A stretch of 43,449 nt of DNA from Candidatus Dormiibacterota bacterium (GTDB lineage Bacteria > Chloroflexota > Dormibacteria > Aeolococcales > Aeolococcaceae). The stretch's first letter is position 1. The number at the start of each line of letters is the position of its first letter. Position numbers and translations under genes: made by a program. Under the pieces are notes generated by a model, which did no database searches, was not told the DNA's origin, and saw only the letters and a program-made list of their open reading frames with translations. Of the stretch, positions 1-43,449 are shown one piece after another. Where the stretch lies: positions 1-43,449 of the forward strand of contig PMYJ01000048.1 in the NCBI GenBank assembly GCA_003170875.1, written 5' to 3'.

Positions 1-72
1 GAAGACGAGGCTGACGATCACCCAGAGGGTGACGATCCCCTGGACCACGCGCCGGATGACGAATCGGATCAT
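1..72 (-). CDS. ABC peptide-type transporter permease, DppB/OppB-like (5' end only; the gene runs off the window)
   Basis: The reverse complement of 1-72 translates to [24 protein letters not shown], a typical DppB/OppB N-terminus. Its ATG (72-70) overlaps the TGA (71-69) of the upstream permease gene (ATGA). It is absent from the ORF track because it has no stop in the window. Confidence 0.8.
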   Translation of the reverse strand, partial: MIRFVIRRVVQGIVTLWVIVSLVF

Positions 73-1136
73 CGCGCCTCCGTTCCGCCGCTGAGGCGAT
101 CGGTGTCGGCGCGCGCCGACGCGTCCGGCCCGCCGCCGACCACCACCTTCTTGCGGCGGTTGGCGAAGAGGCGCTCGGTCCGAGGGTCGAGGGCGTCTCG
201 CACGGAGTCGCCGAGCAGGTTGAAACCGAGGGTGGTGATCAGCAGCGCGACGGAGGGGAAGACCCAGAACCACCAGGCCCCGAACCCCGCCGACCCCTGG
301 TCGTCGGCGAGCATGTTGCCCCAGGTCGGGGTCGGCGGCCCCACCCCGACGCCCAGGTAGTCGAGGGTGGCCTCGAAGACGACGGCCACCGGGACGAGCA
401 GGGTGCCCAGGACGATCACCGGTGCGATGAGGTTGGGGAGGATGTCGACGAACATGATCCGGAAGCTGCCCGCGCCGATGGAGCGGGCCGCCTCGACATA
501 TTCCTTCTCCTTCTGGGAGAGGGTTTGGCCGCGCACGATCCTGCCGATGGCGGCCCAGGAGAAGAAGGCGATCACGCCGATGGTGAGCGGGAGGCTCCCC
601 CCGAAGACGGCGGCGAGCACGATAGCCGCCAGCACGTAGGGGAAGGAGAGGACGGCGTCCATCATCCGGGCCAGCAGGGCGTCGATCCAGCCGCCGTAGT
701 AGCCGGAGACCAGTCCGAGGATGGTGCCCCCGACGGTGGCGAGCAGCGTGGCCAGCACGCCGACCAGCAGCGAGATGCGGGCCCCGTAGGCGACCCGCAC
801 CAGGATGTCGCGCCCGACGTTGTCGGTGCCGAGCAGGAAGCCGGCCTGGCCCGGACCGTAGGGCTGACCGAAGGAGTCGGTTCCGTTGACCAGGTCGGGG
901 TTATAGGGGCTGTGCCCGGTGAGCGCCGAGAGCACGGGGGCCACGACGGCCAGCAGCGCCATCAGGACGATCATTCCGGCGGCCAGCCAGGCAATCCGGT
1001 CGGAACGCAGCCGGGCGAATGCCAGCCGCAGCGGGCTGCGTCCCTCGATGGCCCGCCCGGCGTCCAGCGCCTCCAGGGACTGGTCCTCGTCGGCGACGAG
1101 CGCCGCGGAACCGACATCGAAGGGGGAGAGGCTCAC
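69..1136 (-). CDS. ABC peptide-type transporter permease, DppC/OppC-like
   Basis: The translation shows typical DppC features: [18 protein letters not shown], an EAA-like loop ([24 protein letters not shown]) and multiple TM helices. I placed the start at GTG 1136-1134, which overlaps the TGA of the upstream ATPase (GTGA). The 393-aa track ORF extends further 5' across that ATPase gene. Confidence 0.85.
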
Positions 1137-2284
1137 ACCGTCTCCTCCTCGCCGGCGCCCGGTGAGGTCGCAACGAACTCCGTCACCGCCGCGCTGATAG
1201 CTGGCTCCGCGCCCACCAGCTGCTCCCCGGGGGCCACGGGGAAATGACACGCGGTCAGATGCCCGCCTGGATCGCCGGCCTGGACCCGCAGGGGAGGCTC
1301 CTCGACCGAGCAGAGGGGCTGTGCCTTCGGGCAGCGGGTGTGGAAGCGGCAGCCGGATGGCGGGTTGATCGGTGACGGAACGTCACCGTAGAGGACGACC
1401 CGGTGCGACGAGCGCGCCTTCTCGGGGTCAGCCACCATCGAGGCCGAGAGCAATGCGGCGGTGTAGGGGTGTCGAGGAGAGCCGAAGAGCTCGGCGGTAT
1501 CGGCCATCTCCACGATCTTGCCCAGGTACATGACCGCCACCCGGTCGCTGACGTGCTCCACCACGGCGAGATCGTGGGCGATGAAGACGTAGGTGAGGCC
1601 GAATTCCCCCTGCAGGTCCTCGAGCAGGTTGATGATCTGGGCCTGGACGGATACGTCCAGGGCGGAGACGGGCTCGTCGCAGACGATCAAGCTCGGCCGC
1701 AGCGCCAGAGCGCGGGCCACCCCGATGCGCTGCCGCTGCCCTCCGGAGAACTCGGAGGGGAAGCGGTTGTAGTGCTCGGGGTTGAGGCCCACAACCTCCA
1801 TCAGCTCCTGGACCTGGCGCTTGCGCTCGCCGCCGTCGGCGATGCCGTGGATGGCCAGGGGGTCGCCGATGATCGAGCCGACCCGGCGCCGGGGGTTGAG
1901 CGAGCCGAACGGATCCTGGAAGATCATCTGCATGCGGCGCCGGTACGGGCGCAGCTGTCCGGCCGAGAGCCGGGTGATGTCGACCCCATCGAAGATCACC
2001 CGGCCCGAGGTGAGCGGGTGGAGCCGGGTGATGCAGCGCGCCAGGGTCGACTTGCCGCAGCCGGTTTCGCCCACCAGGCCGAGGGTCTCGCCGCGGCGGA
2101 CCTCCAGGCTCACCCCCTCGACGGCCTGCACCCTGCCGATCTGGCGTTTGAAGAAGATGCCGCGCCTGATGGGGAAGTGCTTGACCACGTTCTCCAGCTG
2201 GAGCAGCGGGCGGTCCCCCGCCGGTGCGGCCGCGAGGGTGGGCTCATTGCTCGCCGGGTTCACGGGTGTGGCGGCCTCAGACAT
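1133..2284 (-). CDS. ABC transporter ATP-binding protein, DppF/OppF-like
   Basis: Walker [10 protein letters not shown], signature LSGGQRQR, Walker [13 protein letters not shown], and a C-terminal oligopeptide-ATPase extension containing CRFHTRCP. The start is ATG 2284-2282 (MSEAATPV), overlapping the upstream gene's stop by 8 nt. Confidence 0.9.
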
Positions 2285-3368
2285 GCGCGACACCCCCTCG
2301 CGCGCGAGCGCCGGAGATGGCCGCGCGGAGCCGCGCGATGGCCGGACCCCGCCGGCCCTCGACGAAACGCTGCCGTGCAGCGTCGGCCGCCGCATCGACG
2401 CCCACGACGTCGGGCGGGAGCCAGCAGGCGGACAGGTGTCCCTCGCCGCCGCTCACCGGGACGAAGGGGGGCTGGTCGCGCACGCAGACGTCCATGGCGA
2501 AGGGACAGCGCGGGTGGAAGGCGCAGCCGCTCGGGATGCGGATGAGGCTGGGCGGCTGGCCGACGATCGGCACCAGGCGGCCGCCGCTCCCGGCCGCCCC
2601 CGGGATGGAGGCGAGCAGCCCCCGCGTGTAGGGGTGGTGAGGGCTGTGGAAGATAGTTCGGTAGTCCGCCCGCTCGGCACCGCGACCGGCGTACATCACC
2701 AGCACCGAGTCCGCCACCGTGGCCACCAGGCCGAGGTCGTGCGTGATCACGATCATGGCCATCCCGAGCTCCCGCTGCATGCCGCCCAGCAGCTCCATGA
2801 GCTGGGCCTGGACGGTGGCGTCCAGGGCGGTGGTGGGCTCGTCGGCGATCAGCAGCTTGGGCCGCAGCGCCAGGGCCATGGCGATCATGGCGCGCTGACG
2901 CATGCCCCCGGAGAGCTCGTGGGGGAAGGACTGAACCCTCCGCTCCGGCTGAGGGATGCTCACGAGCCGGAGCAGCTCCACCGCCTGCCGCATCGCCTCC
3001 GCGCGGCTGGTGCGGCGGTGAGTCCGGATCGCCTCACAGATCTGCCAGCCCACCCGGTAGTAGGGGTGGAGGCTGGAGAGCGGATCCTGAAAGATCATGG
3101 CGATCTCGGCCCCCCGGACCGCCCGGAGCTGCTCCGGACCGAGCGCCAGCAGCTCCTTGCCCTCGAAGAGGGCGGACCCGCTGACGTCCGCCCCGGGGTT
3201 GAGGCCGAGCAGGCTGAGCGCGCTCACGCTCTTGCCGGACCCGGTCTCGCCCACGATTCCCAGGGTCTGACCCGCCTCCACGTCGAAAGAGAGACCCCGA
3301 ACCGCCCTCACCACCCCGTCAGAGGTGGGGAAGGAGACGGTCAGGTCACGGACACTCAGCAGGCTCAT
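2277..3368 (-). CDS. ABC transporter ATP-binding protein, DppD/OppD-like
   Basis: [13 protein letters not shown] start, Walker [10 protein letters not shown], signature LSGGMRQR, Walker [13 protein letters not shown], and a C-terminal CAFHPRCP motif. Confidence 0.9.
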
Positions 3369-3494
3369 GGGGGTGAGTGAGCGGTTGCCTCTATCCCAGG
3401 GCTGGTAAAGGATGTCTCACGATACGCCGATCCGATCGGGTCACATTCGTCGATGCCGCCGGGGTCGTGGCCTCGGGCGGGCCGGCGGGCCGGC

Positions 3495-3522
3495 CGCCTC
3501 CGCCGCGACCGCGGCGGAGGCG
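3495..3522 (-). promoter_or_regulatory. Intercistronic GC-rich hairpin between the binding-protein gene and the ATPase genes
   Basis: cgcctccgccgcg (3495-3507) and cgcggcggaggcg (3510-3522) are perfect reverse complements (13-nt arms). The hairpin lies in the 213-nt gap between the stop at 3582 and the start at 3368. Confidence 0.5.
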
Positions 3523-3581
3523 CCGACCCGGGTTCCGTTTCCGCCGGGGAGCGGGCAGGCTCCCTCAGCGAACGGAGAAGG

Positions 3582-5579
3582 TCAACTCAGCCAGATGTCG
3601 GCGAGGTTGTACTGTGCCGAGAAGGGGTTGTAGATGGCGTTGTGGACCGTGGACGCACGCATCAGGTTGGTGAGCTGGCCCTGGAAGGGGATGAAGGGGG
3701 CCTGCTCCATGACCGCCTTGTTGGCCTGCTGCCAGTAGGTGGTGGCCTGCGCCAGCGTGGGAGCCGTCTCAGCCTTGGTGATCAGGCTGTCGACGGTCGA
3801 GTTGCTGAAGTCGCCCCAGTTGGTGCCTGGGAAGTTGTTGCTGCCGAAGAGGTCGGGGAGGATCGACCGGGCATCGGCGGGACCGTACCAGTCGGGAACC
3901 CAACCGGGCTCGGTGATGTCCCATCCCGAGCTGGCCAGCGCGCTGGCCGAGGTCTGCAGGATGCCCGAAGAGGTGTAGTAGCCCTGGGAGATGCCCTTGC
4001 CCGTGACGGTCACCCCGCAGGCCCCGAAGTCCTTCTGGACCTCCTCGAAGATGGCCGGGTGGTTGCCGTCGGTGCGATAGGCGTCGGTGATGGTGAACCC
4101 GTTCGGGTACCCGGCCGCCTTGAGCAGCGACTTGCACTTGGCGGCGTCACCCTCGTTGTTGGTGGTGGGGTACGGGTCGTAGCCTGAGATGTAGCCCTCC
4201 GCGCCGGGGCCGAAGACCTGGTTCAGGGGCACGTTGAAGTCGGTGCCGCCGTAGATCTTGGCCAGCGCCGCCTTATTGATGGAGTATTCGAGGGCCTGGC
4301 GGACCTGGACCTTCTGGAGCGGAGTGCTCGCCTGGAGGTTGAAGACCAGGTAGGGGTTGGTGATCCCCGGGGAGGGGAAGCTGCCGAACTCCGCGTTGCT
4401 GTAGTTGGCCAGGCCGGCCAGCGACGAAGCCGGGACCGTGGTGTTCCACTCCAGGTCCAGCGTGCCGGCCTGGATCTCCTGCTGCACCTCGTCGGCGGCC
4501 GCGGCGGCGCCGAGCGTCTCATTGATGTCGATCTGCGCCACGTAGCGGTGGTGGATCGGGTCCGCGCTCCAGCTGGTGGCGGTGCTGTTCGTGCCCGTGG
4601 TGGCGCCCCAGTAGGGGTTGGGTACCAGCACGATCTTCTGACCCGGCGTGTAGGTCTGAACCTCGTAGGGGCCGTCGGACCAGATCGGGTTGCCAGCCGT
4701 GAAGGGCACGTACTTCAACGACGATGGCGGTGCCGCGGCCGCGAAGAACATCGCCATGATGTTCGGGAAGTCCGACGCGGGCGCGGAGAGGGTTACGACC
4801 AGGGTCGAGCTGTTCGGGGTCGAGAGTCCCGAGATCGGGTTGCCGGTGATGTAGGCCGCCCGCTGAGCCGCCGTGTCGGTGGCCGGGAGCGCCTCGAACC
4901 CGGTGCAGAAGCTGCTGTAGCCCGCGATGGTGGAGGTGTAGTAGCTGGGGTTGCCACTCGGGGCCAGGGTCGGGTCGCACTCACGCTCGAGACCGGTCAC
5001 GAAGTCCTGGGAGGTCACCGGTGTCCCGTCGTCGGGGGCGACCGCTGCACCCGTGGCCGGGTCGGTCACCGCCCACCTCATCCCCGACCGGATCTTGAAG
5101 GTGTAGGTCAACCCGTCGGAGCTGACCGTGTCGGAGCTGGCGGCGTCGGGGACGAGCGACGTCGCCTTGTTGAAGTCGGTGTTAGGCGGGTAGCCGACCA
5201 GGGTCCGGTCCATCGTCAGGAGCACGCTGTAGCCGATGGTGTCGTACTCGCCCTGCGGGTCGAGCGTCCCGGAGACGTCGGTGGAGCCGGCAAGGCTCAG
5301 CGTCCCGGTCGGTGTCGACGGCGCTGTCCCCTTGGAGTTGGCGTTGGCCGCGAGCCACGAGACCGTCGACGTGTTCCAGCTCGTGGGGTTGATATTGGCG
5401 ACGTTGGTGCTGGTGGGACTGCTGCTGCTGCTGCTGCTGCCGCAGGCGGCCGCGCCGATGGCGGCCATCCCCACGACGATCCACAGCCGGGGAGGCAGGT
5501 GACCCCCCCCGTCCCGGCGATCTTTACGCTCAGACGGTTCCACGGACATGACGCCCTCCTTTCTGGCAGCGCCCGGCAT
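3582..5579 (-). CDS. ABC transporter substrate-binding lipoprotein (family 5, peptide/nickel type)
   Basis: N-terminal signal with lipobox (IGAAAC GSSSSSSS) followed by a long family-5 SBP-like body. The start could instead be the in-frame ATG at 5549 (MSVEPS). Confidence 0.85.
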   Translation of the reverse strand: MPGAARKEGVMSVEPSERKDRRDGGGHLPPRLWIVVGMAAIGAAACGSSSSSSSPTSTNVANINPTSWNTSTVSWLAANANSKGTAPSTPTGTLSLAGSTDVSGTLDPQGEYDTIGYSVLLTMDRTLVGYPPNTDFNKATSLVPDAASSDTVSSDGLTYTFKIRSGMRWAVTDPATGAAVAPDDGTPVTSQDFVTGLERECDPTLAPSGNPSYYTSTIAGYSSFCTGFEALPATDTAAQRAAYITGNPISGLSTPNSSTLVVTLSAPASDFPNIMAMFFAAAAPPSSLKYVPFTAGNPIWSDGPYEVQTYTPGQKIVLVPNPYWGATTGTNSTATSWSADPIHHRYVAQIDINETLGAAAAADEVQQEIQAGTLDLEWNTTVPASSLAGLANYSNAEFGSFPSPGITNPYLVFNLQASTPLQKVQVRQALEYSINKAALAKIYGGTDFNVPLNQVFGPGAEGYISGYDPYPTTNNEGDAAKCKSLLKAAGYPNGFTITDAYRTDGNHPAIFEEVQKDFGACGVTVTGKGISQGYYTSSGILQTSASALASSGWDITEPGWVPDWYGPADARSILPDLFGSNNFPGTNWGDFSNSTVDSLITKAETAPTLAQATTYWQQANKAVMEQAPFIPFQGQLTNLMRASTVHNAIYNPFSAQYNLADIWLS
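5419..5439 (-). repeat. (CTG)7 trinucleotide run encoding the poly-Ser linker just after the lipobox Cys
   Basis: ctgctgctgctgctgctgctg read directly at 5419-5439. On the coding strand it gives SSSSSSS. Confidence 0.9.
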
Positions 5580-5800
5580 TTAGGCCGGCGTGCCGGCTAC
5601 TTTGCACGTGGCCCCGGGGAAGCGGTCTGGGGGGCCCGGGTCGCGCAACGAGGGCGCAGCCCCACGCCGTGTGCTCGAGGAAGCGGAGCTCCCCGCGGCC
5701 AGCCGCCGCCCACTCGAAACCACGGCGCCCCGATCGGTCAAACGCCGACCTCGGTGCCAACTCATGCGCCGTTCAATGTACGCCTCAGTGCGGCGAGCGG

Positions 5801-5820
5801 TATCACCCAATGGGGTGATA
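5801..5820. promoter_or_regulatory. 20-bp palindrome, candidate operator upstream of the ABC operon
   Basis: tatcaccc aatg gggtgata has perfect 8-bp inverted arms with a 4-bp spacer. It lies in the 420-nt gap between the HpnL-like gene stop (6003) and the SBP start. Confidence 0.4.
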
Positions 5821-6002
5821 CACAACTCAGGTCGGGTCGAATGCATCCAACGTCTCTCACCTCATGCCTGCTGGGAGCGGATCGGCGGTGCGCTCAGGAT
5901 GGGCCGGAGGGAACCCGGCAGCTTCGGTCTCCGACAACAGCCGTCCGGAGTGGTGGTTTGTACCCCGCACCCGATCCGGCCAGGCCTTGCTGTGTCCGAC
6001 GC

Positions 6003-7115
6003 TCAGGCGCCGGCCGGTTCCAAGGTCGCCGGCGCCGGTGGGACGGGCGGGCCGGGACGGAGCGCCGTCAGACCGCTCAGGTGGAACCGGCGGCGCGCGA
6101 TGGCGTAGGCGACGAAGCCCATCAGGGTCGCGAACCCCTTGTCGCCGATCCGCTGGAGGAGGGCGGCCGCGGTGGCGGTGGCCGGGTCGACGCCGGCCAG
6201 GACGAGCAGTCCGACCACGCTCGCCTCGGCGGCCCCGATCCCCCCGGGGATCAGGCTGACGGCACCAGCAACGTAGGACGCCGCCAGGACAAAGGAGGCC
6301 ATCGGCCAGCTCAGGTCGGTGCCGCTCAAGCCGTGGACGACCAGCCAGAAGAGGGTGACGCCCACCCCCGCCCCGGCCACGCTGAGCACCGACCAGCCGA
6401 GGGTCTTGGGCTGGTGGAGCAGCACGACGGTGTCCTGGCGCAGGTGGTCGACCTGCCCGGTGAAGCGGCGCAGCACCGGGGTGCGCTCGACCAGGCGGTG
6501 GACAAGGTGGAAGCAGGGCGGAACCAGCAGCAGCACCATGACGAAGGCGATCCCGCAGAGGGCCACGATCAGGCCGGGGAGGGCGCGGTGGAGGGAGAGC
6601 ACCCCGGGGACGGCGATGAGGATGAGGATCAGCATGAAGATCAGCTCCTGCACGGTCACCGTGGCGACCACCTCGCCGAACTCGACGTCACCGGACGCCT
6701 CGCTGGCGAAGACCGCCCGGGTCAGCTCGCCGAGCGGCAGCATCCCGGTCGACTGCCCGGCGATGTTGAGCAGGATGCTGTCGCCGACGCTGATCCCGGC
6801 CCCGATGTCGCGGAGGAGGAAGTACCAGCGCAGCCCCTGGAGGACATAGAAGGAGGCGGAGAGGGCCAGGATCACCGGGATCAGCAGCAGGTCGAATCGG
6901 GAGATGGCCCGGCCAAGCACCCCGGGATTGCTGGCCACCACCAGGGCCACCACCGCCGCCACCCCAAAACCGGTGGGGATGAGCTGGGCCGGGCGGAAGC
7001 GGCGCCGCCGCCCGGGGCTCGGGTGGGGGACCGAGCCGGCGACGGGGTCGGCCTGCGGGTCGGCGGAGAGTGCGGTGCGCCGGCCTCGCCGCGGCGGCGA
7101 GTCGTCACGGGGCAC
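6003..7115 (-). CDS. UPF0104 / lysyl-phosphatidylglycerol-synthase-TM family membrane protein (HpnL-like), copy 2
   Basis: It is a paralogue of the gene upstream: FYVLQGLRWYFLLRDIGAGISVGDSILLNIAGQSTGMLPLGELTRAVF matches FYVLQGVRWHFLLRAAGVRLHLHESVLINLAGQTVTAVLPLGDLTRALF, and it is polytopic. I chose the start at GTG 7115-7113, 2 nt after the upstream stop. The track ORF (to 7439) overlaps the upstream gene by about 320 nt. Confidence 0.75.
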   Translation of the reverse strand: MPRDDSPPRRGRRTALSADPQADPVAGSVPHPSPGRRRRFRPAQLIPTGFGVAAVVALVVASNPGVLGRAISRFDLLLIPVILALSASFYVLQGLRWYFLLRDIGAGISVGDSILLNIAGQSTGMLPLGELTRAVFASEASGDVEFGEVVATVTVQELIFMLILILIAVPGVLSLHRALPGLIVALCGIAFVMVLLLVPPCFHLVHRLVERTPVLRRFTGQVDHLRQDTVVLLHQPKTLGWSVLSVAGAGVGVTLFWLVVHGLSGTDLSWPMASFVLAASYVAGAVSLIPGGIGAAEASVVGLLVLAGVDPATATAAALLQRIGDKGFATLMGFVAYAIARRRFHLSGLTALRPGPPVPPAPATLEPAGA

Positions 7116-7117
7116 GC

Positions 7118-8131
7118 TCAGGCGGCCACCTCGCAGGTGGCAGGGGCGGCGGCTGAGGTGGATGTGGAGGCAGAGGTCAGGACGGCCCGGGGAGAGGCCA
7201 CCAGGCTGCCGAGGTGGAGCCGCCGGTGGATGGCGATGTAGGCGAGCACTCCGACGACCGACGGCACCCCGGTGAGCAGGAGCCGCTCCAGCAGCGCGAC
7301 CGCCGCAGCCTGGCCGGCCGGAACCCCGAATCCCACCAGCACCCCGATCATGCTCGCCTCGTTGGCGCCGATCCCGCCGGGCAGGAAGCTGAGGGCGCCG
7401 CCCACATAGGCGACCGCCACCACCAGCAGGGCCACCCAATACCCGCGCTGGATGTTCATGGCGCGGAGGAGGAGCTCGAGCGCGCCGGCTGCGAGAGCGA
7501 CCCGGGCCAGGTCGATGATCCCGCTGGCCAGGGCCACCGGCCGGGTGAGCAGGACGACGCTCTCCCGGCGCAGCATGTCCACCTGATCGGCGCTCTCACG
7601 GATGACCGGGACGGCCCCGACGAGCCGGCGGATTGGCCGGTACACGGCCGGCACCGCGAGGATGAGCAGGGTCGCTGCGATGCCTCCGAGCACGAACGCG
7701 GAGATCACCCAGCCCCCGGGGATGCCGATCAGGGCGGGGGTGGCGGCGAGCACCAGCAACGTGGTGAAGGTCAGATCCTGGACGGTCACCGTCGCGGCCG
7801 TGGCACCGAAGGGGACGCCTGTCGCCTGGGTCGCGAAGAGGGCGCGGGTGAGATCGCCGAGGGGCAGCACTGCGGTGACGGTCTGGCCGGCGAGGTTGAT
7901 GAGCACCGACTCGTGGAGATGCAGCCGCACTCCGGCCGCCCGCAGCAGGAAATGCCAGCGCACCCCCTGGAGGACATAGAAGGCGACGGTCAGGAGCATC
8001 GCGGCTCCGACCAGACTGAGGTCGGTGCCGTGCAGCGCCGCGAGCACGCGCGACGGCTGGATCACGAGGAGCAGGCCGACCAGGCTGGCCAGCCCGACGA
8101 CCAAGGGGACTAGACGGCGCCTCAGGTTCAT
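7118..8131 (-). CDS. UPF0104 / lysyl-phosphatidylglycerol-synthase-TM family membrane protein (HpnL-like), copy 1
   Basis: MNLRRRLVPLVVGLASLVG start, a polytopic membrane protein with the family-typical LQGVRWHFLL segment. Its ATG (8131-8129) overlaps the marR TGA (ATGA). Confidence 0.8.
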   Translation of the reverse strand: MNLRRRLVPLVVGLASLVGLLLVIQPSRVLAALHGTDLSLVGAAMLLTVAFYVLQGVRWHFLLRAAGVRLHLHESVLINLAGQTVTAVLPLGDLTRALFATQATGVPFGATAATVTVQDLTFTTLLVLAATPALIGIPGGWVISAFVLGGIAATLLILAVPAVYRPIRRLVGAVPVIRESADQVDMLRRESVVLLTRPVALASGIIDLARVALAAGALELLLRAMNIQRGYWVALLVVAVAYVGGALSFLPGGIGANEASMIGVLVGFGVPAGQAAAVALLERLLLTGVPSVVGVLAYIAIHRRLHLGSLVASPRAVLTSASTSTSAAAPATCEVAA

Positions 8132-8649
8132 GGCAGGGCCACCCGCGGGGAGAGCCGCTCCAACCGGCGGGCCTGCTCCGCAAGCCGGCGCAGGCCCGCA
8201 GCCAGGGTCCTCTGCTCGGCCTCGGTCATGGCCTCGACCGCACGCCGCAGCGGGCTGTCCCGGAGCACCCGGACCGCACCGACGAACTGGCGCCCTCGCA
8301 CGGTCAGGTGGATCTCGACGCAGCGGCGGTCGTCGTGCCCGCGGTGACGGCGGACCAATCCCCGGTCCTCCAGACGGTCAAAGAGCCGGGTCGCCGAGGC
8401 GGCGGAGAGGCCGGCGGTCTCGGCCAGGTGCCCGGCGGTCTGCGGGCCGCCATCCCGGAGGCTGCGCAGGACGGCGAGCTGGGCGAGGGTCAGCCGGGCC
8501 TCGCGCCACAGCTCGGTCTGGAACCCGTCGGCCAGCAGGCTGGCCCCCAGGTACGCCCCCAGGACCTCGCGAACCTGGGGACTGAGACCTCCCTCAGCCT
8601 CGATCATTGTCACGAGGTCAATGGTACACATCGGGTCAGGAAAGCTCAC
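8128..8649 (-). CDS. MarR family transcriptional regulator
   Basis: Winged-HTH core LTLAQLAVLRSLRDGGPQTAGHLAETAGLSAASATRLFDRLEDRGLVRRHRGHDDRRCVEIHLTVRGR. The start is ambiguous: GTG 8649, ATG 8631 or ATG 8607. Confidence 0.85.
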   Translation of the reverse strand: MSFPDPMCTIDLVTMIEAEGGLSPQVREVLGAYLGASLLADGFQTELWREARLTLAQLAVLRSLRDGGPQTAGHLAETAGLSAASATRLFDRLEDRGLVRRHRGHDDRRCVEIHLTVRGRQFVGAVRVLRDSPLRRAVEAMTEAEQRTLAAGLRRLAEQARRLERLSPRVALP

Positions 8650-8760
8650 GACCCCGTCCCGTGGGTCTGATGGCCTGCGAAATCGGATGCCTTCCTACCC
8701 TGACGCGCCAGGCCAGCGACCCGCACCGTGACAGCCTCCGGCTCACCTGCCGGCGCACGC

Positions 8761-8790
8761 TTGCCCGCCGCGGGGGCGGATAGTTACCAT
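8761..8790 (+). promoter_or_regulatory. Candidate promoter of the hopanoid operon, overlapping an imperfect palindrome
   Basis: TTGCCC (8761-8766), then an 18-nt spacer, then TACCAT (8785-8790, TANNNT type). The imperfect palindrome GATAGTTACCATC (8779-8791, 10 of 13 positions symmetric) overlaps the -10. A GGAGGAG SD at 8811-8817 precedes ATG 8823. Confidence 0.25.
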
Positions 8791-8822
8791 CAGAGAACTT
8801 TCAGGGGACGTGGAGGAGAAGC

Positions 8823-9923
8823 ATGTCCGTGCTTGCCGACACCCAGTTCTCCGCCGCCGACGCCATCGCGGAGGGTGAGCCGGTCGTTTTCGCGCCCGAC
8901 GAAGCCCAGCCTGCGCTCCCTCTCTCGCTGAGCCGCCATCTCCCTCTGGTCGAGGACGCCCTGCGCTGGGCGCTCCCCTCCACCACCTCTCCACTCGGGA
9001 AGATGTGCGCGTACCACCTCGGTTGGGTCTCCCCCGACGGGACACCCACCGGAGGCGGCGGGGGGAAGCTGTTCCGGGCGTCGCTCACCCTCTGGGCCTG
9101 CGAGGCGTGCGGCGGTGAGGTCGACTGGGCGATCCCGGCCGCGGCGGCCGTCGAGCTGATCCACAACTTCACCCTGGTCCACGACGACATCCAGGACGGC
9201 GACTCCACCCGGCGGCACCGGCCGACGGTGTGGGCGATCTGGGGTGAGGCCCAGGGGATCAATGCCGGCGACGGCCTCTTCGCCACGGCCTACATGGCGC
9301 TGCTGGCCCCCGGCCCCCGCTCCGACCGGCGCATGCGGGCCGCTCGCGGTCTCAGCCAGGCGGTGCTCGAGGTCATCGAGGGGCAAAGCCTCGACCTCGC
9401 CCTGGAGGGCCGGCCGGACACCCCGCGCGCGACCTACGTCCGGCTGATCACGGCCAAGACGGGGGCCCTGCTCGGGGCATGCATGGAGATGGGGGCGATC
9501 CTCGCCGGGGCCTCGCCGCGGACGGTGACCAAGCTCCGCAACGCCGGCCGCCTTCTCGGCGAGACCTTCCAGATCCGGGACGATTGGCTGGGGAGCTTCG
9601 GCGACCCGGATCGGACCGGCAAGGGGCGCACCTCCGACCTGGCCCGGCGCAAGCTGACCTACCCAGTGGTGAGCGCCTTCTCCCGGGCTTCGTACGCGGA
9701 GCAGCGCCGGCTCTGCCAGCTCTACGCCGACCCCGAGGCGGAGGACGGCGAGGACCAGATCCGCGACATGCTGGGCTCACTGGGCGAGCCTGCCGCGACT
9801 GCGGCGGCGGCGACGCAGACTGTCAACGCGTCGATGTCCGCGGTCGCCAGCTCCGGACTGGAGGCTCGGTGGGTCGATGACTTCGCGGCGATCGCACGTT
9901 TCGTTGCCCACCGCACCGGCTGA
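8823..9923 (+). CDS. Polyprenyl diphosphate synthase (FPP/GGPP synthase family)
   Basis: First Asp-rich motif LVHDDIQDGD and second motif FQIRDDWLG, with a strong SD upstream. Confidence 0.9.
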   Translation: MSVLADTQFSAADAIAEGEPVVFAPDEAQPALPLSLSRHLPLVEDALRWALPSTTSPLGKMCAYHLGWVSPDGTPTGGGGGKLFRASLTLWACEACGGEVDWAIPAAAAVELIHNFTLVHDDIQDGDSTRRHRPTVWAIWGEAQGINAGDGLFATAYMALLAPGPRSDRRMRAARGLSQAVLEVIEGQSLDLALEGRPDTPRATYVRLITAKTGALLGACMEMGAILAGASPRTVTKLRNAGRLLGETFQIRDDWLGSFGDPDRTGKGRTSDLARRKLTYPVVSAFSRASYAEQRRLCQLYADPEAEDGEDQIRDMLGSLGEPAATAAAATQTVNASMSAVASSGLEARWVDDFAAIARFVAHRTG

Positions 9924-9971
9924 CGGAGCAGCCCGCGTGACGCCCGCGCGCTCGGCTGACGAGGCCTAGCC

Positions 9972-11252
9972 GTGGCTGCCGGCAGCGCCTCCCCCCTGCC
10001 CGACGATCCTCCGGGCATCGTCGACCGGAAGGCGGAGCACATCCGGATCAACCTCGAGGAGGACGTGGCCGCCAAGGGTGTGACCACGGGCTTCGAGCGC
10101 TACCGCTTTGTCCACCGCGCCCTCCCCGAGATCGACCTGGAGTCGGTGAGCCTGGAGACGTCGTTCCTGGGGCGCCGGCTGGGTGCCCCCCTCCTCTTCT
10201 CGTGCATGACCGGGGGCACCCCGCGCGCCCGCCAGATCAACCGCACCCTGGCGGCGGCGGCGCAGCGCCACCGGGTGGCGATGGGCCTCGGCTCCTGCCG
10301 GGTGCTGCTGGAGCATCCCGAGGTGCTCGCCACCTTCGCGGTCCGCGACCTCTGCCCCGACGTGCCCCTGCTCGCCAACCTGGGCGCGGTCCAGCTCAAT
10401 CTCGGGGTGGGGACAGCCGCCTGCCGCCGGATCGTCGACGTGCTCGAGGCCGACGCCCTGGTGCTGCACCTCAACCCGCTCCAGGAGGCGCTCCAGCCCG
10501 AGGGCGACACCCGCTTCGCCGGGCTCTTCCGCCGGATCGAGGCGCTCTGCGCGGCGCTCGAGATCCCGGTCATCGTCAAGGAGGTCGGCTGGGGGATCGC
10601 CCCCGACCTGGTGGCCGCCCTCTTCGATGCCGGTGTCGCTGCGGTCGACGTCGCCGGGGCGGGGGGCACCTCCTGGAGCGAGGTGGAGCGGCACCGGATC
10701 GCCGACCCGGTGCGGGCTCGGGTGGCGGCGGCCTTCGCCGACTGGGGGCTGCCCACCGCCGACGCGATCCGGCTGGCCCGGGAGGCCGCTCCCCGGGGGA
10801 CCCTGATCGCGAGCGGCGGTATCCGGGGCGGGGTCGAGGTGGCGATGGCGATCGCCCTCGGCGCCGACCTGGCGGGCAGCGCCGGCTCGATGCTCCGGGC
10901 CGCCGACCTGGGCGAGGAGGCGCTTGACGCGGCTGTCGACGAGATCACCGACACGCTGCGCATCGCGATGTTCTGCGCGGGGGCCCGGGATGTCGGCAGC
11001 CTCTTCCGAGACGCCCGGCTCCTATCCCGGGCCGCAGGCGGCGCGGGGACCCCTGAGCTGCTTACAGGGGCTCGCCCCGCCCCACGCGGCAGGCCGCGCG
11101 GGGGCCCCCCCTCTTCCCACAGGGGCTCGCCGTCCCTCGCCGGCGCGGCAGAGCCGCGCTCGGCTCACCCCGCCATGGACGCGGCGCGGCAGAGCCGCGC
11201 TCGCCTCACCCCGCCTCAACACTCCGCCGCGGGCGGCGCGGCCACGCCGTGA
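9972..11252 (+). CDS. fni: Type 2 isopentenyl-diphosphate delta-isomerase (FMN-dependent), with a repeat-derived 3' tail
   Basis: DRKAEHIRINL, FSCMTGGT, VIVKEVGWGI and VAGAGGTSW motifs. The recognisable homology ends near LRIAMFCAGARDVGSLFRDARLL (about 11030). The last 70 or so codons are read through repeat DNA up to a TGA that overlaps the next gene's GTG. Confidence 0.85.
   Translation: MAAGSASPLPDDPPGIVDRKAEHIRINLEEDVAAKGVTTGFERYRFVHRALPEIDLESVSLETSFLGRRLGAPLLFSCMTGGTPRARQINRTLAAAAQRHRVAMGLGSCRVLLEHPEVLATFAVRDLCPDVPLLANLGAVQLNLGVGTAACRRIVDVLEADALVLHLNPLQEALQPEGDTRFAGLFRRIEALCAALEIPVIVKEVGWGIAPDLVAALFDAGVAAVDVAGAGGTSWSEVERHRIADPVRARVAAAFADWGLPTADAIRLAREAAPRGTLIASGGIRGGVEVAMAIALGADLAGSAGSMLRAADLGEEALDAAVDEITDTLRIAMFCAGARDVGSLFRDARLLSRAAGGAGTPELLTGARPAPRGRPRGGPPSSHRGSPSLAGAAEPRSAHPAMDAARQSRARLTPPQHSAAGGAATP
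11058..11215 (+). repeat. Composite array of a GC-rich double-hairpin repeat: one degenerate copy, one full copy, and one duplicated 3' half
   Basis: 11105-11180 matches 13995-14070 at 71 of 76 positions (counted by hand). cttacaggggctcgcc recurs at 11061. gcggcagagccgcgctcg[g/c]ctcaccccgcc occurs at 11145 and again at 11186. Confidence 0.85.
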
Positions 11253-13027
11253 GCGCCGAGGTCCGGGACGGTTCCGCATCGCTCAGCCGGCGCGAGGCCG
11301 ACGCCCTCTGCCTCCGGATGGCCCGGCGCCACTACGAGAACTTCTCGGTCGCGTCGCTCGTGGTGCCCCGCCCGCTCCGGCTCCACCTGGCCCGGATCTA
11401 CGCCTTCTGCCGGACCACCGACGACCTCGGCGACGAGAGCGGCGAGGACGCGCTCTGGCGGCTGCGGCTCTGGCAGTCCGAGGTCGAGGCCATGTTCCGG
11501 GGGCGCCCGCCCGTCCACCCGGTGCTGGTCGCCCTGGCCGGCACGGTCCGCCGCTTCGAGATCCCACCCGAGCCCTGCCTCGACCTGATCGCCGCCAACG
11601 TGCAGGACCAGCGGGTCAGCGCCTACGCCACCTGGGAGGAGCTGCGCGACTACTGCATGCTCTCGGCCGCCCCGGTCGGCCGGATGGTGCTCCGCCTCTT
11701 CGAGGTGGCGGACCCGCGGGCGGTGCCGCTCTCCGACGACGTATGCATCGGGCTGCAGCTCGCCAACTTCGCCCAGGATGTCGCCGTCGACCGGGGCAAG
11801 GGACGCACCTATCTGATCCAATCTGAGCTGGACCGTCTCGGCCTGCCCGGTGCGGTGGAGGCCATGTGCGACCGCGCCCTCCAGCTGCTCGGGTCAGGCC
11901 GTGAGCTGGAGCAGCTCCCCATGCCGGGACGGCTCCGCCTCCAGCTCCGCCTCTACCGCCGGGGCGGCGAGGCGATCATCGAGGCGATCCGCCGCGAGGG
12001 ATTCCGGACCGATCGCAGCCGGCCGCAGGTCGCGACGGCGACCAAGCTCGGCCTGGTGGCCGGCGCCGTCTCGGAGGGTGTCCGCGCGCGGAGCGACGGC
12101 TCCCTGGCCGCCGCCGAGCGGTACTGCCAGCGGATGGCCCGCCGGGAGGCCGGCAACTTCTACTGGGGGTTCATCGCCCTGCCCCGCACCCAGCGGATCT
12201 CCATCTACGCGCTCTACGACTTCGCGCGGCAGATCGACGACGCGACCGACGGACCCGGGGCGACCGACGCCGGGGTCTGGCTCGACGTGAGCTCCGGGCG
12301 CCACGACCTGGAGCGCCCTCCCGCCGATGGAACTGCCCGCGCCCAGCTCGAGCTGCAACGGCGGCGACTGCGTCGGGCACTGGCGGGCGACCCCGCCGGC
12401 GACCCCGTGATGCAGGTTCTCGCCCGGGCGGTCCAGCGCCACAGCATCCCTGCCTCGGAGCTGGAGGAACTGGTGAGCGGGGTCGAGATGGACCTCCACC
12501 AGAATCGCTACGCCACCTGGGAGGAGCTGCGCGGCTACTGCCAGCTGGTGGCCGGGGTGGTCGGCCGGATGTGCGTGCGCATCTTCGGCTTCGACAGCGA
12601 CGACGCCTTGGAGCGCGCCGACTCCCTGGGCGCGGCCCTCCAGCTCATCAACATCCTTCGGGACGTCCGGGAGGACGCCTCGCTGGGGAGGGTCTATCTT
12701 CCCCAGGACGAATTGGCCCGGTTCGGCGTCTCCGAGACCTCGCTTCTCGCCGGCCGGCCCGACGGCGCCTGGACCTCGCTCGTCGAGTTCGAGGCGGCCC
12801 GCGCGCGCCGCCTCTACGCTTCCGGGATCCAGGTCTGCGAGCACATCCCGGGACCCGCCCGCGCGTGCGTCCGCACCATGGCCGGGATCTACAGCGGCAT
12901 CCTCGACCGCATCGAGGCGGAGCCCGAGCTGCCCCTCCGGCAGCGGGTGCGCCTCTCCTCCGGGGAGAAGGCGGGGGTGATGCTCCGCTCCTGGATGTCC
13001 TCGACCGCGGCGGGCCGCGGACGATGA
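11249..13027 (+). CDS. hpnCD: Fused HpnC-HpnD protein (two squalene/phytoene-synthase-fold domains: hydroxysqualene synthase plus presqualene diphosphate synthase)
   Basis: The N-terminal half has ENFSVASLVVP, FCRTTDDLGDES and LANFAQDVAVD. The C-terminal half has GNFYWGFIALP, YDFARQIDDATD and LINILRDVREDASLGRVYLPQDEL. Both ends are GTGA/ATGA-coupled to the neighbouring genes. Confidence 0.85.
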   Translation: MSAEVRDGSASLSRREADALCLRMARRHYENFSVASLVVPRPLRLHLARIYAFCRTTDDLGDESGEDALWRLRLWQSEVEAMFRGRPPVHPVLVALAGTVRRFEIPPEPCLDLIAANVQDQRVSAYATWEELRDYCMLSAAPVGRMVLRLFEVADPRAVPLSDDVCIGLQLANFAQDVAVDRGKGRTYLIQSELDRLGLPGAVEAMCDRALQLLGSGRELEQLPMPGRLRLQLRLYRRGGEAIIEAIRREGFRTDRSRPQVATATKLGLVAGAVSEGVRARSDGSLAAAERYCQRMARREAGNFYWGFIALPRTQRISIYALYDFARQIDDATDGPGATDAGVWLDVSSGRHDLERPPADGTARAQLELQRRRLRRALAGDPAGDPVMQVLARAVQRHSIPASELEELVSGVEMDLHQNRYATWEELRGYCQLVAGVVGRMCVRIFGFDSDDALERADSLGAALQLINILRDVREDASLGRVYLPQDELARFGVSETSLLAGRPDGAWTSLVEFEAARARRLYASGIQVCEHIPGPARACVRTMAGIYSGILDRIEAEPELPLRQRVRLSSGEKAGVMLRSWMSSTAAGRGR

Positions 13028-14553
13028 AGACCGCACCGCCGGTGGCGGCTCCACGCGACGGCGTGACGGCGCTGGAGAGCGTGGACGCGGCCCCCGCCCG
13101 TCACGTCGCCGTCGTCGGCGCGGGGCTGGCCGGGTTGTCCGCCGCGCTGGCGCTGAAGCGCGAGGGCTGGAGGGTGACCCTGGTGGAGCGCAGCCGCCTG
13201 CTCGGCGGCAAGACCACCTCCTTCCAGCTCGGCGGGGTCGAGATGGACAGCGGCCAGCACGCGATCCTCGGCTGCTACACGAGCTTCCTGGAGTTCGTCG
13301 AGGAGCTGGGGATGCGGGGTGACCTCCGCATCCAGGAGCGCTTCGACGTGCTGATGCTCACCGAGACCGGTCGCGCCCGGCTCCGCGCCCTCCGCCTGCC
13401 CGCGCCGCTGCATCTGGCGCTCCCGTTCCTGCGTTTCCGGGCCCTCGGCCTCCGGTCGCGGCTCCAGGTGGCGCGCGCGCTGCTCGCCGCCAAGCGGCCC
13501 CGCAGCGGGGAGGAGGACGAGACCTTCGCCGCCTGGCTCCACCGCCACGGCCAGGGGACGCAGGCGCAGCGGGTCTTCTGGGAGCCGTTCCTGGTCCCCG
13601 CCCTCAACGCCCCGTTTGACCGGGTGAGTGCCGCCGCCGGCCTGATGGTGGTCCGCACCGCCCTGCTCGGCAACCGCGATGCCGCCCGGATCGGCTACGC
13701 GACCGTGCCCCTCGCCCGCTTCGCGGAGCGGGCGGCGGAGCGGTGTGACGAGGTGCTCCTGCGCACCCCGGTGACCGGGCTCCAGGTCGAGAGCGGCGAG
13801 CTCCGCGGGCTACTGACCGGCGGTCTGGAGATCGGTGTGGACGGTGCCGTCCTCGCCATCCCGCCGGAGCGGCTCGTCCGGATGGCCGGCGTGGAAGCGC
13901 TGGGGGTTCCGGGCCTGAGCGCCTTCACCACCCAGCCGATCGTCGACGTGCATCTCTGGTACCAGCGGCCCATCGGCGCAGGCGCCGATGGGGACCCCCA
14001 CTCTTCTTACAGGGGCTCGCCGCCCCTCGCCGGCGCGGCAGAGCCGCGCTCGGCTCACCCCGCCATGAACTCTGCCAAGGACCCTGCGGCCGTCTGGCCG
14101 TACCTCGATTTCGCCGCCATGACCGGCTCGCCGGTGCAGTGGATCTTCGCCAAGGGACCGGGGTATCTCTGCTGCAGCCTGAGCAGCGCCGACGACCTGG
14201 TCTCCCAGCCCGAGGAGCGCTTGGTCGCCCTCGCCGACTCCGAGCTGCGCTCCCGGCTCCCGGAGCTGGGTGGTGCCACCCTCCTCCGCGGCGTCGCAGT
14301 GCGCGACCCGGAGGCGACTTTCGTCCCCGCCCCGGGACTGCGGCGCCCCGGGCCGGCGACCGCCCTTGGCAACACGGTCCTTGCCGGATGCTGGACCGAC
14401 ACCGGCTGGCCGGCGACCATGGAGGGGGCGGTGAGGAGCGGGCGCGAGGCCGCCCGGACACTGGCGGCAGCACTGTCAAAGCACGAGCGCGCGACGAGCT
14501 CGCGCCCCACCCCGGCCCGGACGGCGCAGGGCAGAGACGGGGGTGGGTCATGA
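13024..14553 (+). CDS. hpnE: HpnE, squalene-associated FAD-dependent desaturase (hydroxysqualene oxidoreductase), carrying an in-frame repeat insertion
   Basis: FAD fold HVAVVGAGLAGLSAALAL, an amine-oxidase-like body and a SPVQWIFAKG segment. The start ATG 13024 overlaps the hpnCD stop (ATGA). The track ORF from 12571 is a 5' over-extension. Confidence 0.85.
   Translation: MKTAPPVAAPRDGVTALESVDAAPARHVAVVGAGLAGLSAALALKREGWRVTLVERSRLLGGKTTSFQLGGVEMDSGQHAILGCYTSFLEFVEELGMRGDLRIQERFDVLMLTETGRARLRALRLPAPLHLALPFLRFRALGLRSRLQVARALLAAKRPRSGEEDETFAAWLHRHGQGTQAQRVFWEPFLVPALNAPFDRVSAAAGLMVVRTALLGNRDAARIGYATVPLARFAERAAERCDEVLLRTPVTGLQVESGELRGLLTGGLEIGVDGAVLAIPPERLVRMAGVEALGVPGLSAFTTQPIVDVHLWYQRPIGAGADGDPHSSYRGSPPLAGAAEPRSAHPAMNSAKDPAAVWPYLDFAAMTGSPVQWIFAKGPGYLCCSLSSADDLVSQPEERLVALADSELRSRLPELGGATLLRGVAVRDPEATFVPAPGLRRPGPATALGNTVLAGCWTDTGWPATMEGAVRSGREAARTLAAALSKHERATSSRPTPARTAQGRDGGGS
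13995..14070 (+). repeat. 76-nt double-hairpin repeat copy located inside the hpnE coding sequence
   Basis: Hairpin 1 is aggggc/tcgcc/gcccct (14011-14027). Hairpin 2 is gcgcggc/aga/gccgcgc (14033-14049). The element is 71/76 identical to 11105-11180 and is translated in frame as SSYRGSPPLAGAAEPRSAHPAMN. Confidence 0.85.
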
Positions 14554-16484
14554 GTGAGTCGGCCCTGCGGGGCGCGGTGGATTGGCTCCTGGAGCGCCAG
14601 GACGCGGCGGGCTGGTGGACGGCGGAGATGGAGACCAACGTCACCATGACCGCCGAGCACCTGCTCCTCCTCCGCTTCCTCGGCCTCGACCACGCCGAGA
14701 TCGCGGAGGGGGCCAAGGAGCACATCCTCGGCAAGCAGCGCGCCGACGGCAGCTGGCCCCTCTACCACGAGGGCCCTGGCGACCTCAGCACCACCATCGA
14801 GGCCTACGTCGCGCTCCGTCTCCTCGGCTTCGACGCCTCCTGCGCCCCGCTCGCGCGCGCCTGCCATTTCATCCTCGATCAGGGCGGTCTCGCCGAGGCA
14901 CGCGTCTTCACCAAGCTCTGGCTGGCGCTGTTCGGCGAATACCCGTGGGACGGGGTGCCGTCGATGCCGCCCGAATTGATCCATCTGCCGTCTCGCGTCC
15001 CGCTCAACCTCTATGACTTCGCATGTTGGGCCCGCGGCACCATCGCGCCGCTGCTCATCGTGCTGAGCCGCAAACCGGTGCGGGCGCTGGGGTTCAGCGT
15101 CCAGCAGCTGGTCGCGCCGGGCAGCCAGCAGCGGCTCCACCGGGTCCCGGGCTCGGGAGTGTTCTGGTGGCTGGACAAGCTGCAGAAGGCGTACGAGCGG
15201 CTCCCCCGCCAGCCCGGACGCGAGCGTGCCCGGCGCAACCTCACGGAGTGGATCACGCACCACCAGGAGGCGGACGGGAGCTGGGGCGGAATCCAGCCGC
15301 CCTGGGTCTACTCGTTGATCGCGCTCAACCTCGAGGGGATGGAGGTCGACCACCCACTGATGCGCCGCGGGCTGCGCGGCCTGAGCGACCGCTTTGCCGT
15401 CACCGACTCGCAGGGCTGGCGGCTGCAGGCCTGCATGTCGCCGGTGTGGGACACCGCCTGGGCGGTGCTGGCGCTCCGCGCCTGCGGCCTCCCGCGCAGC
15501 TATCCGGCCATCCGCTCGGCGGTCGACTGGACCATCGGTGAGCAGATCCTCACCGGCGGCGACTGGCAGGTGAAGGTGCCCCGCCAGGAGTGCGGCGGCT
15601 GGGCCTTCGAGTTCGACAACGACATCTACCCCGACGTCGACGACACCGCCATCGTCGTGCTCGCCCTGCTGGAGGGTGGCGAGGGACGGCGCGCGCGAGT
15701 CGCGGCGGAGAGGGGCGCGCGCTGGGTGGAGGCGATGCGCTCGCGCAACGGCGCGTGGGGATCGTTCGACAAGGACAACACCCGGAAGCTCGTCTACCGC
15801 ATCCCCTTCGCGGACTTCGGGGCGATGCTCGACCCCCCGAGCGAGGATGTCACCGCCCACGTGCTCGAGATGCTCGCCGGTCTCGGACGGGGATCCGGTG
15901 ATCCGCTGGTCCGCGGGGGGCTCCGCTACCTCGCGCGCGAGCAGCGTGCCGCCGGCTCGTGGTACGGGCGCTGGGGCGTGAACCACGTGTACGGCACCTG
16001 GTGCGTGCTCTCGGCGCTCTCCACCCTCGGCTGCAGCGGCTCCCGCGCGCGCCGTGCCGTGGCCTGGCTGCTCCGGGTACAGAACGAGGACGGCGGATGG
16101 GGGGAGAGCTGCCACTCCTACGAGGACGAGAGCTTCGCCGGGGTCGGAGTCAGCACCGCCTCGCAGACCGCCTGGGCGGTCATGTCGCTGCAGCGAACCG
16201 GCCACGGCGAGCATCCGGCCTGCCGGCGTGGCCTCGACTTCCTCCGGGAGCGGCAGCAGGGGGGCACCTGGCCGGAGCCGGAGTACACGGGGACAGGGTT
16301 CCCGGGCGACTTCTACCTCAACTACGGGATGTACCGGCACCTCTTCCCCACCATGGCCCTGGGGATGGCGGGAGGACTCGAGCGGATCGCGGGAGCGCGC
16401 GGCGACCTCGTCGGGCGACGGGCGACGGCGGACCGGAAGGCGGCAACGGCGGACCTGCGCGGCTCGCGGAGGACGGCGGGATGA
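14550..16484 (+). CDS. shc: Squalene-hopene cyclase
   Basis: DxDD catalytic motif (YPDVDDTAIVVLAL), repeated QW-type motifs (DGSWPLY, DGSWGG, GAWGSF, GSWYGRWG, DGGWGE), about 644 aa. ATG 14550 overlaps the hpnE stop. Confidence 0.95.
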   Translation: MSESALRGAVDWLLERQDAAGWWTAEMETNVTMTAEHLLLLRFLGLDHAEIAEGAKEHILGKQRADGSWPLYHEGPGDLSTTIEAYVALRLLGFDASCAPLARACHFILDQGGLAEARVFTKLWLALFGEYPWDGVPSMPPELIHLPSRVPLNLYDFACWARGTIAPLLIVLSRKPVRALGFSVQQLVAPGSQQRLHRVPGSGVFWWLDKLQKAYERLPRQPGRERARRNLTEWITHHQEADGSWGGIQPPWVYSLIALNLEGMEVDHPLMRRGLRGLSDRFAVTDSQGWRLQACMSPVWDTAWAVLALRACGLPRSYPAIRSAVDWTIGEQILTGGDWQVKVPRQECGGWAFEFDNDIYPDVDDTAIVVLALLEGGEGRRARVAAERGARWVEAMRSRNGAWGSFDKDNTRKLVYRIPFADFGAMLDPPSEDVTAHVLEMLAGLGRGSGDPLVRGGLRYLAREQRAAGSWYGRWGVNHVYGTWCVLSALSTLGCSGSRARRAVAWLLRVQNEDGGWGESCHSYEDESFAGVGVSTASQTAWAVMSLQRTGHGEHPACRRGLDFLRERQQGGTWPEPEYTGTGFPGDFYLNYGMYRHLFPTMALGMAGGLERIAGARGDLVGRRATADRKAATADLRGSRRTAG

Positions 16485-17020
16485 TGGTGGCGGAGGCCGG
16501 CATTCTGGTGGGTGCGCCGCTCGAGACCGTGCGCGAGGCGGTGCTCGACCCCGATTCGTACACGAAGTACGAGACCAAGGTCGGTGCGGTCGAGGTGAGG
16601 GAGCGGTACGACGGCGGCCTGCTGGCGCTCATCCACGGCAACCTGGGACCGTTCCGGTCGGCGATCCTGGCCCGCTACACCATTCGCGGCGACGACGTCG
16701 ACCTGCAGATGCTGGAGGGACGCCTCCGAGCCTTCCACGCCGTCTTCCGCATGTCGCCGCAGGATGGCGGGACCTGGCTGGTCCACCGCGAGGAGTACGA
16801 CTTCGGCTACGGGCCCCTCGGTCCGCTCCTCGACCGGGCACTGCACGGCTGGGCCACGGGCACGGTGCAGGCCGAGGTACGGGCATTGCGCCGCGCCGCG
16901 GAGGCACGTGTTGCAGCGGCTTCCGGCGCACTCACCACAGACGCCCCCGTGACAGCGGGGAGGGCGGTGACCGGACCGCTCTCCGAGAGCCCCGCACCCC
17001 ACCGGACAAGGGAGGACTGA
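16481..17020 (+). CDS. SRPBCC/START-like (polyketide cyclase/dehydrase-type) lipid-binding-fold protein
   Basis: MMVAEAGILVGAPLETVREAVLDPDSYTKYETKV... has the typical SRPBCC N-terminus and size. It ends in a low-complexity tail. Its ATG overlaps the shc stop (ATGA). Family call is by pattern only. Confidence 0.6.
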   Translation: MMVAEAGILVGAPLETVREAVLDPDSYTKYETKVGAVEVRERYDGGLLALIHGNLGPFRSAILARYTIRGDDVDLQMLEGRLRAFHAVFRMSPQDGGTWLVHREEYDFGYGPLGPLLDRALHGWATGTVQAEVRALRRAAEARVAAASGALTTDAPVTAGRAVTGPLSESPAPHRTRED

Positions 17021-17023
17021 GAG

Positions 17024-18130
17024 ATGGCGATACCGCTCCGTCAGACCGTCAAGGTGGGCGGCTACGTGATGCAGCAGCGGATGCGCAAGAACGAGAAATA
17101 CGCACTGGTGCTGCAGCTCGAGCCCCTCTACCAGTGCAACCTCGCCTGCGTCGGCTGCGGCAAGATCCAGCACCCCGACGACATCCTGGCGCGCCGGCTC
17201 ACCGTCGAGCAGGCAGTCGCCGCGGCCGAGGAGTGCGGGGCCCCGATGGTCTCCATCGCCGGCGGCGAGCCGCTCGTGCACAAGGAGATCCACAAGATCG
17301 TCGACGCGCTGGTGGCGCGCAAGCGCTTCGTCTACCTCTGTACCAACGCCCTGCTGCTCGAGAAGAAGCTCGACCTCTTCACCCCCTCCCCCTACTTCGC
17401 CTTCTCCATCCACATCGACGGGCTGCGCGAGCGCCACGACGCTTCGGTGAGCCGCCGCGGCACCTTCGACAAGGCGGTGGCAGCCGCGCGCGAGGCCAAG
17501 CGGCGCGGCTTCCGGGTCACCACCAACACCACCTTCTTCGACATGGACAGCGCCAAGTCCATCCGCGAGGTGCTCGACTTCCTGAACGACGACCTCCAGG
17601 TCGACAACATGCAGATCTCCCCGGGCTACGCCTACGAAAAGGCACCCGACCAGGACCACTGGCTGCAGGTCGAGAAGACCCACAACCTCTTCCGTGACGC
17701 CTTCGCCGGCGGCCGCCGCAAGAAGTGGCGACTCAACCATTCGCCGCTCTTCCTCGACTTCCTGGAGGGCAAGGTCGACTTCCAGTGCACGGCCTGGGGG
17801 ATCCCCTGCTACTCGGTCTTCGGCTGGCAGCGTCCCTGCTACCTGATGGCGGACGGCTACGTCTCGTCGTACCAGGAGCTGATCGAGACGACCGACTGGG
17901 ACAGCTACGGACGCGGCCGCGACCCGCGCTGCGCAAACTGCATGGCCCATTGCGGGTACGAGCCGACCGCGGTGGCAGCGACGTCGGCGTCGCTGCGGGA
18001 GGGGTTGCGCGCCGCCGGTGACACCCTGCGCGGGCAGGTCGCCAACATCAGCTGGAGGGGCCGCGTCGGTTCCGGGCCCCACCCCCCCGGAGGGACGGGG
18101 ACAACCGCAGAGGAGCGCCAGATCGCGTGA
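17024..18130 (+). CDS. hpnH: Adenosyl-hopene transferase HpnH (radical SAM)
   Basis: LVLQLEPLYQCNLACVGCGKIQHP radical-SAM cluster motif with the HpnH-typical N-terminus. A GGGAGGA SD sits upstream. Confidence 0.9.
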   Translation: MAIPLRQTVKVGGYVMQQRMRKNEKYALVLQLEPLYQCNLACVGCGKIQHPDDILARRLTVEQAVAAAEECGAPMVSIAGGEPLVHKEIHKIVDALVARKRFVYLCTNALLLEKKLDLFTPSPYFAFSIHIDGLRERHDASVSRRGTFDKAVAAAREAKRRGFRVTTNTTFFDMDSAKSIREVLDFLNDDLQVDNMQISPGYAYEKAPDQDHWLQVEKTHNLFRDAFAGGRRKKWRLNHSPLFLDFLEGKVDFQCTAWGIPCYSVFGWQRPCYLMADGYVSSYQELIETTDWDSYGRGRDPRCANCMAHCGYEPTAVAATSASLREGLRAAGDTLRGQVANISWRGRVGSGPHPPGGTGTTAEERQIA

Positions 18131-19104
18131 CGGATGAGGTCTTTCTGACCGGGGCCACGGGGTTCGTGGGCGGGCACGTGCTCGACTCTCTGCTCGCATC
18201 CGGGTACTCGGTGCGAGCGCTGGTGCGAGGCTCGCCGTCACGGCTCCGGCACCGACCCGGCCTCACCGTGGTGAGCGGGGACGTCCGCGACGGCGGCGCG
18301 CTGGTGCCCTCGATGCGGGGCTGCCGGCTGCTCGTGCACGTCGCTGCGGGCTATTCCTTCGCCCCGCGAGACCGCCGGGAGCTGGAGCAGGTCAACGTGG
18401 CCGGCACCCGCAGCCTGCTCGAGGCGGCTCGCCTCGCCGGGGTCGAGAAGGCGGTCGTCACCTCCAGCTCGGCAGCGGTGGGACCGCTGCGCGGGGGACG
18501 GCTCGCCACCGAGAACGACTGGGCCGAGACCCACGCCGGCCCCGGGTATCACTCGTCCAAGGTGCGCCAGGAGCGCGTGGCCCTCCGGGCCAATCTCCCG
18601 GTGGTGACGGTGCTGCCGACCGCGCCCATCGGGCCGCGCGACGCGCGTCCGACCCCGACCGGTCAGATGGTCGTCGATGTCATGCGCAACCGCATCCCCG
18701 CGTACCTCGACGGGGGGATGAACCTGGTGGCGGTCGAGGACGTCGGGCGGGCCCACGTGCTCGCCCTGGAGCACGGCCGCCCCGGGGAGCGCTACCTGGT
18801 GGGAGGCATCAACCTGAGCCTCGGCGAGGTCCTGGAGCTCCTTGCCCGCCATGCGGGCACGCGTCCGCCCCAGTGGCGAATGCCCTACCCCGTCGCGTAC
18901 GCAGCCGGCCTCGTGGACGAGGCCCGCTGCCGGCTCTGGCCCCACGCGCAGCCGCGCGTGCCCCTGGAGGGGGTGCGGATGGGGCGGCTACGGATGATGG
19001 TCCGCATCGACAAGGCGAAGGAGGAGCTGGGCTACCGGCCCACCTCGGTGGAGGACGCCGCCGGCCGGGCGGTTGCCTGGTATCGCGACCACGGCTACGC
19101 CTGA
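18127..19104 (+). CDS. hpnA: Hopanoid-associated NAD-dependent sugar epimerase/dehydratase HpnA
   Basis: Rossmann motif FLTGATGFVGGHV, an SDR-extended fold with YHSSK, and a GTGA overlap with hpnH. Confidence 0.8.
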   Translation: MTDEVFLTGATGFVGGHVLDSLLASGYSVRALVRGSPSRLRHRPGLTVVSGDVRDGGALVPSMRGCRLLVHVAAGYSFAPRDRRELEQVNVAGTRSLLEAARLAGVEKAVVTSSSAAVGPLRGGRLATENDWAETHAGPGYHSSKVRQERVALRANLPVVTVLPTAPIGPRDARPTPTGQMVVDVMRNRIPAYLDGGMNLVAVEDVGRAHVLALEHGRPGERYLVGGINLSLGEVLELLARHAGTRPPQWRMPYPVAYAAGLVDEARCRLWPHAQPRVPLEGVRMGRLRMMVRIDKAKEELGYRPTSVEDAAGRAVAWYRDHGYA

Positions 19105-19131
19105 CCAGGGGGTGCCCAGGACACCCCCTGG
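19105..19131 (+). promoter_or_regulatory. Perfect 10-bp-stem hairpin in the hpnA-hpnG spacer
   Basis: ccagggggtg (19105-19114), loop cccagga, caccccctgg (19122-19131). It starts 1 nt after the hpnA stop and is followed by gatttcc. Confidence 0.6.
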
Positions 19132-19148
19132 GATTTCCGTGGACCCCC

Positions 19149-19817
19149 ATGGCTGACTCTTCTGGCCAGGACGTGGTGGTGCTGGCGGCATTGGGCATGG
19201 AGTGGCGGGCGATCCGGCACGCCCTCTCGGCCAGCGGAAACCCAGCTCAGGTGGCGCGCTGCGGGATCGCCCTGCGGCACTGGTCGCCACCGCCACCGCC
19301 GCGTCCAGTGTTCATCACCTGCGGGCTGGCCGGCGGCCTCCGATCCGACCTGCCACCCGGCACGGTCGTGGTGGCCGGCTCGGTGGCGATGGAGGACGGT
19401 GAGCCGGTGGCATGCGATCCGACATGGATCGCGGCGCTGGTGGCCGGGGCCCGGGCCTGCGGCCACGAGCCGGTCGTGGGGCCGGTGCTGACGGCGCGCC
19501 AGCTGGTGGTCGGCGATGCCCGCGGGGCCTGGGCGGCGAAGGGCTTCGTGGCGGTGGAGATGGAGACGGCGCTGCTCGTCCCCACCAGTGCACCGCTCGC
19601 GAGCCTCCGGGTCATCATCGACGCCCCCGCGGCAGAGGTGTCCGAGCACTGGGTATCGCCGGGACGCACCGCCCTCGACCCGCGGCGCTGGTGCGAGGCG
19701 ATGTGGCTGGCCGCGCGGGCCCCCAGGTACACACGCCTGGCGGCCCGATGCCTGGCCGCGGGACTGGAGGCTGCGGCCGATAGGGGCGACGCACCGGCAC
19801 CGCGCCACCTCCCCTGA
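19149..19817 (+). CDS. hpnG: Hopanoid-associated phosphorylase HpnG (PNP/MTAN fold, adenosylhopane nucleosidase)
   Basis: MADSSGQDVVVLAALGMEWRAI, CGLAGGL and VAVEMETA motifs of the PNP_UDP_1 fold, plus the position after hpnA. The start was chosen at ATG 19149, the first in-frame ATG downstream of the hpnA stop within the longer track ORF. Confidence 0.75.
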   Translation: MADSSGQDVVVLAALGMEWRAIRHALSASGNPAQVARCGIALRHWSPPPPPRPVFITCGLAGGLRSDLPPGTVVVAGSVAMEDGEPVACDPTWIAALVAGARACGHEPVVGPVLTARQLVVGDARGAWAAKGFVAVEMETALLVPTSAPLASLRVIIDAPAAEVSEHWVSPGRTALDPRRWCEAMWLAARAPRYTRLAARCLAAGLEAAADRGDAPAPRHLP

Positions 19818-19867
19818 TCCAGCCCGCCGCCAGGGCCACCGTATCAACACGGACGCCTCAAGGACCC

Positions 19868-20395
19868 TCAGGAGCCCTCGGGACCTCTTGCCGCCCCGAC
19901 GACCCGGGCAACCACCCCCTCCAGCGAGACGTCGACGCCCAGGTAGAGGCGCAGTGCCGCCTGGAGCAGGGAGGTGACGCTGGGCAGACCGGCGTACTCG
20001 GAGAGGCTCATCAGCGCCTCCCGCTGGCGGTGCAGCGCCTCCTGGGTCAGGCGGATGCCGCGGGGCGTCGAGTGGATGCGGACCACCCGCCGGTCGGGCG
20101 TGGACCTGACGGTCCTGATCAGGCCCCGCTCGGCCATGTCGCGTACCAGCGTCGAGGCACGGGCGTCGGGGCACTGGAGCAGGTCGGCCAGATCGCCCTG
20201 GACCAGCCCGTCAGGCCCGCCGGCACCGACCTCCAGGAGCAGGTGGTACGAGAGCGCGCTGAGGTCGTACTCGGCGAGCGAATGTGCCATCAGAAGCTGG
20301 GCGTGCCGGAAGCCGCGACGGAGGTCCGCGGCCAGCCGCATCTCCTCGAGGCGCCGGTCCGCGGCGCCGTGACCCACCGCGAGAGCCGCGCTCAC
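19868..20395 (-). CDS. MarR family transcriptional regulator
   Basis: LSYHLLLEVGAGGPDGLVQGDLADLLQCPDARASTLVRDMAERGLIRTVRSTPDRRVVRIHSTPRG, with a GTG start. Confidence 0.85.
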   Translation of the reverse strand: MSAALAVGHGAADRRLEEMRLAADLRRGFRHAQLLMAHSLAEYDLSALSYHLLLEVGAGGPDGLVQGDLADLLQCPDARASTLVRDMAERGLIRTVRSTPDRRVVRIHSTPRGIRLTQEALHRQREALMSLSEYAGLPSVTSLLQAALRLYLGVDVSLEGVVARVVGAARGPEGS

Positions 20396-20437
20396 AATGG
20401 ATCTACTCTAGCGCGGAGGTGGCACAGGTTTTCGAGG

Positions 20438-21943
20438 TCATCCCGCCGACAGCTCGACCTGGCACGCCTCTCCGGCGGGAACGGTGAGAGAGAGGCGGGA
20501 CGAGGACGGATCCCACGTCCACTGCGCGCCGCAGCTGTCGCTCACCTGAGGGCTCCCCAGGGTGTAGTCCGACCAGGCGACCTCGGCGGCGGGAGGGCCA
20601 TGGGCGGCCGCGACGGTGATGCGCAGCCGCCCGTCCACACCGTCGGCCTGGCTCGCCGCGTACCCGCTCGGGGCGGCGACGAGGTAGGGCTGGGCCAGCT
20701 CGCGGAGCAGGGCCACGTTGAGGCTGTCGCCGTCCGGGGACCGCACGCTCCAGGTCCCCTCCGCCCTCCACTGCCACCACGCCCAGCCGGAGTTGTGGGC
20801 TGCGAAGGCGTCCAGGGCGTCGGCGATCCACTGGCTCGAATGCGGATCGTCCGTGTTGATGCCGAACTCGCCGACCCACATCGCGGCCGGAAGCTGGCTC
20901 GCCTCATGGGCCAGCTCGTCGACATGGGTGTCCAGGTTCTGCGGATCACCGGTGAAGGAGGGAGGGAAGAGGACCCCGGTGTAGACGTGCGGCGCGTAGA
21001 CGAGATCAGGGGCCGAGATCGGGACGACGCTAGTGGGGAAGTCACCGAGGGCGTCGTTCTCGAGCAGGAAGAGATGGTTGGGATCGACATTCCCGATGGC
21101 GGTGATGGCGCGCGCGTAGAAGGGGAAGAGGTCGTCCTTGTCGAAGCGCAGCGGCGGCAGCGGGAACGCGTGGGGCTCATTGATGATGTCGTAGCCGGCG
21201 ACCCCGCTGTCGTCGTGGAAGCGCTCGGCGACGAACTGCCAGGTGCGCAGGTACTGCGTCTGCCAGTCGGAGGTCAGCCAGAAGTAGGCCGTCGACGCGT
21301 TGATCGCGGGCGAAAGCAGGCGCGTCACCGATGGCATAGGGCCCCACCGGACGTCGGGCACCCAGGAGAGCGTCGCCCAGCCCGGCGCTCCCGAGCCTCC
21401 GTACACCGGGCTCCAGCCCAGGAAGTGCATGTCGAGCACGACGTAGAGGTGATGCGCATTCAGCATCGCGACCGTGCTCGCGATCCGATCCAGGTAGGCG
21501 GTGCTGAACTGGCCGCGCTCGGGCTCGAGCAGCGACCAGGCGATCGGCAGCCGCACCACGTCAAAGCCCGACTCCTCCATGAGCGAAGCGTCGGTGGCGT
21601 CGAGCGGGGCGGGCTTCATCGTCGACTCGAGCAGTGCGTCGTCGTCGAATCCGTGGAGGAGGACGCTGCGCCCCGACTGGTCGACCATCCGGTCGTCCGC
21701 CGTGGACAGCCAGGGAAGCCCCGGCTGCGCCGCCGACCGCGAGCCGGCAGCGGGCACGCCCGCGGTCAGTGCCGGCACCGGAAGGAGCAGCCAGGCCACC
21801 ACGGCGATCACCACGAGCGATGCGAGCAGACGCAGTCGAGGGGCTCCGCCTCGCTCGGTCGTCCGGGTCACCCGGCGCCGACCCCATGCAGAGGATGGCC
21901 GCTGCCAGCGCACGAGCCGCACACTCTCACCGCTGCCGCTCAT
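20438..21943 (-). CDS. Secreted or anchored glycoside hydrolase family 5 (cellulase-like)
   Basis: N-terminal TM/signal LLASLVVIAVVAWLLL. The acid/base motif is IINEPH and the nucleophile motif is WVGEFG. The exact start is uncertain. Confidence 0.8.
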   Translation of the reverse strand: MSGSGESVRLVRWQRPSSAWGRRRVTRTTERGGAPRLRLLASLVVIAVVAWLLLPVPALTAGVPAAGSRSAAQPGLPWLSTADDRMVDQSGRSVLLHGFDDDALLESTMKPAPLDATDASLMEESGFDVVRLPIAWSLLEPERGQFSTAYLDRIASTVAMLNAHHLYVVLDMHFLGWSPVYGGSGAPGWATLSWVPDVRWGPMPSVTRLLSPAINASTAYFWLTSDWQTQYLRTWQFVAERFHDDSGVAGYDIINEPHAFPLPPLRFDKDDLFPFYARAITAIGNVDPNHLFLLENDALGDFPTSVVPISAPDLVYAPHVYTGVLFPPSFTGDPQNLDTHVDELAHEASQLPAAMWVGEFGINTDDPHSSQWIADALDAFAAHNSGWAWWQWRAEGTWSVRSPDGDSLNVALLRELAQPYLVAAPSGYAASQADGVDGRLRITVAAAHGPPAAEVAWSDYTLGSPQVSDSCGAQWTWDPSSSRLSLTVPAGEACQVELSAG

Positions 21944-22255
21944 CCGCTCGGTCCCCGCCTCCTATGCGGCATCCAGCGACCCGCCCTGCCGTCGCTGCGG
22001 TGCCACCTCCCGCTCATTCAGCGCGATGCGAGGGTGCCCCATCCGCTGCTCAGTGCGCGCCTTCCTGAACATGCTCCGGCGCAGCGATGCTACTCGGTCG
22101 GTCCGGCACGGCACGGACGGTGATCGGTCCGACGTCACCTGGCCGGGGTGCGGGGCCGCGGGACGGGGCACTGGTGCGGGGCTCCCGGCGGCGAGGCAGG
22201 CCGCACCGCCGCCGGGAGTAGAGAGGGGTCGCACCACCCTTGCAGAAGGTGGTTG

Positions 22256-22268
22256 ATTGTACCACAAT
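22256..22268. promoter_or_regulatory. GntR-type operator-like palindrome
   Basis: ATTGT acc ACAAT has perfect inverted arms (core GT-N-AC) and ends 9 nt upstream of the proposed gntR GTG, in the GH5/gntR divergent region. Confidence 0.5.
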
Positions 22269-22276
22269 ACAACACC

Positions 22277-22966
22277 GTGGCCACGGTTCTCCGCCGCTTG
22301 GGGACGGTCTCGACCGTCCAGGCCCTCGAGGAGGACTTGGAACGGCGAACGCTCGACGGCGAGTTCCAGCCGGGTGCGCACCTGCGCGAGATCGAGCTGG
22401 CTCGGCAGTACGACGTCGGGCGCAACACCCTGCGGGCTGCCTTCGACGGGCTGGCCCGGCGCGGGCTACTGGTCAAGTCCCGCAACCGCGGCGTCTTTGT
22501 CCGGGTGCTGACGCGCCGGGACCTCGTCGAGGTCTACGAGCTGAGATCGGCGATCGAGATCCAGGCGGGTCGCAGCCTGGCGGCTCGGCGCTCCGTCCCC
22601 GACGCGGCACGGCGGGCGCTGGCAGCGGAACGACAGCTGACCGGCGACTCCCCCCGGCGTGACCTGGTGGAGGCCGACCTCGCCTTTCACCGGGCCATCG
22701 TCGACGGCGCGGGCAACGGCCGGCTCTCCGCCGTGCACCGCGACATCGCCGCAGAGATCCGGCTGTCCCTCGCCCAGCTCATGGAGACCGAATACGCGAC
22801 CGTCGACGACCTGACGGCCGAGCACGCCGACGTACTCCAGGCAGTCGAGTCCGGGGAACCCGGCAGCGCCGAGGCGGTTATCCGCCGGCACCTGGAGGCG
22901 GCCACCGCGTGGCTGGTCAGCCACGGCACTCCCCCGAGCGAGGAGCAGCCCCGACCAGAAGCCTGA
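22277..22966 (+). CDS. GntR family transcriptional regulator (FadR/FCD subfamily)
   Basis: wHTH segment LREIELARQYDVGRNTLRAAFDGLARRGLLVKSRNRGVFV with an FCD-like helical C-terminus (DLAFHRAIV). The start is placed at GTG 22277. The track ORF from 22148 is Arg/Gly-rich and probably over-extended. Confidence 0.8.
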   Translation: MATVLRRLGTVSTVQALEEDLERRTLDGEFQPGAHLREIELARQYDVGRNTLRAAFDGLARRGLLVKSRNRGVFVRVLTRRDLVEVYELRSAIEIQAGRSLAARRSVPDAARRALAAERQLTGDSPRRDLVEADLAFHRAIVDGAGNGRLSAVHRDIAAEIRLSLAQLMETEYATVDDLTAEHADVLQAVESGEPGSAEAVIRRHLEAATAWLVSHGTPPSEEQPRPEA

Positions 22967-23051
22967 TCGGAGCTGCCGCCCTCTCTCGCGAAGGGTGCGG
23001 GGCGAGCCCTCGACGCGTGAGCGCCAGTGAGCCCTCCCGATGGGTTCGGTG

Positions 23052-23294
23052 CTAGGCGGCCCTGCGAATGGCAGCGATCGAACGCGAGGCCCTCTCCCGC
23101 AGCGCGGCGACCGCGCGGACGATGGGGCGCCCGGTCAGTTCCACGCCCTGGTCCCCGCGGCAGACGGGGCAGACGCCCTCATTCACGCCAAAGCCGTCGC
23201 GCACCTCGATGATCGAGCCGCAGGCCCGGCACGCACGCCCCGAGCTGACGGCCCAGGGAGCCCCATGGAGCTCACCAAAGATATTCGTACTCAC
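23052..23294 (-). CDS. Small zinc-ribbon protein (80 aa), function unknown
   Basis: CRACG...16 residues...CPVCRG forms a four-Cys ribbon. The GTG at 23294 is preceded by GGAGGG 7 nt upstream (ggatggagggaacgacGTG). Confidence 0.6.
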   Translation of the reverse strand: MSTNIFGELHGAPWAVSSGRACRACGSIIEVRDGFGVNEGVCPVCRGDQGVELTGRPIVRAVAALRERASRSIAAIRRAA

Positions 23295-23531
23295 GTCGTT
23301 CCCTCCATCCGGAGTTGTTACCGTGTTGAATTGTAGCACAAGTGGTTTGGGACCATCAACCCAGCCCCCGGCGGGACCTTGTACCCTGATCGCGCCGGGA
23401 GGCACAGCCCAAGCCTCACCGCCACCGAGCACGACCATCACAACCTGTGTGGGCGGTCACCTCAAGGGGAGGGGGCGGAGCCGCGCCGGCGGGCTGTCCT
23501 CCGCCCGGGGGCGGGTAACGTATAGGCAGCT

Positions 23532-24074
23532 GTGACAGAGGTGGCAGACCCCGGCGTCCCCAGGATCGCCCGGACGCTCAACGGATGGATGGGGACCAGC
23601 CCGGGGCCGGCCTTCGTTCCCCGGATGCACCGCTGGCTGTACCAGCGCACCGACGGGCGGCTGGGGCACGGGATCATCGGAGTGCCCTCCCTCCTCCTCC
23701 ACACCACCGGGCGCCGCAGCGGTCTCCGGCGCACCGCCGCGCTCGTCTATGGCCGAGACGCCAGGTCCCGTGTGGTGGCCGCGTCCAACTACGGCGGGGA
23801 TCACGACCCCGCCTGGCTCGACAACATCAGGGCGAATTCCCGGGTGCAGCTGCAGGTCGCCCGCCGGCACGTGGAGGCCGAGGCGCGGATCGTCCTGCCG
23901 GGCGATCCCGACTACGCGCGCCTCCTGGCGATCATGAATGAGGTTAACCGCAATCGGTACGACCTCTACCGCACCAAGACCACGAGGCCGATCCCTTTCG
24001 TGGTGATGAACGCGACAGAGGCGGGAGCGGAGAAGGACGGCGTCAGCGCTTCCGGGCGAGCTGGGGCGCGTTGA
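23532..24074 (+). CDS. Deazaflavin (F420)-dependent nitroreductase-family oxidoreductase (DDN/PNPOx-like)
   Basis: LLLHTTGRRSGLRRTAALVYGRD, VVAASNYGGDHDPAWLDNIRANSRVQLQV and RPIPFVVM are typical of this family. The start is GTG 23532 or ATG 23589. Confidence 0.8.
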   Translation: MTEVADPGVPRIARTLNGWMGTSPGPAFVPRMHRWLYQRTDGRLGHGIIGVPSLLLHTTGRRSGLRRTAALVYGRDARSRVVAASNYGGDHDPAWLDNIRANSRVQLQVARRHVEAEARIVLPGDPDYARLLAIMNEVNRNRYDLYRTKTTRPIPFVVMNATEAGAEKDGVSASGRAGAR

Positions 24075-24396
24075 CGTAATCGGTGAAGCCCAGCACGTTT
24101 CCCCAGGGGTCGTGGGTCTCGACCACCCATCCCGTGGTGATCTCACGCGCGGGCGCACCGAGGTACCGGGCCGCCTCCCGGGCGTCGGTCACCTCGAGCC
24201 AGGTGCGCGGTGCCACCAGATCCTGGCGCGCGATCACCAGGCCGGGCTCCTCGGAGCCGAGCCGATAGAGGATCATGCCGGAGTCCGCACTCTCGAACTT
24301 GGCGGAGAGGCCGAGGAAGCCTCCGTAGAAGTCCCTGGCTTGCTGCAGGTCGTCCACCGCGTGCAGCAGGTTGTCGACTCCGAGCACCTCGATCAT
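24043..24396 (-). CDS. VOC (glyoxalase/bleomycin-resistance/dioxygenase) family protein
   Basis: MIEVLGVDNLLHAVDDLQQARDFYGGFLGLS. ATGA overlap with the upstream TfoX_C gene. Its 3' end overlaps the convergent oxidoreductase gene by 32 nt. Confidence 0.8.
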   Translation of the reverse strand: MIEVLGVDNLLHAVDDLQQARDFYGGFLGLSAKFESADSGMILYRLGSEEPGLVIARQDLVAPRTWLEVTDAREAARYLGAPAREITTGWVVETHDPWGNVLGFTDYVNAPQLARKR

Positions 24397-24659
24397 GGCC
24401 TCCTCCTTCTTGAGTGTGCGTAGGCGGCGATCTCCTCTCGCTCGACCTCCGGGATCGTCACCCAGCGCACCCCGCGCACGGCGCCCTCCAGGGCGAGCAG
24501 CGAGCTCGCGCAGTCGCGATCAGGGTTGATCCGCTGGATCCGTCCCCACGCCGCCCGAGCTCCTACCCTGTGAAGGTCATCGGCGGTCGCGATGCCCGCC
24601 CGGTGCAGCTCGCCAGCCAGGACCTCGCCTATGTTCACCGTGTCCTCCAGCCGCGCCAT
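24393..24659 (-). CDS. TfoX C-terminal-domain protein
   Basis: NIGEVLAGELHRAGIATADDLHRVGARAAWGRI...CASSLLALEGAVRGVRW. ATG 24659-24657 overlaps the TGA of the MarR fragment (ATGA). The track start at 24671 is also possible. Confidence 0.75.
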   Translation of the reverse strand: MARLEDTVNIGEVLAGELHRAGIATADDLHRVGARAAWGRIQRINPDRDCASSLLALEGAVRGVRWVTIPEVEREEIAAYAHSRRRRP

Positions 24660-24862
24660 CAGCTCGCCCACTCCTCGAGGCCGAAGAGGGTGACCGCGTC
24701 CGTGAAGGCGTCGGCCAGCGCCCTCAAACGGGCGGGCGGAACAGCGGCGCTGCGCAACCGGACCGGTCCGGCGAGCGGGGCCCGCTCCAACGTTCGCGCA
24801 CCGAGGGGGGTGAGAGCGACCTCCCGCCGGCGGCGATCGCCGGCGCTCGCAGTACGGACCAC
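24659..24862 (-). pseudogene. 3' fragment of a MarR-family regulator gene (N-terminal half missing)
   Basis: Only the wing and C-terminal helix remain: (RRGL)VVRTASAGDRRRREVALTPLGARTLE.... There is no HTH upstream, and the frame runs straight into the ATPase fragment. Confidence 0.65.
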
Positions 24863-24870
24863 GAGTCCGC

Positions 24871-25356
24871 GGCGACAGCGCGGAGACGGCGGCGGCGATC
24901 GCCCGCGCGACCGGGATCGGCGAATGGCGGGCGGGGCTCCGGCCCGAGGAGAAGGCGGCGCTCGTCGGCGAGCTGCGTCAGCGCGGGGTCACGGTGGCGA
25001 TGGTGGGCGACGGCGTCAACGACGCCCCCGCGCTGGCCGCCGACGACGTGGGCATCGCGCTCGGCAGTGGCACCGGGGCGGCGATGGCTGCCGCCTCGAT
25101 CACGCTGGTGCACGGCGACGTCGGCCGCGTCGGCGACGCCATCTCCCTCAGCCGGGCCACCCTCCGCGTCATCCGCCAGAACCCCGCCTGGGCCTTCGGA
25201 TACAACCTGGTCGTGGTCCCCCTCGCCATGCTCGACGTCATCCCGCCCGCGCTGGCTGCGCTGGCCGTGGCCTGCAGCTCGGTGACAGTGGTCGGCAACG
25301 CCCTGAGACTGCGCCGCTGGCGTCCAGAGACGGCGCCGGAGGCGGGCCACAAGTGA
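24871..25356 (+). pseudogene. 3' fragment of a heavy-metal P-type ATPase gene (about the last 160 codons)
   Basis: Reading frame 1 from 24871 gives [65 protein letters not shown]... plus the last two TM helices. The phosphorylation, actuator and metal-binding domains are absent. Confidence 0.75.
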
Positions 25357-25589
25357 CCCGAGTCACCCCGGATCCGCATCGCCTGACGCCCCTGACAGGG
25401 TACTGACGACCGCCCCTAGCAAGAGGGCACTCGGTCGCGTCACACTTCCGCGCAAGCAGGGAGGACAGGAGGCTGGAGGCCCTCTCCGCGCGCGTCATCA
25501 CGGCTCGACAGCACGCGTCAACCATCTCATGGGGAGGCTCAGCCAGTGGCCATCCAACCTGCCGCACCCGTCGCACCGGTGACCCGATC

Positions 25590-27065
25590 ATGAGCGCGGT
25601 AGCCGAGCCGCTGGAGGCTTCGGAAGGGTACGAGGCGTTCCAGCTCGAGCAGCGTGGCATCGACCTGATCCCGGAGTCCGACCGGAAGATGCGCCCGATG
25701 GGACTCTTCTGGCTCTGGTCGGGCGCCGTGTGGAACGTCGAGTTCCTCTTCTACGGCGTCCTGATCTGCACCTTCGGGCTCTCCTTCCCGCAGGCGATCC
25801 TGGCCATCCTGATCGGCAACCTGGCCTACATGTTCCTCGGCTTCGCCAGCCTGCCGGGCCCGCTGGCCGGGACCACGGCCTTCATGGTCAGCCGGGCTCC
25901 GTTCGGGCGCAACGGCAACCGGCTCCCCTCCCTCTTCAACTGGATCACCCAGGTCGGCTTCGAGATCCTCGGCCTGGTCCTGGTCGTCTTCGTGGTCGAC
26001 GCGATCCTCAACAAGGCCGGCGTCGCCAGCGTGAGCAACCCCACTCAGGTGCTCATCATCATCCTGGCCGTCGTGGTGCAGTTCGTGATGCCCTTCCTCG
26101 GGCACGCCACCATCAAGACGGTGCTGCGCTACCTCTCCTTTGTCTTCATCGTCCTCTTCGCCGTGATGGCCATCCTCGTCCTTCCCCACGTCCACTGGGC
26201 CAGCCTCCAGACCGGCACGACGTGGTGGCTCTGGACGACCGCCGTGGTGCTCATCGTCTCCACCGGCGGGCTCGGCTGGACCGAGAACGCGGCCGACTAC
26301 TCCCGCTACCTGCCCAGGGACACCAGCAAGGCCAAGGTCTTCTGGGCGGCGAGCCTGGGCGCCGCCATCCCCTCCGTCCTGCTCGAGCTGCTCGGCGTGT
26401 GCGCCTACATGGTCCTGCTCCACCACCCCGCCTCGGTCACGCTGGTCGGCATCCCCACCGCCTTCACGGCGTACGCGGACTGGTTCTTCTGGCCCTTCAT
26501 GATCGTCGCCATTCTCCAGCTGTTCGCCATCAACACCATCGACATGTACTCATCGGGGGTCACCCTGCAGGCGATTGGCATCCCGCTGAAGCGCTGGGGC
26601 TGCATCCTCATCGACACCGTCGTGAGCGGTGTGATCACCGGCCTGGTCATCTTCAAGGGGAATCTCTACACCGACCTCTCCGGCTTCCTCGACTACATCC
26701 TGGTCTGGCTGGGCGCGTGGTTCGCAATCCTCATGGTCGACTACTTCCTGCGCAGGGGGAAGTACGACGGCGCGGGTCTCGTCCAGAAGATCGGAGGGCT
26801 GTACTGGCGCAACGGGGGCATCAACTGGAAGGCGATCATCGCCCTGGTCGCGGGCATGGTCGCGGCCCTGATGTGGACCGACGCCCTCTACTACACCCCG
26901 TCGTACCAGGGCCCGATCTCCAACGCCACCGGGGGCGGAGACCTCAGCTGGCTCCTCGGCATCGTCGTGGCCGGGGTCATCTACTGGGCCCTCTCCTTCC
27001 GCAGCATTCCCAAGGAGGTCCCCGAGGCGGTCGCAGCGCCCGCAGCGCCAAAGGCCGCGAGCTAA
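25590..27065 (+). CDS. NCS1 family (purine-cytosine/nucleobase-type) permease
   Basis: 12-TM-type protein with the N-terminal RGIDLIPESDRKMRPMGLFWLWSGAVWNVEF typical of purine-cytosine permeases. The substrate cannot be inferred. Confidence 0.8.
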   Translation: MSAVAEPLEASEGYEAFQLEQRGIDLIPESDRKMRPMGLFWLWSGAVWNVEFLFYGVLICTFGLSFPQAILAILIGNLAYMFLGFASLPGPLAGTTAFMVSRAPFGRNGNRLPSLFNWITQVGFEILGLVLVVFVVDAILNKAGVASVSNPTQVLIIILAVVVQFVMPFLGHATIKTVLRYLSFVFIVLFAVMAILVLPHVHWASLQTGTTWWLWTTAVVLIVSTGGLGWTENAADYSRYLPRDTSKAKVFWAASLGAAIPSVLLELLGVCAYMVLLHHPASVTLVGIPTAFTAYADWFFWPFMIVAILQLFAINTIDMYSSGVTLQAIGIPLKRWGCILIDTVVSGVITGLVIFKGNLYTDLSGFLDYILVWLGAWFAILMVDYFLRRGKYDGAGLVQKIGGLYWRNGGINWKAIIALVAGMVAALMWTDALYYTPSYQGPISNATGGGDLSWLLGIVVAGVIYWALSFRSIPKEVPEAVAAPAAPKAAS

Positions 27066-27083
27066 CCCACGAGCGGCTCGACC

Positions 27084-27131
27084 GGGAAGGGACCGAGGTC
27101 CCGGCAATCTGAGGACCTCGGTCCCCTTCCC
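27084..27131 (+). terminator. Long hairpin 19 nt after the permease stop (candidate terminator, no U-tract)
   Basis: gggaagggaccgaggtcc (27084-27101) pairs with ggacctcggtccccttccc (27113-27131), an 18-bp stem with one bulged c and an 11-nt loop. Confidence 0.55.
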
Positions 27132-27151
27132 ACGGGCGGGCGGTCTGCGAC

Positions 27152-27217
27152 ACTGATGGCCGCATCCCCCCCGCGCTTTGGTGCGGGGGGGTGCCAGTTC
27201 TCCCGGATGACGGCCCG
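27152..27217 (+). repeat. Hairpin-containing intergenic repeat, copy 1
   Basis: The core actgatggccgcatcccccc is 20 nt identical to 27441-27460. The hairpin is cccccccgcgc/tttg/gtgcggggggg (27166-27191), followed by the shared tgccagttctcc. Confidence 0.8.
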
Positions 27218-27440
27218 CGCGGGGAACAAAGGCCTCGAATGCCAGTCGATGCCGGGTGTGGACCTCGCCAACCCGCAACAATTTAGGCGCCAAGCCCTAT
27301 CGTCCTAGCAGTAGTTCGGTAATGACCACAATACCACTGGAGGTCACTACCACCACTCAAAAGTGGTTCCAGGCTGACCTTGTTAAGAGAACCACCACCA
27401 ATCCGTCCGAGCCCTTGCAATCTCCGTAGGGTTGTCCGAT

Positions 27441-27509
27441 ACTGATGGCCGCATCCCCCCTCGCGCTTCGGTGCGGGGGAGGGGTGCCAGTTCTCCGGAC
27501 GATGGTCCG
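27441..27509 (+). repeat. Hairpin-containing intergenic repeat, copy 2
   Basis: Same element as 27152-27217. The hairpin spans 27455-27484 with a ttcg loop, and the stem differs by small indels on both arms. Confidence 0.8.
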
Positions 27510-27558
27510 TGCCGAGGACAGCCCCCCGAGGCGGCAAAAGCGCGTGCCGATCCGCCGC

Positions 27559-28662
27559 CTACGCCGGGCGCGGCCCATCCCACTCGATCTCGACGGGGCG
27601 CTCGAGGAACCGGCCCAACCGGTCGGCGGCGCGGGCCACGGCCGCCCTCTCGGCGGGGCGGAGCGGATCCAGCAGGCGCACCTGCACACGCACCGACTTC
27701 ACCCCCACCACGCGACGCCAGGCGCCCCGGACCCTGCCTCCGATCACCAGCACGTTGCTGAGGATGCTGCCGAAACCGAAGAGACCCGGGTCGAACCGAC
27801 CATCGGGATGATCGGCGGCGGACCGGTCGCGGTGCGCCACCGTCAGCTCGTCGAAGTTCGGCAGCAGGTGCGCAGCCGGCACGCCTGATGCCTGCGGACG
27901 CGGTGGGCCGGCAGCGACGTCCCCGAACCAGTACTCCTTCCCGTCGATCACCTCCGACGCCAGGCTCTCCCCCGCCCCGGCGACACCTCTGCGCGCCGCG
28001 ACCAGGGTCGTTCCGGCCCACCAGGCGAAATCCTGGAGCTGCGCCGGCCCGCGGCTGCGGAAGTACCTCTCGGCGAGCCGGCCGAGCGCCTCCTCGTGAC
28101 GGAGTGGAGCGGCGGCGGGCACACGCTCGTCCATCAGCATGTAGGTGAAGTCCCTGCCCCGGCGCGGACCGCTGACGACGAGGGCGTCTAGCTCCGCCGC
28201 CAGGATCAGGTGAGGCAGCCGTTGACGGTCAGGGTCAATTCCCGACGCCTGCAGCACGGCGCCGAGCTCCGCGCGGGTGAGCTGCCGCCCGCCAGCGAGC
28301 GCGCGGCTGAACGCGGCCTGGGCCCCGGCGATGACACCATGGTCGATGCCCAGGTCGCGCCACCGACCGCCGAGGCCGGCCCGGAGCCGCGGCGCCGTCA
28401 GGTCGAGGAGCCAGCGGATGTCGCCGGGCAGCGCAAAGTGCCAGGTGGGGCGCAGCACGTGGGTACGCACGATCGCCCCCGCGTCGAAGAGTCGGTGCAC
28501 GTCGGTCGCGGTGGCGCCCTCCGTGCGCTGTCCGATCGCCCAGACGGCCGCAGGGTAGTCCTGCGCCTGCACCGCGGCCAGCCAGCCCACGACAGCGTCC
28601 GCCGTGTCCAGCGGATTCCCGGCCAGACGCGGACTCCGGAGGCGTCGGGTGGCGATGTCCAT
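27559..28662 (-). CDS. Winged-helix DNA-binding protein of the AlkZ/YcaQ-like (DUF1006) family, putative DNA glycosylase
   Basis: RLAGNPLDTADAVVGWLAAVQAQDYPAAVWAIGQR...IVRTHVLRPTWHF is the family-typical N-terminal region with the QAQD segment. Confidence 0.7.
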   Translation of the reverse strand: MDIATRRLRSPRLAGNPLDTADAVVGWLAAVQAQDYPAAVWAIGQRTEGATATDVHRLFDAGAIVRTHVLRPTWHFALPGDIRWLLDLTAPRLRAGLGGRWRDLGIDHGVIAGAQAAFSRALAGGRQLTRAELGAVLQASGIDPDRQRLPHLILAAELDALVVSGPRRGRDFTYMLMDERVPAAAPLRHEEALGRLAERYFRSRGPAQLQDFAWWAGTTLVAARRGVAGAGESLASEVIDGKEYWFGDVAAGPPRPQASGVPAAHLLPNFDELTVAHRDRSAADHPDGRFDPGLFGFGSILSNVLVIGGRVRGAWRRVVGVKSVRVQVRLLDPLRPAERAAVARAADRLGRFLERPVEIEWDGPRPA

Positions 28663-28717
28663 CGTGGCAACACTATGCAGATGGCGCGCAGGGCGGGTGA
28701 GACGGCATGCTTGGCAG

Positions 28718-31594
28718 GTGGCCGATCAGCCTGACCCCGCACCCCCGAGCCCCGAGGCCGACGCGGAGCGCCGCCTCCGGCGCAACGTGCGCCTGGTCGG
28801 CACCCTGCTGGGAGAGACCCTCGCCGAGCAGGAGGGCGAGCCGCTCCTCGTGCTCGAGGAGGAGGTGCGGGCAAAGACCAAGCAGCTACGCGATCACCAC
28901 GACGAGACGGTCAGCCGGGCGCTCGACCGCCAGCTGGGCGAGATCGACGTCGGCACGGCCACCCGGCTGATCCGAGCCTTCTCCCTCTACTTCCAACTGG
29001 TCAACGTGGCCGAGCTGGAGCACCGGGTCCAGGTGATCCGGAGCATCCAGGCGGTCCCGGCCGCGGGGCCCGCCTCTCCGGGGACCTTCCACGACCTCTT
29101 CAGCCGTGCCGCACACCTCGAGGGCGGCCGGGAGCGGCTGCTCGCCGCGCTCGCCGAGCTGGATGTCGTGCCGGTGGTCACCGCCCACCCCACCGAGGCT
29201 GTCCGCCGTTCGGTGCTCGACCACGTCAACGGGGTGGCCATGGCCCTGGACGCCCTCGACGGGCCTCCGCCCGGCTCACCCCGCCACGCCACCCTGGTCG
29301 CCTCGATGCGCCGCGACATGGAGCTGCTCTGGCAGACCGAGGAGCTGCGCACGGTCCGGCCGACGGTCCTGGACGAGGCCCGCGACATCCGCTTCCACCT
29401 GGACCTCCTGATGGACGTCATTCCCGCCGTCCACGCCGAGCTGGACCGCCGCTGGATCGAGGTCTTCGGAGGGCCGCCGCCGCCCGTCCACCCCTTCCTC
29501 CGCCTCGGCTCCTGGGTGGGCGGCGACCAGGACGGCAACCCGCACGCCCGGGCGAGGACCCTCCGGGATGCGCTCCGCGCCCAGAAGCAGATGGTGCTGG
29601 CCCGCTACCGCGACTCGGTGCACGCCATCTCGGTCCAGTACAGCCAATCCACCCGCTGGACGGGTGCCGACCCGGTGCTGGCGGCGTCGATCGCCGACGA
29701 CGAGGCGCGGATGCCCGAGGCGGCGCACGACCTGGGAGAGCGCAACCGGAGCGAGCCCTACCGGCGCAAGCTGACCCTGATCCACCACCGGCTGGAGGCA
29801 TCCCTCGGCCAGCTCCAGGGGGTCCGGACGGCCGAGCGCCCCTACTCCACCGCGCAGGAGCTGCTCGACGACCTCGACCTTGTCGACGCCGCCCTCCGCC
29901 GGCAGCGCGGCTCCCTCTTCGCGGACGGCGGCCTGCTGGAGCTCCGGCGCCAGGTCGGCGCCTTCGACTTCTACGGGTACGCGATCGACGTCCGGCTGCA
30001 CGCCTCGCGACTGCGTGAGGTCGCCTCCACGATCCTGCGCCAGTGCGGCCAGCTGGACGGCAGCCTGGACGACCTCGATGAGGACGCGGCGGTCGGGCTG
30101 CTCGCCCGGGCGATGCAGCAGCGCGGACCGCACATCGGCACATTGACCCTCAACGCGGACGACCGCGACCTCCTCGACACCCTGGTGGAGATGGGCCGCG
30201 CCCAGCGCTCCATCTCCCCCCACTCGACCGAGAACGTGGTGATCTCGATGACCCACTCCCCGGTCGAGGTGATGGCCGGGATGTGGCTCGCCTCCCTGGT
30301 CGGGCTCGTCTCCTGGTCCTTCGGCGGCGTACACACCAGCCGGTTCGACCTGGTGCCCCTGATGGAGACGATCTCCGGCCTCCGCGGCGCACCCGGGGTG
30401 CTGCGCCGCCTGCTCGCCCAACCCGAGTACGCCCAGCAGGTTCGGGCCCGCGGCAACATCCAGGAGGTGATGCTGGGCTACAGCGACAGCAGCAAGGACG
30501 GCGGCTACCTGGCCGCCCAGTGGTCGCTGTATGTCGCCCATCGCCAGCTCGCCCGCGTCTGCGATGAGGCGGGCGTGCGCCTCCGCCTCTTCCACGGCCG
30601 GGGTGGCACGGTGTCGCGCGGCGGTGGCCCCACCCACGAGGCCCTCCTCTCCCAACCGCCGGGCGCGGTGCGGGGCCGGGTCCGGCTGACCGAGCAGGGG
30701 GAGATCCTCCACTACCGCTACTCGCGCGAGGAGGTGGCCCAGAACCACCTGGAGCTGGTCGCCGCGGCGGTATGGGAGGCGAGCTCGCTGCAGGCCCCGC
30801 TCCCCCCCGAGCAGGAGGCGGTGTGGGAGACGGCGATGGCGCGGATCGCGGCGGACAGCTACCGGCGCTACCGGGCCTTCGTGTACACGGATGAATTCGA
30901 GCGCTTCTTCACAGAGGTCACGCCGATCGGCGAGCTGGGGCAGCTCAACATCGGCTCCCGGCCGGTGAGTCGCGGGGAGTCCACGCGGATCGCCGAGCTG
31001 CGTGCGATCCCGTGGGTCTTCGCCTGGAACCAGACCAGATTGATGCTGCCCACCTGGTACGGGGTGGGCGGGTCGCTGGTGGCCTTCGCCGAGGACCTGC
31101 CAGTTGATACCGCAGATGACCTTAACGCGCCGACTCCCAGCGAAGTCGACGCCCCGCTGCCCGAGGCGGGGACGGCGCGCTGGAAGCTGCTCCACCAGAT
31201 GTACCGGCGCTGGCCGTTCTTCCGGGCTCTGATCGGCAACCTCGAGATGACCCTGGCCAAGACCGACATGGGGGTGGCGAGTCGCTACTTCGAGCTGGTC
31301 CAAGACCCCGGACTGCGCGAGCGGATGTGGGTGGATGTGACCGCGGAGCATGCGCGGACGCTCCAGGCCGTGCTCCACATCACCGGCAAGCGCACTCTGT
31401 TGGCCGACCAGCCACTCCTCCAGGAGACGCTCCGGCTCCGCGATCCCTACATCGACCCGCTCTCCGTCCTGCAGGCCCAGATGCTGGCCCGCTACCGAGC
31501 CCTGGACGAGGCCGACCCGCAGCGGGCGGCCCTGCTGGAGGCAATCCTGCGGAGCGTCAACGGGATCGCCGCCGGCTTGCAGAACACCGGCTGA
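28718..31594 (+). CDS. ppc: Phosphoenolpyruvate carboxylase
   Basis: VTAHPTE, GYSDSSKDGG and FHGRGGTVSRGGGP motifs, and a C-terminal ...GLQNTG. The start is uncertain: GTG 28718 is preferred. ATG 28655 would overlap the divergent gene's start by 8 nt. Confidence 0.9.
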   Translation: MADQPDPAPPSPEADAERRLRRNVRLVGTLLGETLAEQEGEPLLVLEEEVRAKTKQLRDHHDETVSRALDRQLGEIDVGTATRLIRAFSLYFQLVNVAELEHRVQVIRSIQAVPAAGPASPGTFHDLFSRAAHLEGGRERLLAALAELDVVPVVTAHPTEAVRRSVLDHVNGVAMALDALDGPPPGSPRHATLVASMRRDMELLWQTEELRTVRPTVLDEARDIRFHLDLLMDVIPAVHAELDRRWIEVFGGPPPPVHPFLRLGSWVGGDQDGNPHARARTLRDALRAQKQMVLARYRDSVHAISVQYSQSTRWTGADPVLAASIADDEARMPEAAHDLGERNRSEPYRRKLTLIHHRLEASLGQLQGVRTAERPYSTAQELLDDLDLVDAALRRQRGSLFADGGLLELRRQVGAFDFYGYAIDVRLHASRLREVASTILRQCGQLDGSLDDLDEDAAVGLLARAMQQRGPHIGTLTLNADDRDLLDTLVEMGRAQRSISPHSTENVVISMTHSPVEVMAGMWLASLVGLVSWSFGGVHTSRFDLVPLMETISGLRGAPGVLRRLLAQPEYAQQVRARGNIQEVMLGYSDSSKDGGYLAAQWSLYVAHRQLARVCDEAGVRLRLFHGRGGTVSRGGGPTHEALLSQPPGAVRGRVRLTEQGEILHYRYSREEVAQNHLELVAAAVWEASSLQAPLPPEQEAVWETAMARIAADSYRRYRAFVYTDEFERFFTEVTPIGELGQLNIGSRPVSRGESTRIAELRAIPWVFAWNQTRLMLPTWYGVGGSLVAFAEDLPVDTADDLNAPTPSEVDAPLPEAGTARWKLLHQMYRRWPFFRALIGNLEMTLAKTDMGVASRYFELVQDPGLRERMWVDVTAEHARTLQAVLHITGKRTLLADQPLLQETLRLRDPYIDPLSVLQAQMLARYRALDEADPQRAALLEAILRSVNGIAAGLQNTG

Positions 31595-31607
31595 CGAGTA
31601 CCCTGTG

Positions 31608-32330
31608 ATGACAATGGAGAGAAGGGAAGAGAGCATTTGGGGCCACGACGGGCACCGGTTCTCAGGCTCGCTCTCCCTTCCCGAAGGCGGCATGGGGCCG
31701 GGGCTGGTGGTGGTCCAGGAGATATTCGGCCTCACCCCGTACGTGAAGGGCGTGTGCGACCGCCTGGCCGGGCTCGGCTACGTCGCGCTGGCACCCGACC
31801 TCTACTCGCGGCTGGAGCCCGACCTGGTGCTGGACGAGCACCTCCCCGACAGCCTGCCGAAGGCCTTCCAGGCGATGCAGCGGCTGGACGTCCCCAAGGC
31901 AGCCGACGACGCGGCTGCCACGCTGGAGCACCTGCGGGCCATCCCCGAGACGCGGGGCCACCGGGCGGGGATCATCGGATTCTGCATGGGGGGCGGCATC
32001 GCCTACATGGTGGCGGCAGCCTCTGACCCGGCGGTCGCCGTCTGCTACTACGGGTCGGCCATCCCCGGCGCCCTCGACCTGGCCCCGAAGATCACCTGCC
32101 CCATCCTCTTCCACTTCGGCGAGGACGACACCTACATCAGCACGGCGCAGCGCCGGGCGGTGGCCCACGAGTTCGCCGGCCGCCGCCGCGTGGAGCTGCA
32201 CCTCCATCCCCACGCCGGCCACGCCTTTGACAACCACGACTCGGCGATCTTCTCCCGGCCGCAGGCGGCGGCCCGAGCCTGGGAGCAGACCGCGGCCTTC
32301 CTGGAGTACCACCTGCCGCCCAACGGGTGA
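31608..32330 (+). CDS. Dienelactone hydrolase family protein
   Basis: GLVVVQEIFGLTPYVKGVCDRLAGLGYVALAPDLY, the nucleophile elbow GFCMGG, and HAGHAF near the C-terminus. ATG 31608 lies 14 nt after the ppc stop. Confidence 0.85.
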   Translation: MTMERREESIWGHDGHRFSGSLSLPEGGMGPGLVVVQEIFGLTPYVKGVCDRLAGLGYVALAPDLYSRLEPDLVLDEHLPDSLPKAFQAMQRLDVPKAADDAAATLEHLRAIPETRGHRAGIIGFCMGGGIAYMVAAASDPAVAVCYYGSAIPGALDLAPKITCPILFHFGEDDTYISTAQRRAVAHEFAGRRRVELHLHPHAGHAFDNHDSAIFSRPQAAARAWEQTAAFLEYHLPPNG

Positions 32331-32411
32331 GCCCAGCCCCTTTGTCTGCCCGATGTCCGCCGACCCCCGCGACCATCACGAGGACGATCTATAGGTCGCG
32401 GAGAACATCCG

Positions 32412-32744
32412 GTGGCACCAGCGGCGGGACAGGGCGGGTCGAGCAGCACCCCCACCCTCTACGTGGGCAGCATCACAGCCTTCAACGACCTCTCGGACGC
32501 ATTCCAGCGGGCGCGCGGTCAGGTCGTCCGCGCTGCCGCCGACCTCGGTGCGCATGGCTCAGGCTCCAGCGATCCCTTTGGGCACGCCTCTTCTGACACC
32601 CACTACAAGCAGGTGCTCGGGGAGACGCTGAGCGCGCTGGACAACCTGGACGGCGGCCTGCTGACGCTGGCACGCAGGGTCGAGGAGGCGGGGGCCGTGC
32701 TGGTGGCTGCGGAGCACAGCGTCGCGCAGACGATGACGCCCTGA
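32412..32744 (+). CDS. WXG100/Esx-like small helical protein (putative T7SS helper or co-substrate)
   Basis: 110 aa with two long predicted helices separated by a Gly/Ser turn that carries PFG where W-x-G would sit. GGAG lies 8 nt upstream of the GTG. It sits directly upstream of the toxin gene. The family call is tentative. Confidence 0.55.
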   Translation: MAPAAGQGGSSSTPTLYVGSITAFNDLSDAFQRARGQVVRAAADLGAHGSGSSDPFGHASSDTHYKQVLGETLSALDNLDGGLLTLARRVEEAGAVLVAAEHSVAQTMTP

Positions 32745-32763
32745 GAGGGAGGGGAATCCACTC

Positions 32764-33768
32764 ATGGGCCTTCCCGGCTGGATGCCCGGCCGGCCGGGCG
32801 GCGACCCCCAGCGGCTCTCCCAACTGGCCGAGGCGTGGGATGCCCTCGACTCCGCCCTGCAGGCATCCGAGCGGCAGCTCACACCCCATGCCGGCGACGT
32901 TTCCACCTGGTGGCGGGGGCAGGCCGCCGGCGCCTACACCACCGCCTGGCACGACTACTCGGCCGGCCTGGCCCCGCTCCGCCGGCAGATCGAGGCGGTG
33001 TCGGGGACCCTGCACGTGGCCGCCTTCGCGATCTGGAGCTCCCAGAACCAGTACGACCAGGTCGTCGAGGAGGTGGTGGCCGGGGCGGTGGTGCTCACCG
33101 GCGCGGCCTTCTTCACCTTTGGTCTGTCCGAGGCCGGCGAGGGCGGGGTGCTGGGGGCGGCCAGCGCCACCATCGCAGAACTTCTCGCGACCCTGGCCGA
33201 CGCCCTCGCCCAGGTCGCCGCCACCATCGCGGAGGTGCTCGCCGCGATGGGCCGGATCGCGGCTCAGTTGCTGCTGCCGTTCAGTGGGGGTGCGGGAATG
33301 GCGGGTGGGCTGGCTTACGCCCTTCCCAGCGGCGGCAGCATCGCCATCACTACCACCGCGGCCGGCGCGTCCGAGATGCTGGTCAATGGGCAGGTGGTTG
33401 CTGTCGGCCTCGTCGCGATCGACGTCTTGTTGGCCAAGGCACTTGGCGGTGGTGGACAGTCGGGCGGCTCGATCACGGGCCCGAACGGCGGCTCGTCACA
33501 GGGAACCTCTCCGTGCCCGCCCGGGGCGCCTCGTGAGATCGACGGCTACACCCAACACGGGCTCGAGCAGGTGATGGGACGTGACGGCGGCGTCGGCGTC
33601 ACCGATTCCGCTATGAATGACGCCGTGGAGGATCCTTTGAAGGTCGAGGTCCAACCCGGCGGGAAGTTCAGGTACATCGGCAAGACTGCCACCGTGGTTC
33701 TCAATTCTGTTGGGAGGGTCGTGACGGCTTGGGCAAGAACCAGTTCAGCGTGGAGAGTGATCCCATGA
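32764..33768 (+). CDS. Polymorphic toxin: WXG-type N-terminal domain, hydrophobic Ala/Gly-rich middle, Gly/Ser linker, small C-terminal toxin module
   Basis: The W-x-G motif (STWWRGQAAGAY) lies in an Esx-like helical region. The linker is GGGGQSGGSITGPNGGSSQG. The C-terminus is REIDGYTQHGLEQVMGRD...KFRYIGKTATVVLNSVGRVVTAWAR. A GAGGGAGGGG SD precedes the ATG. Confidence 0.7.
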   Translation: MGLPGWMPGRPGGDPQRLSQLAEAWDALDSALQASERQLTPHAGDVSTWWRGQAAGAYTTAWHDYSAGLAPLRRQIEAVSGTLHVAAFAIWSSQNQYDQVVEEVVAGAVVLTGAAFFTFGLSEAGEGGVLGAASATIAELLATLADALAQVAATIAEVLAAMGRIAAQLLLPFSGGAGMAGGLAYALPSGGSIAITTTAAGASEMLVNGQVVAVGLVAIDVLLAKALGGGGQSGGSITGPNGGSSQGTSPCPPGAPREIDGYTQHGLEQVMGRDGGVGVTDSAMNDAVEDPLKVEVQPGGKFRYIGKTATVVLNSVGRVVTAWARTSSAWRVIP

Positions 33769-34046
33769 CGAGCGTCGTGGAGTCCCTCCCGGCCGAGATG
33801 CGAAGTCTGTTTGCCGAGGTGATCGGCAGCAGAGACGTGGCATTGCTTTCGTCCCTTCTCGCCCACCCAGAGCCGGAGTTGGCCGAGCGACTGGCGGTTG
33901 AAGACATCTTGAGCACCGAGTTCACGACATGCCTCCAAGCAGACGACGAGCCGACGAGGCGAGGCCGAGACATCGACAACCTGTTGGGTGCGTTCCTCCT
34001 GCAGTGGCCGATCGACCTGGAGAAAGGCCACCCGGCGTCCGGCTGA
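33765..34046 (+). CDS. Putative cognate immunity protein (93 aa, acidic)
   Basis: Its ATG overlaps the toxin TGA (ATGA at 33765-33768). It is a small acidic helical protein and is visibly lower in GC than the flanks. The track ORF start at 33729 lies inside the toxin gene. Confidence 0.6.
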   Translation: MTSVVESLPAEMRSLFAEVIGSRDVALLSSLLAHPEPELAERLAVEDILSTEFTTCLQADDEPTRRGRDIDNLLGAFLLQWPIDLEKGHPASG

Positions 34047-34120
34047 TCGAGTTCTAGCGAACCGCGCCCTTCCGGTCGCCAATCCTCTTGGGGCAAGGGA
34101 TCGGGACAGGATTCGCGAGT

Positions 34121-34152
34121 TGTCTCCTCGATTGTCCGTCTACTGTCCGTCT
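34121..34152 (+). promoter_or_regulatory. Three phased direct repeats (TGTCYSYTC) upstream of the lipoprotein/Tad-like operon
   Basis: tgtctcctc (34121), tgtccgtct (34133) and tgtccgtct (34144), spaced 12 and 11 nt apart. A second pair, gccgtgag, occurs at 34174 and 34185 (11-nt spacing). Confidence 0.4.
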
Positions 34153-34330
34153 GCTCTCCGTAAGCTCGGCCCAGCCGTGAGCAGGCCGTGAGTGGCTCTC
34201 CAGAAGGGGGTCGCCGGGGGGGATATCGGCGGAGTGGATGTTGGGTGCGCTGCCAATGGCCGCTAGCAGGGCCAGGGGTGACCTGGGTACACTGCCGATC
34301 GCATCACCCGCGTCTTGGGAAGGAAGGACT

Positions 34331-35230
34331 GTGGGCACCTCTCTCCCCTACCCGCCTGGATCTTCATCTTTGTCCCGTTTGACTCGTTCGCGCCGGTGGC
34401 TCGCGACTCTGACTTTGCTCGCGAGCCTGGCAGCCGGGTGTGGCGGGGGCCAGGCAACCGCCCGCCCTTCGGCCGCGCCACCGGACACCTCCAGCAGTGC
34501 GCATGCGAACGGGACGACGTCGGGCGCCACTGCGAGTCCTATTCCCACCTCCTACTGCGACGCGCAGGACACCACCATCCCGGGAGCCGCCGCGTTTCTC
34601 GCGGGTCAGGGGGCACACCCGACCAACCTGACGGCGGTCCAGGAGGCCTGGCTCGACATGGAGGCCACGATGGTGCCGGCGTGCTCCGAAATCGTGCCCA
34701 ATCCGCCGCCGGTGACCACGCAGAACCTGACCAAAGGCGAGTTGAGCACCGCCGACTTCCAGACCTGGGTGACCGAGGATGAGATGTGGTGGACCCTCGC
34801 CGAGTGGGCTGGCCAGCACGACCAGCCCGACTTCGTCACATACTTCTTGCTGGGGGGTAGCGGCGACACGTTTACCAGCTTCCTCCGGACCGGAGGTAAG
34901 GTGGTCGACAGCCAGACCTGCGAGTACGCGTCGAAATACGACGCGGTGGCGGTGACGGCCGAGCAGATGTCGGACCTCACCGTAAACCGTTTGACGAGCG
35001 CAGGTGTTGTTTTCGTCGGAGCGGCCGTGGGGCCCTGCACAAGTACGTGGACGGCCTCCGACGGCACCGTGACGAACAAGGGCCTGGCTGCCAGAGAGGA
35101 GGGGCGCGAGCTTGACGTTACGACGACCCAGACGAACGCCGCGCTCGGCCAGTACTTGGTTGTCAACGACAGTTGGGATCAGGCGGACGACGCAACTGCG
35201 GACTCGATCTTCGCTCAGGTTGGAATCTGA
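34331..35230 (+). CDS. Lipoprotein of unknown function
   Basis: Signal plus lipobox RRWLATLTLLASLAAGC GGG. The GTG at 34331 follows GGAAGGAAGGA. No recognisable catalytic motif. Confidence 0.7.
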   Translation: MGTSLPYPPGSSSLSRLTRSRRWLATLTLLASLAAGCGGGQATARPSAAPPDTSSSAHANGTTSGATASPIPTSYCDAQDTTIPGAAAFLAGQGAHPTNLTAVQEAWLDMEATMVPACSEIVPNPPPVTTQNLTKGELSTADFQTWVTEDEMWWTLAEWAGQHDQPDFVTYFLLGGSGDTFTSFLRTGGKVVDSQTCEYASKYDAVAVTAEQMSDLTVNRLTSAGVVFVGAAVGPCTSTWTASDGTVTNKGLAAREEGRELDVTTTQTNAALGQYLVVNDSWDQADDATADSIFAQVGI

Positions 35231-35234
35231 GAAA

Positions 35235-36587
35235 GTGAGTCGCCGCCGAGTGGTCGGGGTAGTCTGCGTGGTGAGCGCAATGGTCGTGACCAGCGGCGCC
35301 ACCGTAGTGCTCGCCTACTCCGGAAATGGAGAGGGAGCTAACTGCGCACCAGCCGCCGGACTGAACCTCGCCGTCGGCGAGCCACCACAGCCGGGACCTG
35401 CCGGAAGCGTCGCCGCGGACGGCAGCCTCACCCTCTACTGCCGGGGCGCAGGGACCAACTCGCGCGCCGGGACCTACACGGCCGGAGTCAATACAGGCGA
35501 AGTTACGACCCCCACGGCTGGCCAGATCTGCAGCGTGAACATCAGTTATGAGAATGCCCAGGTCCTGGGCCAGTCGTTCCAGGAGTCGGAGTACGAGCCC
35601 GGCGCAGTGACGGTCTTCCCGCTCGCTTTCTGGACCGGAACCATCGATGCCGGCATCGTGCCCGCGTCGGGCTCCTTCGGCGACTTCTGGGGAAGTGTGA
35701 CCGACACGGCACCGGCGAGGCTCGGGGTCGATTGGGCAGCCGCCTCGCGGTATGGACCCGCACCGCCGAGTGCCCAACCTGGCTCGGGTCTTGCCACGGG
35801 GGGGTTGATCATGTCGGGACTGGAGAACGAGACGCTCCAAGTATCGGTCACGACCGTGCCCGGCGACCCCGGGAAATGGGAGCAGGGCGCCAACGGCGAA
35901 TGGCTCTGCGATGGACCCAGACTCAGCCTCACCGTTCGGACGGTGGCCGACGAAGATTACCCCCCCTCAGAAACGCCACCCATCGAGCCGTCCTGGGCGC
36001 CGCCGACGCTGCAGCAGGCCATGGCCTCGGCCGGCGTCACCGCTGGGGAGGTGCAGACAAGCGCCCCGAACAACTACGTGGTCTTCGCTCCCACGACCTT
36101 CTGGATCAACCCTCAGCCCCAGGGGCCTGACGTCCCCCCTACGGTCATGAATGCCATCGGTGACCCCGACGCCGACGGCGAATCCATCGTCTTCACCTAC
36201 TACCTGGCCGTGACTCCTTCCGACACGATCAACTGGAACTTCGGGGACGGTACAACCGGAACGTCCCAAGCCGAGAGCTCGGGACCGGGGGAAGCAGGGG
36301 TCACCCACTACTACAAGCAGATCAGCGGTGAGGGGAACGTCCCGGCCGCCGGTCCGACCGTGACCGCCACCCAGGACGTGACCGTCACCGCCTTCGTCGC
36401 CTGGGTCGACTGGAACGGGGACGCCTATTACGGATGTGTCACCCCAGGCGGCGGCGTGAACGGAATGTTCGGCTACACCCAGGCCCAGGCGGTTGCCGCC
36501 TGCAGTACCACCTACGCCAACGCCCTCGTCGAGGGTGCGTTACCGGCCAAGCCCGTCTACCAGGTCCGGGCGATTCCGGTGTCCTGA
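35235..36587 (+). CDS. Signal-anchored secreted protein with a C-terminal PKD-like segment
   Basis: N-terminal VVGVVCVVSAMVVTSGATVVLA, with INWNFGDGTTG...THYY (PKD-type WxFGDG signature) near the C-terminus. The GTG lies 5 nt after the lipoprotein stop. Confidence 0.7.
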   Translation: MSRRRVVGVVCVVSAMVVTSGATVVLAYSGNGEGANCAPAAGLNLAVGEPPQPGPAGSVAADGSLTLYCRGAGTNSRAGTYTAGVNTGEVTTPTAGQICSVNISYENAQVLGQSFQESEYEPGAVTVFPLAFWTGTIDAGIVPASGSFGDFWGSVTDTAPARLGVDWAAASRYGPAPPSAQPGSGLATGGLIMSGLENETLQVSVTTVPGDPGKWEQGANGEWLCDGPRLSLTVRTVADEDYPPSETPPIEPSWAPPTLQQAMASAGVTAGEVQTSAPNNYVVFAPTTFWINPQPQGPDVPPTVMNAIGDPDADGESIVFTYYLAVTPSDTINWNFGDGTTGTSQAESSGPGEAGVTHYYKQISGEGNVPAAGPTVTATQDVTVTAFVAWVDWNGDAYYGCVTPGGGVNGMFGYTQAQAVAACSTTYANALVEGALPAKPVYQVRAIPVS

Positions 36588-36588
36588 G

Positions 36589-37152
36589 ATGGGAGGGGGG
36601 CGAGGCCGACGACCCCGACGCGGGGGGCAGTCCACCGTGGAGTTTGCCCTCGTCTTCGGGCTGTTTCTCGTGGCACTTCTGGCGATCCTCGATACGTGGA
36701 TCTGGACCATTGAGACGGATGCCGCGGACGCCTCCGTCGAGCAGGGCATCGGGGTGGCGATGTCGGCTCAAGGCTCCGCCACCAGCCTCACACCCGCGCT
36801 CACCGATGTGTACGCGAGCGTCCTTCCGCTCCTTCAGCAGCCGATGCTCGGCACGAGTGTGGAGAACTGGTACGCACCCAACCTCGCCGCGCTCCGCGAC
36901 GAGATCGGGCCGACCGCCTGTCCCACCGCCGACCAGGTGGCCGACTACTTCGACGGTCTCCGCTCGGGCTATGACGGAGTGGGCCATGTGGTCGTCTGCG
37001 CGGCCAACGACGGCGCCGGCCACGTCACGGTCTCCATCACCGGCTATGCACTGTCCATGGTTCCACCCGGCTTCGGGCCCTTCAACTGGCGGGGTTGGGG
37101 TCTCCCGATCTCCGAGATGGCGTCCGTCAACGTGGGCACGTACTCGCCATGA
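36589..37152 (+). CDS. TadE-like pseudopilin / Flp pilus assembly protein
   Basis: N-terminal RRGGQSTVEFALVFGLFLVALLAIL (TadE N-terminal motif). The ATG lies 2 nt after the upstream stop. Confidence 0.8.
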   Translation: MGGGRGRRPRRGGQSTVEFALVFGLFLVALLAILDTWIWTIETDAADASVEQGIGVAMSAQGSATSLTPALTDVYASVLPLLQQPMLGTSVENWYAPNLAALRDEIGPTACPTADQVADYFDGLRSGYDGVGHVVVCAANDGAGHVTVSITGYALSMVPPGFGPFNWRGWGLPISEMASVNVGTYSP

Positions 37153-37658
37153 GAACCGGGCGTAGGCGGCGGGGTGGCCAGGGTGCACAGGCGGCCATTG
37201 AGATGGCACTCGTCCTCCCCATCATGATCGTCATCGTCTGCGGCTTCGTTGGGATGATGCTCGAGCTGAGAGCCGAGAACGAATTCCAGACGGCGGTGGA
37301 TCTCGCCGCTCAGGCCGCGCTGGTGCCCCCACTCGGAGATCAGGCGGCCAGCCAGGCCGACTCCGACTACGCCTTCTCGCACACCCTCAACCCCAACGGC
37401 AGCGAGAGCGGCTACCTCTCCGTGACCACCCCGATCAACTGCGAGGGCCCGTACCTCGAAGGCGAGATCGACCTCAACAACGAGGGCATCCCTGCCCCCG
37501 TGACCTGCACGGCCCAGGCGACCCTCGACTTCTCCAAGACGCCGATCAGCATCTTCTGGTTCTGGTCGATCCAGCTCAGTTCCACATCGGACGCGTATCC
37601 GCCGCAGTATCGGCAGTGCCAGACCACCTCGGGCTCCGTGAGTCCCTTCCAATGCTGA
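37149..37658 (+). CDS. TadE-like pseudopilin / Flp pilus assembly protein
   Basis: N-terminal RRGGQGAQAAIEMALVLPIMIVIVCGFVGMM. ATGA overlap with the upstream gene. Confidence 0.8.
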   Translation: MRTGRRRRGGQGAQAAIEMALVLPIMIVIVCGFVGMMLELRAENEFQTAVDLAAQAALVPPLGDQAASQADSDYAFSHTLNPNGSESGYLSVTTPINCEGPYLEGEIDLNNEGIPAPVTCTAQATLDFSKTPISIFWFWSIQLSSTSDAYPPQYRQCQTTSGSVSPFQC

Positions 37659-38095
37659 GTGACCGCCGCATGAGAGCCGGGGAGCGTGGCCAGATCCTGG
37701 TGATGTTCGCCTTCTCGATGCTGTTCCTCATCCTCGGCATGATCGCCGTGGCCGTCGATCTCTCCCAGCTGTACGAGGTCCGCGTGCGTCTTCAGGACGC
37801 CGCGGAACAGGCCGCGACGGCGGGTGCGAGTCAGGTCAACTACGTCGCGGCGGAGAGCGGCGATGCATCGCTCCTCCCCTCGTTTGCCTCCGTCTGCAAG
37901 AGCGCTGGGGATGCTTTCAGCGGCGTGGCGGGATCGACCACGTGCACCAGCCCCGAGGGGACCGACGAGGTGGTCGCGACCGTAACGATCCAGGCCTCGG
38001 TGGCGATGCCGCTCCCGATCTTGGGAGAGGCGTTCACCATCACCACGACCTCCACCTCCGCGCCCGTGGTGGGCGGGCTCACCCCGGTGGGGTAG
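37652..38095 (+). CDS. TadG-like (Tad_N type) pilus assembly protein, short form
   Basis: RAGERGQILVMFAFSMLFLILGMIAVAVDLSQLY...LQDAAEQAATAGAS. ATGCTGA overlap with the upstream gene. Confidence 0.75.
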   Translation: MLSDRRMRAGERGQILVMFAFSMLFLILGMIAVAVDLSQLYEVRVRLQDAAEQAATAGASQVNYVAAESGDASLLPSFASVCKSAGDAFSGVAGSTTCTSPEGTDEVVATVTIQASVAMPLPILGEAFTITTTSTSAPVVGGLTPVG

Positions 38096-38165
38096 ACAGC
38101 GCGCGGCGCGGACGGATTCAGCCGGTCCGGCGCGCCGGCCGCTCGTCGACCCCCTCCCCGGGGTT

Positions 38166-38441
38166 TCAGCCGGCCAGGCGGACCAGCCTCTGGTGGAGCA
38201 CCTGGACGAAGTCCTCGTGCTCGGGCTTCATGGGCACTGCCTGCTCGGGTTTCTCGTCCTCACTCAGCGCGGCCGGCGCGCTGAGCGCATCGAGAGGCAT
38301 CGGGTCATCGTCGTGCCAGGCGCCCGTATCAACGTCGCCGAGCTGGTCCCCGGCGAGGCCGTTTACGCGGATTGACTTCGCCTGCTCACCCTCGGGCGCC
38401 AGCTGTCTCCGCCAGCTGAGGCAACTCATGACACGAGCCAC
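38166..38441 (-). CDS. Hypothetical small acidic protein (start uncertain)
   Basis: By eye the 3' two-thirds has the host-like high third-position GC. Possible starts are GTG 38441, ATG 38429 (both overlapping the 3' end of the GGDEF-EAL gene) or ATG 38300. No recognisable motif. Confidence 0.3.
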   Translation of the reverse strand: MARVMSCLSWRRQLAPEGEQAKSIRVNGLAGDQLGDVDTGAWHDDDPMPLDALSAPAALSEDEKPEQAVPMKPEHEDFVQVLHQRLVRLAG

Positions 38442-40692
38442 TCGCCTGCTGACCCCGAAGGAGCTCCTCGAAGCGGTCAGCGGGCACGGGTGGGCTGAAG
38501 AGATATCCCTGGAGCAGGTCGCAGCCGTTGCTGCGGAGGAAGGCCAGCTGCTCTGGGGTCTCGACGCCCTCGGCGGTGACCTGCAGGCCGAGCCGGTGGG
38601 CGAGCGCGATCATCGCCGCCACCAGCGGAGCGTCGTCCTCCTCGCGCTTGATGTCGCTGATGAACGACCGATCGATCTTGAGGCGGTCGACAGGGAAGGT
38701 CGCTAGCTTGCTCAGGCTCGAGTACCCCGTGCCGAAGTCGTCGATGGCGACGGCGATGCCGGCGCTGCGCAGGTGGCGCAGCTCGTTGAGGGCCTCCACC
38801 GGCTGCGACACCGCGGCGCCCTCGGTGATCTCGACCTCGAGGCGATCCCGGGAGAACCCGGTCGCGAGTAGCGCGGCCGACACCCTGTCGACGAGCTCGC
38901 CCCGGCCCAGATCGCGCCCCGAGATGTTGACGGCGAGGAGGAGATCGCCCAGGCCCGACGCCCGCCACGCAGCCACCTGGGAGCACGCGGCGTGGAGCAT
39001 CCAGGTGTCGATGGCCGTGATCATCCCCGTTTCCTCGGCAAGGGGGATGAAGGTGTCGGGAAGCACGAAGCCTCGGATAGGGTGCTGCCAGCGCACCAGG
39101 GCCTCGCAGCCGACGATGGCGCCGCCGTCTCCCGAAATGACCGGCTGGAAGAACAGGCGCAGCTCGCCGCGCTCCACGGCGTGGCGCAGGTCCTGGTCCA
39201 GGCTCAGGCGTTCGGTGGCCGTCGCGAGCATGCTGGGCATGAAGACCTCCACCCTGCCCCTGCCCGCAACCTTGGCTGCGTACATCGCCAGCTCGGCGTT
39301 GCGCAGCAGCTCATCGGCACTGGTCTCCGCGGTCGATGACGTGACAACGCCGATGCTGAGGCTGATCACCAGGCTGCCGCTCGCGAACTCGAGGGGAGAC
39401 CGGAATGCCTCGTCGAGGCGCTCCGCCGCCCCGAGGGAGTCGTCGGCGCGGTCGACTTCCTCGAGGAGCACGGCAAACTCGTCGGCGCCCAGCCTGGCGA
39501 CGGTGTCGCCGGGGCGGAGCGCTGCCTTTATCCGTGCCGCCGCCGCCTGGAGCAGGGAGTCGCCCGCCAGATGGCCCAGGCTGTCGTTGACGTCCTTGAA
39601 GTGATCCAGGTTGATAAACAGGACTGCGATGGTGGCGTTGAGGCGGCGCATCCGGTTAAGCGCATGCGCAACCCGCTCGGCGAACAGAGCCCGGTTGGCG
39701 CCGCCCGTCAGAGGGTCGCGGAAGGCGCCCTCGCGCAGCTGCGTGTCCAACCGGTTGCGCTCGGTCACGTCGTTGATGAGCGTGAGGATCCCGGGACGAC
39801 CGTCGAACTCCTGGGGCACGGTGGTGAGCTCGACGTCGATGAGCCGGCCGTCCCGCAGGCGGTGGCGGGCATTGAAGGCCGTCTTCCTCAGCCGGGCCCG
39901 GTTGAAGTCGACGGCAAGATGGGCAACATCGCGGCGGATGGCGGCGATGGTCAGCGCCCCGAACTCCTCCGCTGAGTACCCGTACTTGGCAACAGCGGCC
40001 TCGTTGACCGCGAGAAAGCGCTGCGTCTCCGCGTCGAGCACCCACATCGGCTGGGGGTTCTTGAAGAACAGGCGGCGGAACCTCGCCTCGCTGGCGACGA
40101 GGGCGCTCTCGCACCGCCGGCAGGTCTCGCGCAGCTCGATGTTCACCCACGCTCTGACCGCCGCCGCCGTGACCTGGTCGGCGACGAGCCGGAGGGCCTC
40201 CGCCTGGGCTTCGTCGAACGCATGGGGTTGGGACGAGGTCACCGTGATCGCCCCCAGGCTCACGTCCGCGTGGACCAGAGGGACGGTGATTAGCGACCGC
40301 GCCCCCAGGCGGCGGCACACCTCCCGATCCACCCGGGGGTCCACCTCGGTGTCCCCGCAGACCTGGGCGGCGCTGCCGAGCGGACCGCGCCACGGGTGGT
40401 CGGGCTCGGCACCTGCAGGCCGGGAGCGAGAGGCAGGCCAGGTCCCTGCCGTCGCCCGGTGGGCCAGACCGTCGCCATCGACCACCTCGACCACGGCTCG
40501 CTCGGCCCCGCAGAGGGCCTGGGCCCGCGCAACGGCCCGCCAGGCGATGGCGTCCAGGTTGGCACCGCGGTCGAGGACCTCCTGCTGGAATGCGGCGAGG
40601 TCGAGGACCTGTGGCACCACCGACGCTCGTCCCACCCGCCATCGGACCTCGGGCGCGGCCCCGGGAACTCGTCGCGGAAGGCTGGACTCCAT
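38386..40692 (-). CDS. GAF-PAS-GGDEF-EAL c-di-GMP turnover protein
   Basis: The PAS region includes FRRLFFKNPQPMWVLD. The GGDEF domain has RLGADEF (39475-39489) with RxxD (RPGD) 5 residues upstream. The EAL domain has EALVRW, DDFGTGYSSL, KIDRSF and EGVE. Confidence 0.9.
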   Translation of the reverse strand: MESSLPRRVPGAAPEVRWRVGRASVVPQVLDLAAFQQEVLDRGANLDAIAWRAVARAQALCGAERAVVEVVDGDGLAHRATAGTWPASRSRPAGAEPDHPWRGPLGSAAQVCGDTEVDPRVDREVCRRLGARSLITVPLVHADVSLGAITVTSSQPHAFDEAQAEALRLVADQVTAAAVRAWVNIELRETCRRCESALVASEARFRRLFFKNPQPMWVLDAETQRFLAVNEAAVAKYGYSAEEFGALTIAAIRRDVAHLAVDFNRARLRKTAFNARHRLRDGRLIDVELTTVPQEFDGRPGILTLINDVTERNRLDTQLREGAFRDPLTGGANRALFAERVAHALNRMRRLNATIAVLFINLDHFKDVNDSLGHLAGDSLLQAAAARIKAALRPGDTVARLGADEFAVLLEEVDRADDSLGAAERLDEAFRSPLEFASGSLVISLSIGVVTSSTAETSADELLRNAELAMYAAKVAGRGRVEVFMPSMLATATERLSLDQDLRHAVERGELRLFFQPVISGDGGAIVGCEALVRWQHPIRGFVLPDTFIPLAEETGMITAIDTWMLHAACSQVAAWRASGLGDLLLAVNISGRDLGRGELVDRVSAALLATGFSRDRLEVEITEGAAVSQPVEALNELRHLRSAGIAVAIDDFGTGYSSLSKLATFPVDRLKIDRSFISDIKREEDDAPLVAAMIALAHRLGLQVTAEGVETPEQLAFLRSNGCDLLQGYLFSPPVPADRFEELLRGQQASGSCHELPQLAETAGARG

Positions 40693-40835
40693 GATCCGAG
40701 CTCAGGCTAGTATGCGAACACGCCCGGCGCAGCCCGTTCTTGGTGATGCTTGTCTCAGAACCGCTCAGAAGTGTCACGATGCTGTGGCGCGTTTGGTGCG
40801 TCTGCTCGAGAAAGCGCGGGTCCCTCCACCCGGGA

Positions 40836-42095
40836 TCAGGACTCGGCCGGAAGCGTTTGGAGGGTACCGTCGTTCTCCAGGAAGTACGCGCCATAGGGGC
40901 TGCCGGTTTCTTGAATGAACATGGTGGCGCCGCTGGTGAGGGGGATGACGGCTCCCAGGGAGATCAGGGTCTGGTCGGTGACCAGGTCCGTGTCATCGGC
41001 CCACGCGACGATCCAGCGTGGGCCCCCCTGCGCGATGTCGCTCTCCACCAGCAGTCGGGAGCCATCCCAGGAGAAGGCGAGCGCCTCGCCGATGAGGTCA
41101 TTGCCCCCCAGTCCCCCCCAGCGGGCGACGCTCGCCAGGTCCTGGCCGGTCGCCGTGTCGAGGATGGTGATGCCGTACGCTCCGTCGATCGCGACGAGGC
41201 TCCCGTCGTGCCTCGCGGCCCCAGGACCCTGATCCGAGGTTGATCCCGGATGGGTGGCCACCACCTGACCGGTGGAGAAGCGGATCACCAGATACTCGGA
41301 CTGCGAGTTGTCGCTCTGCCATACGACCGCCCGGTCTGAGCTGGGGCTGCAGGCCAGGACCGACCAGCCCTGGTCTGAACCGTCGAGCGGACCCAGGTCA
41401 GCCACGGTCCGGTAGCCTACAGACGCAGAGAACTCCAGGAGCGCTCCCGTGACGACGCCGGCATCGTCGTTGTAGGTGATCCCGCAGAGGTGCTCCGAGT
41501 CGTCGGCCCAGATGGGTTGAACCAGGGCGCTGACGTCCGCAGCCGTGTACAGGTCGGAGAGCAGATGTCCATACACGTCGAAGACCAGGCGGCTCCCGAT
41601 GAGCAGCTTGGACCCGTCCGGCGAGGCCAGGACGCCATTCGCCGCCGCTGCCTGATCCACGGTGACGGTCCCCACCAGCACACCTTGGTAGTTGCGGACG
41701 ACGTAGCGTACCGGTGAGGTGACGGTCATCTGCTGGCTCGGGTCGTACGTGACGATGAGCGGCGCCGGAGCTGTGACCGTCGAGGTGATCTGTGCGGTCG
41801 GCGGCGGGGTGTACGGGGGTGCAATGGGCTTTCCGGGGTAGGGTGTCGCCGTCGCTGCCGCCGTCTGCGTCACCGTCGGGCTCACCTGTGCGGCCGGGGG
41901 CTGGCCCGGCGCAGGTCCGCCGCGGCCGAGCCCGATCACCAGACCAAAGGCGGCGGCCATGACCACGAACACGGCCGTCCCGCCGAGTGCCGAGATCAAT
42001 CGACGAGGGTGTCGGCCTCCAGCCTCCGGCGGGCCGCCGGAGGTGTCGGCGCACGTCTCCGGGTTCTGCCAACGGTCGCCGGGGTTCACATCCAT
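40836..42095 (-). CDS. Membrane-anchored protein with a Pro-rich linker and a beta-propeller-like (TolB/WD40-like) domain
   Basis: One TM (TAVFVVMAAAFGLVIGL), then a Pro/Thr linker, then repeated SPDGSKLL / SWDGSRLLV-type blades. Confidence 0.7.
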   Translation of the reverse strand: MDVNPGDRWQNPETCADTSGGPPEAGGRHPRRLISALGGTAVFVVMAAAFGLVIGLGRGGPAPGQPPAAQVSPTVTQTAAATATPYPGKPIAPPYTPPPTAQITSTVTAPAPLIVTYDPSQQMTVTSPVRYVVRNYQGVLVGTVTVDQAAAANGVLASPDGSKLLIGSRLVFDVYGHLLSDLYTAADVSALVQPIWADDSEHLCGITYNDDAGVVTGALLEFSASVGYRTVADLGPLDGSDQGWSVLACSPSSDRAVVWQSDNSQSEYLVIRFSTGQVVATHPGSTSDQGPGAARHDGSLVAIDGAYGITILDTATGQDLASVARWGGLGGNDLIGEALAFSWDGSRLLVESDIAQGGPRWIVAWADDTDLVTDQTLISLGAVIPLTSGATMFIQETGSPYGAYFLENDGTLQTLPAES

Positions 42096-42421
42096 GAGAC
42101 GTCGCGACCCCCCGTTAAGTTACACCGAGCCGGGCCCATGGTCTCAAAACGGCTGGGTGTCGCTGGGCGGCGCCAACGTCGCGGGCGACGTCACCTACGT
42201 GCCCGGAAGTAACGACTGAGCCCCGGAGCTCTTCGTGGTGTCTGCCGGCTCGGGCTTCGAGGATACCGGGACCTCCACCGGGCGTGCCCTCAAAAGAGCC
42301 GGATCGGCCGTCGGATAGGCGTACCGAGAGGCGAGGGCACTCGAGATGCCTGGGATGCACGGATCCACCCACTGCGCCGAGGGTAGACTGGCGGCGCCGC
42401 GCCAGGGCACGAGGGCACAAC

Positions 42422-42709
42422 ATGACGACAGATCGCACGCCGGCGACGAACGAGAGTCTCGACGCAGCCTGGCGACGCTACGCCACGGCGCTCCTCCACT
42501 CTATGGAGGATGTCCGCTCCGAGACCGCTGAGGATCTCCACCCCGTGCTGATGGAGACCGCCGATTACTGGCTGTCGCTCGGGCTCGCCATCGGCACCGA
42601 GCAGCCAGAGATGGCGAGGCGATTGCTGCGCCTCATCGAGATGGAGGAATCCGAGCGGGTAGAGCTGACCACGGACGCGCAGCACTTCGTGGCTGAGGCG
42701 CTGGGGTGA
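42422..42709 (+). CDS. Hypothetical 95-aa acidic helical protein
   Basis: ATG 42422 is preceded by GAGGG 8 nt upstream. Its stop overlaps the GTG of the next small ORF. Confidence 0.5.
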   Translation: MTTDRTPATNESLDAAWRRYATALLHSMEDVRSETAEDLHPVLMETADYWLSLGLAIGTEQPEMARRLLRLIEMEESERVELTTDAQHFVAEALG

Positions 42710-42873
42710 GGCGCCGCGGGCTGGTCTCCAACCTCTACCGCGCCGCGCGGATGGCCAACGACGTCTCAACCCTGGCCTCGGGGAATTCCCACCGCATCGC
42801 CCGGCGGGCCAAGAACAAGATCATCGGACGAGCGGCGGCGCGAGCCGGGGTCTGGCGGGCGCTCTGGCGCTGA
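42706..42873 (+). CDS. Hypothetical 55-aa very basic protein (not in the ORF track)
   Basis: Hand translation gives VRRRGLVSNLYRAARMANDVSTLASGNSHRIARRAKNKIIGRAAARAGVWRALWR. GTGA coupling to the upstream ORF and host-like GC3. Confidence 0.45.
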   Translation: MRRRGLVSNLYRAARMANDVSTLASGNSHRIARRAKNKIIGRAAARAGVWRALWR

Positions 42874-43245
42874 GCTCAGCCGCGGTGCGCCGGTAGGGCC
42901 TGGGCAAGGACCATCGCCGTGTCCCGAACCTCCTCGAGGTCGAGTTCGCCCGGTCGCGCCACTCACCCGCGGGCACTGGCCGTGCCACCGGCGGGCTAGC
43001 CGCTGATGCCGACGACGACGCTGCCCCCGGGACAGCGACGCTCTCGCAACACCGCCCCCTTCGCTTGCCCAGCCAGACCCGGGGTAATGCGACACGGACG
43101 GAATGTATTCGGTGGGCAAGCGCGGCGACGCTCCCGGGCGGAGGCCCCTCTTGCCGGACGGCTCAGCTTGGCGTTTGATTGGCAGGGCGGTGGACTCGCC
43201 CGCTCTCACCAGGTTCACCTGAGCGCTCGACTCCAAGGAGACGCG

Positions 43246-43449
43246 ATGATTGTCCTGGTCACGATTCACGGGATTGGGTTTCAGAGCGCGCCAACCGCCC
43301 TGAACGCCGATGACGGATACGCCGACCCCCTCCACAAGAACCTCTGCGCACAGCCCCCGCTAGGTGATGGCGTGCTCGGCGACGACCCCAACCGGCTCCA
43401 GGCTGGCGGCGATGGGCCCGTGTATGTCCAGAGCTGCGTTCCCCTCGAC
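43246..43449 (+). CDS. Partial CDS (5' end), possibly an alpha/beta-hydrolase-like protein
   Basis: AAGGAG at 43234-43239 lies 6 nt before ATG 43246. The translation MIVLVTIHGIGFQSAPTALNADDGYADPLHKNL... stays open to the window end. It is absent from the track because it has no stop. Confidence 0.6.
   Translation, partial: MIVLVTIHGIGFQSAPTALNADDGYADPLHKNLCAQPPLGDGVLGDDPNRLQAGGDGPVYVQSCVPLD

Follow-up and report, generated by a model that had tools for sequence, protein, structure and literature searches.

The locus examined here raises the question of whether three tightly packed plus-strand genes, at positions 32412 to 34046 of a 43-kb window (the whole stretch of DNA that was analyzed, 43,449 nucleotides of a Candidatus Dormiibacterota contig), encode an exported toxin together with its immunity protein, and of how such a toxin would leave the cell and what it would do to its target. 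The open reading frames (ORFs) of 110, 334, and 93 amino acids (aa) make up the compact module of helper, toxin, and immunity gene that had been described in an earlier note on this DNA. We read the module as a polymorphic toxin-immunity locus with type VII-like export, an RNase tip, and an immunity protein that binds the tip, and we give this reading as a whole a probability of about 0.72. The locus is a weapon of an ordinary kind in a little-studied phylum.

Exchange of the tip and immunity gene among related loci

Orthologous loci were compared across four Candidatus Dormiibacterota metagenome-assembled genomes (MAGs) and metagenome contigs. The toxin gene (positions 32764 to 33768, plus strand, 334 aa) shares its N-terminal 230 residues with proteins P0001 to P0013, in which the tip is either of the window type or a Colicin_D domain. 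The combination of this N-terminus (57 to 77% aa identity) with a Colicin_D tip was found in P0010, P0012, and P0013 and in loci L001 and L009, and there the tip precedes an unrelated ORF of 136 or 124 aa instead; the syntenic locus L001 carries the Colicin-D tip with a 136-aa immunity gene. By blastn against L001, L002, and L009, homology to the window is lost exactly after 33455 and picks up again at 34128 or 34265. In the comparison with the loci of the Colicin-D type, the left break at 33455 corresponds to residue 231, between AKALGGGG and QSGG. Loci L005 to L007 align straight across the same interval, and L008 does likewise, its alignment beginning where the toxin gene starts. The type of cassette does not track the phylogeny of the flanks.

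The interval defined by blastn, 33456 to 34127, holds the linker, the tip, the immunity gene, and 81 nucleotides of 3' flank, and it ends at a short conserved block at the right-hand junction (34128 to 34171) that keeps 88 to 94% identity whichever type of cassette a locus carries. As judged from these alignments, the linker, tip, and immunity gene constitute a cassette that has been exchanged by recombination, bounded on one side by the conserved coding sequence of ALGGGG and on the other by the short conserved downstream block. The earlier note had claimed that a toxin and immunity cassette was swapped in at about 33480 and had called for an alignment of orthologues; that alignment bears the claim out, as the N-terminus is conserved, the C-termini are variable, and the tip and the immunity gene differ together, with an exchange boundary that lies within 25 nucleotides of the proposed one and coincides with the drop in GC content. 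Beyond these orthologues, the same tip occurs on unrelated delivery domains and is followed each time by a homologous small ORF; the similarity to the tip of P0014 starts only at about residue 256. A shared N-terminus with unrelated tips, the reuse of tips, and a covarying immunity gene, which together describe a polymorphic toxin system in the sense of Zhang and Aravind, were all found.

Base composition follows a related course. The N-terminal part of the toxin gene has a GC content of 0.724 and a third-position GC content (GC3) of 0.883, against 0.636 and 0.74 for the C-terminal part and a GC content of 0.631 for the immunity gene, so the computed profile agrees with the claim of a drop in GC and GC3 near the toxin boundary that continues through the immunity gene. 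The cassette (33456 to 34127) has a GC content of 0.634 compared with a window mean of 0.704 (standard deviation 0.029 in 672-nucleotide windows); only 0.8% of such windows are as GC poor, and the GC minimum of the full 43 kb begins at 33534, inside the cassette. The maximum-likelihood change point for GC3, at 33283, lies before the homology break at 33455, and the four genes downstream of the cassette, with GC contents of 0.655 to 0.673, show no recovery. The pattern is a step down rather than a two-edged island, and because low GC persists 3' of the cassette, composition alone cannot delimit it.

The locus is chromosomal, has PEP carboxylase, dienelactone hydrolase, and Tad-like genes at its flanks, and is syntenic in several MAGs. 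No second copies or orphan modules of it were found elsewhere in the 43-kb window, and scans of the locus for promoters, terminators, and repeats returned nothing exceeding chance. The N-terminus of the toxin had no tblastn match among 50,697 phage records and no relatives in the plasmid collection, and the tip had no match in the phage collection. A prophage location is not supported, given these flanking genes, the synteny in MAGs, and the lack of a match in the phage collection.

The toxin tip and its predicted fold

The tip (33529 to 33765, plus strand, residues 256 to 334, about 80 aa) belongs to a family of 1,191 cluster representatives at 50% identity (E ≤ 1e-3), in which it always occupies the extreme C-terminus. 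Its carriers are RHS/PT-TG, haemagglutinin-repeat, DUF6443, T7SS_signal, WXG100, and PPE proteins; the names that public sources give for tip-bearing proteins were uninformative. Searches of the tip against Pfam, NCBIfam, and PHROGs gave nothing at or near threshold, and against PDB sequences both the single sequence and a 64-sequence profile gave chance matches only. When the 64 tips were searched individually against Pfam, one matched Colicin_E5 (E = 0.14) and one matched DUF4258 (E = 0.29), both at noise level. To judge by these searches, the tip represents a large and widespread family that is unnamed in Pfam, NCBIfam, PHROGs, and PDB, and the claim that neither the tip nor the immunity protein could be assigned to a named family is consistent with the Pfam, NCBIfam, and PHROGs results. 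A common origin with the allelic Colicin_D tips found no support (hhalign probability, 1.4%).

An AlphaFold2 (AF2) model of the tip (pLDDT 89.3, pTM 0.78) has the topology alpha-alpha-beta4, with helices at tip residues 10 to 22 and 27 to 35 and strands at 39 to 43, 47 to 51, 55 to 59, and 64 to 70. The conserved polar residues of the tip are T263, H265, R273, D274, N314, T321, and R331; in the numbering of the 80-aa tip, T9, H11, R19, N60, T67, and R77 are nearly invariant across 64 sequences, and of these the model has H11 and R19 in the first helix and T67 in the last strand. [quoted passage not shown] RNases of this group consist of a pre-alpha helix, an alpha helix, and strands beta1 to beta4, and their active-site residues are shared between the pre-alpha helix and the final strand, according to a preprint that covers 67 seed families and 5 new ones (10.64898/2026.08.28.747851). 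The model has this topology and places the conserved His and basic residues where that group has them. Foldseek against the PDB returned nothing at E ≤ 1e-3, the best match being CdiA-CT NC101 (E = 0.14, TMq = 0.49), and the best whole-domain matches, which are BECR tRNase toxins, were CdiA-CT NC101, colicin D, CdiA-CT O32:H37, and RelE2. The suggestion in the earlier note of a RelE/BECR-type, DUF4258-like nuclease therefore stands at the level of the fold, in its Colicin-like BECR topology, but not at the level of the family, as there was no hidden Markov model match to DUF4258. Going by the model, the tip is most likely the killing domain and a metal-independent Colicin-like BECR RNase, in which H265, R273, and D274 of the first helix would make up the active site with T321 of the last strand.

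The tip resembles colicin D, colicin E5, CdiA-CT NC101, and DUF4258/Ntox49 in predicted topology and in its His and basic residues, and like the Colicin-like BECR toxins it is the C-terminal tip of polymorphic toxins and is paired with a dedicated immunity protein. It differs from them in showing no detectable sequence or profile similarity and weak structural scores, and the accompanying immunity family is unannotated and unrelated by name to theirs.

The immunity gene

The immunity gene (33765 to 34046, plus strand) encodes 93 aa from an ATG, or 105 aa if translation begins at a TTG (33729). At 33765 this ATG and the stop codon of the toxin gene overlap (ccATGAcg), which the earlier note had recognized as the classical position of an immunity gene, and GGAGAG lies 8 nucleotides upstream. 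The protein has no family in Pfam, NCBIfam, or PHROGs. Homologs with 52 to 92% identity follow the same tip in L003 and L005 to L008. The loci in which an immunity homolog comes after the tip include an unrelated one of the T7SS_signal type. In Pannonibacter and Hymenobacter plasmids, overlapping ORFs of 82 and 85 aa come after the tip, and hhalign between the two immunity groups gave a probability of 84% (E = 7e-6). By these comparisons, the tip and the immunity family stay together across phyla, Proteobacteria and Bacteroidota plasmids included. An orphan immunity gene stands beside a decayed toxin in another locus, a sign of locus decay. The acidic 93-aa protein, translationally coupled to the toxin, would bind the tip and so shield the producer and its kin.

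The trafficking region and the helper

Residues 11 to 122 of the toxin (32794 to 33129, plus strand) form a WXG100-type trafficking domain. Its WxG motif is W50-R51-G52, and an alignment of the N-termini showed W50 and G52 to be invariant. The head scored 29.5 bits against PF25547 (WXG100_2), above the gathering score of 27, and fell below threshold for PF06013 (22.8 against 27.3) and TIGR03930 (22.6 against 44.85). A profile of the head searched against the PDB matched EsxB/CFP-10 at E values of 3.7e-5 to 9.5e-5, Staphylococcus aureus EsxA at 1.8e-3, and PPE41 at 5.7e-3. The model of the N-terminal region (residues 1 to 245) was used for secondary structure only because of its low confidence (pLDDT 55); it places WxG in a turn between helices 15 to 49 and 53 to 119, and its top Foldseek match, subject to the same low confidence, was PPE41. 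No match to an LXG domain was found in the toxin. On the strength of the WXG100_2 score and the profile matches to solved EsxB structures, the N-terminus of the toxin is assigned to the WXG100 type, as had been claimed from its W-x-G motif. Neither the helper nor residues 1 to 130 of the toxin contain the YxxxD/E motif, that is, a Tyr with Asp or Glu at +4, when the sequences are read. This secretion motif is not universal outside mycobacteria.

Behind the head lies a hydrophobic middle rich in Ala, Gly, and Val (33061 to 33450, plus strand, residues about 100 to 229 in the hydropathy profile), whose predicted structure is of low confidence. Over 19-residue spans its Kyte-Doolittle hydropathy peaks at 1.8 and 2.1, and two of its segments, residues 100 to 121 and 205 to 229, look transmembrane-like and lie above the cutoff commonly applied to membrane spans. 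The motif AAFFTFGLSEAG in this region is the most conserved of the family and recurs in the distant relative P0015. A Gly/Ser/Pro linker (33454 to 33528, plus strand, residues 231 to 255) follows, and with it the exchanged cassette begins; the order of hydrophobic middle and Gly/Ser linker is the one previously claimed. The likely task of the middle is to attach the toxin to membranes or to bring it into the target cell.

The helper gene (32412 to 32744, plus strand, GTG start, 110 aa) encodes a protein that is predicted to form two helices and to partner the N-terminus of the toxin; its turn has a conserved DPFGH, and it contains no WxG. The gene stands directly 5' of the toxin gene in L001 and L004 to L009, at 57 to 87% aa identity. 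Searches of the helper against Pfam, NCBIfam, and PHROGs returned nothing at or near threshold, and the window copy itself had no Pfam match; four of eight homologs matched WXG100_2, all below threshold (best E = 0.0037), and a helper profile matched ESAT-6 in the PDB at an E value of 0.063. The top profile matches in the PDB were designed armadillo repeats, which were judged a repeat artifact because no single stretch passes alone. Of the description of this gene as an Esx-like helper, its place upstream of the toxin holds, but it lacks WxG and its WXG100 affinity is below threshold. The helper and the WXG100-type head of the toxin probably pair into a helical bundle, which would mark the toxin for export by an ESX/type VII-like route.

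Alternative explanations of export and activity

A different route of delivery is conceivable for the same toxin and immunity pair, with the WXG-like head as a mere helical scaffold and the hydrophobic segments either anchoring the protein in the producer membrane or inserting into the target, so that the tip would be displayed at the surface or translocate itself. Such a scheme fits with two hydrophobic segments above the usual transmembrane threshold and with the absence of the YxxxD/E signal. It fits as well with the finding that none of EssC/EccC, EccB, EccD, and MycP is encoded in the 43-kb window or in the examined flanks of related loci, and with a literature search that linked no type VII system to Dormiibacterota. 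However, type VII toxins, among them those of the LXG and PEST systems, are commonly encoded away from their machinery, and T7SS_signal, PPE, and WXG100 heads recur among the proteins that end in this tip. The N-terminus shares homology with genuine type VII substrates, and a conserved helper lies upstream, as in known type VII toxin loci (PMC10654092). We consider delivery by a route other than type VII unlikely.

The tip could also be a toxin but not an RNase, acting through target binding or another chemistry on a small alpha/beta scaffold. The BECR assignment is based on topology and weak Foldseek matches, and no characterized enzyme matches the tip significantly in sequence or structure. 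Its topology, however, is exactly that of the Colicin-like BECR group, invariant His, Arg, and Thr residues occupy the active-site positions of that group, and the top matches of comparable size are all RNase toxins, which makes a tip of another activity rather unlikely. An intracellular toxin-antitoxin module with a role in stress response or phage defense, and not an exported weapon, might be suspected from the small, RelE-sized tip, from the overlapping gene for an acidic antidote, and from the PIN-type toxin-antitoxin pairs that adjoin the cassette in related loci. Against this, the toxin has a 250-residue trafficking region, the tip terminates RHS and haemagglutinin proteins of 1,000 to 2,000 aa, and the order here is toxin and then immunity gene, whereas in most type II toxin-antitoxin pairs the antitoxin gene comes first. 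We regard the intracellular module as highly improbable and favor the exported RNase toxin with its immunity protein.

Comparison with known systems

The closest parallel is with PEST1 and PEST2 of prophages in the Mycobacterium abscessus group, which consist of a WXG100 effector, a polymorphic toxin with an N-terminal WXG domain, and an immunity gene (PMC10654092). They share with the window locus the order of three genes, one small helical partner, and one WXG-type head; their tips are variable and recombining, and the immunity gene changes along with them. The helper and head of PEST1/PEST2 are predicted to form a PE/PPE-like heterodimer, as is proposed for the window locus. Unlike them, the window locus sits on the chromosome, in synteny among genomes, and comes from another phylum; its helper has no WxG, and its tip is of another family.

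The earlier note had instead drawn a parallel to esxF-esxE-cpnT-ift of Mycobacterium tuberculosis. The host of the window locus, a member of Dormiibacterota, is no actinobacterium. The parallel with cpnT holds for the general layout of an upstream helical helper, an ESX-type head, a C-terminal toxic domain, and a downstream immunity gene, but it is loose, as the window locus, with one helper and one WxG, is closer to PEST1/PEST2. The tip of CpnT is an NAD+ glycohydrolase, whereas that of the window toxin is a predicted RNase. CpnT has two upstream WXG100 genes and an N-terminal domain of roughly 300 aa with two WXG-like motifs, according to the summary in PMC10654092, in contrast to the single helper and a helical head of about 120 to 170 aa here.

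The LXG toxins of Bacillota type VIIb systems (YxiD, TelA-D, and EsaD) combine a helical head and small Lap/helper partners with polymorphic C-termini, several of them RNases, and an immunity gene immediately downstream (PMC12700104 and PMC10801868). They resemble the window locus in a helical targeting head with partners, polymorphic tips, and an adjoining immunity gene. The window toxin differs in its WXG100_2/EsxB-like head and in the presence of the hydrophobic middle.

Implications

The architecture is as expected for polymorphic toxins and does not overturn current understanding. The locus offers a clean natural case of the replacement of a tip and immunity cassette, with the breakpoint resolved to the nucleotide, in populations of uncultured peat and permafrost bacteria. 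It also flags two short protein families, those of the tip and of the immunity protein, that are nameless in Pfam, NCBIfam, PHROGs, and PDB. A more far-reaching reading would join three novelties, namely, ESX-like toxin warfare in Dormiibacterota, a candidate phylum without a described protein-toxin export system; a new and widespread branch of Colicin-like BECR RNases, founded by the tip, which has an immunity family to itself and counts about 1,200 clusters at 50% identity; and a new translocation module in the AAFFTFGLSEAG middle, which may act without the canonical type VII machine. That all three hold together is quite doubtful. The locus does suggest that Dormiibacterota, too, deliver toxins in the ESX/type VII style, which, if true, would widen the range of this mode of delivery among the Bacillati (Terrabacteria).

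Architecture of the toxin locus

Three plus-strand genes at 32412-34046, within a chromosome segment of 70.4% GC, encode a helper, a toxin, and a putative immunity protein. The helper (32412-32744, 110 amino acids, GTG start) is separated by an intergenic gap of 19 nt from the toxin (32764-33768, 334 amino acids). The third gene ends at 34046 and encodes 105 amino acids if read from a TTG at 33729 or 93 amino acids from an ATG at 33765; the latter overlaps the toxin stop codon (ccATGAcg) and has GGAGAG 8 nt upstream. The WxG motif of the toxin is W50-R51-G52, with W50 and G52 invariant among homologs. Residues ~100 to 229 are strongly hydrophobic, with Kyte-Doolittle values above 1.7 in 19-residue windows at two places (100-121 and 205-229), and are followed by a Gly/Ser/Pro linker (residues 231-255). 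The earlier note had read this anatomy correctly by eye, including the open reading frames, the ATGA overlap, the WxG motif, the hydrophobic middle, and the linker.

Sequence comparison establishes the toxin N-terminus as a homolog of the WXG100 family, with three-dimensional detail available from a low-confidence model only. Residues 11-122 matched the Pfam family WXG100_2 (PF25547) with 29.5 bits (threshold 27), and scores for PF06013, TIGR03930, and PPE were below threshold. A profile of nine N-termini matched solved structures of CFP-10/EsxB (E of 3.7e-5 to 9.5e-5), Staphylococcus aureus EsxA (1.8e-3), and PPE41 (5.7e-3). The AlphaFold model of residues 1-245 was poor (pLDDT 55), consisting of helix 15-49, the WxG turn, helix 53-119, and helix 123-169; its top Foldseek matches were PPE41 chains (E of 5.6e-3). 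All Dormiibacterota loci have a conserved helper upstream of the toxin (57 to 87% identity). It lacks a WxG motif, the conserved turn being DPFGH, and the window copy has no Pfam match; WXG100_2 matched four of eight helper homologs, only below threshold, and the comparison with ESAT-6 gave an E of 0.063. By analogy with EsxA/EsxB, PE/PPE, and the PEST1/2 cassettes (PMC10654092), the helper would pair with the toxin head.

Elsewhere in the window, a hopanoid biosynthesis cluster (11057-16484) includes a 656-amino-acid squalene/phytoene synthase protein with two SQS_PSY matches, adjoining a squalene-hopene cyclase, and a large GAF-PAS-GGDEF-EAL signaling protein of cyclic-di-GMP turnover lies on the minus strand at 38386-40701.

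Exchange of the toxin-immunity cassette among relatives

Four genome-collection matches to the toxin (73 to 80% protein identity) were MAGs labeled Candidatus Dormiibacterota or Dormibacteria, from the Stordalen bog, palsa, and fen and from SPRUCE peat; their flanking housekeeping DNA is 87 to 91% identical to the window. The host of the window belongs to this phylum and is no actinobacterium; NCBI assigns Dormiibacterota to Bacillati. The sole genome-collection match outside this phylum was a 624-amino-acid open reading frame in an Actinomycetota MAG (KAP bin89, L013 9740-11614), a distant relative of the toxin N-terminal domain (27% identity).

A search of 5.8 billion proteins recovered 15 toxin relatives. 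P0001 to P0007 have the complete architecture, and two more (P0008 and P0009) are incomplete copies. P0010, P0012, and P0013 have only the first ~230 residues in common with the toxin (57 to 77% identity) and end in a Colicin_D domain (PF11429), and P0014 carries the same tip, i.e., the C-terminal ~80 residues (256-334), at 61% identity on a different head (PF21725, "putative T7SS secretion signal domain"). Polymorphism of the C-terminus and immunity gene among relatives was the test that the earlier note had named for a swapped tip, and it was found: the same head is followed by either Colicin_D or the present tip, with the break at 33455.

The contig encoding P0010 (L001) is syntenic with the window, with the order cytosine/purine permease, AlkZ-like glycosylase, PEP carboxylase, dienelactone hydrolase, 110-amino-acid helper, toxin, and a 136-amino-acid open reading frame that overlaps the toxin stop. 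In blastn, the 86 to 87% identity of the window to three contigs (L001, L002, and L009) ended exactly at 33455, which is toxin residue 231 in "AKALGGGG|QSGG," and homology restarted at 34128-34171 and then from 34265. Loci with the same tip aligned straight through the interval (L005 to L007) or, in L008, where an insertion precedes the toxin gene, across it from that gene's start. Across the helper and N-terminus, Colicin-D-type and same-tip loci lie at an equal distance from the window (82 to 84% nucleotide identity), and cassette type therefore does not track flank phylogeny. The right-hand end of the exchanged segment is a 44-nt block (34128-34171) that is 88 to 94% conserved in loci of both cassette types and may be a regulatory element or no more than a recombination arm.

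Composition changes along the same stretch. The toxin gene has a GC content of 0.724 (GC3 0.883) up to 33455 and 0.636 (GC3 0.74) thereafter, and the immunity gene has 0.631. Of all 672-nt windows in the 43-kb sequence (mean 0.704, standard deviation 0.029), only 0.8% have a GC content as low as that of the segment 33456-34127 (0.634), and the global minimum (0.618) begins at 33534. Within the toxin gene, maximum likelihood places the GC3 change point at 33283, ahead of the homology break. Since the genes next downstream have a GC content of 0.655 to 0.673, the signal is a step down at the cassette, not a two-edged island. Colicin-D cassettes likewise lie below their own N-terminal part (in L001, 0.753 falling to 0.676 and 0.645). 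The downstream genes (34238-37658; GC3 ~0.79, lower than the rest of the window) encode a 330-amino-acid protein, lipoprotein-like by eye, a 491-amino-acid protein with weak PKD-like matches, and two TadE-like proteins, and most related contigs retain them beside the toxin locus.

Small PIN (VapC-like) toxin pairs directly adjoin the cassette in several related loci (L004 4778-5379, L005 2613-3214, and L009 7745-8128, the last PIN-like by eye only) and are absent beside it in the window; in L005, a 1.4-kb insertion that separates the immunity gene from the conserved right junction contains the pair. In the Dormiibacterota MAG fen_879 (L008 2519-5261) the locus has decayed: W50 of the WxG is replaced by an in-frame stop and a 459-amino-acid open reading frame (2867-4246) is inserted between helper and toxin; this frame appears IS605 OrfB/TnpB-like by eye, from its C-terminal CxxC...CxxC.

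A widespread tip family without a name

The last 80 residues of the toxin had no match in Pfam, NCBIfam, PHROGs, or PDB sequences, and no source looked up for tip-bearing proteins names the family. An HMM run exhaustively against 1.84 billion cluster representatives nevertheless recovered 1191 proteins at E<=1e-3, 710 of them at E<=1e-10. Among the 150 matches listed, the tip is nearly always at the extreme C-terminus, on carriers of 68 to 1950 amino acids: the long ones are RHS-repeat proteins, one with a PT-TG pre-toxin domain, and the mid-size ones have T7SS_signal, WXG100, WXG100_2, or PPE/EspB_PPE heads. In plasmid records, the carriers are a Pannonibacter haemagglutinin-repeat protein, a Hymenobacter DUF6443 protein, and a Neorhizobium RHS protein.

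The AlphaFold model of the tip, built with a 64-sequence alignment (pLDDT 89.3, pTM 0.78), has a helix at 10-22, a helix at 27-35, and then four strands. Near-invariant residues are T9, H11, G12, R19, G22, G24, A29, A33, P37, G52, A55, V57, L59, N60, G63, T67, and R77, the polar ones being T263, H265, R273, N314, T321, and R331 in full-length numbering. Foldseek found nothing in the PDB at E<=1e-3, and the best matches among targets of similar size were all BECR RNase toxins: CdiA-CT NC101 (TMq 0.49, probability 0.93), colicin D, CdiA-CT O32:H37, and RelE2. The Colicin-like BECR group has been described as pre-alpha, alpha, beta1-beta4, with an active site on the pre-alpha helix and beta4 in which His is frequent, with tRNA as the target of most characterized members, and with DUF4258/Ntox49 placed within it (2026 preprint 10.64898/2026.08.28.747851). 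The tip model agrees with this description, which, together with the BECR matches of similar size, makes a Colicin-like BECR RNase the most likely predicted activity (probability of about 0.6). The suggestion of a RelE/BECR-type (DUF4258-like) tip thus fits the modeled topology, and HMM searches matched the tip to no named family. At otherwise conserved positions, the tips of P0004 and P0005 have "EIDCDTQHG" or "EIDGDTQHG" replacing "EIDGYTQHG," plus "GRDDGLGV"; such changes may inactivate the tip or may reflect sequencing noise.

The putative immunity gene

Homologs of the 93-amino-acid protein follow the same tip in L003, where the toxin is of the T7SS_signal type (60% identity), and in L005 to L008 (52 to 92%). 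On the Pannonibacter and Hymenobacter plasmids, 82- and 85-amino-acid open reading frames follow the tip-bearing giant proteins with a 4-nt overlap and have in common the motif I(S/N)DEF...EP(T/N)x(R/Y)G...L(L/I); profile-profile comparison linked them to the Dormiibacterota group (probability 84%, E of 7e-6, 37 columns). In P0087, a 310-amino-acid metagenomic protein, the tip (residues 153-226) continues in frame into an immunity-like region; the protein is a natural fusion or else an artifact of a frameshift or of assembly. Linkage, position, and co-variation support the 93-amino-acid product as the immunity protein, which would bind and neutralize the tip. An orphan 88-amino-acid homolog (P0173, 63% identity) occurs on a 371-kb JGI contig (L014 9700-10267), 3' of an 82-amino-acid T7SS_signal-type toxin remnant that stops where the tip would begin ("PPRRITGRTG...").

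Proposed export and relation to known systems

The architecture of the locus is that of known ESX-type polymorphic toxins. The closest known system is the PEST1/2 cassettes (PMC10654092), with cpnT a looser resemblance; PEST1/2 are phage-borne, whereas the Dormiibacterota locus is not, and the toxin head had no relatives in phage or plasmid collections. The YxxxD/E motif is absent from the helper and from toxin residues 1-130. ESX systems have been predicted in Chloroflexi (PMC4010439). Type VII core genes were found neither in the window nor in the flanking sequence examined from related loci, and a literature search turned up no account of type VII secretion for Dormiibacterota. Of the steps proposed, export is for these reasons the weakest. 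What is new is the phylum of the locus, the widespread unnamed tip family with its matching immunity family, and the precisely resolved allelic replacement of the cassette.
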